Shown in pieces: positions 1 to 64,000 of a DNA stretch of 64,000 bases. The translations under genes and the position numbers were made by a program. Source of the DNA: Raillietiella orientalis (lineage: Eukaryota); assembly GCA_036172245.1 (NCBI GenBank), contig JAYWIR010000002.1, forward strand, positions 3,968,001 to 4,032,000, read 5' to 3'. The notes beneath the pieces were generated by a model. That model was not told the DNA's origin, searched no databases, and saw nothing but the letters and a program-made list of their open reading frames with translations. The number at the start of each line of letters is the position of its first letter. Within the stretch, counting starts at the first letter, position 1.

Positions 1-3000
1 ACTGCGCCCCGCTGCCGCTGACAGAAATCTCCGTCCGGAGCGCGCAACTCGCGTCACCCAGAGGGGGTTGCATGAGCCCCTTCGCTGCTGCCGCCGCCAC
101 CATCTCCGGGGCTCGCCCACCCCGACCCAAGCACCCTCCGCAACTCGAACCGGCGCGCGGGGATGCTGCATGATCGAGGGGGCCGCATCACACATAAGCG
201 CCCCCTGCAATTCCGAGCCGGAGAGGGGAATCCTTCCTTCCTAGGGCCGCTCCGCATTCCATCTCTGCTCCGGGGTGCAGAGCCGCAGGGCAGATTCCTC
301 AGATTCGCCGGCAACGGGCGTGTCCACTCTCTTCCCCTCCCTCTCCCCGCCGGCCCCTCGCTTCCCCGGGCCACTCGGGAAAGCCTCAGACGAACCTTTC
401 GAGGCGCTTCCACCAGCACCCTGTGTGGCGGACACTGTTGTTGTTGTTGCCTGTTGCTGCTGACGTGTTCCTGGCCGTTGCTCCATCGCCGTCCCGGGCT
501 GCTCCCCTTCTGTGTTTTTTTTTTTACTTCCCCCCCCCCTTCATCTTCTCATTTTTGTGTTTGCTTTTATTGCTGTCGGGGGAGGCAGCGGAATGCTTTC
601 CCTTCCCACGAAGACCGAGAGGGGTCAGGAGCACCCTGCCGGGTCAACCCCGCCGCCGGCTCCGCCTCCGACGCGTCGCACGCGAGAAGTACGCAGGTGG
701 GGAGCGAGAATAGGGGGAGAGAGCATGTCGCGACGGACGGACGCCCCTCTTCCCTGACGCCACCGCACACCCCACCCTCTGGAGGGAGGAGGGACATGAG
801 CGCAGGGACCCCGATCGGTAGCGCTGATGACCTGTTGTACGGGTCGGGTTGCTCAAGGAGGAGGAGGGAAGGAGCGGATTCAAGGAGCGTCGCCACTCCC
901 CCTTCCATCCCCCACCCCTTCTCCCGTTCCCGGTGGGGGCGGTGGGACAGCTATCCCGAAGAGCTTGGGATCGTCGTTATCTGGGGACAAGGACTTCGAG
1001 AGGCGACTCCGCTGCCGTCCCTCCGCCGGACTTCGCTGCTGCAACCCCACGACCTCGTCTCCCACGTGGGCTCCCGTTCGATGACTGTCTCTGCCGACGG
1101 GAGGGGACACGCTATCCGACGTGCCCGCCCCCGATTCCCTCCTCCTCCTCCCGTGGGGACGACGGCGCGCTTGAGAATGCTCTGAGCGGAGCAACTTCAG
1201 CGGAGCGTGCAGAATCGCCCCTTCCTGTCCCCCTCCTTCCCGCCCCCCCGTTGTCGTCCCTCGGAGTTGCCGCCAGGCAGCAGCCACGCCGCCAAGGTCG
1301 CGCGGCCGGCCAGGGAGCGCCCTGCGCATTCCTGGCTCGTCCGTTCTCGCGGACTCATGGAGCGGACCAACCTCCTGCTAATCCCCTCGAGAAGATCGCC
1401 GTGGTGCGGCCATCGGCACGCGTCCCCCTCCCCCTTTCCCCTCCCTGCTTCTCGTTTCCCCGGCAACGGCCCGAGTTAATTGTACCCCGCCACCGCCACC
1501 CTCACCCCGTCTATCTGGAGCGCTCAGGAATGCGTGACGGCGGGCTCCTCCGCCCCAGTTTTTCTCTCCCCCCCCCCTTCCCCTTCCCCCTCGGCTCCGT
1601 TTTCGATCGGTGCGGGTGGGCGGAGGCTTGGCGCAATCGAAGCGGCCTTGAGCAGGGTGGAAGGGACAGGGGGATGCCTCACACTCTCGCCCCCACGCAC
1701 CGTCCCCTCCAAGACCGTTCAGAGGCTCCCAAGACTCCTTAGGACCCTTCGCATCCGGAGAGGAACACGCGCGCAGCTGGCCCTGTCTTGGCGCCAGCGA
1801 GCGGTTGCTGCCTGCCCCCTTCCCCCGAGAAGTTCCGAAGAGAAGGCAGGAGAAGAGGGGGGACGCAGGAGGGTAGGGAGAAAAAGGGACTCCTCCCTTG
1901 GCCGGGTTGCCCTTCGGAAGCGAAGCCTCTGACTTTATCCCTCCTTCCGTGAGAGAACTTCCCGCAGAAGGATTCAGGGCGGAGATCGCGTTCCCCTCTC
2001 AAGAGCCCAGCTCCTTCGTCACTCGAGCGGTGTCCCCAGTGATCCTCCGGAGGAAAGCCTCGTCGTCCTCCGAGATCGCCTTTTGCGGTGGTCACTTCCC
2101 TACTTCCTTATCCCATCTCTTCATCGATCCAGGGGAGGAGAGCCGTGCAAAGCAGCACGTGCCACTCCAAGGCAGCGAGACCGTGGGCGATTGGTCTCGC
2201 TCTTCCACGCCTGCTGCCATCCCCTCTGGATCTCGGGGACAAAGGACGACAGGTCTCCGATGCTCTCCCTCTTGGAAGACGGAGGTGGTGGAGACGCGGC
2301 GACTTCCACCGCGCAGCAGCACGCGTTCTCGTTGCTCTCAGGAGAGAATCTGGAAGCGTCCCTACTCCTGCGACGGTGGCTCATAGTGCAAGGACTGTCC
2401 AGCCTCGGACCACGGTGGCCAAGAGAGAGTAGGCGCCTTCTTCGCCTCGACAGGAGGATGACGCGGTTCCGCTTTAGGCGTGCTCATCTGTCACTCCTAA
2501 GTCCCCGAAGCCCTGCCGCCTCTCCGGGCAATCCCAAAGGAACAGCAGGGGAGGTGGAGGGGGCCGGACGAACCCCGCGAGGCTGCTCGGAGACGGAGCA
2601 AGGAACACCCCCTCACTGGCGAAGATCGTTGTCTCAGTAGGACGACCCCCCCGGGAGAGATCAGAGCAGCTCCTCGGGAGACGAGGGAGCGTATTCCTCG
2701 TCTCCCGAGGCGACTCCGCTCCCTCTCTCGCGCGCCATCCTTCCCCTCTTCCACCGCACGGGCGCAAGTGTGAGGAGCGAGAGCACCTGATGGAACCGTC
2801 ACCGCCTGATTCCGAAGGAGAACGGCCGATGCTTTCCCTCTTCTTTCTGACGAGGTGGCTGCCATGTGTGGCGGAGATCACGCCCCGTCTCGGGATCCTT
2901 TCTTTCCACCTTCTCCTTCCTTTCTTCCCCCCCTCCTCCTCCCTTCCTCCCTCTTGCTCTCGCTCCTCCGCCCACTCTCTCATCCTCCGTGAAGGACCTC

Positions 3001-4020
3001 AGTCCCCTGCACTCTCATCCAAAGGTCCCCCGTTCCATTCGCGCCTCCTCGGAAGGTCCTTCCTCCCTCCCCTACCTGCACTCCGAAACGGCAGCCTTTG
3101 AAGGTCGCGTTTCTCGTCCTCTCCGGAGTGGAGAGAACGAACTCTCCGGGCCTTCGCGGTGCCGCTTGGCGATCACTTGGAATTTCCCGTTCAGACGTTC
3201 GCAGGCGCCTGCGGACCGTCCATGGCGAATGCACCAAGCGCGTCGGAAACTCCTGGCACCGTCCAGGGGCTATCGAGGGCGGGAGAATCTCAGCTGACGG
3301 CGCGTTGTCCATCCAGCAACAATCGAAAGGCGGTGCTAAAGAGGAAATCCCAACAATGGAAGACGCAGAGCGCTCATTGTTTGTATGACACATCGTTCGC
3401 GCCAGCAACAACCGAGATGCAGCTCTAATGCGAGCTAGAGCGGAAAACCCAACAATGGAGAGGCTTAGCGCTCCCATTGTTACACGGTAAAATCGTTCCG
3501 CCACAGTCCTGCAGAGCAGGCAGGCGGATCCCTAAATGCTCCTACACGCCGCAGCCGTCAGTCCTGGTCGCCGGCGAGCGTCGTCACGGTGATGAGGGGC
3601 GGAAGTTCATCACTGGCGTGTGAACCTGCGATTTTTTTCTTTCTTCCCCCCCCTTCCCCCCCCCCTACAGCAGCGAGCTCAGGCCGCGTGAACGCTCGTG
3701 GAAGTGACGCCGCGTTCCCTCCCTCCCTCCCTCCCTCGCTTCCTCCATCCCTGCAGATCGCTCCCCTCATGTCGTGGTGGACTGCTCTCTTCCCCCCCTC
3801 TTCCTGCTTCCCAGCATCAGCCGTGACGCTCGTCCGCGCATGCCTGCTGACTCGCAAGTGCGTGGTAGATGGGATGATCGGGAGGAGCCGTCCTCGGAAG
3901 GATGGGAGAAGGGGGACTACGTGGGAACGAGGGGGGGGGGGGAAGCCCCCGCGCGGTTGGCGCACGCACGACGCGTTTCCTCCAACTCTCCGTTTTCTGT
4001 TTCAGGTAACGGAACATGAA

Positions 4021-7000
4021 ATGAGCACGTGCTCCCGGCTGAGCGAAGGCAACCTCAGGAGGCTGGGCAGGTTCCTGAAGTGAGTAGGACAGCTGACGAG
4101 GTGGCGGCGGTGGATGATCCTCCCGTCCCCTTCCTCCCCGTTTCTCCCCCTCCCTTCCAGGGAACTTGCATCTGCGAATTGCTGACCTTCGTCCAAGTGC
4201 ATCGCCGGTTCGCGGCCCCTCCTCTTCTCGCATCGCTGCACACCTCCGCCGCCTCTTCCCGGCTCTCGGCCGCTGGGCTTCCGCGCACTCCTCGCCCTCT
4301 TTCTTTGCCGGATTTCCTTTGTTGTTGTTGACTCGGAGGATGCGAGGAAAGGGCGATCCAAATTGGCATCACCAGGTCTTCCCTCAGTTTTCATCCTCCT
4401 CCTCCTCCCCCCCCCCTCCTTTCTCTGCTGCGAGCCATCCGCTGCTCCAGCGCTGCTCCGTCCTCCGGAAGATCATTCTCGGGTCAAACACAGAGGACGG
4501 CATGGGGCCCTCGAGATGACCGACGGCACATATCCACGGACTCCGCGGAGCGCGGCGAGCCTCGGGGGTCCCCGGGGTGGAGGTGTCCTCACACTCATGG
4601 CAATCAAGAGACGCTCCGGGACTGCCTCTCTTGAAGGAGTCTTCCTGCTTCCTTTCTTTTTCCTCCCCTTCCTCGGGTTCACCTTGAGTGGCAGCGACGA
4701 GAGCTTAAGATGACCCTTGGTACTAGGACGTCTCGCCTCACGCGCGCGCGTTCGCTGAACACCCGCGCGCGAAGCGTCGAAGGCGACCGTGAAACGCGCG
4801 CAGTCCTTTCCCAAGGTCGCACTCGCGTGCCGTCCACCGGGCAGACTAGGGAGAAAAAGAACAGTCTACGGAATGAGAGGGAACCACTCATTTCCCGTCC
4901 ACTCTTTGCAGAAAGGGTGGACGGCCTTGACCACAGTCCGACCCCTCCCCCTTTCAGCAGCATAGGGAGTAGGCTGGGGCGCTCCCCTGGAAGGAAGCCC
5001 GCTCATTGCTGTCGCCGACGACGAGCGCGACAACTTCAGCCGTCTCGGTTTCCACGGAGACGCGGTTCCCCGTAAAGCGGCTCAGCTCCCCGTCTCCGTC
5101 CAGTCGGCATGCCCTCTCCTCCCTGATCCTACTCCTCGCCCCCAACACTACAATACACCGCTCCCTGCATGCACAGCTCGCGCATGAAGGGAGGGCGGTC
5201 ATTCAAAGGTGTCACTGTCCCGGGCAACGCTGGATCTCTGGAACAGCGCGGGAAGCGGCTCCGCCTGTCCTTTGGCTGTGTCCAAAGACCGCAAGGCCCC
5301 TCGCGTCTCTTCCCTGCCGCCGCTCAGTCAGCCGCCCTTGCCCTCCCCACCCCCTCCTCTTTCCCAATTTTTTTTTTTACCTCTTTCAGGGGTTCGAAGA
5401 AGAGTCTGGACGCCGGCGAGTGCCCTCATCAGGACACACCCTTCGTGGAGCACCGGTCCGCCAGCCTGGTAAGTCCGGACGAAGGCAGGCACGTCCTTCG
5501 CCCCCGCAACCCCGGGACCATCCTGCAGTCTCCGAGATTCTGCTTTCCCTTCCGTCCTCCGCTTCCCTACCTCTCCCTCGACCTCGGAGTGAGGAAAAGG
5601 GAGGAAGGGAATGGACTCAAGGAGAACTCTGCCGCTGCTGGTGGCACGGCAACAGGGCTGGGAAGGGAATTTTACTCCCCACCCCCTCCTCCAAGCTCGA
5701 CGAGATCCCTTCCTTCCTCGCTCGTCCTCATGGAGACGAGCACCCCCTTCGCGCCGGCCCGCGAGAAAGATGGGTCAGGCGAGCGAGCGCGGGGGGGGGG
5801 AGGTGGCAAGTCATCCTCGGAAAAAGCGTGGACCCCTGCAGCCGCATCTCCTTTTTTTCAGTCCAGTCTGCTGGAGAGGAACGACGCCATCCCGCCCAGA
5901 ATGGTGAAGCTGGAAACCCTGGAGGCCACGGTGAGTGGGGAAGGGGGAGAGGGTGCGGAGAGGGGGGGGGGGAACTTCCTCCTTCGACCGCATGCGTTCC
6001 TCCTCGCCGACACACGCCCCTCATCGCGGTCGTGGAGGAGGATCCCCGAGATGGAGCGGTCGAAGAGGGGAGAGGAGAAACCGGGATTCCCTCTTTCTCT
6101 CTTCCTTCCTCTCCAGCTCTTTCCAAGGGAAGAGGGAGGGGAGGGAGGGGCGCCAACCTCCCCCCTCCCCTCCTTCATGGCCTAGGCGATCAGCGCACTC
6201 CCTCCGCAAGCATCGAGAGCGAGACCCGAGTGGGGGCTCCCCCCAGGCAAGCGCCTTCTTCTGGAGGTCAGCGGGATTTTCCCCTCGCGGATCCGGAGCG
6301 GGTGGTTTGGTGGGCGGGAGCGACCGAACGCCGGAGGGGGGGCACCCTCGTTCCCTCTGCCCTGCGTCCCCTCCCCTCCACTTCCTCACGTCCTCTCCAT
6401 CCGGTGGTCCGCTGCGCCCGGAAGCAGGCGTCGCGTCGCTCCCGCCAGGAGCTCCTCGGTCATCCTCCCTCCCCCTTCCGTTCTCCCAACCACCTCCACG
6501 GGGAAGACCCTCCCGGAGGAGAACGGAAACTTTAGGCAACGCGGAGCCGCCCAGCTGGCGGGCGAGTTCCGGTGGGGAGAAGAGGGAGGGAGGGAGGGTA
6601 GACGCCGCGACCTGATTCCCGGCCTCGAGGTCGTCTCGCGCGGAGGAAGGGAGCGGCCCCTGGCAGACTCGGCTCCTGCCCCACGTCACGCTTTGAGTTC
6701 TCCAGGGACCACTCTCCTCCCTTCCTGCCTCGGCCCCCTCTTGGCGACGACGGTTGTCGCCACCGTCCCTGCGGCCGGCTGTCGCGGCGGATGCCGACAC
6801 CGCGTCCTCGCCTCGGCAACCGCTGCGACGCGCCACGTTACCAGGGCGGGCGTTGCTGTCACGATGCTCTCGTCGCTGCCGTGGGCCAGTGGGCGGGGTC
6901 GCCGCATCCGGCCGCAGCCGCTCGCGCGCGCATGAGCATGTGAGCGAGCGAGCGAAAGAGAGGTCCCCAGTTTTTCCGGAGATGCCAGCAGCGGTGGCCG

Positions 7001-10000
7001 TCGGTGCTGGCGCTGAGGTCGGCGGTCGCCGGAGAGGAGGTGCAGCCACCTACTCTGACTGCTCCTTTTTCCCAGACTCCACACACCGGGACGCCGGGCG
7101 ACCCGTTCTGGGTGGTCCAGTGGAAACAGCCTCCCCAGTGATGGCGTGGGAAGGTGGCGCGCGATCCCACGGCCCTTCTCTCTCTGAGCGAGGGCTCTCT
7201 CTGAGCACTCGTCGTCCCCCGGCAAGGTCTGGGGATGGGGGGGGGGGTGCAAGGGCGTTGTCCCTAGAGGGGGTGGCGCGCGCTCCCGGAGAGCGGTCAT
7301 CGGGAGCAGCAGCTCTCAGCCTCCGCCCTTGCTCGGTCGTCACGAAGGACCTCCAGGCACGCGGACCGCTGGAGAGGCAGCCGCTCTCGGCAGAAGAGCG
7401 GCACGGGGAGATGCCCCGAAGGGTCCGCGGCACGGTCGGTCGTGCCATCCCCGGACTTCGAATTTCCGCCGCGGGGCACTCGCCCCGAACGCCTTCCCTA
7501 GAGACGGGGCGCGCGGCCCGAGCCCGTTCGAGGCTGTCCTCCCTCCCTTCCCCTCCGGGTGTGCATGCACCCTGGTCGCTTCGCTCTCGGGGTTCCTGCT
7601 GATGTAGCGAGAGGGGAGGGAGGAGGGGGAGGATGGACGGTTCTCCCGACCGAGCGTCCTCCACGTTGCCGTGGGAAACGGCGCCGGTCGGCAGGAGCGC
7701 GTGTGCCGCGCGCCACGTATCGCAGCCTTTCGCCTCCCGCCCATCCGGCCGGGTTCAGGGGGACGCGTCAAGAGTCCCGTTCCCACACGCTCCTCACTTC
7801 GCAGGGTTCCCGTCGGTTCGCGAGGGGGGGAGGTAGGGAAAGATGTGTCCTCGGGCGAAACGACTGGTCCACCCTCGCCGAGGCGTGCGTGACTTTTCCC
7901 CTGCGAGGGCGTTCTTCTTCGCCCGCAGTGCCTCCTTCTCCGCTTTTTCTCCGCTGCCTCCCTCCCGTGTCCACGGCCGCACCTTGGGAGGAGCGGGAGC
8001 CTGCGGAGCTGTGAGCGCCCTTCGTCGCCCGAACAGAGAGACGACCCATTCCCGAAAAGGGCAGCCTGAGCACCGTCATCGCCGTCGACAGCAGCGGCGT
8101 CAGAGGTCACGGGGCGTGGCGGCGGCAGCGACGGACGGTGTCCTTCGCTGTCCCAGGAGGAGGAGGGGGAGAGTAAGCTCTCCCTCCCCCTCCCCCTCTC
8201 CTCCTCCTCCTCGACCGAGAGCACCTTGGATCCTACTCCTCCCCATTGATGCGCTTCAAGAGACGCGGGAGGTCTGCGGGCCGGAAGGCTCCTTTGCTGC
8301 GGAGAGCACCTCCGTTGTGCTGGCGACGTCTTCGGTCTTGCATCGCCAGCCGCGCGAGGAGAGCGCACTTGCATCCCCTTCCACCCCTTCTCGCCCACGG
8401 GCCGACGGACGGGAGAGCTTTCCTGCACTCGCGCCTTCTCTAAGCGGGGCCGCCCTGTTCGATCCTCTGCGGCCGAGGAAGCTGAAGGCGGCGCCCCTCC
8501 CTCCTCGGCATGCCCGGAACTCCTGGAGACCTGAAGATTCCGCGTCTGCGCGTGTGTGCGCACGTCGGTCACTCTCTCCCTGAGGTCGAGCGCCCCCCTT
8601 TCGATGTCTCGACGAGCCCCATGGCCTCTTGGTAACTCTAATTGGAGAGCGCGTGGGTCTATTAATAATGACGAAGCACCTGTTAATAAATCCGACGCTC
8701 GGACGTGCTCCATCATTCATTTTTCCGATCCCTCGGGAAATATTTCGAAACTCTCGCAGCCGCTGACGAAAAACTGCACCGCAGTGATTGATTTGCGTTT
8801 TTCCTTTTCTGCCATTTTGGGTTTCCGCAGGTCACATGATCCGACTCTTGCATTGTTGCGTTTCGTCAGACTGCGCAGAGTGGCGCATTCGTCGCGTGTC
8901 GGGGAGAAAGTCCGGCGGCAACGGGGTTTTCACATGGCCGGTGCCTCGAAGCTGCGAAAAAAAACGTTCTTTTCAATTAAGTAGCAAAAAGGCAAAACAA
9001 AACAAAACAAAAAGGAAAACATTCCGAAGGAGAGACTCAAGAAGCAAGGTGGACGGACAGCTTAGTCACCGCAAGATCGATTAAAGTCGAGAGGCAAGCC
9101 CGCCCCTATGCCCAGGAGAAATGCCCGAGAGAAACGAGTGTTTTTCTCTTCCGTGCCCGTGCTTGCTCAAGAGCGACTCCGTAAACACAAGACGGGCAAA
9201 CGAAGAAAGACTTGTCGACCTCTCCCCAGCGCCTCATTTGCTTTTCCCTCGTCGCTGACCGCGTTCCCTCCCACGAAACCACGCGGTTCCTCTGCCAGCA
9301 GCAAGCGCTGGCATGTAGCTCAGAGTTACCAGATAACAAAACATGTTTGTCACACCATAATGATCATCCGGGATTACGTCACTTGGCGTTTCACGAACAC
9401 GTCGGGAATTCTCATTTCAGGATTCAGGTTCATTTACTTTTCTTTTTTCGGTGTGTGTGCGCGTGTGTGTGTGTTGCGATGAAAGTGAAACTTTACTTCG
9501 TGTGCAATCCTAGGAAAGGAAAAGCGGCACAGCCGGACACATCCCGACGTGCCTGTAGCTCCCGATTTCCTGGGATAAAGAGAGAGCGCGAGAGAGAGAG
9601 GAAGCAAAAAATGAGGAGTTATTGCATGGGGGGGGGGGAACAAAAGCATGAAATAAAGGAAGGCAGGAAAGCATTTCGCATTGCCTAGAGACCGGGACAT
9701 CACATCTGCACGGCACGAGCGTGCGCCCGCGTTTATCGAGCACGACGAATCGCCTCTTTTTTTGTCGGGCACACGTGTGAACCCCTGGGCGAGCGCTCGC
9801 TTCGCGACGCGCGAGGCTTGCGTGTGCCCTGCTCGCTTGCTCCCGGCACACGCGCCGCCGCCGCCGATCGGATTTCCTGCTTCCCGGCGCCTGCCTCCCG
9901 TATCACCCCCTGCTCCACCCTAACTCCATTCTGTTCTTCTCCCCTCTCGTCGTTTTCCCCGCCACGCAGGAGGGATGGGAGTGGGGGAAAGAGAGGTGGG

Positions 10001-12289
10001 GAGGAAGGGGACAGGTTAGCTGGCGGCCCTTGATCGTTTCCGGAAGATGGGGAGATCATTCAGGAAGGACGCAGCTGCACATTTTGGGCGTCCCCTTCTC
10101 CCACGGATGGTGGACGATGGTCGCCATTGCGGAGAGGAGGAGGAAGGAGGAGGGGAGGGAGCGATCTCATCTTTTGGGTTCCTTCGGCGTCGTTTCTTTC
10201 CGATGTCCTCTCCTCCCCAAAGAAACTGAACCATCCCTCCTTGCCTTCCTCCCCGCCGTCCGGGGGATGAGGAAGGAGGAAGGAAGTGGAGGAAGCGAGG
10301 GAGGAGTGGCGAATGGCCGCTCGTGGTCCGCAACGCACGACAGCTTCGTCTCCCCCAGATGGCGAGCATCGAGAGTTCCCTGATGAAGGGGACCCACAGG
10401 AAGAAGCCCAAGGACGCCCCGCAGCCGGGGAAGGAGCTGCTCAAGGAAATCGAGGCGCTCCGGAGCAGCTTGCTGGCCAAGGATGCCCTCATGCTGAAGA
10501 TGAGGTCACAGATCCTGCAGCTGTGCTCCCAGGTTGGTGAGAGTCTTCTCCCACTTCCCCCCTTCTCCTCCTCCGCGCGCGGGACCCCTCCAAGACGAGC
10601 GATTGTCCCTACTTCCTTCCCTCCAGTGCCCGAGGGCGCTTCCGTCAGAGTGCCTGAGCGAGTCGGAGAAGGACAAGGTCCGCGAGAGACTGGCCAAGAT
10701 TCAGCAGGACATGGAGAGCAAGAGGACGGCTCTGAAGAACCTGCGGCTGACCCTGGAGAGGCTGGATATGTCCGAGTAAGGTTGCTTCCCCCGCTGCCGG
10801 CTGCGGAGACCCCCCCCCCTCTCCCTCTTCGCAGCCTGGACGCCCGCATCCGCCAGGCCGAGATCGAGTCCCGGCTGGAAAAGGAGGAGCTGAGCATCCT
10901 CGGTCTTCAGGAAGAGTCTCTGCGTCTGGAGCTGCAGCTGCAGAGCCACGGCGGCGACAGAGAGGCTCCTCCCTCCCTCTTTGACCAGATCGGCCAGGGG
11001 ATGCACACCAGCCTGCTCGCCCTGACCGTGCCCTTCAACCCCAAAGACCCCTCCTTCACGGCGGGGGTCCAGGGCAAAGGGACGGGCGTGGTGGTAGACT
11101 GGGCGGAGGAGTTCTCCGGTCTGAAGAAAGGGGACAGGTAAGAGGGGCGGAAGGCGCTCCCTGGGGAATGGGATCAGGGGGATTGCGAGCGAGGGAGATC
11201 TGCTGCCGCAGGGAGGTGGCGGTGCGCGGGAGCGGGACCCACGTGCAAGGGATGCACGGCTGACAGGGAAAAGGGGGAGAGGAAAGGAGGGGGAAAGCAG
11301 GATGGCGGGATTCAGGGCGGAGGAGAGGCGGGACTCAGCCCTCCCTCCTCTTCTTCCCTTCCCCCAGGATCGTGGAGATCAGCGGTCGTCTGGTGCTGCA
11401 CGGGGACAAGGAGGAGTTCTGGGTCGCCGCCGCCCTCTCGAGGTCGCCCTTCCGGATGGTGGTGCTGCGGGCCGTCCCCCACCTCCCCTCCCGTCGCCCG
11501 CACGGGAGGGAGGTCCAGTCGCTGAAGGAGGAGCTGGCGGTCGCGGAGGAGAGGCTGCAAGTCGCTTCGGCCGACAACCGGGGTCTCTCGCGTCTCGTGG
11601 AGCGCCTGCGCTGCGAGCGAGAGGAGCTGCGCGGGGAGCGCACGCGGCTGCTGCACCGCGTGGCCTACCTCGAGGACCAGCAGCAGCAGCAGCAGCAGCA
11701 GCTGCAACATCACCACCTCCGCCACCAACACCTCCATCACCAGGAGCAGCAGCAGCAGCAGCATCCTCTCGCCTCCGCCTCCGACCTGACGGTCACCGAG
11801 GTCACCGTGTTCCAGAAAGGGCAGAGGACCGCCGTGATCGACGAGACGTACGCCTCCCCGGATTCCTACAGCGGGCCCCGCAGCCAGGACAGCGCCTACG
11901 GGTCCATCGGTCCCCCGGAGCCGCGGCCCATCGCCACTGCCACCTCCGCCTCCTCCTCCCGGAGCGACCTCCACCCGGGAAAAGTCGCTGCCGTCGCCAG
12001 GCTCCAGCCACCACCTCCTCAGCCTCCGCCCCCGCCCCCAGCCCCGCGAAGGTCTTTGTACGGGAAGGGGAGCGACTCCGCCGCCGCCGCCAGGAAGCGG
12101 AGCCACCACCTCCGAGAGAGCGCCAGGGGCGGCAGCTCCTGCTCCTCGTCGAGGAGGAAGTCCGAAGGCGTCGGCGGCGCCTCGTCCTTCATCGGCAAGC
12201 TGAGCTCCTTCGCGGCGCTCAGAGGGTGGCACTCCGGCGCAGAGCAGCAGCAGCAGCAGGCCAGGGCCAGGGACGAGCTGTGGTACTGA
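4021..12289 (+). CDS. Coiled-coil + PDZ domain protein, multi-exon (possibly related to insect sprite-like proteins; uncertain)
   Basis: Phase-consistent GT-AG exons 4021-4079, 5390-5468, 5862-5930, 10359-10532, 10627-10775, 10835-11137, 11368-12289 give MSTCSRLSEGNLRRLGRFLK-GSKKSLD...VKLETLEAT-MASIESSL...LKNLRLTLERLDMSD-LDARIRQAEIE... then a PDZ-like segment (VVVDWAEEFSGLKKGDR-IVEISG...FRMVVLR), a second coiled coil and a polyQ/H tail. Upstream exons are possible (acceptor TTTCAG ends at 4005). Confidence 0.75.
11678..11763 (+). repeat. CAG/CAC trinucleotide runs encoding polyQ/polyH in the last PDZ-gene exon
   Basis: cagcagcagcagcagcagcagcag ... caccac ... cagcagcagcagcag seen directly, in frame with ORF 11372-12289. 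Confidence 0.85.
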
Positions 12290-14899
12290 CGACCCGCGCG
12301 GGGTGGCGCTGACTCCCGCGGAAATACAGGTTTCTTCCTGCCCCGCCTTTCGCCCACCGTGCTTTCTCCCTCTTCCACGCCATCGGCCAGAGGGTCCGAG
12401 TCTGCGGCCCGTCCACCGCGCCCTCTGACCTCCAGGCAGAGGACTCCAGGAGAGAACTCGTCGGAAGGGACATATTCACTCCCTCCTCTTTTTGGACGCA
12501 GGACAGAAGTGCCGATGGTAACGGGGCGGCGCTACCGTCCTGCTGGTCTCCCGATCACCGAGGGGGGACAGCCCAAGGGTCTCCGGGGCGGGTTCGAAGG
12601 GGGTACGGCAGCGAACGCACCCGCGAGTGCGCCCGCAAACGCTCCCCTCTCCCAACCAATCGATCAAAATCACCCGGACGCAAGTTACTCCGCTCTCCGT
12701 TTGACCGTTTCCTCGGAGACGAGGCGCGTCGCAGGCAGAGGTCGGCTTTTCCTCTTCGCTCTCTGTCTCCAAGCTTGCGAAGGTCGTCGCCGCCACACAG
12801 AGGAGGAGGAGGAGGGGAACCCTCAGCGGTCACGCAACATCGGCTTCGTCTCCCGCAGTTTCGCTCCAGGGGCCTTGCGGGTCCGATCCGCTGATCCTCC
12901 TCTCCCGGAAGAGCTCTCCCGTCCTTCCCTCCCTCCCTCTCGGTGCCACCGGACACTCCTCGGTGCTGCCTCCTCCTCGCCAGCTCTGTAGGACAGGTGC
13001 CAGCTGCCTCCCCAGCACTGCCTTCCCATCTACCAATACCACCACCCTGGCTCCCTTGTTGGTAGCCTTGGCTGCTGGGTCGCGGCGGAGTCGCCCGCTC
13101 CAGAGAGCAGGTGGGAAGCGGAGTAGGAGGTCTCGATCCCCGGTGAGCCGGCGCCCTTCGAGAATGGGTTCCAAAACAAGGGGAAGAGGATGGAGGGAGG
13201 GCGACGTGGGTCCATCGGACGGCTTCTGCACTCTCCTCTCCCTGCTTTCGGTCTCTGCCAGCAACAGTCGCCTCTGGGCTGCCGTGCGCCAGGGAAGGCT
13301 CGCGGTCGTCGCCCGATTCGGGAGGCAGAGGGAAGGGGAAGAAGGGTCGAAGGGGATGGGCCCTTTTCCTTTGCCCCTTCTAGGGATGCGTTTCTACCCG
13401 GCGCTCCCAGCAGCGACAGAGTCTCCGCGTGCTCCGAGAAGGGGATGAAGCAACGAGAAGCGCTTCGCGGGTCCAGATGGGGAACGATGGGAGTTCGCCC
13501 TTCCCTTTCCGTCCTCTTCCAGTGCTTCCGACGAGAGCGATGAGGTAGCGAGATAGAACAAGGAGGAAAGAGGAGGCAGCGGACCCCGGGGGAAGAGTTC
13601 GCTCTTAACCCTCTCCCCGATGGAGGGGGGATTGAGCGTCCTTCTGTCCTTCCAGGCACACCAGACTCAGCGACGACCTTTCCGGTAAAATGCGGCCTTC
13701 CAGACGCACAGTTGACCTTCGGCAGCCTCTAGGCTACCAGGCCAAACAGGAGAGCGGCGGGAAAAGAGCAATCCCTGCACAGACGCGCCCGCGGCGTTGA
13801 GGCGGCATCTCGGCCGCGCAGGACCTCCGTTCAGACGGGAAGATCCCCGGCCAAAGTCCAAACGTTTGCCTTCATCCCAAACCTCCCGTAGCAGCAGCAG
13901 AAAATGGACCCCGAACGGAATGCAGCTCAGCAAGCAGAGGCTCCAGTGACCCGGAGGACGTCGCCGTTGACTCTCTCTTTCCCTCTCTCTTTCCCTCGTC
14001 GCCAGCGTCTAGCCTTGGGAACCGGGAAGATCCTTCCCAGCTCTCATTTCGCAGAGACCTCTCCGGTCCAAGCCCCCACAGCCGCTGCTACCCTCAGGGT
14101 TATTCAGTCGTCCCATTGCTGCCGACTGTTTCTATTTATTTTCAAAATTTTGAAAATTTATGTGTAGGGGGCGGGAAAGGGGGAGGGGATTAGATAACGT
14201 CTCTTACGTAACCGTAGCCTGCGGTGTTCATGCTCCCGATGTCCCCTTCCCTTCCCCTCTCAGCTTACCCTCCTCCCTTCTTCCCTGTTCCTCTGTTGTT
14301 TCTGTCTCTTCTTCGTGCCCTTTGGCTGCGTCATCCCTGAGATGCCCCGCGTTCGTGGGTCATGAGCCGACCGATCCTCTTCAGCTTGACGGAGCTCCTT
14401 TCGAAGGTCCGAAGAAGATAAACGGACACCCTCTTCCCGCTAGGGGAGCGGCGGCATTCCACCGCACTCCCCTCCACCCGCGAGAGCGGCATCCTTCCGG
14501 ACGCGTGCGCTCTTTCCCCAGCAGCCACCTTTGCATCGGGAGCCGGTCCCCGAGATTGCCCAGGGCCTATGGGGAGCGCCCCTCGACGGGTGCCGAGCGG
14601 ACGGGCGCGTCCTTTCGAAGAAAGGGAGGTTCGAGTGGAGCAGAACACCGTAACTCGCCCGATAGCCGCGTGCGTTGTGCATTGCCGTCCGAACCACCAG
14701 CTCCCTCACAGCGATCCTTCTGTTCTCCGCCACAGCCAGCCTCAGCCACACTGCCTTATGCCTTCATGCGGTGCAGCACGACGGTCGGTGTCTTGCCGTC
14801 TCTCCTCTCCGAAGGGAAAATTTCCCAGAGTACGCTTCCCGTTCACGTCCTCTCCCCAACTGCTTCCCCTTCCCCATGGCTCATATGAAAGTGCCGGCT

Positions 14900-15210
14900 G
14901 AGACAGAAATTAGAAGTAGCTGTTAACTGTAGCGGCGCCCCACGAGAACGCCTTGGTGCCCGCTGAGTGCATTGGTTTATCATCTTCCAGTACAGATGCC
15001 TCCTGAGAAACGTGCACGTGAGGCTTACATGCCCAGAAAACGCGAAGAAACGTGAGGAGGGAGAGCGTCAGGGTAGCAAAGCGCCACGCAGAGATCGTGA
15101 TCATACCAAACGATTGGATTTTGACCCGGCTTGCCTGGTGTCCGCACATCACAGGAAGGTGTTCAAGAGGACTCACCATCAAAAATGATGCAGATTCCAA
15201 TGCTACCATT
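14900..15210 (+). mobile_element. Degenerate THAP-domain fragment (DNA transposon fossil)
   Basis: Frameshifted pieces VAVNCS ... DFDPACLVSAHH..VFKR ... IKNDA-IP follow the THAP order C-x-V-x-x-C ... VCSxHF ... LKxDAVP; stops and frameshifts present. Confidence 0.35.
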
Positions 15211-16916
15211 GGAAATTGAATGGACGAAGGAGATCAATCAGATATCAGGAAGTTGCTTGCCGCGTAAGAAAACGCACAACGAACCAGCGAAAAGAAAAGC
15301 AGAGATTGATGATCCGACCTACGCACTGACTAGACCCAATTTCACGTTTTCACACGAGTCCAGATGTTGCATTGGCTGTAACTTACCATAGTAGAGGCAC
15401 AGAAACCGAAGAAAGCTGAGGATCAAATCGAGAATGGAAACTTCACTTCTGGAATAAGCAACAAACTTTGTTGATCATTAGAAAAATAATTGATCAATGG
15501 AAGCGAGAGTAAATGGCATCTTCTTCTGATGACATCTAATCCCTGCCAACTATTAAGTTTGGAAATAATTCAGGAAAGTTTAAGGTTAAGACGCATGAGT
15601 TAAGGTCAAGAAGAACGAGTAAAAAAATAATTACATATACAATTCAGTTGGACTTACAGATGTCAAATGTACGAATGTCGCTTGGTATTTTCGAGTTTTG
15701 CATCCGATCGGAATTTTTCCGGAGAAAGAAAATGGAAGGTTTCTTTTGCATGCTATCGTTCTACAGGTTGAGCTATGGAGGCATAAGCATATGTCGGCTG
15801 CAGATTCAAATAAAATGTGAATAATAAGCTCTTATTCTTGCATATCACATGCTCAAGTCTTGGTAGACACCATCTTCTTTGCAACTGGTGATCCTGTTAT
15901 GTGGTGCATATTATATAAATACATGGCATGCATGTAATGTGAATTTATTAGCTGTCTTCATTTGCATTAATGAAGCTATAGTTCAGTGACAAGGAGGACA
16001 CAGACAAACAAATGAAAAGTTTTTTTCCCAGTTCCTCCCGTGACTACGTTCACATTCTGAGCGTTCTCACTGCACACACAAACGGAACCCTGAAAGTGTG
16101 GCTTCATTTCATGTAAAAATGAAAATATACATTACATGCATAAAAAAGAACACACAGTCTGCATCAGTATCTGCTACTCATGTAGCAGTCTGAAAATTGA
16201 CACTATTTTGTCAGCACCACTCTAACTAAAGGATCTGTCTTGTGCATCTATCTGTATTTAAGTGAACAGGTACCAATGCAGATTTGTTTCATTACCTCCA
16301 CTAACAATACAAATCCATGCAAACTGAGTGCTGAGTGAAGCTCCCCTGTCTAATTAGTTTGCGGTACTTTTGAATTTCGGATAGTCTTAATTCGTTTCGG
16401 GATTATACTTCCTGTATCCAAATTAGGTATCTTCCGAAATTTTCTTCAGAAGCTGATAGCATTGAGAATTAGACATGAAATTCAGCTTCTAGGAATTGGA
16501 TTAGGGAACAAACGAATACTTGCATACTTGGTTGCTAAAACACATTTTTGCTCTTCATGAATGAAAATTTGTTTCATCAAGAAACGGAAGCTTTTAACTT
16601 ATGTTTCCCATGTGCTCGACGGGATAGTTTTCCACTACTTTTCTGTGAAGTTGTATAATGGTGACCTATCAGAATTTCACCTTTCTGGCTACTATATTAG
16701 TCAAGTAGTGTATGACACAAATCACAGATCCTTAAATCCATTTTTTTTTCTCATGAAACTAAGCCTACTTTCAAATATTGCCTACAAGCTTGTGATGCTT
16801 GTAGGTAAGACTTATGGAAAGTGTTCGAAATGTCCCAAAACAACCGTAGAACTTTCTGGTGTTCCACAACCCGATGAGTGTGGCACTGGAAACTTGGATG
16901 GTGCTCCTTGGCGGAG

Positions 16917-16930
16917 CACGTGCGGAAGTG
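16917..16930 (+). promoter_or_regulatory. E-box CACGTG abutting an ETS-like CGGAAGTG, ~80 nt upstream of the POLR1C ATG
   Basis: gagCACGTGCGGAAGTGcg in a short CpG-containing patch before the ATG at 17002. Confidence 0.4.
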
Positions 16931-17001
16931 CGCTTGCCAATACTCAGCAGGGCCGCTCCCGACAGCACCCGGATTTCATTTGTGAAAAATGATACAGTAA
17001 G

Positions 17002-18558
17002 ATGCATTCCGCTGATGAAAGAGAAGTCCTTCAAAATGATTCAGTAATGGGTTGGGAGCCACATGGTTTAGTGAAGCTAAATGAATACGAATTAGAGGTA
17101 AGCTTAGCCAAAATTTTTCGAAAAGTCCGCGTTTTGAAGACGTGTTTTTCAAAATGTAAGCTGTAACCCCTTTAGTGAACTAGTCTTTTAGGTATTGCCC
17201 CCTGTATTTTAGCTTGTATCGATTGATTATGTTGTGTATGGTTTTTCATTGAATGGTGCTATTTTAAGGTACCGCACAAACGTAAACCCTCCGGAGGGAA
17301 TAGTGAACAGAGAGAAAAATGGAAAAAGGTAAACTTCACAATGTAAATGATTGGAAAATGGGTTCAAGCATTTTGGATGATTTTGTGCGAAAGCAGTCAC
17401 GTGGAATCTCTTTTAGAAAATAAAGATCAGGATTGAATTTAAGGATGAACTTACATTGGAAATTGACATAGTTGGAATCAAACCACCGATTGCCAATGCC
17501 ATCAGACGCATTCTTCTTGCAGAAGTAAGGTCTATTCAATATATTTTTTGAGGTTTTTTAGTTACCCAGCATGGCAGTTGAAAAGGTGTTTGTACAAAAT
17601 AACACATCAATCTTGCCAGATGAAGTGTTGGCACACAGACTAGGTTTAATTCCCATCAAAGCTGATCCCCGTCTATTTGAATGGAAAGGTAAAATAAAAC
17701 TTATACACAAAAGCATAATAGAAAGTAGCATTTGAGGAATTTACAGCAGAGGATACATTAAAATTTGCACTGAAAGTTAAATGTGCTCCAAAGTCAGAAA
17801 TAAGTTCTGATCCAAGCGGAAATTATGCTTGCCGCAGTACAGGTTGTTTTCAGTTGCCATTACATGTAAGAAGAACATTCATTGTTTAGTATACTCCAGA
17901 GACATTGCATGGGTGCCACTTGGCAGTCAGCAAGATATTTTTACAGCTGAACAAGTAGGACCTGTTGATGGTGACATTGTTATTGCACGTCTACAACCTG
18001 GTCAAGAAATAGATTTATATGTGCTTTGCCACAAAGGCATTGGTAAAGATCATGCAAAATTTTCTCCTGTTGGTAAGTAGTATGCTTGATTTCAATTTTT
18101 CACTGTTTGTTAGCTACTGCTTGTTATCGTTTGTTACCACAGATAACTTTGTTAGAAGAAATAAAGGGAGAACGAGCTGAAAGATTAGCAGCATCATTTT
18201 CTGAAGGAGTTATCAAATTATTTGAAAAAGATGGTATTCATTTTGTTTTTCTTTTCAAAAAAGCACTGCAGTATTTTTAGGTGAAAAAGTTGCATGTGTG
18301 GGAAACACAAGGTATGATAATTGTAGCCGCAATGTTATGAGGCATGAAGATTTGAAAGGTGCTGTACAGCTGAGTCGTGTTTCCAAATATTTTATCTGTA
18401 AGTCAAAAGATTTTGAATATATACAAAACCTGCCTGCAGTCAATATAGAGTCCACAGGAGCACTTGCCCCCGAAACTTTGCTGAAAGAGGCTATTCTGCT
18501 ATTGCAGAGAAAATGTCAGGGATTCCTTCAAGAAATGAAAACATCCAAAAAACCTTAG
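17002..18558 (+). CDS. POLR1C: RNA polymerase I/III shared subunit RPAC1 (RPC40), 9 exons
   Basis: Spliced translation contains [91 protein letters not shown] and [14 protein letters not shown]; all introns GT-AG with consistent phases; TAG ends at 18558. Confidence 0.95.
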
Positions 18559-20029
18559 GTGATAAAACATTCTTGAAGTGCTGTTGCTGATTTGAAATTA
18601 AAACTACATGCTGTCTAGCTAACATGGGTTGTTGCAAAAACTATTACTTTCCCTTTCTTCATAGACTTTTCCACCATTCTGATTAAATGTCTGCTATTCT
18701 TTTGAATTCTGAAACAAACCTTTATTATGTATCAGCAAAGTCTTATCAGCATCAGCATTGTGATATTATTTTCCTCTTAACACTTAAGTACTGGCATGCC
18801 CCATAAATAAGTACTTGTAGGCCATATTATACCAGTGTTTACTATGCACTGATCATCCTTATATTCCAAATCTGAATTTGTTATCTTAGTCTTTATGCAA
18901 TATTTACAGTAGAGATTTAGGTTTTATCATGTATCATTCTTGTTTAATTTATGCATTGTGCAGGAATGAAATGGCAGTGTTTTTTTTCTTTTGTTGCACA
19001 GTGTAGTTGCCAAACCACTTCAGGGGGTATGCTGCATGCATAAGTGGCTATTCACTGTTCCTCATCAACCAAGCACTAAAGCTTGTTGACACTGTTTGCT
19101 ACTCCCACAGTAGAAAAAAGATGAATGAATGAATGCAGTGTTTCAAGATGACAGGCAAGCCAAGCTTTATACAGATACTATTGACAGTGTTGGTTCTCAA
19201 AAGTCCCTTGTTAAAATCGATTCAGTGATCACAGATACAAATTTAAAAGAATGGACTTAAAAGAATCACATGTTGAGGTGAAAAAAATAGTATTATAATT
19301 CCATTTACTTCCTCTCCCTCTCGAGAGTAGTATGTGTGTGGTGCTAAGAATTTGAGGTGCAACAAAATCCAGCAAATTTCCCTTGCTTTCGTTTCAACTG
19401 ACGTTGCCAGCCATTTCATGTGAATTTGCAGTCATAGTTCACTGATAATGGTTTAATTCAATTCCGGTTAAATCAGAACACAACTGGTTGCAAACGTTAT
19501 GTAATGAAGATCATAGAAATTAACAGGTGCGCTTATTGGCTTCATTATTTCACAATTTACTAGATTTTGAAGAGTTCATTATTTTGCAGGAAATAAAGTA
19601 CAACTGAATGGTTTCTTAGCTTTATTCCTTCTGTTTCAGAGACACTTTCGAATTCTAACCTAGCAAAAGCAGCCACTAACTATGCTGTCCTAATCTGCTT
19701 CTCTGGAAATGGTAAATTATCATGAATGATATTTTAAGGTCTCAAACACTTTCCAAGATTCGTATTGAACTTTATCATGTCGATTAATTTCGGAGAACCC
19801 GGTAAGTTTTGATGAACAACAACACTATACAAAGTTCCATTATTTGCAACAGTTTTGGATATCAATGAATAAAAGCTCCAAGAGGCCCTTGCACATTTAC
19901 ATAAGTTCCAATATTCTGTACCAGCGAACACATTTCCATGTTTAGGTTTCAGATGATATCAATTCCCATAGAAGAGAAAGTCAGCTTCATTTTAGTAAAT
20001 GTGAACTTGACTGGTTGGGTTAAATGGTT

Positions 20030-23000
20030 TCATTTATGATTCAAATGGTTCTGGACACCTATGCCCACACATAGCCTCTTGGACATGTGTTCATCCTTGA
20101 AAAGAAAGAAGGCAAATAAATGTAACAGTACTCTGTGTTTCAACAGAGGTTTGTCATCTATGAAGTGTAGTATATAGCTTCATGTTAGTACGAAACATTG
20201 CTTTTGTTTACACATACTCATCAGTATTAACTCAAAAATAAGAACAAGCAGAACTCAGTGCACCTACAGTACAATTTTAAACTTACGTTATCCTCATGAC
20301 TACACTCTATTACTAATTTTTCGGTATTCAAAATTTCGGGTATTTTATCACTAACATCCGAATTCAGAACTAAAGGTGATGAATTAGCAGGAACACCCTT
20401 GTCCAGATCCTGACATATGTCAAGGTTGTGATGTCCATTCGAAGCTAGTGAATAACACTGAGATACAAGCAGGTTGCAAAGAGAAATCATCACTTAAGAT
20501 CACATACCATGTCCTTCAATTCACAGGCCTTTTGAAGGTTACATGCATTTAGAAAGTTATGTTCCTTCATAATATCTTTGGTGTCAAGCTCATCATTCTA
20601 CTGAATGGTTAACAAGTAACAATTTATCGCTGACTTACGAAGTGTTCGAATAAAGCTCCAATTTTCTCAGATTGCTGCTCAGAAGCAGCCAATCGTTCAA
20701 TTATGTATTCCAAAGCCAACATTTTGGTATTCCTACAAGTTAAAACTGAATCCAAAGCTCCCAGCTCTAGATCTACAAAGCCGTAAATCACGTTTACTTC
20801 GGATCGTTCCTCTTACCATAGTCAATAGATATAATTTCATTTTGCAGTCTTGATATCTCTACATTATACATTCCCAGATTCACATTCTTACTTCTTGGTG
20901 ACGCCCCAGAGTCTGGTACAAATTGCTCAGCAACTACCTTGCGTTCATCAACACATTTCCTTAGGGCTTGTTGGATGCACTTGTATTTAATAAGGTTCCT
21001 AATGTTCTTACTTAACGAGAACCGAGATACATGTGCTTTTTTTGGATGAAGGGAACCTCTCTTCTTCATGCTTTCCAAGTGTTCATGAAGTTGTTTGTTA
21101 GCCAACAAAGTGCTTTCCAGTTTTCTTTTGTTGTACAATTCACGTTTTCTGTGAGATAACTCAGTTTTAGCAAGCTGCACTTCATCATGATGATGCAATC
21201 TCTTCAAATGATTGATCTCCCTATCTTTTTCCAGATTCAACGTTCGATACTTGTTGTTAGCTGCATTACTGTTGCGGATTAGTTTCACATGATCCTGCTT
21301 CAAAGACTACACAATTCGTAAGACAACATCCAGCCACATAGTCACTAACCATAATCTCTTGATGCAACATCTTCACCTTCTGCTGTAGCTTCTCACGTTC
21401 CACTTGCAACTTTTGCTTTTTACGGATCTCCTCCTGCAAACTCTTAATTTCCTTCTTCAGCTCCCTCACCAACTGGTCCTTGCTGTTTCTAGGTGGGTAT
21501 GTACACACAAAGAAATGCATCACAAAATCAACTTACTTCACTTTGGACCGCACATGAAACAACTGAGTCTCTAGAGCTATCACCTTGGCCTCCAACTCAT
21601 GCACATGCTCAGGATCACATGCTCCTATGTTCTTCGCATCTACTTCGTAACTTCGGAAAAGATCTTCCTTCATTGCAAGCTCCTGATCCAAGTTCTACAC
21701 AGGCAGAAGGAAACTGAAACATGCTGCTACCATCTCACCTCTAGTTTAGCACTCAGCTCAGCATTCCCAGGTTCATTGTAATCACAGTCCTTCATGCTCC
21801 CATCCTCCTCCTCCTCCTCCACATCATTGCCTTTCTCCAACTCATCATCATTGGAATGTGCACAATCCACCATCACATCCGCATTTCCCTTCTCATCATC
21901 ATCCAAACATGCCACTGCACCAGCATCCTGATCCCATTTCTCACAGCCGAAGTTGCACAGGTACTCCTGATGCAGTGCCTGCAAAGCAAAACTTCAATGC
22001 TTACACACCCATACCTTGGTGCCCCATTGCTTGCCTCCATTTCTGCAGCACACTCCACCAAACTGGAAGCAGCAGGGTGAGAATCAGTGCACTCCAAATG
22101 CTGTGACTGCAGCAGATTGGCACAAGATTTCATGTGCACAAACAAGTCTCTGAGTTTTCCGTAAAGCACTCTCGCCTGATTTGCAAATCCCGTTTCCCCA
22201 TTCCCATTCCATGCATTTGGTGGATGGACTCACGCCAGCATTCCCAAACAACTGTCCTCCTCCTGCCTCTCCAGAAGAACCTCCACCCTCCTTGGCCTGA
22301 TCACCCTTCCCCTGTTCTAAACAAGCACCACGCTGCAGCAATTTATGGCACCGTTCCAGCTCAGCCACAAGTTCCCTGTTCTGAAGGAACAAAGCAGTGT
22401 CCACTAACCCAAAAACCCACTTCCGACTTGCCTTCTTCACAAGCTGCTTTACTTCCTCTACACTGCCTTCCTGATTTATCACAGGCCGGTTGCAAATCTT
22501 CAGAGCTCGACTGGCATATCTCAGCGTATTCAGACTCTCATCAATGTTTGTGTCTGTGCTGCTCACACAGGCAATCATCAGAGTGAAGGTGTTCCCACCC
22601 AGAGAATCTACCAAGTCATCTCCTACTGCATTCCACTGCCCCAATATGCTTACCCTGCAGCAGTCGTGTCAGCTTGCTATCACGGTACGAGATGAACGTA
22701 CTGGTGCCTTCTGCTAGTGCTGATATCACGTTGCCCAATGCAAGAAGGCTTTTGTTGATGAACACGCCTTCGTTGAAATGTTCTCCAACCGTCTTCGTCT
22801 TACCCACTCTCTCTGACCCTGCCAAATCCACCACCTGCAACTTGGCAACTGTAGCATCATGCCTTCAAGGGACGGAACCTTCAGAAAGCTAAACAGCATC
22901 GCCTTACTCACTGCAACGCAGAAGAAAGGATCTTCAAAGTAATGCAAAAAATGGCATGGCTACGGCTAGAAACGTTGTTCATGGCAGTAGAACCTGTTGC

Positions 23001-23994
23001 TCGGTTCGCTGAACCCTAACCAGCACATCATCCCTCTCCAGCCCACTCTTCCTCGCAAACCACCTTCTCACCTCCTTCAAATACTGCATCGTTTCCTCCA
23101 AAGAAGTCACCTCCACTTCCGTTACGCCAACCAACTTCTTTTCCCCCTTCTCATCATCGCGAATCTCCACCTCGCACTCCTTCTTGCAATCCGATGCCAA
23201 CAAATCTTTCAGCTTCTCGTTGTACAGCTGCTCCCAGACACCGACACTCCTCCCTACCTACCAACCACCCAACCTTCTTCCTACCTCCACAAAAGAGATC
23301 TTCACACAGTACTGCCAACAGTTGGCTTTCGCGCATTCGAAGATGTCCTTCACTGCCCTGGGAATCATGCCGGCATCCTCGTCGCAAGTCTCCGAGTTCC
23401 GACGGTACTCCGTTCCCATCGTGTGCGTTTTCCCACTGCCCGTTTGACCGTACGCGAACAACGTCACGTGAAAGCCTGAAACAACCGATAAACAAACACC
23501 CCGTACTCCTTTCCCTTCCCCTCCTCGACCACCCAACTCCACGCTCTCCCAATTCACATTCCCTCTCCTTCTCATAGAAAAACGAAAGCAAACTACCAAC
23601 AGCAGCCCTCCAACTCGATCCGACTGCTTCTTCTTCTTCTTCTTCTTCCGTCCACTCAACCCCCCCACGCACGCTTTCTACCCCTTTCCTTCCTCCCTCC
23701 CTTCGCGTTGCCCTTCTTTCACGCGCTCCGGACGGACAGCCTCGACCACGCGCAACCCACCTCACCTTCAAACAGCTTCTCCAGCAGCGGAGCAACTGCA
23801 GAGCAATACACACTCTTCTGGTCGTCTTCTTCACCGAACACGTAGTCAAACTCGAACACGCGCGAAGAGTTCACCAACACCTGCGGCGCCTCGCGCACCT
23901 TCTCCAACGACCTCTGACTTCCATCGACCACTTCGCGGCCGAGGAAAGGTCGGATGCGAACGGCTACCTTCACGGGGATGCGCTCCACACCCAT
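20030..23994 (-). CDS. KIF4: Kinesin-4 (KIF4/chromokinesin-like) motor protein, copy A
   Basis: [26 protein letters not shown] (P-loop), [58 protein letters not shown], then a kinesin-4-type stalk ([12 protein letters not shown]). No WD40 tail seen. Last exons and the stop near 20030 are tentative; orthology within kinesin-4 is untested. Confidence 0.88.
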
Positions 23995-24777
23995 GTCGCG
24001 ATTCTTCACGCGTCCATTCCACTCCGACAGGGATCACGGAAAACGACTGCCAGTTCACTTCTCCTGAAAAGAACCCGCGTCCCCTCAGGGCACGCCTCGC
24101 CTCTCCAGCCCGACCACACACTCTTCCCCCTCACGCACAATCCGAATTCCTGTTCCGCGTCCCGGAAACACCCCGATCACGCAACCGGACACCCCCCCTC
24201 CCAGCCACCCCGCTTACGATCAAGCGCCTGCCGCTGCTACCACCGAACCACAAAGTCCACTCGAACGACCGTCTGCAAACGAACGAACGCCGTTCAAATC
24301 AAACAGCCCGGGCGCAAGCAGGATTGCCAGCTCGTCCTTTTTCACCGTTGCGCTCTCCGCCGCGAAGGGCCACCCGCACGAATTGGCCTTCGCGCGCTCC
24401 AAGCCTGTCGGCCACTTGCACCTTCTTCCTCTCCCACCCTCCCTCTTTCTCCCGAGCACGCACGCGACCGAAAAACAGCTCCCGTTCCCCATCCGCAAGC
24501 AGAGTCCCGAGCTTTTGCGATTACTTGGCCCCTGAATTGCCGTCCGGTCGGCGGCAGCTTTTTCTCTACCTCGCGAAGGTGAACGTCTCGCTCCCCGAGA
24601 AAGAAAGAAGCCGCTTTCGTGCTTTGCGTGTCGGCGAACCGCGCCTTGTTGAATGTTTTTTGCCGGGTTCGCGTCGTATGCGACGCCGTCGTGAACCCGA
24701 CCCATCTCTTTCCCACGGGAGCAGCCAAACCATGAAAAACCATTGGAAAGAGAAAGTTGCGTCTCTTCCTTTCCATG
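21170..24777 (-). repeat. Left arm of a long inverted duplication (partner 53119-56720)
   Basis: Reverse complement matches 53119 onward; coordinate sum is 77896 at both the breakpoint and the ATG, and 77893 after a one-GAA indel. Confidence 0.95.
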
Positions 24778-25453
24778 CACTGGATGGCGGTATGCGAAGT
24801 ACCGTGAACTCTCATATGTCTTTCATTTGCATTCCTATTTAGGTATCATTAAAGAAATAAATGATCTCCAAGTGAAAAAGTGCTGATGTATTTTGCTTTG
24901 AATCCTGCATAAAGTTCATATTTTCGTTCACTTGTACGTCTGCTTATGGATTTACAAAATGAGTGTTCTACTGCGATGCATTTCGATTCCAATAGTTGTT
25001 TCTAGAGTTTAAAGTTTTGCTTGCAAAAGCTTTCTAAAAAGCGACAGTGAAATACATAGGAAAGTATTTTGTGAGAGAGTTGATACAAATTGGAAACATG
25101 TTTCAAGTTTCAGTTGTATCTGGCAGGCATTTTCAATGGAAAAAAGCTAACCTTTTAGAAAGGTCGTTAACTAAGGAACGTTTAAATGCTTACTTGGACA
25201 AATTATATATATTACTCTAAAGCAGAAATATAAAGAATTTCTTTATATCATATGGTCACTATTCAAACAATATGCATGCCATCTCTTTTCAATCTTTTAT
25301 GAGTCATGGAGTCCCCCTGTTTTGTTTCTCCTTTATTTTTGGTTGTTGTATATAATGGTCTTACAGTAATTATATATCTCCAGGATTATGTTCCCCTGCA
25401 TATTTCGATCAAGTTTCTTCGACTTTAAATTAAATTTCCTTTCTTGAAAAATA

Positions 25454-26417
25454 AGATTATAATCATTTGGTGCCGGTAAAAGTAAAAAACAGAGGTAGAT
25501 ATCTTCGAATAACTGTTTTGAAACAGCAAATGCGATAGATTACATTTGAATTATATGCTACAGTCAAGATCAATGGAAGAGTAGGATCATTAGATAAAAG
25601 CATGTCTTAATTTATTTAGCTCGGTTAGTTCAGATAATTGTTTGTGAATTGGTGTGTGTGTATTCACAGTCCGCAAGCAATTTATACAGTAAATATGTAT
25701 AGCTTTCTTCTGTGAAAATCATAAATAATTAGCGTGTTTGGACTTTTTTTTAATGGATCCTTAGTGTTTTAATATGGGCTAGTAAAACATATAACAGTAA
25801 CTGATGTAATTTTCAGATGAATATTTATGAATCCTTTGGATGCTTACACAGAACATCATTAAGAGTCATTCATAATGAAAAATTTCGTATTGCTTTGAAT
25901 AAAATATCCATTCGCATTCGTTTAAATGAGTTCCTGAAGATGTTGACACTGCTAGCATAATTGGTATTGTTTCTGATTTAGAATACGTGTGTTTTTAGAT
26001 TCAGTTAGAACAGATGAATAAAGTGTTTTTATGCGATGAACAATTGCACCGAATAAGACAATCTCCTATTCGATTAATAACTTTCGAATCTTACAAAATT
26101 AAGTGTTTATAAGCTGTTGTTTTTGTGATCTTACTACCTGAGTGATGACATCCCTTCTATGAAGGTACTGAAAAACTATGGTTCACCTTAATAAAGACAG
26201 TTGATATATTTAATATTTAATACCAAAAAAATTGTTGACTTTCTTCACGAGGCTTTGGATTCTTATCAACAATACTTTAAAAAAAGATTAAAGAACATAA
26301 CTGAATCTAACTAACGTTTCCTCTCGATAAAATTCACCGACTGTACAAACCATTTTAGATTATAAGCATTTGATGGTGGTAAAAGTAAAAAACAGAGGTA
26401 GATATCTTCGAATAACT
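25454..26417 (+). repeat. 61-bp direct repeat pair (25454-25514 and 26357-26417)
   Basis: Identical 40-nt core ggtaaaagtaaaaaacagaggtagatatcttcgaataact with similar 5' flank agattataa(t/g)catttg. Confidence 0.85.
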
Positions 26418-26429
26418 AGATATAAATAG

Positions 26430-26665
26430 TGATAACATTTGTGCAATCATCCTTCCAGTTGCATGAGGCTCTGTGAATACACCCGGTTTTCAAATAATCT
26501 GAGATGAGAAAGTGTAAGCATTGAATTGCCAAATTCCTACTTGAACTGCTTTTGGTGCACAGGACTGCCAGCCTACAAAAGAGGCAGAGAAAGATGGCAT
26601 TCGTTGTCCCCTTGCAAGTACGCCATTCGTCTTTATTAGAATAAAGGCATCCCGATATAGCAATC
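26430..26665 (-). mobile_element. PIF/Harbinger transposase fossil, C-terminal part (beyond the NUMT)
   Basis: Reverse strand of 26621-26654 reads RDAFILIKT-WR, matching the Harbinger motif ERAFGxLKxRWR; LH(N)-like remnant near 26440. Confidence 0.55.
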
Positions 26666-27205
26666 TATATAATTTTTATTCAGATATTTAATTTAATTAC
26701 ATCGAAAACAGTTATAATTATAGGTTATCAAGCATCATTACATTCATTAAGAAAATTTATATTATTCATTCATTACTTATAAAATATTTGAGAGAAAACT
26801 AAAAGACTTAATTTTTGAATGCCATAAATGTTTGGAGCATAATTGAAATGCGTTTTTTTGTGTGTAAAAAATGGAAACTTTGTTTAGTTGGAGCACTGCT
26901 TACTGTATGGGGAAAATTTTCTTGACGTGGTGGCAAAAAATGCTGCTAATATGAAACAAATGCATGTATCAAATGTAAAATCCAAATATGCTGAGGATGT
27001 TAGTAACACCTTGGCATTTGATTAGTCGTTTGACTTTTACGACATGATGTATACGGATCCTAAGAAGATTTGATCAAGGTCATATTTAACTTTGAGCTAG
27101 TAACGGTTAAGAAGTCTTACAGGTTATGTACCAGCAGTTGAGGTAAAGCAATTTTCGATTCAGTGTGTTTATGTTCCTTAATTCCAACAGAAATTATAGG
27201 TCCTA
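26665..27205 (+). pseudogene. NUMT fragment 1: cob 3' end - trnS1 - rrnS 5' part, highly degenerate
   Basis: tat aat ttt tta ttc aga tat tta att resembles cob [10 protein letters not shown]; ggcaaaaaatgctgctaatat resembles trnS1 and aligns with the minus-strand copy near 29800; ggttatgtaccagcagttgaggta resembles the rrnS GTGCCAGCAGYCGCGGT motif. Confidence 0.6.
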
Positions 27206-27209
27206 CGTC

Positions 27210-27800
27210 TAATTAAAATAAGAAAATAAGTTATTGCTTGTAAATCGAATCAAATACTCTTGTGTGGATAATGGATGGTAAGGGATGGGAAAGGGGGCTT
27301 CAATGATTTCGCATCGTTCTGAACTGTGAGGGGAGTTTTCTAGGTCACCGATGTTCCTCGAGGGTCTTACTTTTAGTGATTGCTTTGATTCGAGGAGGAT
27401 CATTGATTTTTTTAATAAAGGGTGACCAGGGGTTTTAATCAAGGTCAGCACGAGAAAGATTAGAGCAAACTGAATGTGATTGTGTATGGATAGAGAACTT
27501 AATTGTAAATTCATTGGGGAGTATTATATCGCCGAGTTCAAATCGCTCTCGCTCTGGTGCGAGATTGGATAAGTCATAACTTAGATGTACCGAAGATGTG
27601 TATAGGCAGGAGATTGAAATCTTGTCGAAGCCGAAGGCTAATCTTGATACTGATAATTATGGGTTATTGTGCTTTTTGAAGGTATGTGATTGTTAGTGAT
27701 TAATTGCCCAAGTGGTGATAGTGGATAATGTTTAAAAAAAGATATGCAGTGCAAGATGTAGATATCTGCAGTTTCATGATTTTCAGGAAGTATTTAGATG
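27210..27800 (-). pseudogene. NUMT fragment 2: atp6 remnant
   Basis: ORF 27209-27514 contains PGHPLLKKSMILLESKQSLKVRP, resembling the atp6 motif PxxLxPFMVLIExISxxIRP; lies directly after the rrnL remnant. Confidence 0.55.
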
Positions 27801-27849
27801 GAAATCGATATTTATTAATCGGATGCTAATGGGTTAAATAAAATTGATG

Positions 27850-28950
27850 GTGCATGTAGCATGATATGTTGACTTATTTCGTAGTAAGATGCTGGCAAAT
27901 GAATACTTCCGGTTCTTAATTTGAAATTACGATGAGCTTGATTTCGTGGTGTGTGTGTAGCAGGTGTGGACTTAGAGGCAGCTGTCGTAGAGTTTGAATA
28001 CTGAGTTCATGTGGACTTACGTATATCGAATGTAATCGATGGATCGTGTTATCTTAGCTAGTAAAAATAGGGAAACGGGAGGGTTATAATAGAGGGAACA
28101 AAATGAGGATTTCGGCAAAAGTCTGCTGGAGGCGTTTCTTGTGGGTGATATAAGGTAGGGCCTCCTCGGTGGTCTCAAAACCCATTCAGTGTTTTGGCTG
28201 TTCTAAGGTGGCATTATAAATACGAATTAAATTTCATTGGTTTGTTTGGCGTTGGTGCATTTCCTGTAATGGAGAAAAATCTATAGGGAGTCTAGGGGAC
28301 GAAAACAACATTTGGAGATTTAAATTATTATGTATATATGCAATTGTTTATAGGTGCATTCTCTCTTCTTTGGAGGAGAGGAAGTATGGTAAGATTCTCA
28401 GAGGATGTCGTCAGGGAAGGAAGGTGAAAACCGGATCTCGGGCGATTAAATAGGAAAGTTCAGTCATCTCAAAATGAAGAAAAATTTACCTAAGAGCTGA
28501 CAGCTTGATTTTCATGGACTGCTGCAGATGATATCATCGATGTTCAATTGAGTATCTGCAGGGGGTAGAAGATCTTAGGTAGCAACCTGTTGGAAAAGTC
28601 TTAAGTGATTGAAGTTTTAATCGGCGTGGGCCCACACTGGTTTCTATCTTTTAGCAATAATGAACTCCGAACTTTCTTATTGCTAAAGAACGGAGCAGTT
28701 GAAATCGTGTTTCTAATTACGGAAATGTTCTAAAATGTGTTGGTGATGCGTTTTTTCCTTTCTTCCCTCCACCTCGTGATGGTGCTTCGGAGTGTTTTCC
28801 ACATAACTTTGGTTGTCCATAAGAGTCAGAGTAGAGCGTAGTGGCATTGGGGTCCAAACAAGCCAAGGATGGATCTTTGCCCTACTTGGACTTTTGGGCG
28901 CAGCCCATAAGGCTGCATGCAGATGACGAGTAAGTGGTATGATGCGTCGA
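27850..28950 (-). pseudogene. NUMT fragment 2: mitochondrial large rRNA (rrnL) remnant
   Basis: Minus-strand motifs in the expected order: agactccctatagatttt (~GAAGACCCTATAGA), ttactagctaagataacacg (~TTACCCTAGGGATAACAGCG), cgtaatttcaaattaagaaccggaagta (~CGTGATCTGAGTTCAGACCGG). Confidence 0.65.
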
Positions 28951-29014
28951 TGTATGATAAGATGGCGTTGGTCCCGTAGTGCTAATTTGGCGTATCGCAA
29001 GTGGTGGTGCATCC

Positions 29015-29816
29015 AAGGGGTTCGGAAATACCTGGAAGGACGATGGACTTGATCTCTGTTTGTTATTTGATAGGTGGGATGCGTGAATTGTTAATAAGTA
29101 GGCAGATATGGAACAGGAAGTATACGTATATTGGTGCGGTGGGTTTCTGTGGCTCAGGTGATTATTTATAAGCCTCGTATGATTACTGCGTAGATGAGGG
29201 CAGTGGTTAGGTGGGTGGGTATGAGCTGGGATTGGAGATGAGAATGGATCATGGTGGATATCCGGTAGGATGGGGAAGATAACTTTGTGAATTTGGTGGG
29301 AGATTGATCAATAACTTTGTTAATTTTGCGAAGGGTGATCCTGAATGGGTCTCAGGGTAGAATGTGGAGTGTGTTGGTGTAGCGTGTTGGTGTAGCGTGT
29401 TGCTTGCTTATTTCTGTCGAAGCATCCAGTTTCTCTTTGTTCGGGATGAGTTCCTAAGTGATTTTTGTGGGTACTGATGAGAGTGGAAAGTTTAGTTGTG
29501 CATATTGGTTTATATGATTGAAAGGAGTGGCTCTACTATTTCATCATAAATTGAGCGGTTTGAAGGCTTATTTATAGTGAAGGATTTCTTGTTTATTGTG
29601 GTGTATGACGGTTATGTTTGGTCGAATGTGGGTTAAAAAAAAATGTGAGCGAGAATTAGTTAATGGGGATTCTGGTTTGGCGTGTTAAAGAATTATTTCT
29701 GGATTTTATTATCATCTGTGAGAAGGAAGCGAGTGCATAGGTTATTGGGTAGTTCCATTAATTTATTTTGGATTTACGAAATGTATACTTTATATTAGCT
29801 CTGCTGCCAAGATGGT
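29015..29816 (-). pseudogene. NUMT fragment 2: trnS1 + mitochondrial small rRNA (rrnS) remnant
   Basis: ggcagcagagctaatata (trnS1-like) right after the cob stop; 3' end aagtccatcgtccttccaggtatttccgaa resembles the AAGTCGTAAC...GTACYGGAA terminus; strong C/A strand skew. Confidence 0.55.
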
Positions 29817-30127
29817 TTAGACTGTGAGAATAGTGGGAAGAATGAGGGGTATAATAGATTGTCGGATAGGTAGTAATGTGGAGGCAGTGAATTAAGAGCC
29901 TAATGGTGTAATTATTGAGAAGAATAGGGTTAATGAAGACTATAGGACTTTTGAAAAAACGAATATTATCGTGAGGACGTAGGTGTGTTTGTAGTTGTGG
30001 GGAATTGTTATTTGAATAATGAAAGGATGACTAGAATCGTGATGTTATCAAGAGTTCATTGTAATGTATTGAGAACTGATGGTAACATGGTGTGAGTGAG
30101 CAGAAAATAGAATTCTGGTTGGACGTG
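29817..30127 (-). pseudogene. NUMT fragment 2: cytochrome b 3' end
   Basis: cac gtc caa cca gaa ttc tat ttt ctg... = HVQPEFYFLLTHTMLPSVLN, matching cob [20 protein letters not shown]; hydrophobic remnants continue to a TAA ending at 29817. Confidence 0.8.
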
Positions 30128-32000
30128 CCTAAAGTGTGGCCAATATCATAAGCTTCGGCGACTAAAGACGGCTTCCTGTTTCACTGAATGACCCGAAAGT
30201 GCAAGCGAATCTCCTTTGTCTCCTAAAGGTCGCAGCTAATGTCGCGATTTGTCTACAGGAGGCATCTTGAAGGGATGCCACTCTCACTTTCGTTGTCCCT
30301 ATGATGAACGCTTGAGATAGTCGAGGGAAAGGTTCCCACAGATCTCGATATTATGCCGCTTCCAGAAGGATATTCCAAAGGACGCATTTCGCAGTAGTAT
30401 TGCTCATTATATGCACTGCATTGCTTTCACGAAATTAGCTGGGATGAATGTAGAAAGTACAGGAACCATCGATGGTGGCAACATGAGCACAGCTCGTCAG
30501 TCTCAATCGAACCGCAACTCTCGAAGCGTCTCAGATGAGATCTGATTTCCTCCAATATATGCAGTTGGCCATAACTACGGATGCTGTGGAAACAATCGAA
30601 GCACAAACAGGACGAAAACTTCACTTACTTGCTGTGGTAACTGTGTTCGCTGTGCGTAGATCCCTCGTGTTCTCTCCTTGATCCATTCCTCCCTCGTTCC
30701 TCCTACCTACCTTTTTTCTTTAGATTTTCTCAGGCTGTTGTGAAGACGTTCGTCAAACCAAGCTGGGAGTGACAGGTGAGACGAGGGATCTTCCAAGAGG
30801 ACTGGGTAGGAGTCACGGTCGTACCTTTGGGTGCTTCCACGAAGGCGATTTCATGCGGATTTTCGTGAAAATCCAGGGAAACCACTCAAACAGTCAGGGC
30901 AAAAGGCTAGGAGCTGCGTTGATGGACCTACCCTGATATGTGGATGAGTAGCGTGGGCGAGACATACCGATGAAGATTTCCGTAGAAGAGGCGAAGCTGC
31001 AGTGGTTAGTCGGTTGGATCCCGAAGATTTTGCGAGAGTACACAGAGATGGACAGTGTTCCGAGAGATTCCAAGTGGAGATCAGAAACTCAGTTGGAAAA
31101 TCGCTGATGCATCAAGCAGCCACCTCCGACCACAGTGGCAGCAAAGCCGACAAAATTAAGTCAGTTGGGCGAAAAATAATAAAGGAAGATGGAAGTGCAA
31201 GAATGCCTCAGGGTATCAATTGGCAAACCAGCCTTCATCAAAGTCAATCTTTTCAGCGGAGCGAGTTCCACAGCATCTCCGGGAATCACACTTAGAAGCT
31301 GAACGGTCGCCTCGATAAAAGGAGACATCAATTTGAGGTGAATTCTTGTGGAAAAGCGGAAATTCACCAACTTGGAATCCACTTTCTGCTTACCAGTTGC
31401 ATGCCACTATAGGAAGCTCGAAGAATGCCTTCTGATTACCGGAATTTATCAGATTATCTCGGAAATCGGAAGTCAAGATGCTTGGTTGAACAGAGGATGA
31501 AGCGGCATGCATGTTGCGTCTGAAAGCTCTGAGTTGACCGCAAGGTCGCGCTTCTCTCGGATCTCATCCAGGATTCCTTTCGCTCGGTTTCATAGAGAAC
31601 TTCCAACAATTAATCCCCCTAGACCTCAAGTTAAGGGTATTCGACCCTCGAGGCATGTGATTTTCAAGAAAGCGCTGCCCGCACTACTGGAACCGGAGCG
31701 TTGGAAAAGCATTCCCGAAGAGGGTGGTCGTTTCCGCCACCGAAATATGGATCTGGAGAGTGTACCTCGAAAGGACTTTGTTTCTAAAGGGAAGCTCTTT
31801 ATTCTCAGGATTACCTACGAATGCAGCCACGGTACTGGGATGCGAAACGCATGCAGGGCAATGCTCTTTTCGCGTGACGGAATCCATCTGAATAACACGC
31901 ACCTGAAACGACGAAGCTGCAAGAAGAGGCAGAAGACTTTGAGGTGTACAAACTTCATCTTCGTATAAGCCTCTTGGAGTCCTGCGTTCCTCAGAGGAGA
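30128..32000 (-). mobile_element. PIF/Harbinger DDE transposase fossil, N-terminal and catalytic part
   Basis: Motifs in the expected order on the minus strand: NFRFST (~FRMSR), LESLGT...KIFGIQPT (~LATG...FGISxST), VATIDG (30465-30482, ~GAIDG), YPSGSxHN-SR (~YPGSxHDSR), LGDKG (30212-30226), EAYDIGH (30136-30156, ~ExxYNxxH). Many stops and frameshifts. Confidence 0.7.
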
Positions 32001-32049
32001 TGCCATCACCTTTCCCCTAGTTCAAATGTTCTTCATTGTTTTGTCTTGG

Positions 32050-32870
32050 CCGATGCTATGCAGATTCTTTCGCCAGCTTTCCTATCAGCGTGCTGACATT
32101 CACCCCAAGATGGAAGCTTCCAGCGCCAAGTCATGTGGATCTCGAAGATGAAAGATACAAAATTCAGTACTCCAAGGGAACCGAATACAAATGATCTTGG
32201 GAACGACATCTGTTTCTCCAAAACTGGAGAACAGAAAGCAGCTGGAGATCGGAACCATTTGGTGCGCCAGTGGTTCCACCATCATTACCCGCAACGATTG
32301 AATAGCAAAAATGGTCTATGCAAAATCGAAGAGACACTGGACTGCTGCGAAAAAGAAGCCAGCGTTCTCAACACGGCCCTACAGCAAGAAGTTCCCGATA
32401 AGCTGCAAGGCATTCCCGCATTATCCCCTACTCTTTCAGTTGCACTGAGTGATTGTTTTATTGTTTTCACTCTACTGCCATGGTCTCCTGTGTAACTGTT
32501 CCGTCCATTTTCTTAAACATCCTTGTCCCAGATTTAGGGACTGCATCAAAGAAACAAACGATCCTCTCTTCAGAGCATGATGCTAAGCGCTGATGCCAGA
32601 GTTGATAAAAAAGAATGCTGCTTTTGAGGAAGAGGAGAAGCAGATGGCAGAGCACACAAAAACTGCCAAGAGCGCTCAAGAATATATTGGGGAAACAGAC
32701 GACTCAGTTGATGCAGCCGAGGAAGCTGATTCAGATGGAATCTTGGGAAGGCACCTGCGTCAATTCGGAATCACTCTCGTGTCACAAAGCTCTCCAAGGC
32801 AGGAGTGCAACATGAAAGCAGAAAAGGTACTTTCTATGGTGCAAATAAAGATATGCCCTGCAATGTATTG
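32050..32870 (+). mobile_element. Putative Harbinger ORF2 (Myb/SANT-like DNA-binding protein) fossil
   Basis: Divergent from the transposase; contains W...KSKRHWTAAKKEAS (resembling the third Myb/SANT helix KKRWxxLKK) and a downstream acidic helical ORF (32593-32871). A two-gene layout is typical of Harbingers. Confidence 0.4.
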
Positions 32871-35699
32871 AAAGTTTTGGCAACGCTAATGGATAAACAA
32901 GAGTTGGGTACAAGGAATGTTTAAGATTCAGATAAACTAAAACTGCCTTTAAACTCTCGGCCAAACTCCACGATAGCCACATGCCCGAAATTCTTTCACG
33001 GTTACCAGTGACAAGGAGGCGTTCCGAAAATCAAGACTTTTTTATTAAAGCTTTAAGAACTTATTTTCTCACGTCATTTGCAATAATTTTTATTGTAAGT
33101 GGGATTACCCGGAAATATCCCTCATTTAAAATGAATGGAGACATAAATGAAATACATATAAATTTACGCGTATTTCTCATAGTAGTTTCCACGTCCGTGC
33201 AGTATTTTCTTATACCGCATTTCATTTTTTCATGAGATATGGGAGTAAAAGATTCAGGATTGCAAATTTCAAAAGTAAGGGGCTTCATAAGAGCTTCCAA
33301 ACGTACTATTGCACTAAAAAAGGATAAGAGAAAAAAAGAATTGAAAATAGAAGAAAAAAAAAAAAAAAAAGAGTCCAAAATGAATACAGTTTCATGCTTT
33401 CCTTTATTTGGACCTCAGGTAATCGGTAGGCGCTTCCTATTTTGCCGCAGAATCCAACCCCAGTTTCACATTTCTATTTGAAGGGAACCGAGAGCCCACA
33501 ACTTGTTTTCAGATTTGAAGGCTGAGGAATATATCAAACGCCTTTCGAGTTAAACGAAGTTGTAGTGCCCTGGGAGGATGAGATCGTGGAAGCCGCCATA
33601 AAACTCGCATTTTCCCTCCTCATATTCATTGCTCGGAATCAAACCACAAGAGGTTATCCTGCTCATGTGTCCTGTTCTTTGTTAACAATGGGGAAGAATG
33701 TGGATGTCCTCATTATCAGCAGCAAGAGCTGCCATTATCTGTTGCACAATTAAGAAGTACCGTAAATGCAAACTTTATTTATCTAAAATCGGAAATCTTC
33801 ATGAACCTTGTCCCTTAATACTGAGCTAAGCAAATTGCATGGATTATGTAAACTTGTGATACTACGCAATTTATTTGATAAAAGTCTACAATGACAACTA
33901 CAGGAGTAGTGCGTTACTTTTTTTGCTGTGCAAGTATCAGCAGATACTTTCCATTCAGAAAATGGATGTGGAATTCAGTTGAAAACCTTCAGAACACGAG
34001 CACATCTTAGCTGCTTCGAATGTCGTCTCGGAAACGGTGAAAGATTTCAAAATCTCAAGAGCTTGAAAACATAAATTTATATTTTGTGCAGTATTGGTTC
34101 TCAATGTTTCGAGTCTGGCTTGCTGAATTCTGCTCTGAAATTGGCCAAGGAATAATGGCGTTGTACTGAATCGCAGGGGGAAAAAAATTTTTTTCGTTTC
34201 ATTTATTAGAAATACAAGAACATATCTTGATAAAAATGCATTTTTTCGTTACGCCAAAATGTCGGGATAAAGATAAATCGAATTAAGAGAATCTCGAATG
34301 CGTGAAATTCGTTGAAGAGAAGTATTCCGGACAATTAAAGTTCAAGAAATGCAAGCACTTGACCAATTGAAGCACTAACTGAGAGATGAAAAGCAAAAAA
34401 AAAAAAAAAACTTTCAAACGAGCTCCAGTTGATATGTGAAGCACGCAATTTGGCTTTCAAGTCATTCTGTCAAATCCCTCAGTTTTCAAACTGTCAGCAT
34501 TAATACTGATTTCTCACTTTGCATATTTTACAAGTCTGATGTGAGAGGTTTTATGCAGAACAGGGTATATTTTACTTGGTTGTATATGTTTTCCTTCTTT
34601 AAATGGTCAGTGCCAAGTGAATTCCTGATGGGAATGTAAAAAGCAGCATGGCCGATTTCTCACGCGGAACATGTGCTCAGTAGGAAAAAAATGAAACAAA
34701 ATACTTTTAAAAAAAATGATTTTGAGAAAAGCTAGAAATTATTGAATGTTTGATTGCATGAGTAACTACTCATGCATTCTCTCTTAGTTCTTAAATATCT
34801 TTGACTTTTGTTTGAAACTCATATTCGCTCTCAGTCTTGATTCTCTCAATGAATTTCATGCCTTTTTATTGTGATTTTCATGAGTTTCATGCTGCCTTTT
34901 ATGGGGGATTTTCGTTTCCAATATTTCTGCAAATTTCCATTTTTCTGAACGTTTCCCTGTGTTTTCAGTATAGATCCGATAGGAGTGATTTCGAGTGTGA
35001 AATCACTTCGTACCCATTGCTGGTTAATGTGGTGAATCTGAAAAAAGGAAATGATGTGCAATGTTTTCATTTAGATAATGTATTTGAGTTTCAGGCACTA
35101 AAAGCAATTGAAATTTTCTCAGTGCATGTTTGCAATATTTGAAATAATCATCATCAAATTAAACTTCGGATCTGCTTTCAAAATAGGAGATTAATACAAT
35201 CTGTTTTCATAATAAAAGACTTCCTTGTGCTAACTGAGCTTCATCAAAACCTCATTGAACTGCTACTGAAGGGGAAGAAGGAGAAGAAGGAGGAAAAAAA
35301 AAAAAAAACGAATTTACTGATGAATCGAAGTCGGTAGTTAAGAACAGACTTTTGTGTAGGTGGACTGAGCTTATAAATATTTGTGTGTACTAAAGTTCCG
35401 TCAGTTATTGAAGGGAAAACATCCAGTCAAGGTGAACTCGCTTGTCCTACTGTGGTATCAAACAGATAAGCAAACAGAATATTACACCCTGTAATCACCT
35501 GTTTATCGATAGTCATTACTGGACGTTACTGATTAGGTTCTATTTTGAAACATAGTTAGCGAGAGCAATTTCTTTTTGAAAACCTTTTCTCGAAAGTGCA
35601 ATGAAACAAGTCGTACTGATGGGCAATGCTGGTAAAAATGCAATGCCGAATAATCCATGTGATTCCACTGTCTGTGTCTTGGAGCTCACAAATCATAAT

Positions 35700-36120
35700 T
35701 CTAACGTCTTCCTATCAGGTCACGTTGTGCTGCTGCCACAGTAAGGGCACTCCTAGAATTCATAATCGGTGCCGTCGGCCATCCACAGTGGATGCCCACA
35801 AATAATTTCGTTTAGTAACCACAACGGGAGGGTCATCCCAAAGTGGGATGCTTCTGTGTGATACGCTGTGAACGAGCATGCAAGGACAAAAATATCTCCG
35901 TTTTGTACGTCATTGCCGAGTGCAGTCCAAAAGGGCAGATTGTCTCGAAAATTTCATAGACACACCACTAGCTTATATATGATCTCTGCACCCGCCCTGA
36001 ATATTGAAGGAAGCAAATAATACATAAGGAATACCAGAAAGATAGTATCACTTTGGATAGGAGGTCAACGCTATGCCTGGCAGTCTAGAATGCTGGCTTG
36101 CGAAACTTTGCTTATATTGC
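35700..36120 (+). mobile_element. Degenerate RLE-type (R4/Dong-like) non-LTR retrotransposon fragment
   Basis: LEFIIGAVGHPQWMPTNNF (~EGxIxAAQDQxLxTxNY) followed by RACKDKNISVLYVIAECSP...THH (~CRxC...ETxxHxxxxC...RHN zinc knuckle); stops present. Confidence 0.4.
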
Positions 36121-36794
36121 GTGTTGATGACCATTTCTCCCAAGTTAATCTGTGACTTTTCGAAATCATGATAAACTTGACACGCAGGAAAAAGTGTGTT
36201 CAACTGCACTCGGAAACCGGAAAGGATATTAAGTAATCGGTGCCGAAAATGTTTTTATAAACGGAAATGGAGGTATTTATGCAAATGAAAATTGGAACGG
36301 AGGAGCAAATCCATAGTTGAGTTGTGTGTGTTCGAACGTTCAGTCGAAGGAAAATTGTTGGTTAATGTGGGTTGGTAGTGTTAAGTGAATCGATTTGAAA
36401 ATAAAAAGATGCTCTGCCATAAGGAGCAAACCACTGTTTGTGAAAGAAACGGGTGTTTGGTGTAATTTTAAAAGAGCATGGCAGTATGGAAAAATCTTTG
36501 TGAAGATGATCGCTGTTTTTATTTCATGTTTTGGGAACTCGACTTTTCCGTTTTCCCTCGGAATGCCTTGTAATGCCTTTTTTATTGATCAGTATTGGAA
36601 ATGATTTCGTAGTAAACAGTAGTATTCGTGTTTACTGTGAAATAAAAAGTGCATTTAAAAATTTTATTCCGGGACGTGGAACCTTTGCCATGTTCACCCA
36701 CACTCATTTGACAGTGTCAATGCAGATTCAAAATCAGTTGTCTCTTTGTAGAAAGTTCGCATAAAATGGCATGGCATTTTCTGAGTTCTACAGA

Positions 36795-39700
36795 ATGCTA
36801 ACAAAATCAGTACCCAGGGAGATCATCCACTCTGGTCATTTTATGGTTTCTGACTTTGAAGCAGATGCAGAAGATGATGATGGAAATGTTGGAGTCCTTG
36901 TCTCTAGTGAAGAAGAAGATGTGAAGCAGAATACTAGCACAACAATTATGCTCTCAGATAAAACTGGAAAATGCAGTCATTCTCACTTTAGCATTGATGG
37001 ATCTTTGAGCAAGTTGTTTAGATGCATGTCCGTAGTGTACAGGTGACAGTTGTGATTTCCTTCTGTGTTACACATTGCCATGAATTTATATTGCATTTCA
37101 ATGATGGACAGCTGCAATCGTTTGCTTCCTTATTTGCAATAATAGCTCATGTAAACTATTTGTCATTACACATATAGTTTCTGCATTCATGCCTTATTTG
37201 ATTTTCATGTTTCTTTTCAAGAAGTTTCCCTTTATTAACTAGAGGTGTTATTTTGCCATTTTAAGTGTAGTTTTAAAATTGTAGTTTGTTTTACAGATAA
37301 GCTAGACATTTGCAGTTGTGTTAAGTAAATGTTTTCCATTGCAGTCAGAAACTTACATCTCCAAAGTGGAATTCTTTCAAAGGGGTAAAGTTACGATGGA
37401 AAGAAAAGATTCGACTTAATAACATCATCTGGAGAGCATGGCACATGCAATGTAAGGTGGGGTGGGTTACATTAATCTTGATAGCTCCACCATCTCAGTT
37501 ATCCTGCGACGCAGCAGCAGAGTCTGCCAGTTTGCTAATCCGGTTGACACAGATGTTCATCTTAAACCAGAGGTAGGATGTAGAATAATTTTGTGGGTTA
37601 TATAAATACTGATATTGTTAGGCAGTTGTTCTTGAAGGCAAATATTGGAAAAGGCGCTCAGGTGCAGTTATTGCTGAATATAAAAAATGGCGTATTTGTG
37701 CCAAACAAAGAATTGCTGGGTGGATACGGGCACCAATTATAGAAGAGGTGAGTTGCAAACAGGGAGACAGTTGGGAAAATCATAGCTGGTTTACAGCCTG
37801 ATGAATTTCTTGATACTCCAAACAGAGACTTTGAGCTTGCAGCATTTGCAAATGAAGACTTGTTTGCAGACTCGCTTTTCAGTTTAATTCCAGGACAACC
37901 ATTCCCCAATCCCCGTGAAATTGGTAAGTGCGACATGGTGAACAAGCACTTCTTTTTTTATCCATATGGCTTCATGGTGTGGCCTTGTGAGTAGCTGTGT
38001 ACAGTAAAGTGTGTGACCAATCGTGACCTATCATCCATGAGCAGCTTCCCCCTTTGTTTGCAAACAAGTCCACTCGTTACTCCTTCGCCCATTTTGAAAC
38101 CACTGTAAAAATCGTGTATTTTGGAATCGTACTTCTGTAAGCATGCCATTTCCGAGGTTTCGGAAAACTTAACAAAACGTATTGATAGTACCGGTTTTGC
38201 GGATCCTGCATGTCGCGACTGAAAGACGTGTGCACATGTACGTACATTTACGAAGAAAGTAACCCAAGTTGGAGAGTGCTAATGGCAACAATCGCCCGAC
38301 ATAGTGCCTGTGCACCGTACCTGACGTAACACACCAACCACCTGTGTCCCTCCTGTTCCGCATAAATACGAGGCCGAAGTATACGTAGTACAACTACGTA
38401 GTACAGGTACCCCACCTGTACCACGTACTTGTTCGTCCACCATAACCGCGACACGACAACGGCATTCTTACGTTGTGGCAAGAATTGTGGGAACGCCCTG
38501 AGGCGCCCCCTTTCTCGAGAAACTTGAAAGGTTAAAACCGTAAAGTACGAGGCCGTGGGTGCACCATTGGGGTATTGAATTTCTGCTCGGTTATGGGTGC
38601 ATTGAGCGTCTCCCGAGTGTTTTCCAAGTATCCGTTTGATTTTTGCGTCGGGGAACCACTTGGAGACCCGGAGGCTGAATTCTCCTGTTTGCACCATTAG
38701 TGCTTTACGTATCTTGTCGATTACGAACGTGCCTGAGCAACTTTCGTTTTTCTAAATCTGAATTTATCTGGAAGGCATTCTGCCATCTATGAATGTGTTG
38801 CACAATCAATGGTGAACCAACGGTTGGCACAGTCCAGGGTGTGCATATATTGATGGTTTTTGAAACACGAAGTGAACGTCTGCTAAGGAGAATTTTATAC
38901 GTAGCTTGCACACAATTCTCCTATAAAAGAAAATTCTGGTGTTTTTCATGAACAGCCGATGATCTCGTTCTTGAAAATACTTGAGCTGATTCATTTCGTA
39001 GAAGGAACTGTAGCAACTGTTAGGTACTTGGTGTTCGCGAACGATCGAGGAAATGTTATTCCAGGATTGTTAATTTTTCAGCCATGAGCTGCTTCGGGAT
39101 GTTGGGCGGTAACGGCAACACTTCTGCGTGGCACATGGTGTTTGTTATTCTGCGTGTTTAGTCTGTTGGACTTGGGCTGAGTGGTTTTCGTATCGCAGAG
39201 AGAATGTTTTTCCTGCAGGCTGCTTCGCCCTGTTTTCTTCTTTCTGTCGCCTTTCCTGCGCCATAAATGCTGTGAATGTAAACGTATGCGTGCATACGCT
39301 TGCCGTTTACACATGTGAGGAATTGCACTTTGTTTCTTGTTTTGTTTTGTTTTTTGATTTTTTTTTTGCTCAGGAGGCCCTGTTAAGCAAATTGAGCAAT
39401 TTATTTAGTGAATTGCTCAGATTTTTTCTTTCTTTTCCTCTCTCTCCTTCTCCTCCTCCTCTCATCAGTTATACACTAACCTGCACACGAACGTGCTCCC
39501 ACTGGCTTTTTTTTTTTTTTTTTGTTAAGCGACCATTTTTAGGCTTCACTTTTTTGTGCGCGCTTTGGGTTTTCGATGGTTTCTGCATTTTTCATGCAAA
39601 ATGTCGAGCGTCATCGGCTTTCGCTCTCCCTCTTTTGAAGGACTATTTGAAAAATTATTGTATTGGTGATCTCCTGTATTTCTATTCGTTCAGAGGTTTG

Positions 39701-42700
39701 TTATACGCAAAAAGGGAGATTAATGCACCTTCGATGAAAGGTGCATTATAATGAAGAGCATGAAGCACTTTCTGTGGCTGAGAAGAATTTTTTTTTCCAT
39801 TTTACACGCTTGGGGTGAAGGAGGTTCTATAAATAGCAAATGCGTTGAAACTTTGAGAAAATTGATCCCCCCCCCCTCCAGGTGTTGGAAAATTGCATTC
39901 AGTGTTTTTATGGAAAACGCTGTTCGGGAGAAAAATTTCTACATCGCAGACTTTTTTTTATTTGTTCGGAGAAATGGATTTCAAATCGGGGATCCACCTT
40001 TTTGAAATTAATAATCGACATGCTGAGAAGAATCACCTGGCACTCTTGATTAGCGAGGAAATTCTCTCTTCAATATGGTACTCTCTGTACAAGTTGCATG
40101 ATGCCGTGTTTGGGATTCAAGGAACGTAATAGGTGGAGAATGTTATTTGCTTCGTGTCGTTATTCGGTGGTTTAGAATAAATTCATTCATCCTATAGATA
40201 ACTCTTAGGACCCTTCTCTTTCCTCCCAACCTCCCCCCTTGCAAACACAGGAACGATCGGAATCTCGAATCTCACCCATTTCTCTGATAAACGTGTGTAT
40301 TGTACTACCGCTAAATTAGAGGATTGCATTTCCCATGCAATCTTCTAAATTACCCCTGCGCAAGTACAATGCATCGGTCCCTGCAGTCGGTGAACTCGGA
40401 AGATTGATGATGTGATGGCATGAGAGAAGGACACAGAGTAAAACATAGGATGTTATCTTTTGTGAAGCGGTTTTTCCGCAAACTGGTGAACGTTTCATTC
40501 AGAATCTGGGGAAGAACCAACTCGGAGCACGTTAACGCACGCAGACCTCGTTTTGAAAACATGGGGTGGGAGGTCGCAGCTTGAGGGCCTCGTGTTTTGT
40601 GTACGGCATCCTGGGTTCGGGGAAGCTGAACTTTCGTGTTTCCCTTCAGGAAGAGAGGGCTTGAGATCGTGACAGGGCAGGAATGAGCACTCCTGCCCTG
40701 CGTGCTGTACTAGCAGTTCCGGCTAAGCTCTTGAAGTCTCGACCGCTGTAAGGTAGACCGAAGTGCCGTGGGCCGATACTTTGTACTTCTCGATCCTCCT
40801 CAGTGTACTTGGAAGTTATCGAGCAAGAGTTGCGAACACGGAAGATTGCAGATAGTGTTTATCTAGGTTTCTGCGAAGCCGGGCTGCCCTTCCGCGGAAG
40901 CCGCACGGCAGAATCAAAGCCGTGGATGTCAAACCGTCGCAGTTGGTCCACGGCATGGATGCGGGGTTTGCCATTGTTGTGGGAAGAGGCTGCGTGCGCT
41001 TGGCGCCGAAAGCATCAAAGCACACGTAGCTGCAGCAGGCTCATCTCGGAAGCATATGTGTCCGAAGCACACGGAAAAAAGTGTGCGTTATTTTTTTTTT
41101 TGATTTACCGCCTGCCCACTCAAAGCTCGAGTACGAACCTAACGTGCGTCTGCCTTTTTTTTCCTTCTTCTTCTTTCTCCCACCATCTTCTCTCCCTCTT
41201 TTTTTCGTCAGTAAACCAGTTCAGGAACGATGTTTTGTGTGTTTGTGTTTGTGTCTGTACCTTTTTTTGTACGCAAGAATGCGCATGGAAAGCCGGGCTC
41301 ATCCGAGAAGCGCAGACTCTGCTTTTCGTTAGGTTCCTTGAAAGCTTCCGTTCCGAGGGCTTCCCTTATCCATGGCCCGCATGGTGTTTCCCATCTAACC
41401 AGAAGTCCTTCGCGACGTAACATCGCTCCTTCCGCATGGACTCCTCTTCCGTCTCCCGTTTCCATATTCATCACTTTTCTGTGTGCGCGACTGTAAATTC
41501 TCCTGCTCGCTTCTTTCCAGAAACCGAGTAGACGCCAGCTGTTCTTGTGCGTGAGCAGGTGTGCGAGAAGTCACGCACTTTTTTTTTTTTTTCTTTTTTT
41601 CTGAATTCCTTAAAGTAGAGTGGAACGAAGAGTTCCTTCATGAGGCAAAGGTTAGACCAGAAAAGTGACCCACGCATTTTAGGGGGGGAGGGGGGGACTT
41701 CCCTTTCCGTTGGAAAGAGCGAAACGTTCTTTCGATGGGGTTTTCTTTTTTTTTTTTTTTTCCAACCACAGTCCGTAGTATTCGACCTTTGGTCTGGGAC
41801 GCGGAAAAAGCGTCAGGAAGGCGAATGCGGTCGTGCAATGGAAGCGCTGGACAAGGCTTGCGGGAAAGGACAACAACAAACCCTTCGGCGGAGAACTTCA
41901 GGCAGCTGCTGCGAGGAAACGGGGCGGAAAAAGTGACTGCCGCCTGCACCCTGCTGGCTAGCAGTGCTCTTCGAAATCACGAGATGGAAGAGTTAGGAGG
42001 AAGGGACGGCTGTTTGACAAGAGGCAGCTGGAGTCGGAAGCCGCATTTTCGGACGCTGCCAAAGATATTCGGCTCGCGCAAGAATTTACACATTCGTCGA
42101 TGGTCCAGAACGTAGGTCTAGGTGGGATTCGCCGCTTTTGGATTGTAGGAGCAAGTGAATGGGAACAAGAATGTCTGTCACCGGGGACCGATATAGCAGA
42201 GTGGGGACTTAATTGCACGTCGGCGTTGTCAGCGTACATTAGGACTGGAAACGGGTTTGCAGGCGGAGGCTGTCTTAAGAAAGGATCGCTGCTCCATCCT
42301 ACGTCCATTCAGACTGATCTCTTCAGATGAATGTGTGCGTTTGCTGTGTGGTGCTTCGAGGCTGGAGCCGAGCTAACCTCCCGGTAGCTTCTGGTTTTTT
42401 TGTAAACGGGAATCCCGTTTCCTCGGTGTGAAGGGGAAGTAGGAGTGGGTGCGAGCAAGCAGCCAGCGAGAGACGTCGAGTGAGAAGATCGAGATGATCT
42501 CCAGACCGAGATCCGACTCCAGACCCGAGATTGCTGCTCTGGAGAGGTCGTGGTGCCTTGGAAGGTCGCCTGTAGTTTGCTTCGGCTTGTTGTGCGTGTC
42601 CTTGTCAGCCATGCAAACCGAAAAGCCTTCTCCTTTCTTGCCGACTATCGTCAGAACGATCGACGTTAACTGCCGAATCTGCCTCATCTCACCTGCTTAT

Positions 42701-45700
42701 ATCTCTGGAGTCTCACTATGGAGGGAGCATAACGCCCTCCTTCCGCAGTGGAAGGAGGGCGTTATGCTCCTCCACAGTGATACTCCTCAGTTGCGTGGCA
42801 ACGCAGATGTCGTGGTACCATTTCTCTTGTTCAGCATAGGGAAGTTCAAGAGATGCGCTCCCCTCTATTGTGCCCATTCCCTCACTGCTTTTTCCGTGCG
42901 AAGAAGTCATCAGGGAATCTTTGAGCGGTTAGTGGTTGGCACTCGTGAAAAATGAACAAAGCGCGGAGAATTTCGCGGTTTTGAGATGTAACTTCTGCCT
43001 CTGCCTCCCCCTCTCCCCACTTAAAAAAAGAGGAAAGAGTGCTCAACTTATTAGGCGTAGTAGGGTGTAAGGAGAGGCACTGTTGTCTTCCGGAATGGAG
43101 CCGGCCTGCAGATGTGCACGGGGAAGTCTCTCTTTCCAGCACGCGGTTCTACGCACATCTTTTCTGCCGCACGCTGTAGAGGCCGCTCACACCTTAGGGT
43201 AATGCTTGGATCCTTTCGTTTTCCTTCCTGAGTGTGTATCGGAGGATTTCTCGCTTGGGCTTTCGATGGCAGCGAACGACAGGAAACACTTTTTCCTTCT
43301 CGCGCCATCGTCAGTGCCCCAATTCGGGAACGACAGGGAAGGGGGTAAAACTTTCGTGTCGTCATTGATGCAGCAGCAGGAGGGGCTGGTGGTGGTGGGG
43401 ATGGATTTGCTCCTCTTTTGTGTCTCTGCTCGCCTTTCTATCCTGGCTTCTGTGCGTGTTCGGTAGGTGTAGAGGTGTCGTAAATGTTTGGAAGAGCAGA
43501 GTGAAGAGGGAAATCCGACCTGTCGTCTGAGGGGAGCCGGCGAGATCGCGTGACGTCTGATGCGGTCCGATGGGATCACGTGTTGGAGGCGGCCCGGAAG
43601 TTGTGTGTCTGCAAGAGACGAGAGGAATGCAGACGCGCACACGTGCGCATGCTGGCTCTGTTTCCTTTTTACCTGGGTGCCACGTGGTTTCTCCAGCCTT
43701 TTTGCGCGCGCGTGTCGCTGCAGATGACCAGGGTCTACCTCTGTTATGGCTGTCTGCTGGAGCACGCACCGGCGTGCGCATCCCTCTCCCCCCCCGTCCG
43801 CCTCTCAGAATCTGTGCACCTTTCAACATCCACACACGCCCTACGTCATTTCCTTGCGCTCCTGCGGTGTGACTTCTCGCCATCAGACCTCGGAGAGATT
43901 CCTCGAGGTCCGCTCGAACTCGGGAATGATTTCGTTACCCTTTTTTTTGCCACCAGGCCCGTCCCTTGCCCTTGGACTTTCCGGATTCCTCGGAGGATGA
44001 TGGTCCTCATGAAGCAATGGCGAGTGATTGTTGCCTTCCGGTTGACATTGTTGTTTGCGCGGTCCCTTTTCCTGCGATTACCTCACTGCGTTCGGAAGGG
44101 GAGGGGGGGCACAACTTTATCTCGGTCCGCTTATCTTTCTTCCTAGACCGAAGCTTATCTGGGGGATGCGGCCCACTGATTGATGTCTTTTCCCTTCGCA
44201 TGTGTGTAGAGTGTCCTTCTTTCTTGCCCCCTATGTGTTCCCTCCGTCCGATCAAACACCGACTGGCTCCCCCCCCCCCTCCCTCCTTACTTTTGCTCTT
44301 TTTGCATTCACACCGTAACGTTGCGTGCTTGGAAGACACGTGACTGTCTCTGCGCGCGCGCGCTCTTGGCTGCTCCGTTGCACGGCGGCGGCGTTGCTGC
44401 GTCCGCGGCAGGCGTCGCCCCCCCCCCTCCCCCTTCAGTGAGCAAAGATACCTCACTTCCTCGTCTGCCCCGAAGTGGAGTTCGACGAGACGGGGGGGAG
44501 AAGGGTCGGCTCTCTCCCATGGTTCCAACGACGTCCGCAGATGGCAACTCATGCCTCTCAGCACGCCGCGCGGCGGCACGGCCACGGACCTCTGCGCCGT
44601 CCGACGTTCCCCGTGCCAGCCGGGCACGCGACGGGAACCACGTGCGCTGCTTTTTCTTTCCGTGCCGCCGCTTTCTCCCGCACGCATCAGCAGCCTCCCT
44701 GGTCGTACGTGATAGCGAAGTTCTTCCGGAGGTTTGGGGCGGAAGCAGGGACAGTTCCGTGTAGCCTTTCCTCCCTCCCCCCCCCCCTTCCTTTTTTTTC
44801 CCTTCTCCTTTTCTTAATGCCCAAGGAGATGATTCTCGCGAGGCCACCAACGCACGTTGCTTTGCTCCTTGCTGTTTTGCGCTATCTCTTTTGGAGGAGT
44901 GCTGCACGGTCGGACGCCATGGAAATACAGCTTCTCACGAGGGCTTGCACCACGAGGATCCATGTGCGCTTCTCGCCGGATGGATCTCTGGGAAGATTTC
45001 CCGCACCCTTTCCTTCCCTTCTGCGGACTATCCATCAGTTATGTCAATCCGCGCTTTTCGGAGCATCCCCGAAAAGCGGTCTGAAGTTTCAATTCATCCA
45101 CGATGCTCCTGAGTTACCTGGGGAGGGGGATTCCGGATAGCCGGGAACGCGTGGCGCGCACTCTCCCGGTGGATTTTCACTGGTGCAAAGGCGCTGAAAA
45201 GCGGGAACTCCGCTTTTCAGGAGGGGATCATCGCCAGCGCAGCGGCGATGATCCCCTCCTTCCCTCGTTATGCGCGGCGGCTCTTGAGCGCGTCTCCAGA
45301 CGCCCTACAGCTTCCCGCAACGCAGGAGGCGGCTTCCCATCCCCGACCGAGAGGAGAGACACGGGGAAGCTTCGGGGAGCGGGAAGCCAAGGAAGAGTGT
45401 TCCTCGTCTGGCCCGGAGATATCGGCTGGGAGGTTCGTTCACCCGCCCGCCCGTTTGCGCCGGGAGGATCCACAGAAGGAATGCTGTTGCAGGAGAGAGC
45501 AAGCATCCTTCGCTCTCGTGGGTAGAGAGGTAGACAGATTGGATTTCACCTTCCGCTCTGCGGTGGGGGGGGGGGGGGGGGAGCACGTAACGAGATGCTT
45601 TCACGTCTTTTCTTCTTCCGCGGAAGAACCTTCCTTCCTCCCTCTGCAAGCAGTGGTTCCACTTACCATGGCGCCAGCGATTCGGTCGCATTCGCGCGCC

Positions 45701-48700
45701 AGGACGTGAAACTTCCACGGGCACGTGCCAATCGGGAGGAGATCGTACTTGAGGCTGGGGCTCTTTGCGGGCTCCGTTCCCCGACTTTTGCTGCGAGCGA
45801 CATCCGGCTTCTCTTTTTTATGGCGTTCGGGGAGCGCCAGCGGCGTGGTAGTAGGAAAGAAGGGTTTGGCGCCTCGGCGTCGTATAGCGTCGGCGTCGGC
45901 GGAGGCAGGGCGAAGTGCGAACGATATGCGTTCGCGTGTCGCTTGTGACGAAACCGTGCTACGCTTTCCGTGCCTCTTTCCGTGTCGCAGACGTCAAGCG
46001 CACATAAGGGTTTCACGGTTCTTCTGGTGCCGTTGGCGTGCGCCCTTCGCCTTTCCGGTTTCGCGATCGTTTCTTTTTGCAAAGGAACGCGGGGAGACGC
46101 TTGCGGAGAACGCGACCGGATTTGTGCTTGTAGTGACCACGTGTTGGTAAGGTGTGCCGGAAGGAGCAGTTGTGCGGATCGGTCCAATCCGGGCATGTCT
46201 CTCTCCGTCTCTCTTCCTGTTCGCAGTTCCGTTGCTTTGCGAGGAGTTGGGAGCGACCAGCAGCAGCAGCCCTCTCCCCATGCCGCAACAGCCCACGAGT
46301 GCGAAGGACATGCAAGAAAAAAAAGTGCTGGAACTCATGTGTGTCCTTCGCAGGGTTCCGTCTGGTACTCTTCTGTTTAGGATTCGCATTTGTTAAGGCT
46401 CCCTCCTGATTTCTTATCGTGCCCCGTTTTCATAATTCAAATCACCCGCATCAGCTATGTGGTCTGCATGCAGAGATGCTTCATCTGTAGATGAAGCACA
46501 GAATGATAGAAATTCATACTGGAGTCGGTTACCTCCCCCCTTCAACCCCCCCCCCCTCCTCCCCTTTCTCCTCTACACACACAGACTTTCGAAACGAGTT
46601 CTGGAAAATCCGTTGCACATTAAATAGGATCGACTTCGAAGCATTTCTTGTAACCTAGCTACCCGAAAGTATTAATTCCGTGAAGCGTTTGAACGTTGTC
46701 TGTAGCCCATGCCAGCCGTAATAATTATTGGGCTCATTTTTGCACCAAACGTAACTGCTAACCCTCCAAATTCCTTTGTTTCTTCCTCTACGAAGTGTAT
46801 CTGCCAGCACATGGTCTCGTTTTGTTTCCTTCGATCTTCGAACATTCCAGTGGATTGAGTGCCGCTTCGGTGAATAGCAGAAAAAATTTGAAGTTTTTAT
46901 TTCTATATTGGCTGATTTTTCCGAGTTTCACGAAACTTAATGTGTGCGACATTTGGTACGAGACGGAAGACCACAGCTACTTCACTGCCCTCGCCCCGGA
47001 GTGGTCCGGTTCTCTTTGGGGCATCGCGTACTCGCCTTTTTGCCAGCGGCAGAATGTTGTCTCCGGATTTACCGGAACATCCGATGGCTTTCTTAACGAT
47101 GGGACATTCGAGTGGGCATCCCGTGTTCTTGTGCCCCGAACGTCTCGAAATCCGGCTTTGCCATTTCCAATCCGGTAGATCCTCCAGAGTTTTTGTTTAA
47201 GAATGTTCATTTTTCTAGATCGCTAACCCCCCGTGGTGCAGTGATCCCATTCGTACACAATACAGCGGAGTGGAATTTTAAATACATTCTTTACGGTTTA
47301 TTTGCCGAACATAGCTCTCATTTATTTGCTGTTTTTAATTTTCACTTGCTTTCGCCCATTACTGTACTTAACGAACGATCTAAATCACAGTTCATCTTGA
47401 AGGTTTTATAAGTTTCTTCATGTACCTTACGTGGGCAGTAGTAACTCGAGCTCATTAGGCTAAAGGAAAATTAACATACTGGGTAATTATCATTTCCAGG
47501 TGACATTCACTGCCTGCCCCTACTGTTGGTCAGTTTCGGTCGTGAAGTTCTTCTCGGCCAATTCAGCAGCACAAAACACTTTACAGCTTACAACACAGCA
47601 GCTTTTTAAAACCATTAGGGAACTAGTTTGCGTTTTATGTTCCGATACTTTCTGGATAGTAAGAGTTGAATCCAAGAAAACGTTTTTTTTTCTTCCTTTT
47701 CTTTCCATTTTTTTTTTTTTTTTGTTTGTTTGTCATTATGTAGTTTGAAAAATGTTTGTATCATTTGCTTCACTGCATCTTAATGAGCCTAACATTTATT
47801 CGAAGGTGGGATGTGAATGTGCAACGCAAGGAGCGTATAAGCATAAATCGAGTCAAACTATGCATTTATGATGGGTTATACGAAATAAAGTAGTTCCAAA
47901 ATCATAACCGCGGTGAAACAGAGATTAAATTACGATCTTATGTAAAATTACAAGGAATAAACCTGATTTCTATTTGTATGAGATTGAGAAAACGATAAGC
48001 GTGCTTGGAGGCAATGTGTGGCATGACTCTTTTGAACACAATAAAAGAATGGGACTAAATTTTCAACTTAAAGGAGAGTATACAATTAGCTTTCTAAGAC
48101 CGCAGTGAATCTTTCAGTTCTGTTAATTCATAATTTTCTAGCCAGAAATGCCAGCCTTGCAGATTTCATGCAGCCAGGATTGGTGCAGCTCCAACCTTCC
48201 CTGGATGATGTCATGGACATGGACCATTTGCATGGTCAGTGAATTGTACTTGATATTTTAATTAATAATGTGGAATTCCGTACTTTTCTTTAGAATTACT
48301 GGGATCTAAATTACCAACTGTAGTCGAAGAGGATAGTATTTGTCCTGATTTTGTAGACAGCAAGTTGGATGTGCCTTCACAAATGGATCCCAGTGTTGAC
48401 CCAAAGCTGATGCTGGGAACATATGAACTGTTTGGGGAGCTGCACAAAGCTCGGTGCATGCGAAAGCCACATTCGGAACCCAATATACGACTCAGGTCAC
48501 CTGTCTGGGATGATGATGACCAATTTGTCCCAGGATCAGAGGATCATGGTGGAACTACATTTCAGTCAGAGAAAGCTCTCTCACAACTGGGAGGGCATGG
48601 CCAGCAGCACAAGCAGGAATGCGTGCTGCAACAGCGCCGGCATTCCTCTGTTCCCACAGCTGTGTTCTCTCTTTTGCCTGAAAGTGTCTCCGAGGAATTG

Positions 48701-50039
48701 CTCAGGCGGGGGACCAGCTTTGAGGATTTGCCACTGAGCCACATGGAGTCAGGCACAGTGTGTAGCTGACTTTCTGCTCGGAAAGTGTAGTGGATGGACC
48801 TCTTCCTCCAGGACAAAGCCCGCATGCGCTCCTGGAGCACATCATCCACTTATCCCAGCACTCGGGACTCAGGGAAGACACTCAACTCCAAGTTGGGGTC
48901 GTCCACCACTAGTCTTCCATCTCACAATCTGTTAGGTCCAGGCAAGTTTTTTCTAGAGAAATCGCAGTAAACGTGTAGCACAGGAAGCAATTGGCAGCAA
49001 CATGTGATATTTAACATGGGTTCTCCAGAGAAGGAAGAACATCTTTTGGATGAAAGTCAGGTGGAGGCAGAAATTCCTACAAGATTCCAAATTAACAGTT
49101 TTTCTTTCTTTCTTTCTTTCTTTTTTTTTTTTTTGTTTGCTTTTTTGAAGGAGAATGTTTGGGCAAATAATATGTATCCTGGATGTAGCTCTCAGGGCAC
49201 CATCAAAAGAGTAACTGAGCAGTGCTGGCAAGACAAGAGTCAATCCAAGAGCAAACCTACTGGTATCAGAGCGCAACCAGTACAAGAGCACCGCCGTGTA
49301 AGCCATATCAATGCAGAGCAAAAGCGCCGTTGTCATATCCGATACGGATTTGATGTCTTGCACGAGCTTGTCCCTGCCTTCAGGGACAACCCTAATACCA
49401 AGGTGCTGGAGAAGGAAATACTAGTGATCTTAATTCTTTTGTATTCAGGTGTCCAAGGCTGCTATGCTTCAAAAGAGTGCAGAGTTTATTCAGCAGCTGC
49501 AGGCTGAGCGCCAAGTTTACCAAGAAGAAGCCAAACAGTTGCGCCAGCAAATTGATAGTTTACATCAAGATATCTGGTTTGTTGAGTATAGCAACTCATG
49601 TGTTGCAATATAGCAACTCATGTGTTGCAGTTCCTGCCAAGCAAGGCTTCCTGCTAGTGGAGTACCTGTGTCTAGAAGTTGCTCAAGCAGTCATCTGCGT
49701 GATATGTATACTTGTTATATCCAGCAACGGACATCTAGGGATTGGAAGTTCTGGATTGTATCCTTTGCAAGTGTTCATGATATTTCCTGAACCCAAGTAC
49801 AGTTCAGTCAGTTGATGCAATGCTTACTGGAAACATTCGATCAGTGTGTATCCACAGCATCTCGGGAAGAGCTTCGCCATTCAACATTAGCTTGGGCTGA
49901 GCAACATTGCTCCCTACTGAGATTGCGGCCTGCAGTACTGCAGGCTCTGAGAAGCATCAGTAAAACTACAACTATTCTGAGCAATCCTTCCTTGCTCCCA
50001 GAGGAAGTGCATGCCGCCCTTAATCAGCAGCCCTCCTGA
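36795..50039 (+). CDS. MLXIP: Mondo family bHLH-ZIP transcription factor (MondoA/ChREBP, mml-1-like)
   Basis: Mondo conserved regions: IIHSGHFMVS, IDGSLSKLFRCMSVVY-SQKLTSPKWNSFKG..LRWKEKIRLNNIIWRAWHMQ, VLEGKYWKRR....AEYKKWR, FPNPREI-ARNASLADFMQPGLVQLQP; bHLH RRVSHINAEQKRRCHIRYGFDVL...KVSKAAMLQK; C-terminal WKFWI-FSQLM..LLETF...W.EQHCSL..LRP. Start could be 36771. Largest intron 37924-48141. Confidence 0.95.
38600..39070 (-). mobile_element. Degenerate RTE-like non-LTR retrotransposon 3' fragment inside the Mondo intron
   Basis: RRSLRVSK (~RRxLxIS), RKLLRHVRNRQD (~RKLxWxGHVxR) and RVSKWFPDAKIKRILGK (~VxxWxPxxxKRxxGRP) in order across frameshifts. Confidence 0.55.
42707..42786. other. 80-nt near-perfect hairpin (pre-miRNA-sized) in the Mondo intron
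   Basis: ggagtctcactatggagggagcataacgccctccttcc-gcagt-ggaaggagggcgttatgctcctccacagtgatactcc; inner 21 bp perfectly paired. Confidence 0.85.
49758..49802 (+). other. U12-type (minor spliceosome) GT-AG intron, 45 nt
   Basis: Donor GTATCCTTT, branch-like TTTCCTGAAC (49783-49792) ending 10 nt before the intron end, no polypyrimidine tract; removal joins WKFWI to FSQLM in frame. Confidence 0.85.
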
Positions 50040-50053
50040 ATGCTATACTATCA

Positions 50054-51262
50054 TTATTGGAATAGTTTTTGAAGCTTGTTGCGTTGTTGGGCATCATGCT
50101 GCTTTTGCTGTATCAGCAGGGTGTCAAGTTCCACCTTCACAGCTGCCTTCAAACTTGGTTGCAAAGCTGCTGCTGCTTCTAAATCTTCCTGGGCTGCCTT
50201 GGGGTTCCATGCACCAACATGTGCTTTTCCACGGCGGAACAATGCCTTAACATTTTCTACAGCACATGCAGGGCAGCTTGGCAACTAGCACAACTTACTG
50301 GGCTCATGCTGCAGTACTTCTGAGCAGCAATGGATTGTAGCATAGAAATCCCCCCTAAATAGGCAACATTGTGCATAGTTGAGCAGAAGGGGCAGCCGCT
50401 GATTATTCAAATCCTGCCACTCTTGACTGCCAGGCTTTTCTTCCAGCATCAGTTGATCCAAATGGCCAATTGCTTCTGAGTATTTTTGGGCTGCTTCCTG
50501 GTACTGATGTTGGGCAAACAGGGCATTGCCTTGCTGATGGAGTACAGGCACAGATTCGAGTTTTTCCTGAGAATTCATGCACCAGGACTCTTTCTCAAAC
50601 TCTCCAGGAAGCTCTACTTTGAGAATCTCTGCAGAAAATAATTGCTATTAAAACCACATAAGCTTACCAAATGTGAATACAAGATCTTCTGGCTTCTGTA
50701 ACAAAGCATCTAAGTCCTGATAGCCTGTAGGCTGGAAATGTCTATTGCTGCAGCAAGATTTTAATGGTTCATTTTGTCCCCCAGTTACTTTCTGCCCAAA
50801 GTAGTTATTCCTCAGCATGCTTACCGTGGATGGATACAACAGGACAAGCTGTAAAACATCAAGTAAATCAACTCCATAATCACTCCATACTTTTTTGTCC
50901 ACATCAAATCTTGCTATTTCACCTTCTGCCATGCTTTGCAAGCATCTTTCCCATACTTCTAATTGGAATTCCTTGCCTGTTATCAGCTCCATTGGCTTTC
51001 CTGCTTTTCTGCTGTCATCCAAGATTTCCTGCTGTTTTGCAGTTTTGAAATGGAATGTCAGCTAAAGTTAACAGTGTATAATTTCTACATCATAGAGACT
51101 AACTGTGCATTTATACTTGCCCTCAGACCCACTACTCAGTATGACATACTTATAGGTCATAATCACCTTTGTTCCAGGTGGATACCCATTGGGGAAATGG
51201 CGATGGCCAGGTGACAATACAGTTTTTCTTACTTGATTTTCATCCATGGTTAATGTTTTCAT
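50054..51262 (-). CDS. AIP: AH receptor-interacting protein (FKBP-like domain + TPR), 5 exons
   Basis: VRKTVLSPG...PGTK-LTFHFKT...LDDSRK.GKPMELITGKEFQLEVWERCLQSM..GEIARF, GYQDLDALLQKPEDLVFTF-EILKVELPGEFEKESW, LPLLLNYAQC, NVKALFRRGKAHVGAWNP; canonical short introns. Confidence 0.95.
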
Positions 51263-53118
51263 AAGAGTTGCATGGAGTCACTAAAACATAAACGCCACAT
51301 TCTGAAACAGGTGGTGCCCGTTGTGACTCCAGTATTAGGACGGATTTTATGTTTGCTTAATAGCAAGTTTAAAATTTGCGGATACTTTTCGATAGCTTGA
51401 ATCCACTCCAGATCTATTTCAGGAATCTGACAAGTACAAGATTCGCTTCCACACAAAAATCACTTAAACGACGGTACGCCTAGAAACCACGCAGATCCGA
51501 GTATCACAAGGAGAAATTTGCTTTTCTCACATGTACATCGATTTGCGTTTGTAATCAATAAAAAGTTTACAATTCACATTTATTTTGACTATGAGTAAAC
51601 GAACGAATTGCAAAAGTATGCAAGATGTCTGGCACGCTCAACACCTTGAAGAATGCAGTGGTGGCTTAGTAAGCTATATTGTGATCAATAACTACCTCAT
51701 CGGTGTACAAGTACTCATGAAACTACGTCCAAGCCGGCAACAACCCTAGGAATGATAGTGCCAATATTCGGAACTGTTTCTTGTGTTAACAGAAAACAAA
51801 AATTTACACCACAATAATGGAACTGTTGTTTCGAAATTTTTTTGACTCAGAACAACTTGAATCAAAAATTCCCCTGAAGGACACTTCAAAACAATCCATT
51901 TTCTTACTACTCATTAAATGTCCAGTTGACATCAAATCATGTTGAGGCATGAAGGTGCTAAAATTCACATGTAAAGGGATTTACACTGCTGTTTAAGCAT
52001 CATGCCTGGATTCATCAGAACTCAAAGCATGTTTATGTTCACAAGGTCTTTTGCAAGATGATTTCACGATTACACATCATCTAATCAGGTGTTCAGTAAA
52101 ACTATACATAGAACAGTGTTTTAATATTTGCTTGTCTGTGATCCTTTTCACAGTATAAAGACAAAACTCCCGCAGTAAAGTGTTAACACATAAACATGGC
52201 ACTAATTTACCTACTTAATATTTCCATAATATGATACTTCCAGCATACCATGAATGCCTTACATTGATTCCTTCATGCATTTCTCATACCTTTCTTTAGT
52301 AGGTATTATGTCAATCATTATGCATACAGTGTGAAAACTAGAATAGTTTCGTCGATCAGAATATGCAGATATGCTTCTCTGCAACATATTCCTGCAAGTT
52401 ACAATTTTTCTCAAAGGCAAAAAAAAATTACTCCTGATATCCTTGAAAATGTCGGTATTAAGTAATAGTATCTGAGGGAAAGAATGATGTTTCGACTGCA
52501 TCTTTCCAGAAGGAACAGCACGATTGGTTTAGTTCAGATGCTTACACATGCCTGAAGGAAAAGATTTCACGAGGCAACCGATTTTCAGGATTTCTGATGT
52601 TTGCAAATGAGTGAACCAACGTGATACCATTCAAAACTGAGTTGCTATCCTGTTGTCTAAATTTCTCTAGAGTTCATCAAAATTTTACAAAATGAGCAAA
52701 CTAGAAACCTTCAATTGGCAGCTTTTGGCTCTAGAAACTTAGTTAATCGTTTCCAGAGTCACAAATCTCAAAGTTCCTGGAGAACATCGAAAAGGTGGAG
52801 ATTCCTCTTCTCTTTGTTTAAGGGCTCAAAATACACAGACGATGATACTGAAAATTCGGCAACTAAACAGAAATCTCAGTACCAGTCCTACTCTTCGAAG
52901 GAACATGTGGAAACCTACAAGTGCTCCTTGAACACTGCACAAATGAGTTCACACAATTTGCATTAACTTTTTACAATTTCAATCCCCAATAAGATGGCTA
53001 TCTTCTTCGAAGGCTCCCTAATTAGCAGTCGTCCTTCCGCATAAGAAAACTCCAATTGAGGTGACTTTCAGTCCACATTGATGACTTGGAAGTTGCCATC
53101 CCTGAGGGAAAAAGTATC

Positions 53119-56100
53119 CATGGAAAGGAAAAGACGCAACTTTCTCTTTCCAATGGTTTTTCATGGTTTGGCTGCTCCCGTGGGAAAGAGATGGGTCGGG
53201 TTCACGACGGCGTCGCATACGACGCGAACCCGGCAAAAAACATTCAACAAGGCGCGGTTCGCCGACACGCAAAGCACGAAAGCGGCTTCTTTCTTTCTCG
53301 GGGAGCGAGACGTTCACCTTCGCGAGGTAGAGAAAAAGCTGCCGCCGACCGGACGGCAATTCAGGGGCCAAGTAATCGCAAAAGCTCGGGACTCTGCTTG
53401 CGGATGGGGAACGGGAGCTGTTTTTCGGTCGCGTGCGTGCTCGGGAGAAAGAGGGAGGGTGGGAGAGGAAGAAGGTGCAAGTGGCCGACAGGCTTGGAGC
53501 GCGCGAAGGCCAATTCGTGCGGGTGGCCCTTCGCGGCGGAGAGCGCAACGGTGAAAAAGGACGAGCTGGCAATCCTGCTTGCGCCCGGGCTGTTTGATTT
53601 GAACGGCGTTCGTTCGTTTGCAGACGGTCGTTCGAGTGGACTTTGTGGTTCGGTGGTAGCAGCGGCAGGCGCTTGATCGTAAGCGGGGTGGCTGGGAGGG
53701 GGGGTGTCCGGTTGCGTGATCGGGGTGTTTCCGGGACGCGGAACAGGAATTCGGATTGTGCGTGAGGGGGAAGAGTGTGTGGTCGGGCTGGAGAGGCGAG
53801 GCGTGCCCTGAGGGGACGCGGGTTCTTTTCAGGAGAAGTGAACTGGCAGTCGTTTTCCGTGATCCCTGTCGGAGTGGAATGGACGCGTGAAGAATCGCGA
53901 CATGGGTGTGGAGCGCATCCCCGTGAAGGTAGCCGTTCGCATCCGACCTTTCCTCGGCCGCGAAGTGGTCGATGGAAGTCAGAGGTCGTTGGAGAAGGTG
54001 CGCGAGGCGCCGCAGGTGTTGGTGAACTCTTCGCGCGTGTTCGAGTTTGACTACGTGTTCGGTGAAGAAGACGACCAGAAGAGTGTGTATTGCTCTGCAG
54101 TTGCTCCGCTGCTGGAGAAGCTGTTTGAAGGTGAGGTGGGTTGCGCGTGGTCGAGGCTGTCCGTCCGGAGCGCGTGAAAGAAGGGCAACGCGAAGGGAGG
54201 GAGGAAGGAAAGGGGTAGAAAGCGTGCGTGGGGGGGTTGAGTGGACGGAAGAAGAAGAAGAAGAAGCAGTCGGATCGAGTTGGAGGGCTGCTGTTGGTAG
54301 TTTGCTTTCGTTTTTCTATGAGAAGGAGAGGGAATGTGAATTGGGAGAGCGTGGAGTTGGGTGGTCGAGGAGGGGAAGGGAAAGGAGTACGGGGTGTTTG
54401 TTTATCGGTTGTTTCAGGCTTTCACGTGACGTTGTTCGCGTACGGTCAAACGGGCAGTGGGAAAACGCACACGATGGGAACGGAGTACCGTCGGAACTCG
54501 GAGACTTGCGACGAGGATGCCGGCATGATTCCCAGGGCAGTGAAGGACATCTTCGAATGCGCGAAAGCCAACTGTTGGCAGTACTGTGTGAAGATCTCTT
54601 TTGTGGAGGTAGGAAGAAGGTTGGGTGGTTGGTAGGTAGGGAGGAGTGTCGGTGTCTGGGAGCAGCTGTACAACGAGAAGCTGAAAGATTTGTTGGCATC
54701 GGATTGCAAGAAGGAGTGCGAGGTGGAGATTCGCGATGATGAGAAGGGGGAAAAGAAGTTGGTTGGCGTAACGGAAGTGGAGGTGACTTCTTTGGAGGAA
54801 ACGATGCAGTATTTGAAGGAGGTGAGAAGGTGGTTTGCGAGGAAGAGTGGGCTGGAGAGGGATGATGTGCTGGTTAGGGTTCAGCGAACCGAGCAACAGG
54901 TTCTACTGCCATGAACAACGTTTCTAGCCGTAGCCATGCCATTTTTTGCATTACTTTGAAGATCCTTTCTTCTGCGTTGCAGTGAGTAAGGCGATGCTGT
55001 TTAGCTTTCTGAAGGTTCCGTCCCTTGAAGGCATGATGCTACAGTTGCCAAGTTGCAGGTGGTGGATTTGGCAGGGTCAGAGAGAGTGGGTAAGACGAAG
55101 ACGGTCGGAGAACGTTTCAACGAAGGCGTGTTCATCAACAAAAGCCTTCTTGCATTGGGCAACGTGATATCAGCACTAGCAGAAGGCACCAGTACGTTCA
55201 TCTCGTACCGTGATAGCAAGCTGACACGACTGCTGCAGGGTAAGCATATTGGGGCAGTGGAGTGCAGTAGGAGATGGCTTGGTAGATTCTCTGGGTGGGA
55301 ACGCCTTTACTCTGATGATTGCCTGTGTGAGCAGCACAGACACAAACATTGATGAGAGTCTGAATACGCTGAGATATGCCAGTCGAGCTCTGAAGATTTG
55401 CAACCAGCCTGTGATAAATCAGGAAGGCAGTGTAGAGGAAGTAAAGCAGCTTGTGAAGAAGGCAAGTCGGAAGTGGGTTTTTGGGTTAGTGGACACTGCT
55501 TTGTTCCTTCAGAACAGGGAACTTGTGGCTGAGCTGGAACGGTGCCATAAATTGCTGCAGCGTGGTGCTTGTTTAGAACAGGGGAAGGGTGACCAGGCCA
55601 AGAAGGGTGGAGGTTCTTCTGGAGAGGCAGGAGGAGGACAGTTGTTTGGGAATGCTGGCGTGAGTCCATCCACCAAATGCATGGGATGGGAATGGGGAAA
55701 TGGGATTTGCAAATCAGGCAAGGGTGCTTTACGGAAAACTCAGAGATTTGTTTGTGCACATGAAATCTTGTGCCAACCTGCTGCGGTCACAGCATTTGGA
55801 GTGCACTGATTCTCACCCTGCTGCTTCCAGCTTGGTGGAGTGTGCTGCAGAAATGGAGGCAAGCAATGGGGCGCCAAGGTATGGGTGTGTGAGCCTTGAA
55901 GTTTTGCTTTGCAGGCACTGCATCAGGAGTACCTGTGCAACTTTGGCTGTGTGAAATGGGATCAGGATGCTGTTGCAGTGGAGTGTTTGGATGATGATGA
56001 GAAGGAAAACGCAGATGTGATGGTGGATTGTGCACATTCCAATGATGATGATTTGGAGAAAGGCAATGATGTGGAGGAGGAGGATGAGGATGGGAGCATG

Positions 56101-56720
56101 AAGGACTGTGATTACAATGAACCTGGGAATGTTGAGCTGAGTGCTAAACTAGAGGTGAGATGGTAGCAGCATGTTTCAGTTTCCTTCTGCCTGTGTAGAA
56201 CTTGGATCAGGAGCTTGCAATGAAGGAAGATCTTTTCCGAAGTTACGAAGTAGATGCGAAGAACATAGGAGCATGTGATCCTGAGCATGTGCGTGAGTTG
56301 GAGGCCAAGGTGATAGCTCTGGAGACTCAATTGTTTCAAGTGCAGTCTGTAGTGAAGTAAGTTGATTTTTTGTTGTGTCTGTTTGTGTGTGTATGCCTGT
56401 GTAGAAATAGTGGGAGCCGATTGGTGAGAGAGCTGAAGAAGGAAATCAAGAGTTTGCAGGAGGAGATCCGTAAAAAGCAAAAGTTGCAAGTGGAACGTGA
56501 GAAGCTACAGCAGAAGGTGAAGATGTTGCATCAAGAGATTATGGTTAGTGACTATATGGCTGGATGTTGTCTTATGAATTGTGTAGTCTTTGAAGCAGGA
56601 TCGTGTGAAACTAATCCGCAACATTAATGCAGCCAACAACAAGTATCGAATGTTGAATCTGGAAAAAGATAGAGAGATCTTGCATTGGAAGAGATTGCAT
56701 CGCCGTGATGAAGTGCAACT
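53119..56720 (+). repeat. Right arm of the long inverted duplication (partner 21170-24777)
   Basis: Near-identical reverse complement of the left arm; paired ORFs in the track are identical at the 5' end. Confidence 0.95.
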
Positions 56721-57837
56721 TGCGAGAACAGAATTACTTCACAAGAGGCGTGAATTGTATAGCAAAAGAAAATTGGAAATGACAGCATCTGCTAACAAAC
56801 GGCTTCGGAAAGATTTGGAAGTTTTGGTGAAGGGTCCTAATTTGCAGAAGAAGTCGTCGATTTCTCGTTTATATGAGAATATTAATATTCTTCTGAAGTA
56901 TAAGCGTGCACAAGCTGGTTTGAAGGTTAGGTTTGCTCAGCGGTCACAGTTGAAGAGTTTGCTTTTGGGTGAGCATGACAGTATGACTTGTAGTTCCTTG
57001 AAAAAGGAACTGGATAACTGCAATGCCCGAATTTCTGAAGTACAGAGTGTCATGATTCCTATTGATTATGGTAGGGCTTGGCTAGAAAGGGTGTGATTTA
57101 TTCTCTTTGCAGTCAAGGTGTTACAATCAGTGGAAGCTGTGTTTGCTTGCAAGGACTCAAGATCTTTTGCTGTTGAATGCATCATTGATTTCTTGTTTAG
57201 CTATGACCAGAAATTGCTTGAAAAAGATGAAGCAATACGTTCTCTGTGTGTAAGTGAAAAAACGACAGTTTACTTCATGTTGTTAACCACTTTTAGCACA
57301 AGCTAAATATGAGTGTTGTTGAGAAGGATCAGATCACAAATCAAGATGAAGTACTTGAAAATTCTGGTGTAGGTCTAATGGTGGGTATTCTGATTTAGTG
57401 TGTTTTGAACTGAAATTTATTTTTTATCTTATTTTAATGTTTATGTTGTTCATAAACTGTTGATTCAAGTACTCAACATCATCATTGTGCCTAAACTAAT
57501 CCATTTTTTGTGCGTTTTATTATTTATTACGAAATTTGATTGTTTCACGAATTCTGAATGAATGTTATGCATCCATTTCTTCCAGTATGAGACAGTGGGT
57601 GAAGCAGAATCCAGAAACTTGCTGGAGCAAGGGCATTCTTTAGTGCAATTCACTCCACTGTAAGGCAGCTGGTGTTATGTATTTTAATTTGCTCGTTTTG
57701 TGTTTCTTTTCAGTAGTGAAAGATTTAGTACCAGTGATAATGACAGCACTATCATTCTAAATAGTATGGGAATCTGTTTGCCAAAGTACAGTACACCAAC
57801 ACGTGTGCATTTTCCTCATGACTTTCTGAGTACATGA
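53902..57837 (+). CDS. KIF4: Kinesin-4 (KIF4/chromokinesin-like) motor protein, copy B
   Basis: Same motor motifs as copy A; a TTTTCAG acceptor ending at 53832 precedes the ATG; exons can be phased to a TGA ending at 57837 (last exons tentative). Confidence 0.88.
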
Positions 57838-59318
57838 ACTTTTCTGATGGCTGAATTTATTCTCTTTGTATTGAGAATAGGACTGCCTATAGCTTTATTA
57901 AAGTGTATCCCTACATGTTCCGTTTAATAGATTTTGAATATTTGTTAATGATTCTCAACGAAATTTGGTCATCTATTGATGGTGTTTGACTATGCTAAAA
58001 TACATTTAATTGTAACTCAAACTACAATGCATTATTGAGGATTCATGGCTTCAGTTTTAGAGATAATGAAAATCTTTCATAGCTTCTTCAATACAAAATA
58101 CTGCCACACAATGAAATGTATCAGAATTTCTAGGATTTTCAAGTAATTCTAGAGAATTTTGAAATCTCATTGTTAAAAGACCTGATTCTCGAGATTATTC
58201 ATAGCAAGCAGTTTATTTTAATAAAATTGCAGATGGGTATCTGTGTTAGGATGAGAATCTAATCAATATTTATTGCATCCTTGACCATATGTTTGCATCC
58301 TTTAGAAAAGGCAAAATGGGAGAAGCATTATTTTTGAAAGTGGAAGTTAGCATCATAGAAACGAAATTATTTGGATAACTATTGATCACTAAATGGTTTG
58401 CTACAGATTACCGAATCTGGAGAGAAGTTCTCATGACTGTGACTTTTTTTCATTTTTAGGATTTTAAGATACTGTAGTGCCTAAAGGTGTAGCAGAGACA
58501 CCAACAGTGTCATCACTTCATTTCTGTGATCAGAGTTCTTCATTTTATTGGAGGTAAGAGAGGAGGACCTGCCTTAAGTAAACTGTTGATTGGGAATAAT
58601 CGAAAACTTCAAAATGAGAGAATCATCATCTGCACATTCAAAGAAAGTCTGCAATCAAAGTTTAGTTTTTTTCTTTTGATTCTCACTACAGTTGATATTA
58701 TTATTCATAAAATCTGTTAAAAAGATCATGATATTGTGTTGATATTCATGTGTTGTGTGCTCCCTGAATTGACTTCATGGATAAAACTTTGATTCAAAAA
58801 GTGCCTCGTTCATCACAAACCTGTGCTTAGAGTATGATGTGAACTGCATTAATAAAATTCAGTTGAAGAACAAAAGACTGTAAAAAGAAAGAAATTTGGC
58901 ATTATGATAGCCTTTAAATTAATGATGGTAATTTCACATATGATAAGGAAACAAAAATTTACTGATATTCCCTGTTAAATTGAGGATTCCTGTGAGCATA
59001 CAAATTTTTGGTTTGAAAAAATTACTTTGATGGTTTCCTCCTTTCGAACATAAGCAAGAGGATTATAACACTTCTATATAAGACTGAATTTTGCATATCT
59101 GTGGCAAATTGCTACTCTCACTGAAGCAACTATACAAACTTTGGTTCATTTGACTTTCAACTGAAGGTACCAACATGACAGCTTTCCCAGGTTTACAAAT
59201 TCTGAATCCAAATGCTATGCAAAACAAGCTTTAATAGATGCACTTTGCATAAAACCAACATTTATTTTGTCAATTGACTAATTTCAACAACATAGCCAAT
59301 AAACTGATAAACTTTATT

Positions 59319-60755
59319 TCATTTGGACTTGAGAATTACTTTTTGTGTATCTATTTGAAACAGTCGACTTTGTGACAGTTGTTTGCGCAACAGTTGTTGC
59401 AATTTGTACCCTCCCATATTTTGCAGTCCTTTTTTCCTAAAGGCTTTACTGACTCTCTTGCATATGATCTTCCAACTAAGTTCATTCAAAGGTGCTACAT
59501 CCAAAATGCCTTTTACAAAACTTTCAACCTCAACATCGGAGAGTCCACTTTTTTCTAGACTACTCTGAACATCCATCTTTTGTTCATCTTCTGCTGAGTC
59601 TCTCTTTTGTGAAACTTCAACTTTATCAGAAATTTTGACTGCAGCTAACCCACTGCTAGCTTGAGTTTTCTTTCTTCGTTTCTTCTTCAATTGAACATTG
59701 GTAACATCATCTTCAGGTTCGTCTGCATCTAGTTTCATTTTTTTGTCTTTAGGCACAAGAATACTTTTGGCATTGGAATCTGGCAAACTTCTCAAATGAC
59801 TCTTGGTAATGTTCAAGTCATCTGACTGGTCCATTCCTATATTTTCTGGATCAGTTGCTTCCTGGACTTTTCGTTTTCTATTCCGTTTCTTCTTAGATTT
59901 CGACACTGATTGCAGGTTACTTTCTGCATTATTATTCTGTAGTTGTATTTCATCTTCCTTTTCAGATTCTTTTTTAAACACAGAAGGTTTCTGATTCACT
60001 GGTAATCCATTCTGTTTAGGTTCCTTGGTTGTACTAATCTCTGAATCAATGGGTTTGGTGCCTTTCGGTTTTTTACTTTTCAATTTCCCTTTCTGTTTGG
60101 GTGTAGGATCTTGACTCAAAGATACATCTAACCCACTGTCCATGCTCACATCTAACTGTTTGTTGTTCTCCTTTATAGATTCATCCTTTGAAGTCTCAGC
60201 AGGTTTTCTTTCTTTTTTCTCCTCAGAGGCAGCAGCCGATGGTGTTATGGCAGATTTAAACAAATTCCATGCCTCTTGAATGCACTGCTGACTTATTCCT
60301 TTTATGGAATTTTTTATAAAATTCTGAAAATCTCTGTAATCTACATTCCAGCCATCTCACCATGAATTTTTTTTCTTTTCTGGGAATGTTATTGAACCTT
60401 AGAAGCTTTTCTAAAGTCTCCTTTAGTTCACCATCAGGTTGCTTCTTCACAGTATCTCTTATCTGCTGCATCCACAGTTGTTGTTTGATTTCTCCCTTGT
60501 TTGCAGATGGTGATGCTTGAAACTTCTTACCAGAGTACTTCTGGTCCTCAGAAATGCATGCAACATGTTGACGAAATTCATCTCCACTGAAAGCATGTTG
60601 TAAAAATTTGATGCAAGCATGCTTCAACATTACCTGAAGTCTTTGTTACAATCCATGCATGACAGTACCTGGGATGACTTACATTGTCTACGGTGCTTAT
60701 CAACCTGGTTTTTTTTACAACTATCTCCACATCCGGAACAAGTAAAGACAACCAT
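59319..60755 (-). CDS. LYAR: Cell growth-regulating nucleolar protein LYAR, 3 exons
   Basis: MVVFTCSGCGDSCKKNQVDKH...C.....LSCMDCNKDF-SGDEFRQHVACISEDQKYSG (C2HC zinc fingers), KGEIKQQLW, NIPRKEKKFM-NFIKNS, Lys-rich tail. Confidence 0.95.
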
Positions 60756-61208
60756 ATTTTCAAATTAAAACCTTGGAATAAAAATACTGATTATTGCTAT
60801 TTGTAAACACTTTGTTTCCCACTGTTTGAGTGAGTGTCATTTACTGAGTTCCCCAGTGAATTGCTATGCTATCTCAAATAATGCATGCCTGAAATATCAA
60901 ACATCCCATAGTTTTCATACCTCCCCTCAGAAACGCATTGCACGCAAAACTACCCTAAGTTCCTGCCACTAGAATGCACTTTAAATCCATTCTGCTAACA
61001 TTTCTGTTTATAATTACATCCATATCTGCTTGCGATGCTCTAGACCCGGTCCAAGTATACTTGTTCAGGTACTGAGCACATATCCGAAATCCGCTTTTTT
61101 GTATTTAACCAAGCAACGGCTCACAAATTTTCCATTGCGCGAAAGTTCCAGTCCGTATAAAATTCATGCACAAAAAATTAAAAACTGCACATACTATCCA
61201 GTGCGGCA

Positions 61209-61225
61209 CTCGTGTTCGTCACGTG
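61209..61225 (-). promoter_or_regulatory. ChoRE-like tandem E-box (CACGTG-N5-CACGAG) ~450 nt upstream of LYAR
   Basis: Plus strand CTCGTG TTCGT CACGTG; two E-boxes spaced by 5 nt is the Mondo/ChREBP:Mlx site architecture. Confidence 0.4.
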
Positions 61226-64000
61226 CATAGCACTAACACTTTATATTAGCAAGTAATGACTTTCCTGTGTCCACAGTTTATATCAAGGAAACTATAAAAA
61301 ATATACACATACATCCCGAACTCTGGACAGTCTTAAAAATTATTTGGAATACATTCCCACTTCACCAAAAGTTTAACGTACTCACCACCCACCTCGTGCA
61401 CAGACACGAGACTACGGCTCACAACGGATATGCAATATGCAAGCAGGGCTTCCTATGCGAATTTCAGTTTGAGTGAGTTTTTTTTTTCTTTTAGAGAAGT
61501 AATCCAACATCAATAGTTAAGCCCACTGATAGTTCACCAAAATGCCAATTTTGGAGAGAGCAGTTTAACAAAGTGGTTCAAAAAACAAAGTCATTGCACT
61601 CCTCCCAAATTCATTCTTTTTCTTAATTTGATAATACCAAAAGGAAGAGGGAATAAAACACAGGCAAAAACACACAAATAAGAAAAAACACACACACATA
61701 TTTCAGTTCATATAAATCCAGAGGATAATTACAAAACTTGTAGCAATTAGGGTAGTGTGCTTCTTTGAAAACCATTTTGTGCATCATGATCCTACAAACA
61801 AGAATATGAAATTGTAAATTACTCATTGTTTTCAACTGAAGAGCATTTTTATTTATGATAAAGTTCAACTTGTAACTCCTAAGGGAACAATCCTAATATA
61901 CTGAAGAGTATCTCTAATGCTCATCCAGTAAGACATCTACTTGATTACTCTGAAATGAGCAGCCGAAGATAAAATCTAATGTGATTCACATTATTGAAAT
62001 ATACAATTGATAACTTCAAATACATTTCAAGTATTAGGTGTTTAGAACTTTTCAAATTATTTATTAGAAGTAGTATTTCTAAACTGGTTCATCCATTTTG
62101 AAATGATCACAAAGGAAAAAGCAAAACATCTAATCCAAGAAACTGCAGTAATCGAATCCTCTATCTGAAATACTGACATTGTATGTGTAGAATACTGGAA
62201 AATCAAAAAAAAAAGAAACATTAAATGCAGTTAATCTATTACAACTTCTTTATGCTGGTATAGCAATCGTGAAATAACTTCTGCATTTTACAATGTTAAT
62301 TTGATTTACTATTGAAACGTTCCCCATAACAAAATTAATGAGTACAAAATACAGTTGTTAGTAATGTTTTATTTCACATCTTTTGTAAAGATATATAACA
62401 AAAATAAAATGTTACCTCTGTAAAGAAAATCCGCGTTAATTTTATATTTATTTATACCTTTCTTATTATTGGAAAAGAAGTGCAGGATGACATTTGAAAA
62501 TGACTATCTTCTAAGCTGGTTTTTGGTGAATATAAGAGCATTTTTGTTTATAGTGATATAAGGAGTCGTTCTTATAATCACTCTAATTTTGCATCAAGGT
62601 AAAGTGAATTTTGTAATCGCAACTAGGTAGACCTAAAATGCAGATAATGTTGAAAATCATTACATAGAGTGGTCAGCAAGCAAAGAGTGCAGTGCAAATT
62701 TCCTGGGTGATGAAAAACTTCCTGAGATAAAATTTCCAACCGATAGAAATCATCAGTTCAATAATACAGGTGAAATAAAATCACTTAGGTGAAGACATTC
62801 TACTTCGGATTGATGGGTCTGAATGTCAGTAGATAATCAGTTCTATGAATACACCGTAGAATTATCGGTGCACTTCACGTGAGCCATTCATTTCTGCATT
62901 AGAATAAGTATCATTGGAGTGCTGTCGAGAACATTCCATTCAAACCTCAGATAGTAAGTGCAGTAAGTCTCCTATATTGTTGTGGGAAATTTAAGTTATG
63001 CTGTCGTGAAAAATACTATCGCTAAAATCAAGTAGTGCTGCACAGCGGCTAGAAATGCTATGGCTAAGGAACGGATTGTGAAGTTTGCCGTCGTGGTTTT
63101 TACAGCTGGATGGGTAACGTCATGTGCTTTCTGAGAATGGCTTGTGTTCACTTAAACCTTTGAAATCGACAGGCGGAATTGGGACGTGCATTATGTGTAA
63201 GCCAGTGTTAGCTATTAAGAACTGAAACTGATGTAAGCATTTGTTAGTCTTTGCTTTCGTTAATGAGTTGCAAATTCACCCGGTGATACCTTCATGTTCA
63301 TCTTCTAATAATTTTATGGCACATTAGCAGGGTTTGGAAAAATGCATGCATGTTCACCAGTGCACGCTGCAGCAGGTAGTAACAGCTGGTGGGGTGAATT
63401 TATGTGGCTTGAGCATCGTAAAGTGTACATCCCATACGAATGTATCATGTGCACATGTATAAACAAATTTATAAATTAGAACCCAATGGCATATTTTTGA
63501 GCAGCAGTGGGCAGTTTCCTGGATCCTTTATTTCGAGCAGGTTTATGCTACACAGCCACAATAGTAAACTGGTGCCCCCGACACTGAGAAAGGTGTTGCG
63601 ACTGGGTGTCTCTTGAGCTCATAAAACTAATTTTTTCCATTCATAAAGTCCAGTTGTCCCCAGTCCGATAAGCGGAGGGGTATTCGTTAAGTCCAAAGTC
63701 ATTCTCTGAGGTTCTGGGTTTATATTCTTGAGTTGACGAATTAAGGGCATGTTCAAAGATGTTCAGTTTCGTGAGATTTTTACTCTTGCACTCTTTCATA
63801 ATTGACTTTTATTGATGCAGTTGTGTACTGAATTACTGTTTCAGCTGCAAAATACTTTGCAAGGTAACTGCTACATCTGGTCCCCTATTGCACTTCAGCA
63901 ATGAAAATTTGCCCAGTGATAAAGTTATTAACTAAAGGTGATAGGAGACATGGCAACATTTATATTTTCTTATATGTTCACCTTAAGAATACTTTCAACT

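Follow-up and report, generated by a model that had tools for sequence, protein, structure and literature searches.

A 45-nt intron with U12-type signals in a Mondo gene, probably a miniaturised descendant of an ancient minor intron

The Mondo gene in the stretch of DNA analysed here (64,000 nt, referred to as the window) is interrupted between its last two coding exons by a phase-0 GT-AG intron of 45 nt (49758-49802, plus strand; GTATCCTTTGCAAGTGTTCATGATATTTCCTGAACCCAAGTACAG). The donor, the branch motif, the spacing between branch site and AG and a position held in common with orthologues are all those of a U12-type GT-AG intron. We consider it probable that this is the orthologous U12-type intron of the Mondo family, miniaturised along with the other introns of the genome and removed by a conventional minor spliceosome; we infer both that the organism possesses a minor spliceosome and that this machinery cuts the intron. 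The intron is thus of a known kind, a shrunken version of an ancient, catalogued minor intron and not a case of novel splicing.

The Mondo gene and the signals of its last intron

The gene was delineated with the ChREBP protein of the fly Condylostylus longicornis (reference P0003), the sole match of a protein search with the last exon. The features of the gene and of the intron are the following:

36816-50040, plus strand: bHLH-Zip gene of the Mondo (MLXIP/MLXIPL-like) type, given here from its first exon with homology through the stop codon
49631-49757, plus strand: penultimate coding exon of Mondo, ending ...RTSRDWKFWI, aligned to residues 921-956 of P0003
49758-49766, plus strand: 5' splice site GTATCCTTT; the exon before it ends in ATT, with T at -1
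49783-49792, plus strand: branch-site-like motif TTTCCTGAAC
49803-50040, plus strand: last coding exon of Mondo, FSQLMQ...NQQPS followed by TGA, identified by homology to fly ChREBP

When the window was searched by tblastn with P0003, the N-terminal Mondo regions matched at 36816-37928, another segment at 48138-48212, the bHLH region at 49289-49423 and the C-terminal domain as far as 50021. These matches are colinear and on the plus strand, and a Pfam HLH match covers 49235-49402. With N-terminal conserved regions, a bHLH-Zip and the C-terminal WKFW...VSTAS domain in a single colinear gene, this is, judged by its sequence, a member of the Mondo/MLXIP family. One of its introns is about 10 kb long (about 37929-48137). 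The intron before the penultimate exon (49577-49630, 54 nt) contains a direct duplication of about 22 nt, in which ATAGCAACTCATGTGTTGCA occurs twice; its 3' splice region is therefore doubled, the first copy ending in AA, not AG.

Removal of the 45 nt joins ...RTSRDWKFWI to FSQLMQCLLETFDQCVSTAS... (FSQLMQ...). In this spliced frame 78 downstream codons are open, the C-terminal exon is 54% identical to P0003, and P0003 residue 960 is matched by the fourth residue of the downstream exon, which places the junction between residues 956 and 957 with no gap. If the intron is retained, the frame continues into WKFWIVSFASVHDIS (VSFASVHDIS) and then meets an in-frame TGA (open reading frame 49614-49790). 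The 45 nt must be removed for the conserved Mondo C-terminus to be made, as retention would end translation within 15 codons.

The branch consensus of U12-type introns is TTCCTTRAY, the distance from branch A to 3' splice site is short and fixed at about 10-15 nt, and a pyrimidine tract is not needed; consensus and distance both agree with the 18 orthologous Mondo introns described below. The donor GTATCCTTT matches RTATCCTT at all eight positions from +1 to +8 and also carries T at +9. Its complementarity to U1 is confined to GTA, and the upstream Ile codon cannot have a final G. The core of the branch motif, TTCCTGAAC, agrees with the branch consensus TTCCTTAAC at eight of nine positions, a G replacing a strongly preferred T, and donor and branch motif together keep to the consensus at 17 of 18 positions. 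As branch A, 49790 and 49791 are both candidates, lying 12 and 11 nt before the last intron base and 32-33 nt from the 5' splice site. There is little pyrimidine tract, the share of pyrimidines at -15 to -4 being 0.42, the lowest among 11 introns of the POLR1C, Mondo and AIP-like genes. Moyer et al. (2020) describe an excess of U at -1 in GT-AG introns of the U12 type, with which the T seen here agrees. On the sequence, the initial annotation described the site accurately, as a 45-nt intron with this donor, a branch-like motif, a WKFWI-FS junction and no pyrimidine tract.

An inverted repeat of 3.66 kb (21114-24777 and 53119-56779, 97.5% identical), both arms of which hold the motor domain exons, the 5' part, of a kinesin-like gene, flanks about 28 kb with Mondo and its AIP-like neighbour. 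Either a genuine inverted duplication or an error of assembly could account for it. The G+C content is 58-69% at 1-14000 and about 54-60% at 42000-46500, the latter lying within the 10-kb Mondo intron, and 33-52% in the rest of the window. Both G+C-rich blocks have long open frames in all six frames, and the open frames 10230-11141 and 11264-12289 on the plus strand resemble a G+C-rich coiled-coil protein with a poly-Q run. Two further genes were recognised:

17399-18546, plus strand: POLR1C (RPAC1)-like gene with introns of 37-47 nt
59322-60645, minus strand: LYAR-type zinc-finger gene with a lysine-rich exon of 345 codons

RNA contigs and the opposite strand

RNA data were available from one public run, X1, as metatranscriptome contigs, with a share of 0.11 of the sampled words, and four of its contigs could be aligned to the window. 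The contig over an intron of the AIP-like gene has nine mismatches on one side, so X1 holds a relative and not the organism of the window. None of the four contigs crosses the junction between 49757 and 49803, the parts left uncovered being uninformative. One contig of 163 nt does reach into the intron: it covers 49647-49785 and then 49827-49850, retaining the first 28-29 nt of the 45. The 41 nt missing from it are bounded by CT and AC on the plus strand, which corresponds to GT and AG on the minus strand; the joint is out of frame as a Mondo mRNA, and on the minus strand the gap is an intron of local size. The features of the minus strand are:

49787-49827, minus strand: candidate antisense intron of 41 nt, GT-AG, GTAAGC...GGGTTCAG, from one X1 contig
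50057-51247, minus strand: AIP-like gene (FKBP-type PPIase and TPR), from tblastn with P0004, P0006, P0007 and P0008 and the Pfam model PPIase_AIP

The contig bears on a further reading of the locus, in which the 45 nt are kept in the main product, the gene then encoding a truncated protein ending in WKFWIVSFASVHDIS or being a decaying locus. This is the sole RNA contig over the site, and it does contain the first 28-29 nt of the intron; its joint, however, is out of frame for Mondo and intron-like only on the minus strand, and the 78 codons downstream have stayed open, at 54% identity to fly ChREBP, in exactly the frame that splicing restores. We therefore regard retention as very unlikely.

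With 24 letters on its short side, this one contig of a relative weakly suggests the 41-nt antisense intron. The final 16 nt of the sense intron also belong to the candidate antisense intron, whose acceptor, GTTCAG/GAA, is the reverse complement of TTCCTGAAC, the deviant G of the sense motif providing the C of the antisense CAG. The sense branch motif may thus have been shaped in part by the opposite strand, through this antisense CAG acceptor. The overlap, if real, is a small curiosity, in that splice signals would be common to two strands.

The minus-strand AIP-like gene has its end near 50057, and the sole AATAAA of that strand within 50056-49000 lies at 49485-49490. The 163-nt contig could accordingly come from a spliced 3' UTR of this gene, or else from an antisense RNA in its own right. 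Mondo and the AIP-like gene stand tail to tail, their stop codons about 15 nt apart, and the nearest poly(A) signals lie deep in the partner gene in each case, ATTAAA at 50647 on the plus strand and the AATAAA just mentioned on the minus strand. Given such distant signals, long overlapping 3' UTRs of the two genes are likely.

The intron position in other animals

Olthof et al. 2019 (PMC6717393), whose tables underlie the Minor Intron Database, include both MLXIP and MLXIPL among the minor-intron genes of human and of mouse. The initial annotation had placed a U12 intron in the C-terminal region of MLX/MLXIP genes; this is right for MLXIP, and extends to MLXIPL, but MLX has no occurrence in the supplementary tables of that paper (Olthof et al. 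2019, PMC6717393). The 12-mers catalogued there are ATT followed by GTATCTTTG for MLXIP and GTG followed by GTATCCTTA or GTATCCTCC for MLXIPL. The human introns (chr12:122138939-122140953, 2015 nt, and chr7:73594404-73595636, 1233 nt) lie near the 3' ends of their genes, and the mouse introns of MLXIP and MLXIPL measure 1987 and 740 nt (PMC6717393). As exonic triplets, ATT encodes Ile and GTG encodes Val, compatible with WKFW-I and WKFW-V. The human MLXIP and MLXIPL proteins would read WKFW-I/V at this place, and the vertebrate introns probably lie between WKFW[IV] and FS. A literature search for MLXIP together with a minor intron in the main text found no such paper.

Metagenome contigs were scanned for WKFW[IV] codons followed directly by GTATCYTT, which gave 84 loci (L001-L084), 70 of them distinct over -60 to +120. 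As the scan demanded GTATCYTT, it shows that many animals have this donor at this place and does not measure how frequent major-type donors are there. An open Mondo-like frame (...Y-V-R-x-R-T-L-x-NWKFWI) precedes the donor in 80 of the 84 loci, 72 of which were recognised by a regular expression and 8 as plainly alike; the other four (L002, L011, L015 and L030) have stop codons and were set aside as chance matches. The 60 distinct donors of these orthologues have GTATCCTTT as their most frequent 9-mer (21) and ATT as the triplet that most often precedes the donor (38). The exon that follows, F[S/G]..., was found within at most 600 nt in 18 of the 84 loci, at intron lengths of 86-501 nt; in the remaining 66 it was not found in the up to 600 nt of contig available. 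At each of the 18 visible 3' ends a branch motif of the U12 type stands 10-13 nt ahead of the AG, in the forms TTCCTTAAC, ATCCTTAAC, ATCCTTGAC, TTCCTTAAT, TCTTAAC and ATCCTCAAC.

The catalogued MLXIP and MLXIPL 12-mers have a single match among the loci, L043, which belongs to an invertebrate-like group and so gives no direct tie to the vertebrate intron. A search of metagenome contigs for close relatives, with the last Mondo exon as query, produced 595 pattern matches with none confirmed.

The form ATCCTCAAC is that of the orthologous locus L078, which varies at the same position of the branch motif as TTCCTGAAC. For the minor intron of human BAZ1B, supplementary file 1 of Olthof et al. 2019 (PMC6717393) gives a branch motif (TTTTCCTGAACT) with the same 9-mer, TTCCTGAAC. 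Because of this identity and of the variation in L078, the deviation seen here falls within the accepted range of minor introns. That the C-terminal region of Mondo holds an intron of U12-type appearance, as initially annotated, is supported by the signals of the intron itself, by the MLXIP/MLXIPL catalogue and by 80 of the 84 metagenome loci, in which the codon boundary and the GTATCYTT donor are the same.

These comparisons bear on how far the motifs could be fortuitous, the intron being an ordinary major-type one and its U12-like motifs a matter of chance or a by-product of an antisense splice site. The donor 8-mer alone is not enriched, RTATCCTT occurring four times in the 64-kb window with 3.26 expected, and the branch-like motif falls on the putative acceptor of the antisense intron. 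At the three other occurrences (30366 and 36222 on the minus strand, 52437 on the plus strand), neither a branch motif nor an exon context was found. On neither strand of the window does a donor other than the one at 49758 come with a branch motif of at most one mismatch and an AG or AC 9-15 nt beyond it; 0.09 such combinations are expected per random 64 kb (both strands), and the one seen here coincides with a codon boundary that homology sets independently. Chance would moreover have to put the donor on the exact boundary that 80 other Mondo-like loci use, as do the introns catalogued for MLXIP and MLXIPL, and we give such an origin of the motifs hardly any credence.

Intron size at the locus and the minor spliceosome

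Ten neighbouring introns were placed by homology and by eye. Those of POLR1C measure 37, 41, 47 and 42 nt, two of Mondo measure 46 and 54 nt and those of the AIP-like gene 105, 42, 39 and 42 nt. Nine of the ten thus fall between 37 and 54 nt, so that 45 nt is an ordinary size at this locus, despite the Mondo intron of about 10 kb. The donors of the ten are GTAAGG, GTAAGT (three times), GTAAGC, GTATTC, GTATGG, GTGCTG, GTTTGT and GTGATT, none of them U12-like, and the annotation of all other donors as U2-like holds for these ten. The four introns of the AIP-like gene (50257-51166, minus strand) each have a length divisible by three, so that tblastn translates across them; in-frame stops are present in two, and one, 50849-50890, is open.

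The organism had been called an apparent nematode. No nematode name appeared among the matches of three word-limited protein searches: the Mondo exon gave one match, the fly at 54% identity; the AIP exon gave six, led by a spider at 56%, with ants and a beetle behind it; and the POLR1C exon gave 102, the best being teleosts at 66%, followed by insects, a tunicate and a mollusc. A HMMER search with the AIP exon had a top identity of 56% among the 150 matches listed. Nematode 3' splice sites are of the UUUUCAG type; the acceptors of the introns placed here are varied (TTTTTAG, TGTTAG, CTGCAG, ATTCAG, TTACAG) and do not have this character. The nematode call is unsupported by these comparisons, a weak test given the word limit of the searches, and the organism is an animal to which nothing in the libraries searched is closely related. 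Its identity matters here, nematodes being among the lineages reported to have lost minor splicing.

The size of the introns and the looseness of the local donors are relevant to a further explanation, according to which the intron is a fossil of the U12 type that is now cut by the major spliceosome, the minor system having been lost or being lost in the lineage; the ancestral signals would persist either since the loss is recent or since the major spliceosome accepts very weak donors. Such losses have occurred in nematodes, myxozoans, oikopleurids and tardigrades, fast-evolving lineages with small-intron genomes (Larue et al. 2023, PMC10639083), and for minor introns of phase 0 a preference for conversion has been proposed (Moyer et al. 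2020). Among major-type donors as loose as GTGCTG, GTTTGT, GTATTC and GTGATT, GTATCC might be tolerated, and the branch motif does have one non-consensus base. Against this stand the 17 intact consensus positions, the preserved branch-to-AG spacing and the T at -1, as well as a pairing with U1 that is limited to GTA next to an Ile codon that excludes a final G. Within the intron there is no shift toward a major-type donor or a pyrimidine tract. We consider this fossil reading, the main competitor of our preferred one, improbable, and with 17 of 18 positions intact we likewise do not favour the earlier suggestion of an intron partway through U12-to-U2 conversion.

In our preferred reading, an ancient minor intron of the Mondo family, located in phase 0 between WKFW[I/V] and F[S/G], would have shrunk to 45 nt in a small-intron animal genome. 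Its removal would start with the pairing of the U11/U12 di-snRNP with GTATCCTTT and TTCCTGAAC; the A at 49790 or 49791 would then attack the 5' splice site, and the AG at 49801-49802, 11-12 nt downstream, would be used while the nearer AG at 49796-49797 is skipped. An Rfam scan of the 64-kb window (gathering score; E <= 1) found no minor snRNAs and only chance-level matches to microRNAs and snoRNAs.

Read in this manner, the locus suggests that an ancient minor intron can shrink to the size of the smallest major introns with the signals of its class kept. This would fit the reported scaling of length, the median lengths of minor and major introns being correlated across species with a rho of 0.903 (Larue, Elias and Roy 2023, PMC10639083). 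The 45-nt Mondo intron would also offer an animal substrate for studying the minimal spacing of the U11/U12 di-snRNP. A literature search on the shortest U12-type introns brought up nothing specific to animals among the matches listed; the supplementary tables of Larue may hold a figure. It is a tentative and rather doubtful extension that a working minor spliceosome acts on this 45-nt intron among introns of about 40 nt while the intron is interlocked with a 41-nt major-type antisense intron. If it were true, this would be one of the shortest minor introns of animals, and the same DNA would serve as a U12 branch site on the plus strand and as a 3' splice site on the minus strand; should the host lineage be thought to be without minor splicing, the picture of that lineage would need revision.

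The intron resembles those of vertebrate MLXIP and MLXIPL in gene family, in its C-terminal location near the 3' end of the gene, in the GTATCYTT donor and in a branch site of the TCCTTRAC type, and it has the upstream triplet ATT in common with MLXIP; it differs from them in length, 45 nt as compared with 740-2015 nt. With the Mondo introns of the metagenome loci it shares the boundary between WKFW[I/V] and F[S/G], the GTATCYTT donor and, for the 18 loci with a visible 3' end, a branch-to-AG distance of 10-13 nt, while the 86-501 nt of those 18 introns leave it at about half the length of the shortest. For the length itself, the closest likeness is found in Blastocystis sp. subtype 1, which has the shortest minor introns of the data set of Larue, Elias and Roy (mean slightly below 42 bp, median 39 bp; PMC10639083) and in which, as here, U12-type introns of about 40 nt occur where all introns are tiny. 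The four minor snRNAs and the seven specific proteins were all found in Blastocystis (Gentekaki et al. 2017, PMC5608401), that is, a standard minor spliceosome. Blastocystis differs in being a stramenopile, whose minor introns are 77% AT-AC and probably recent gains (Larue et al. 2023, PMC10639083), whereas the intron of the window is GT-AG, ancient and in an animal. The precedent nevertheless indicates that a standard minor spliceosome can process introns of such a size: the modified, compact minor spliceosome considered in the initial annotation is not needed, and a length of 45 nt does not by itself call for new machinery.
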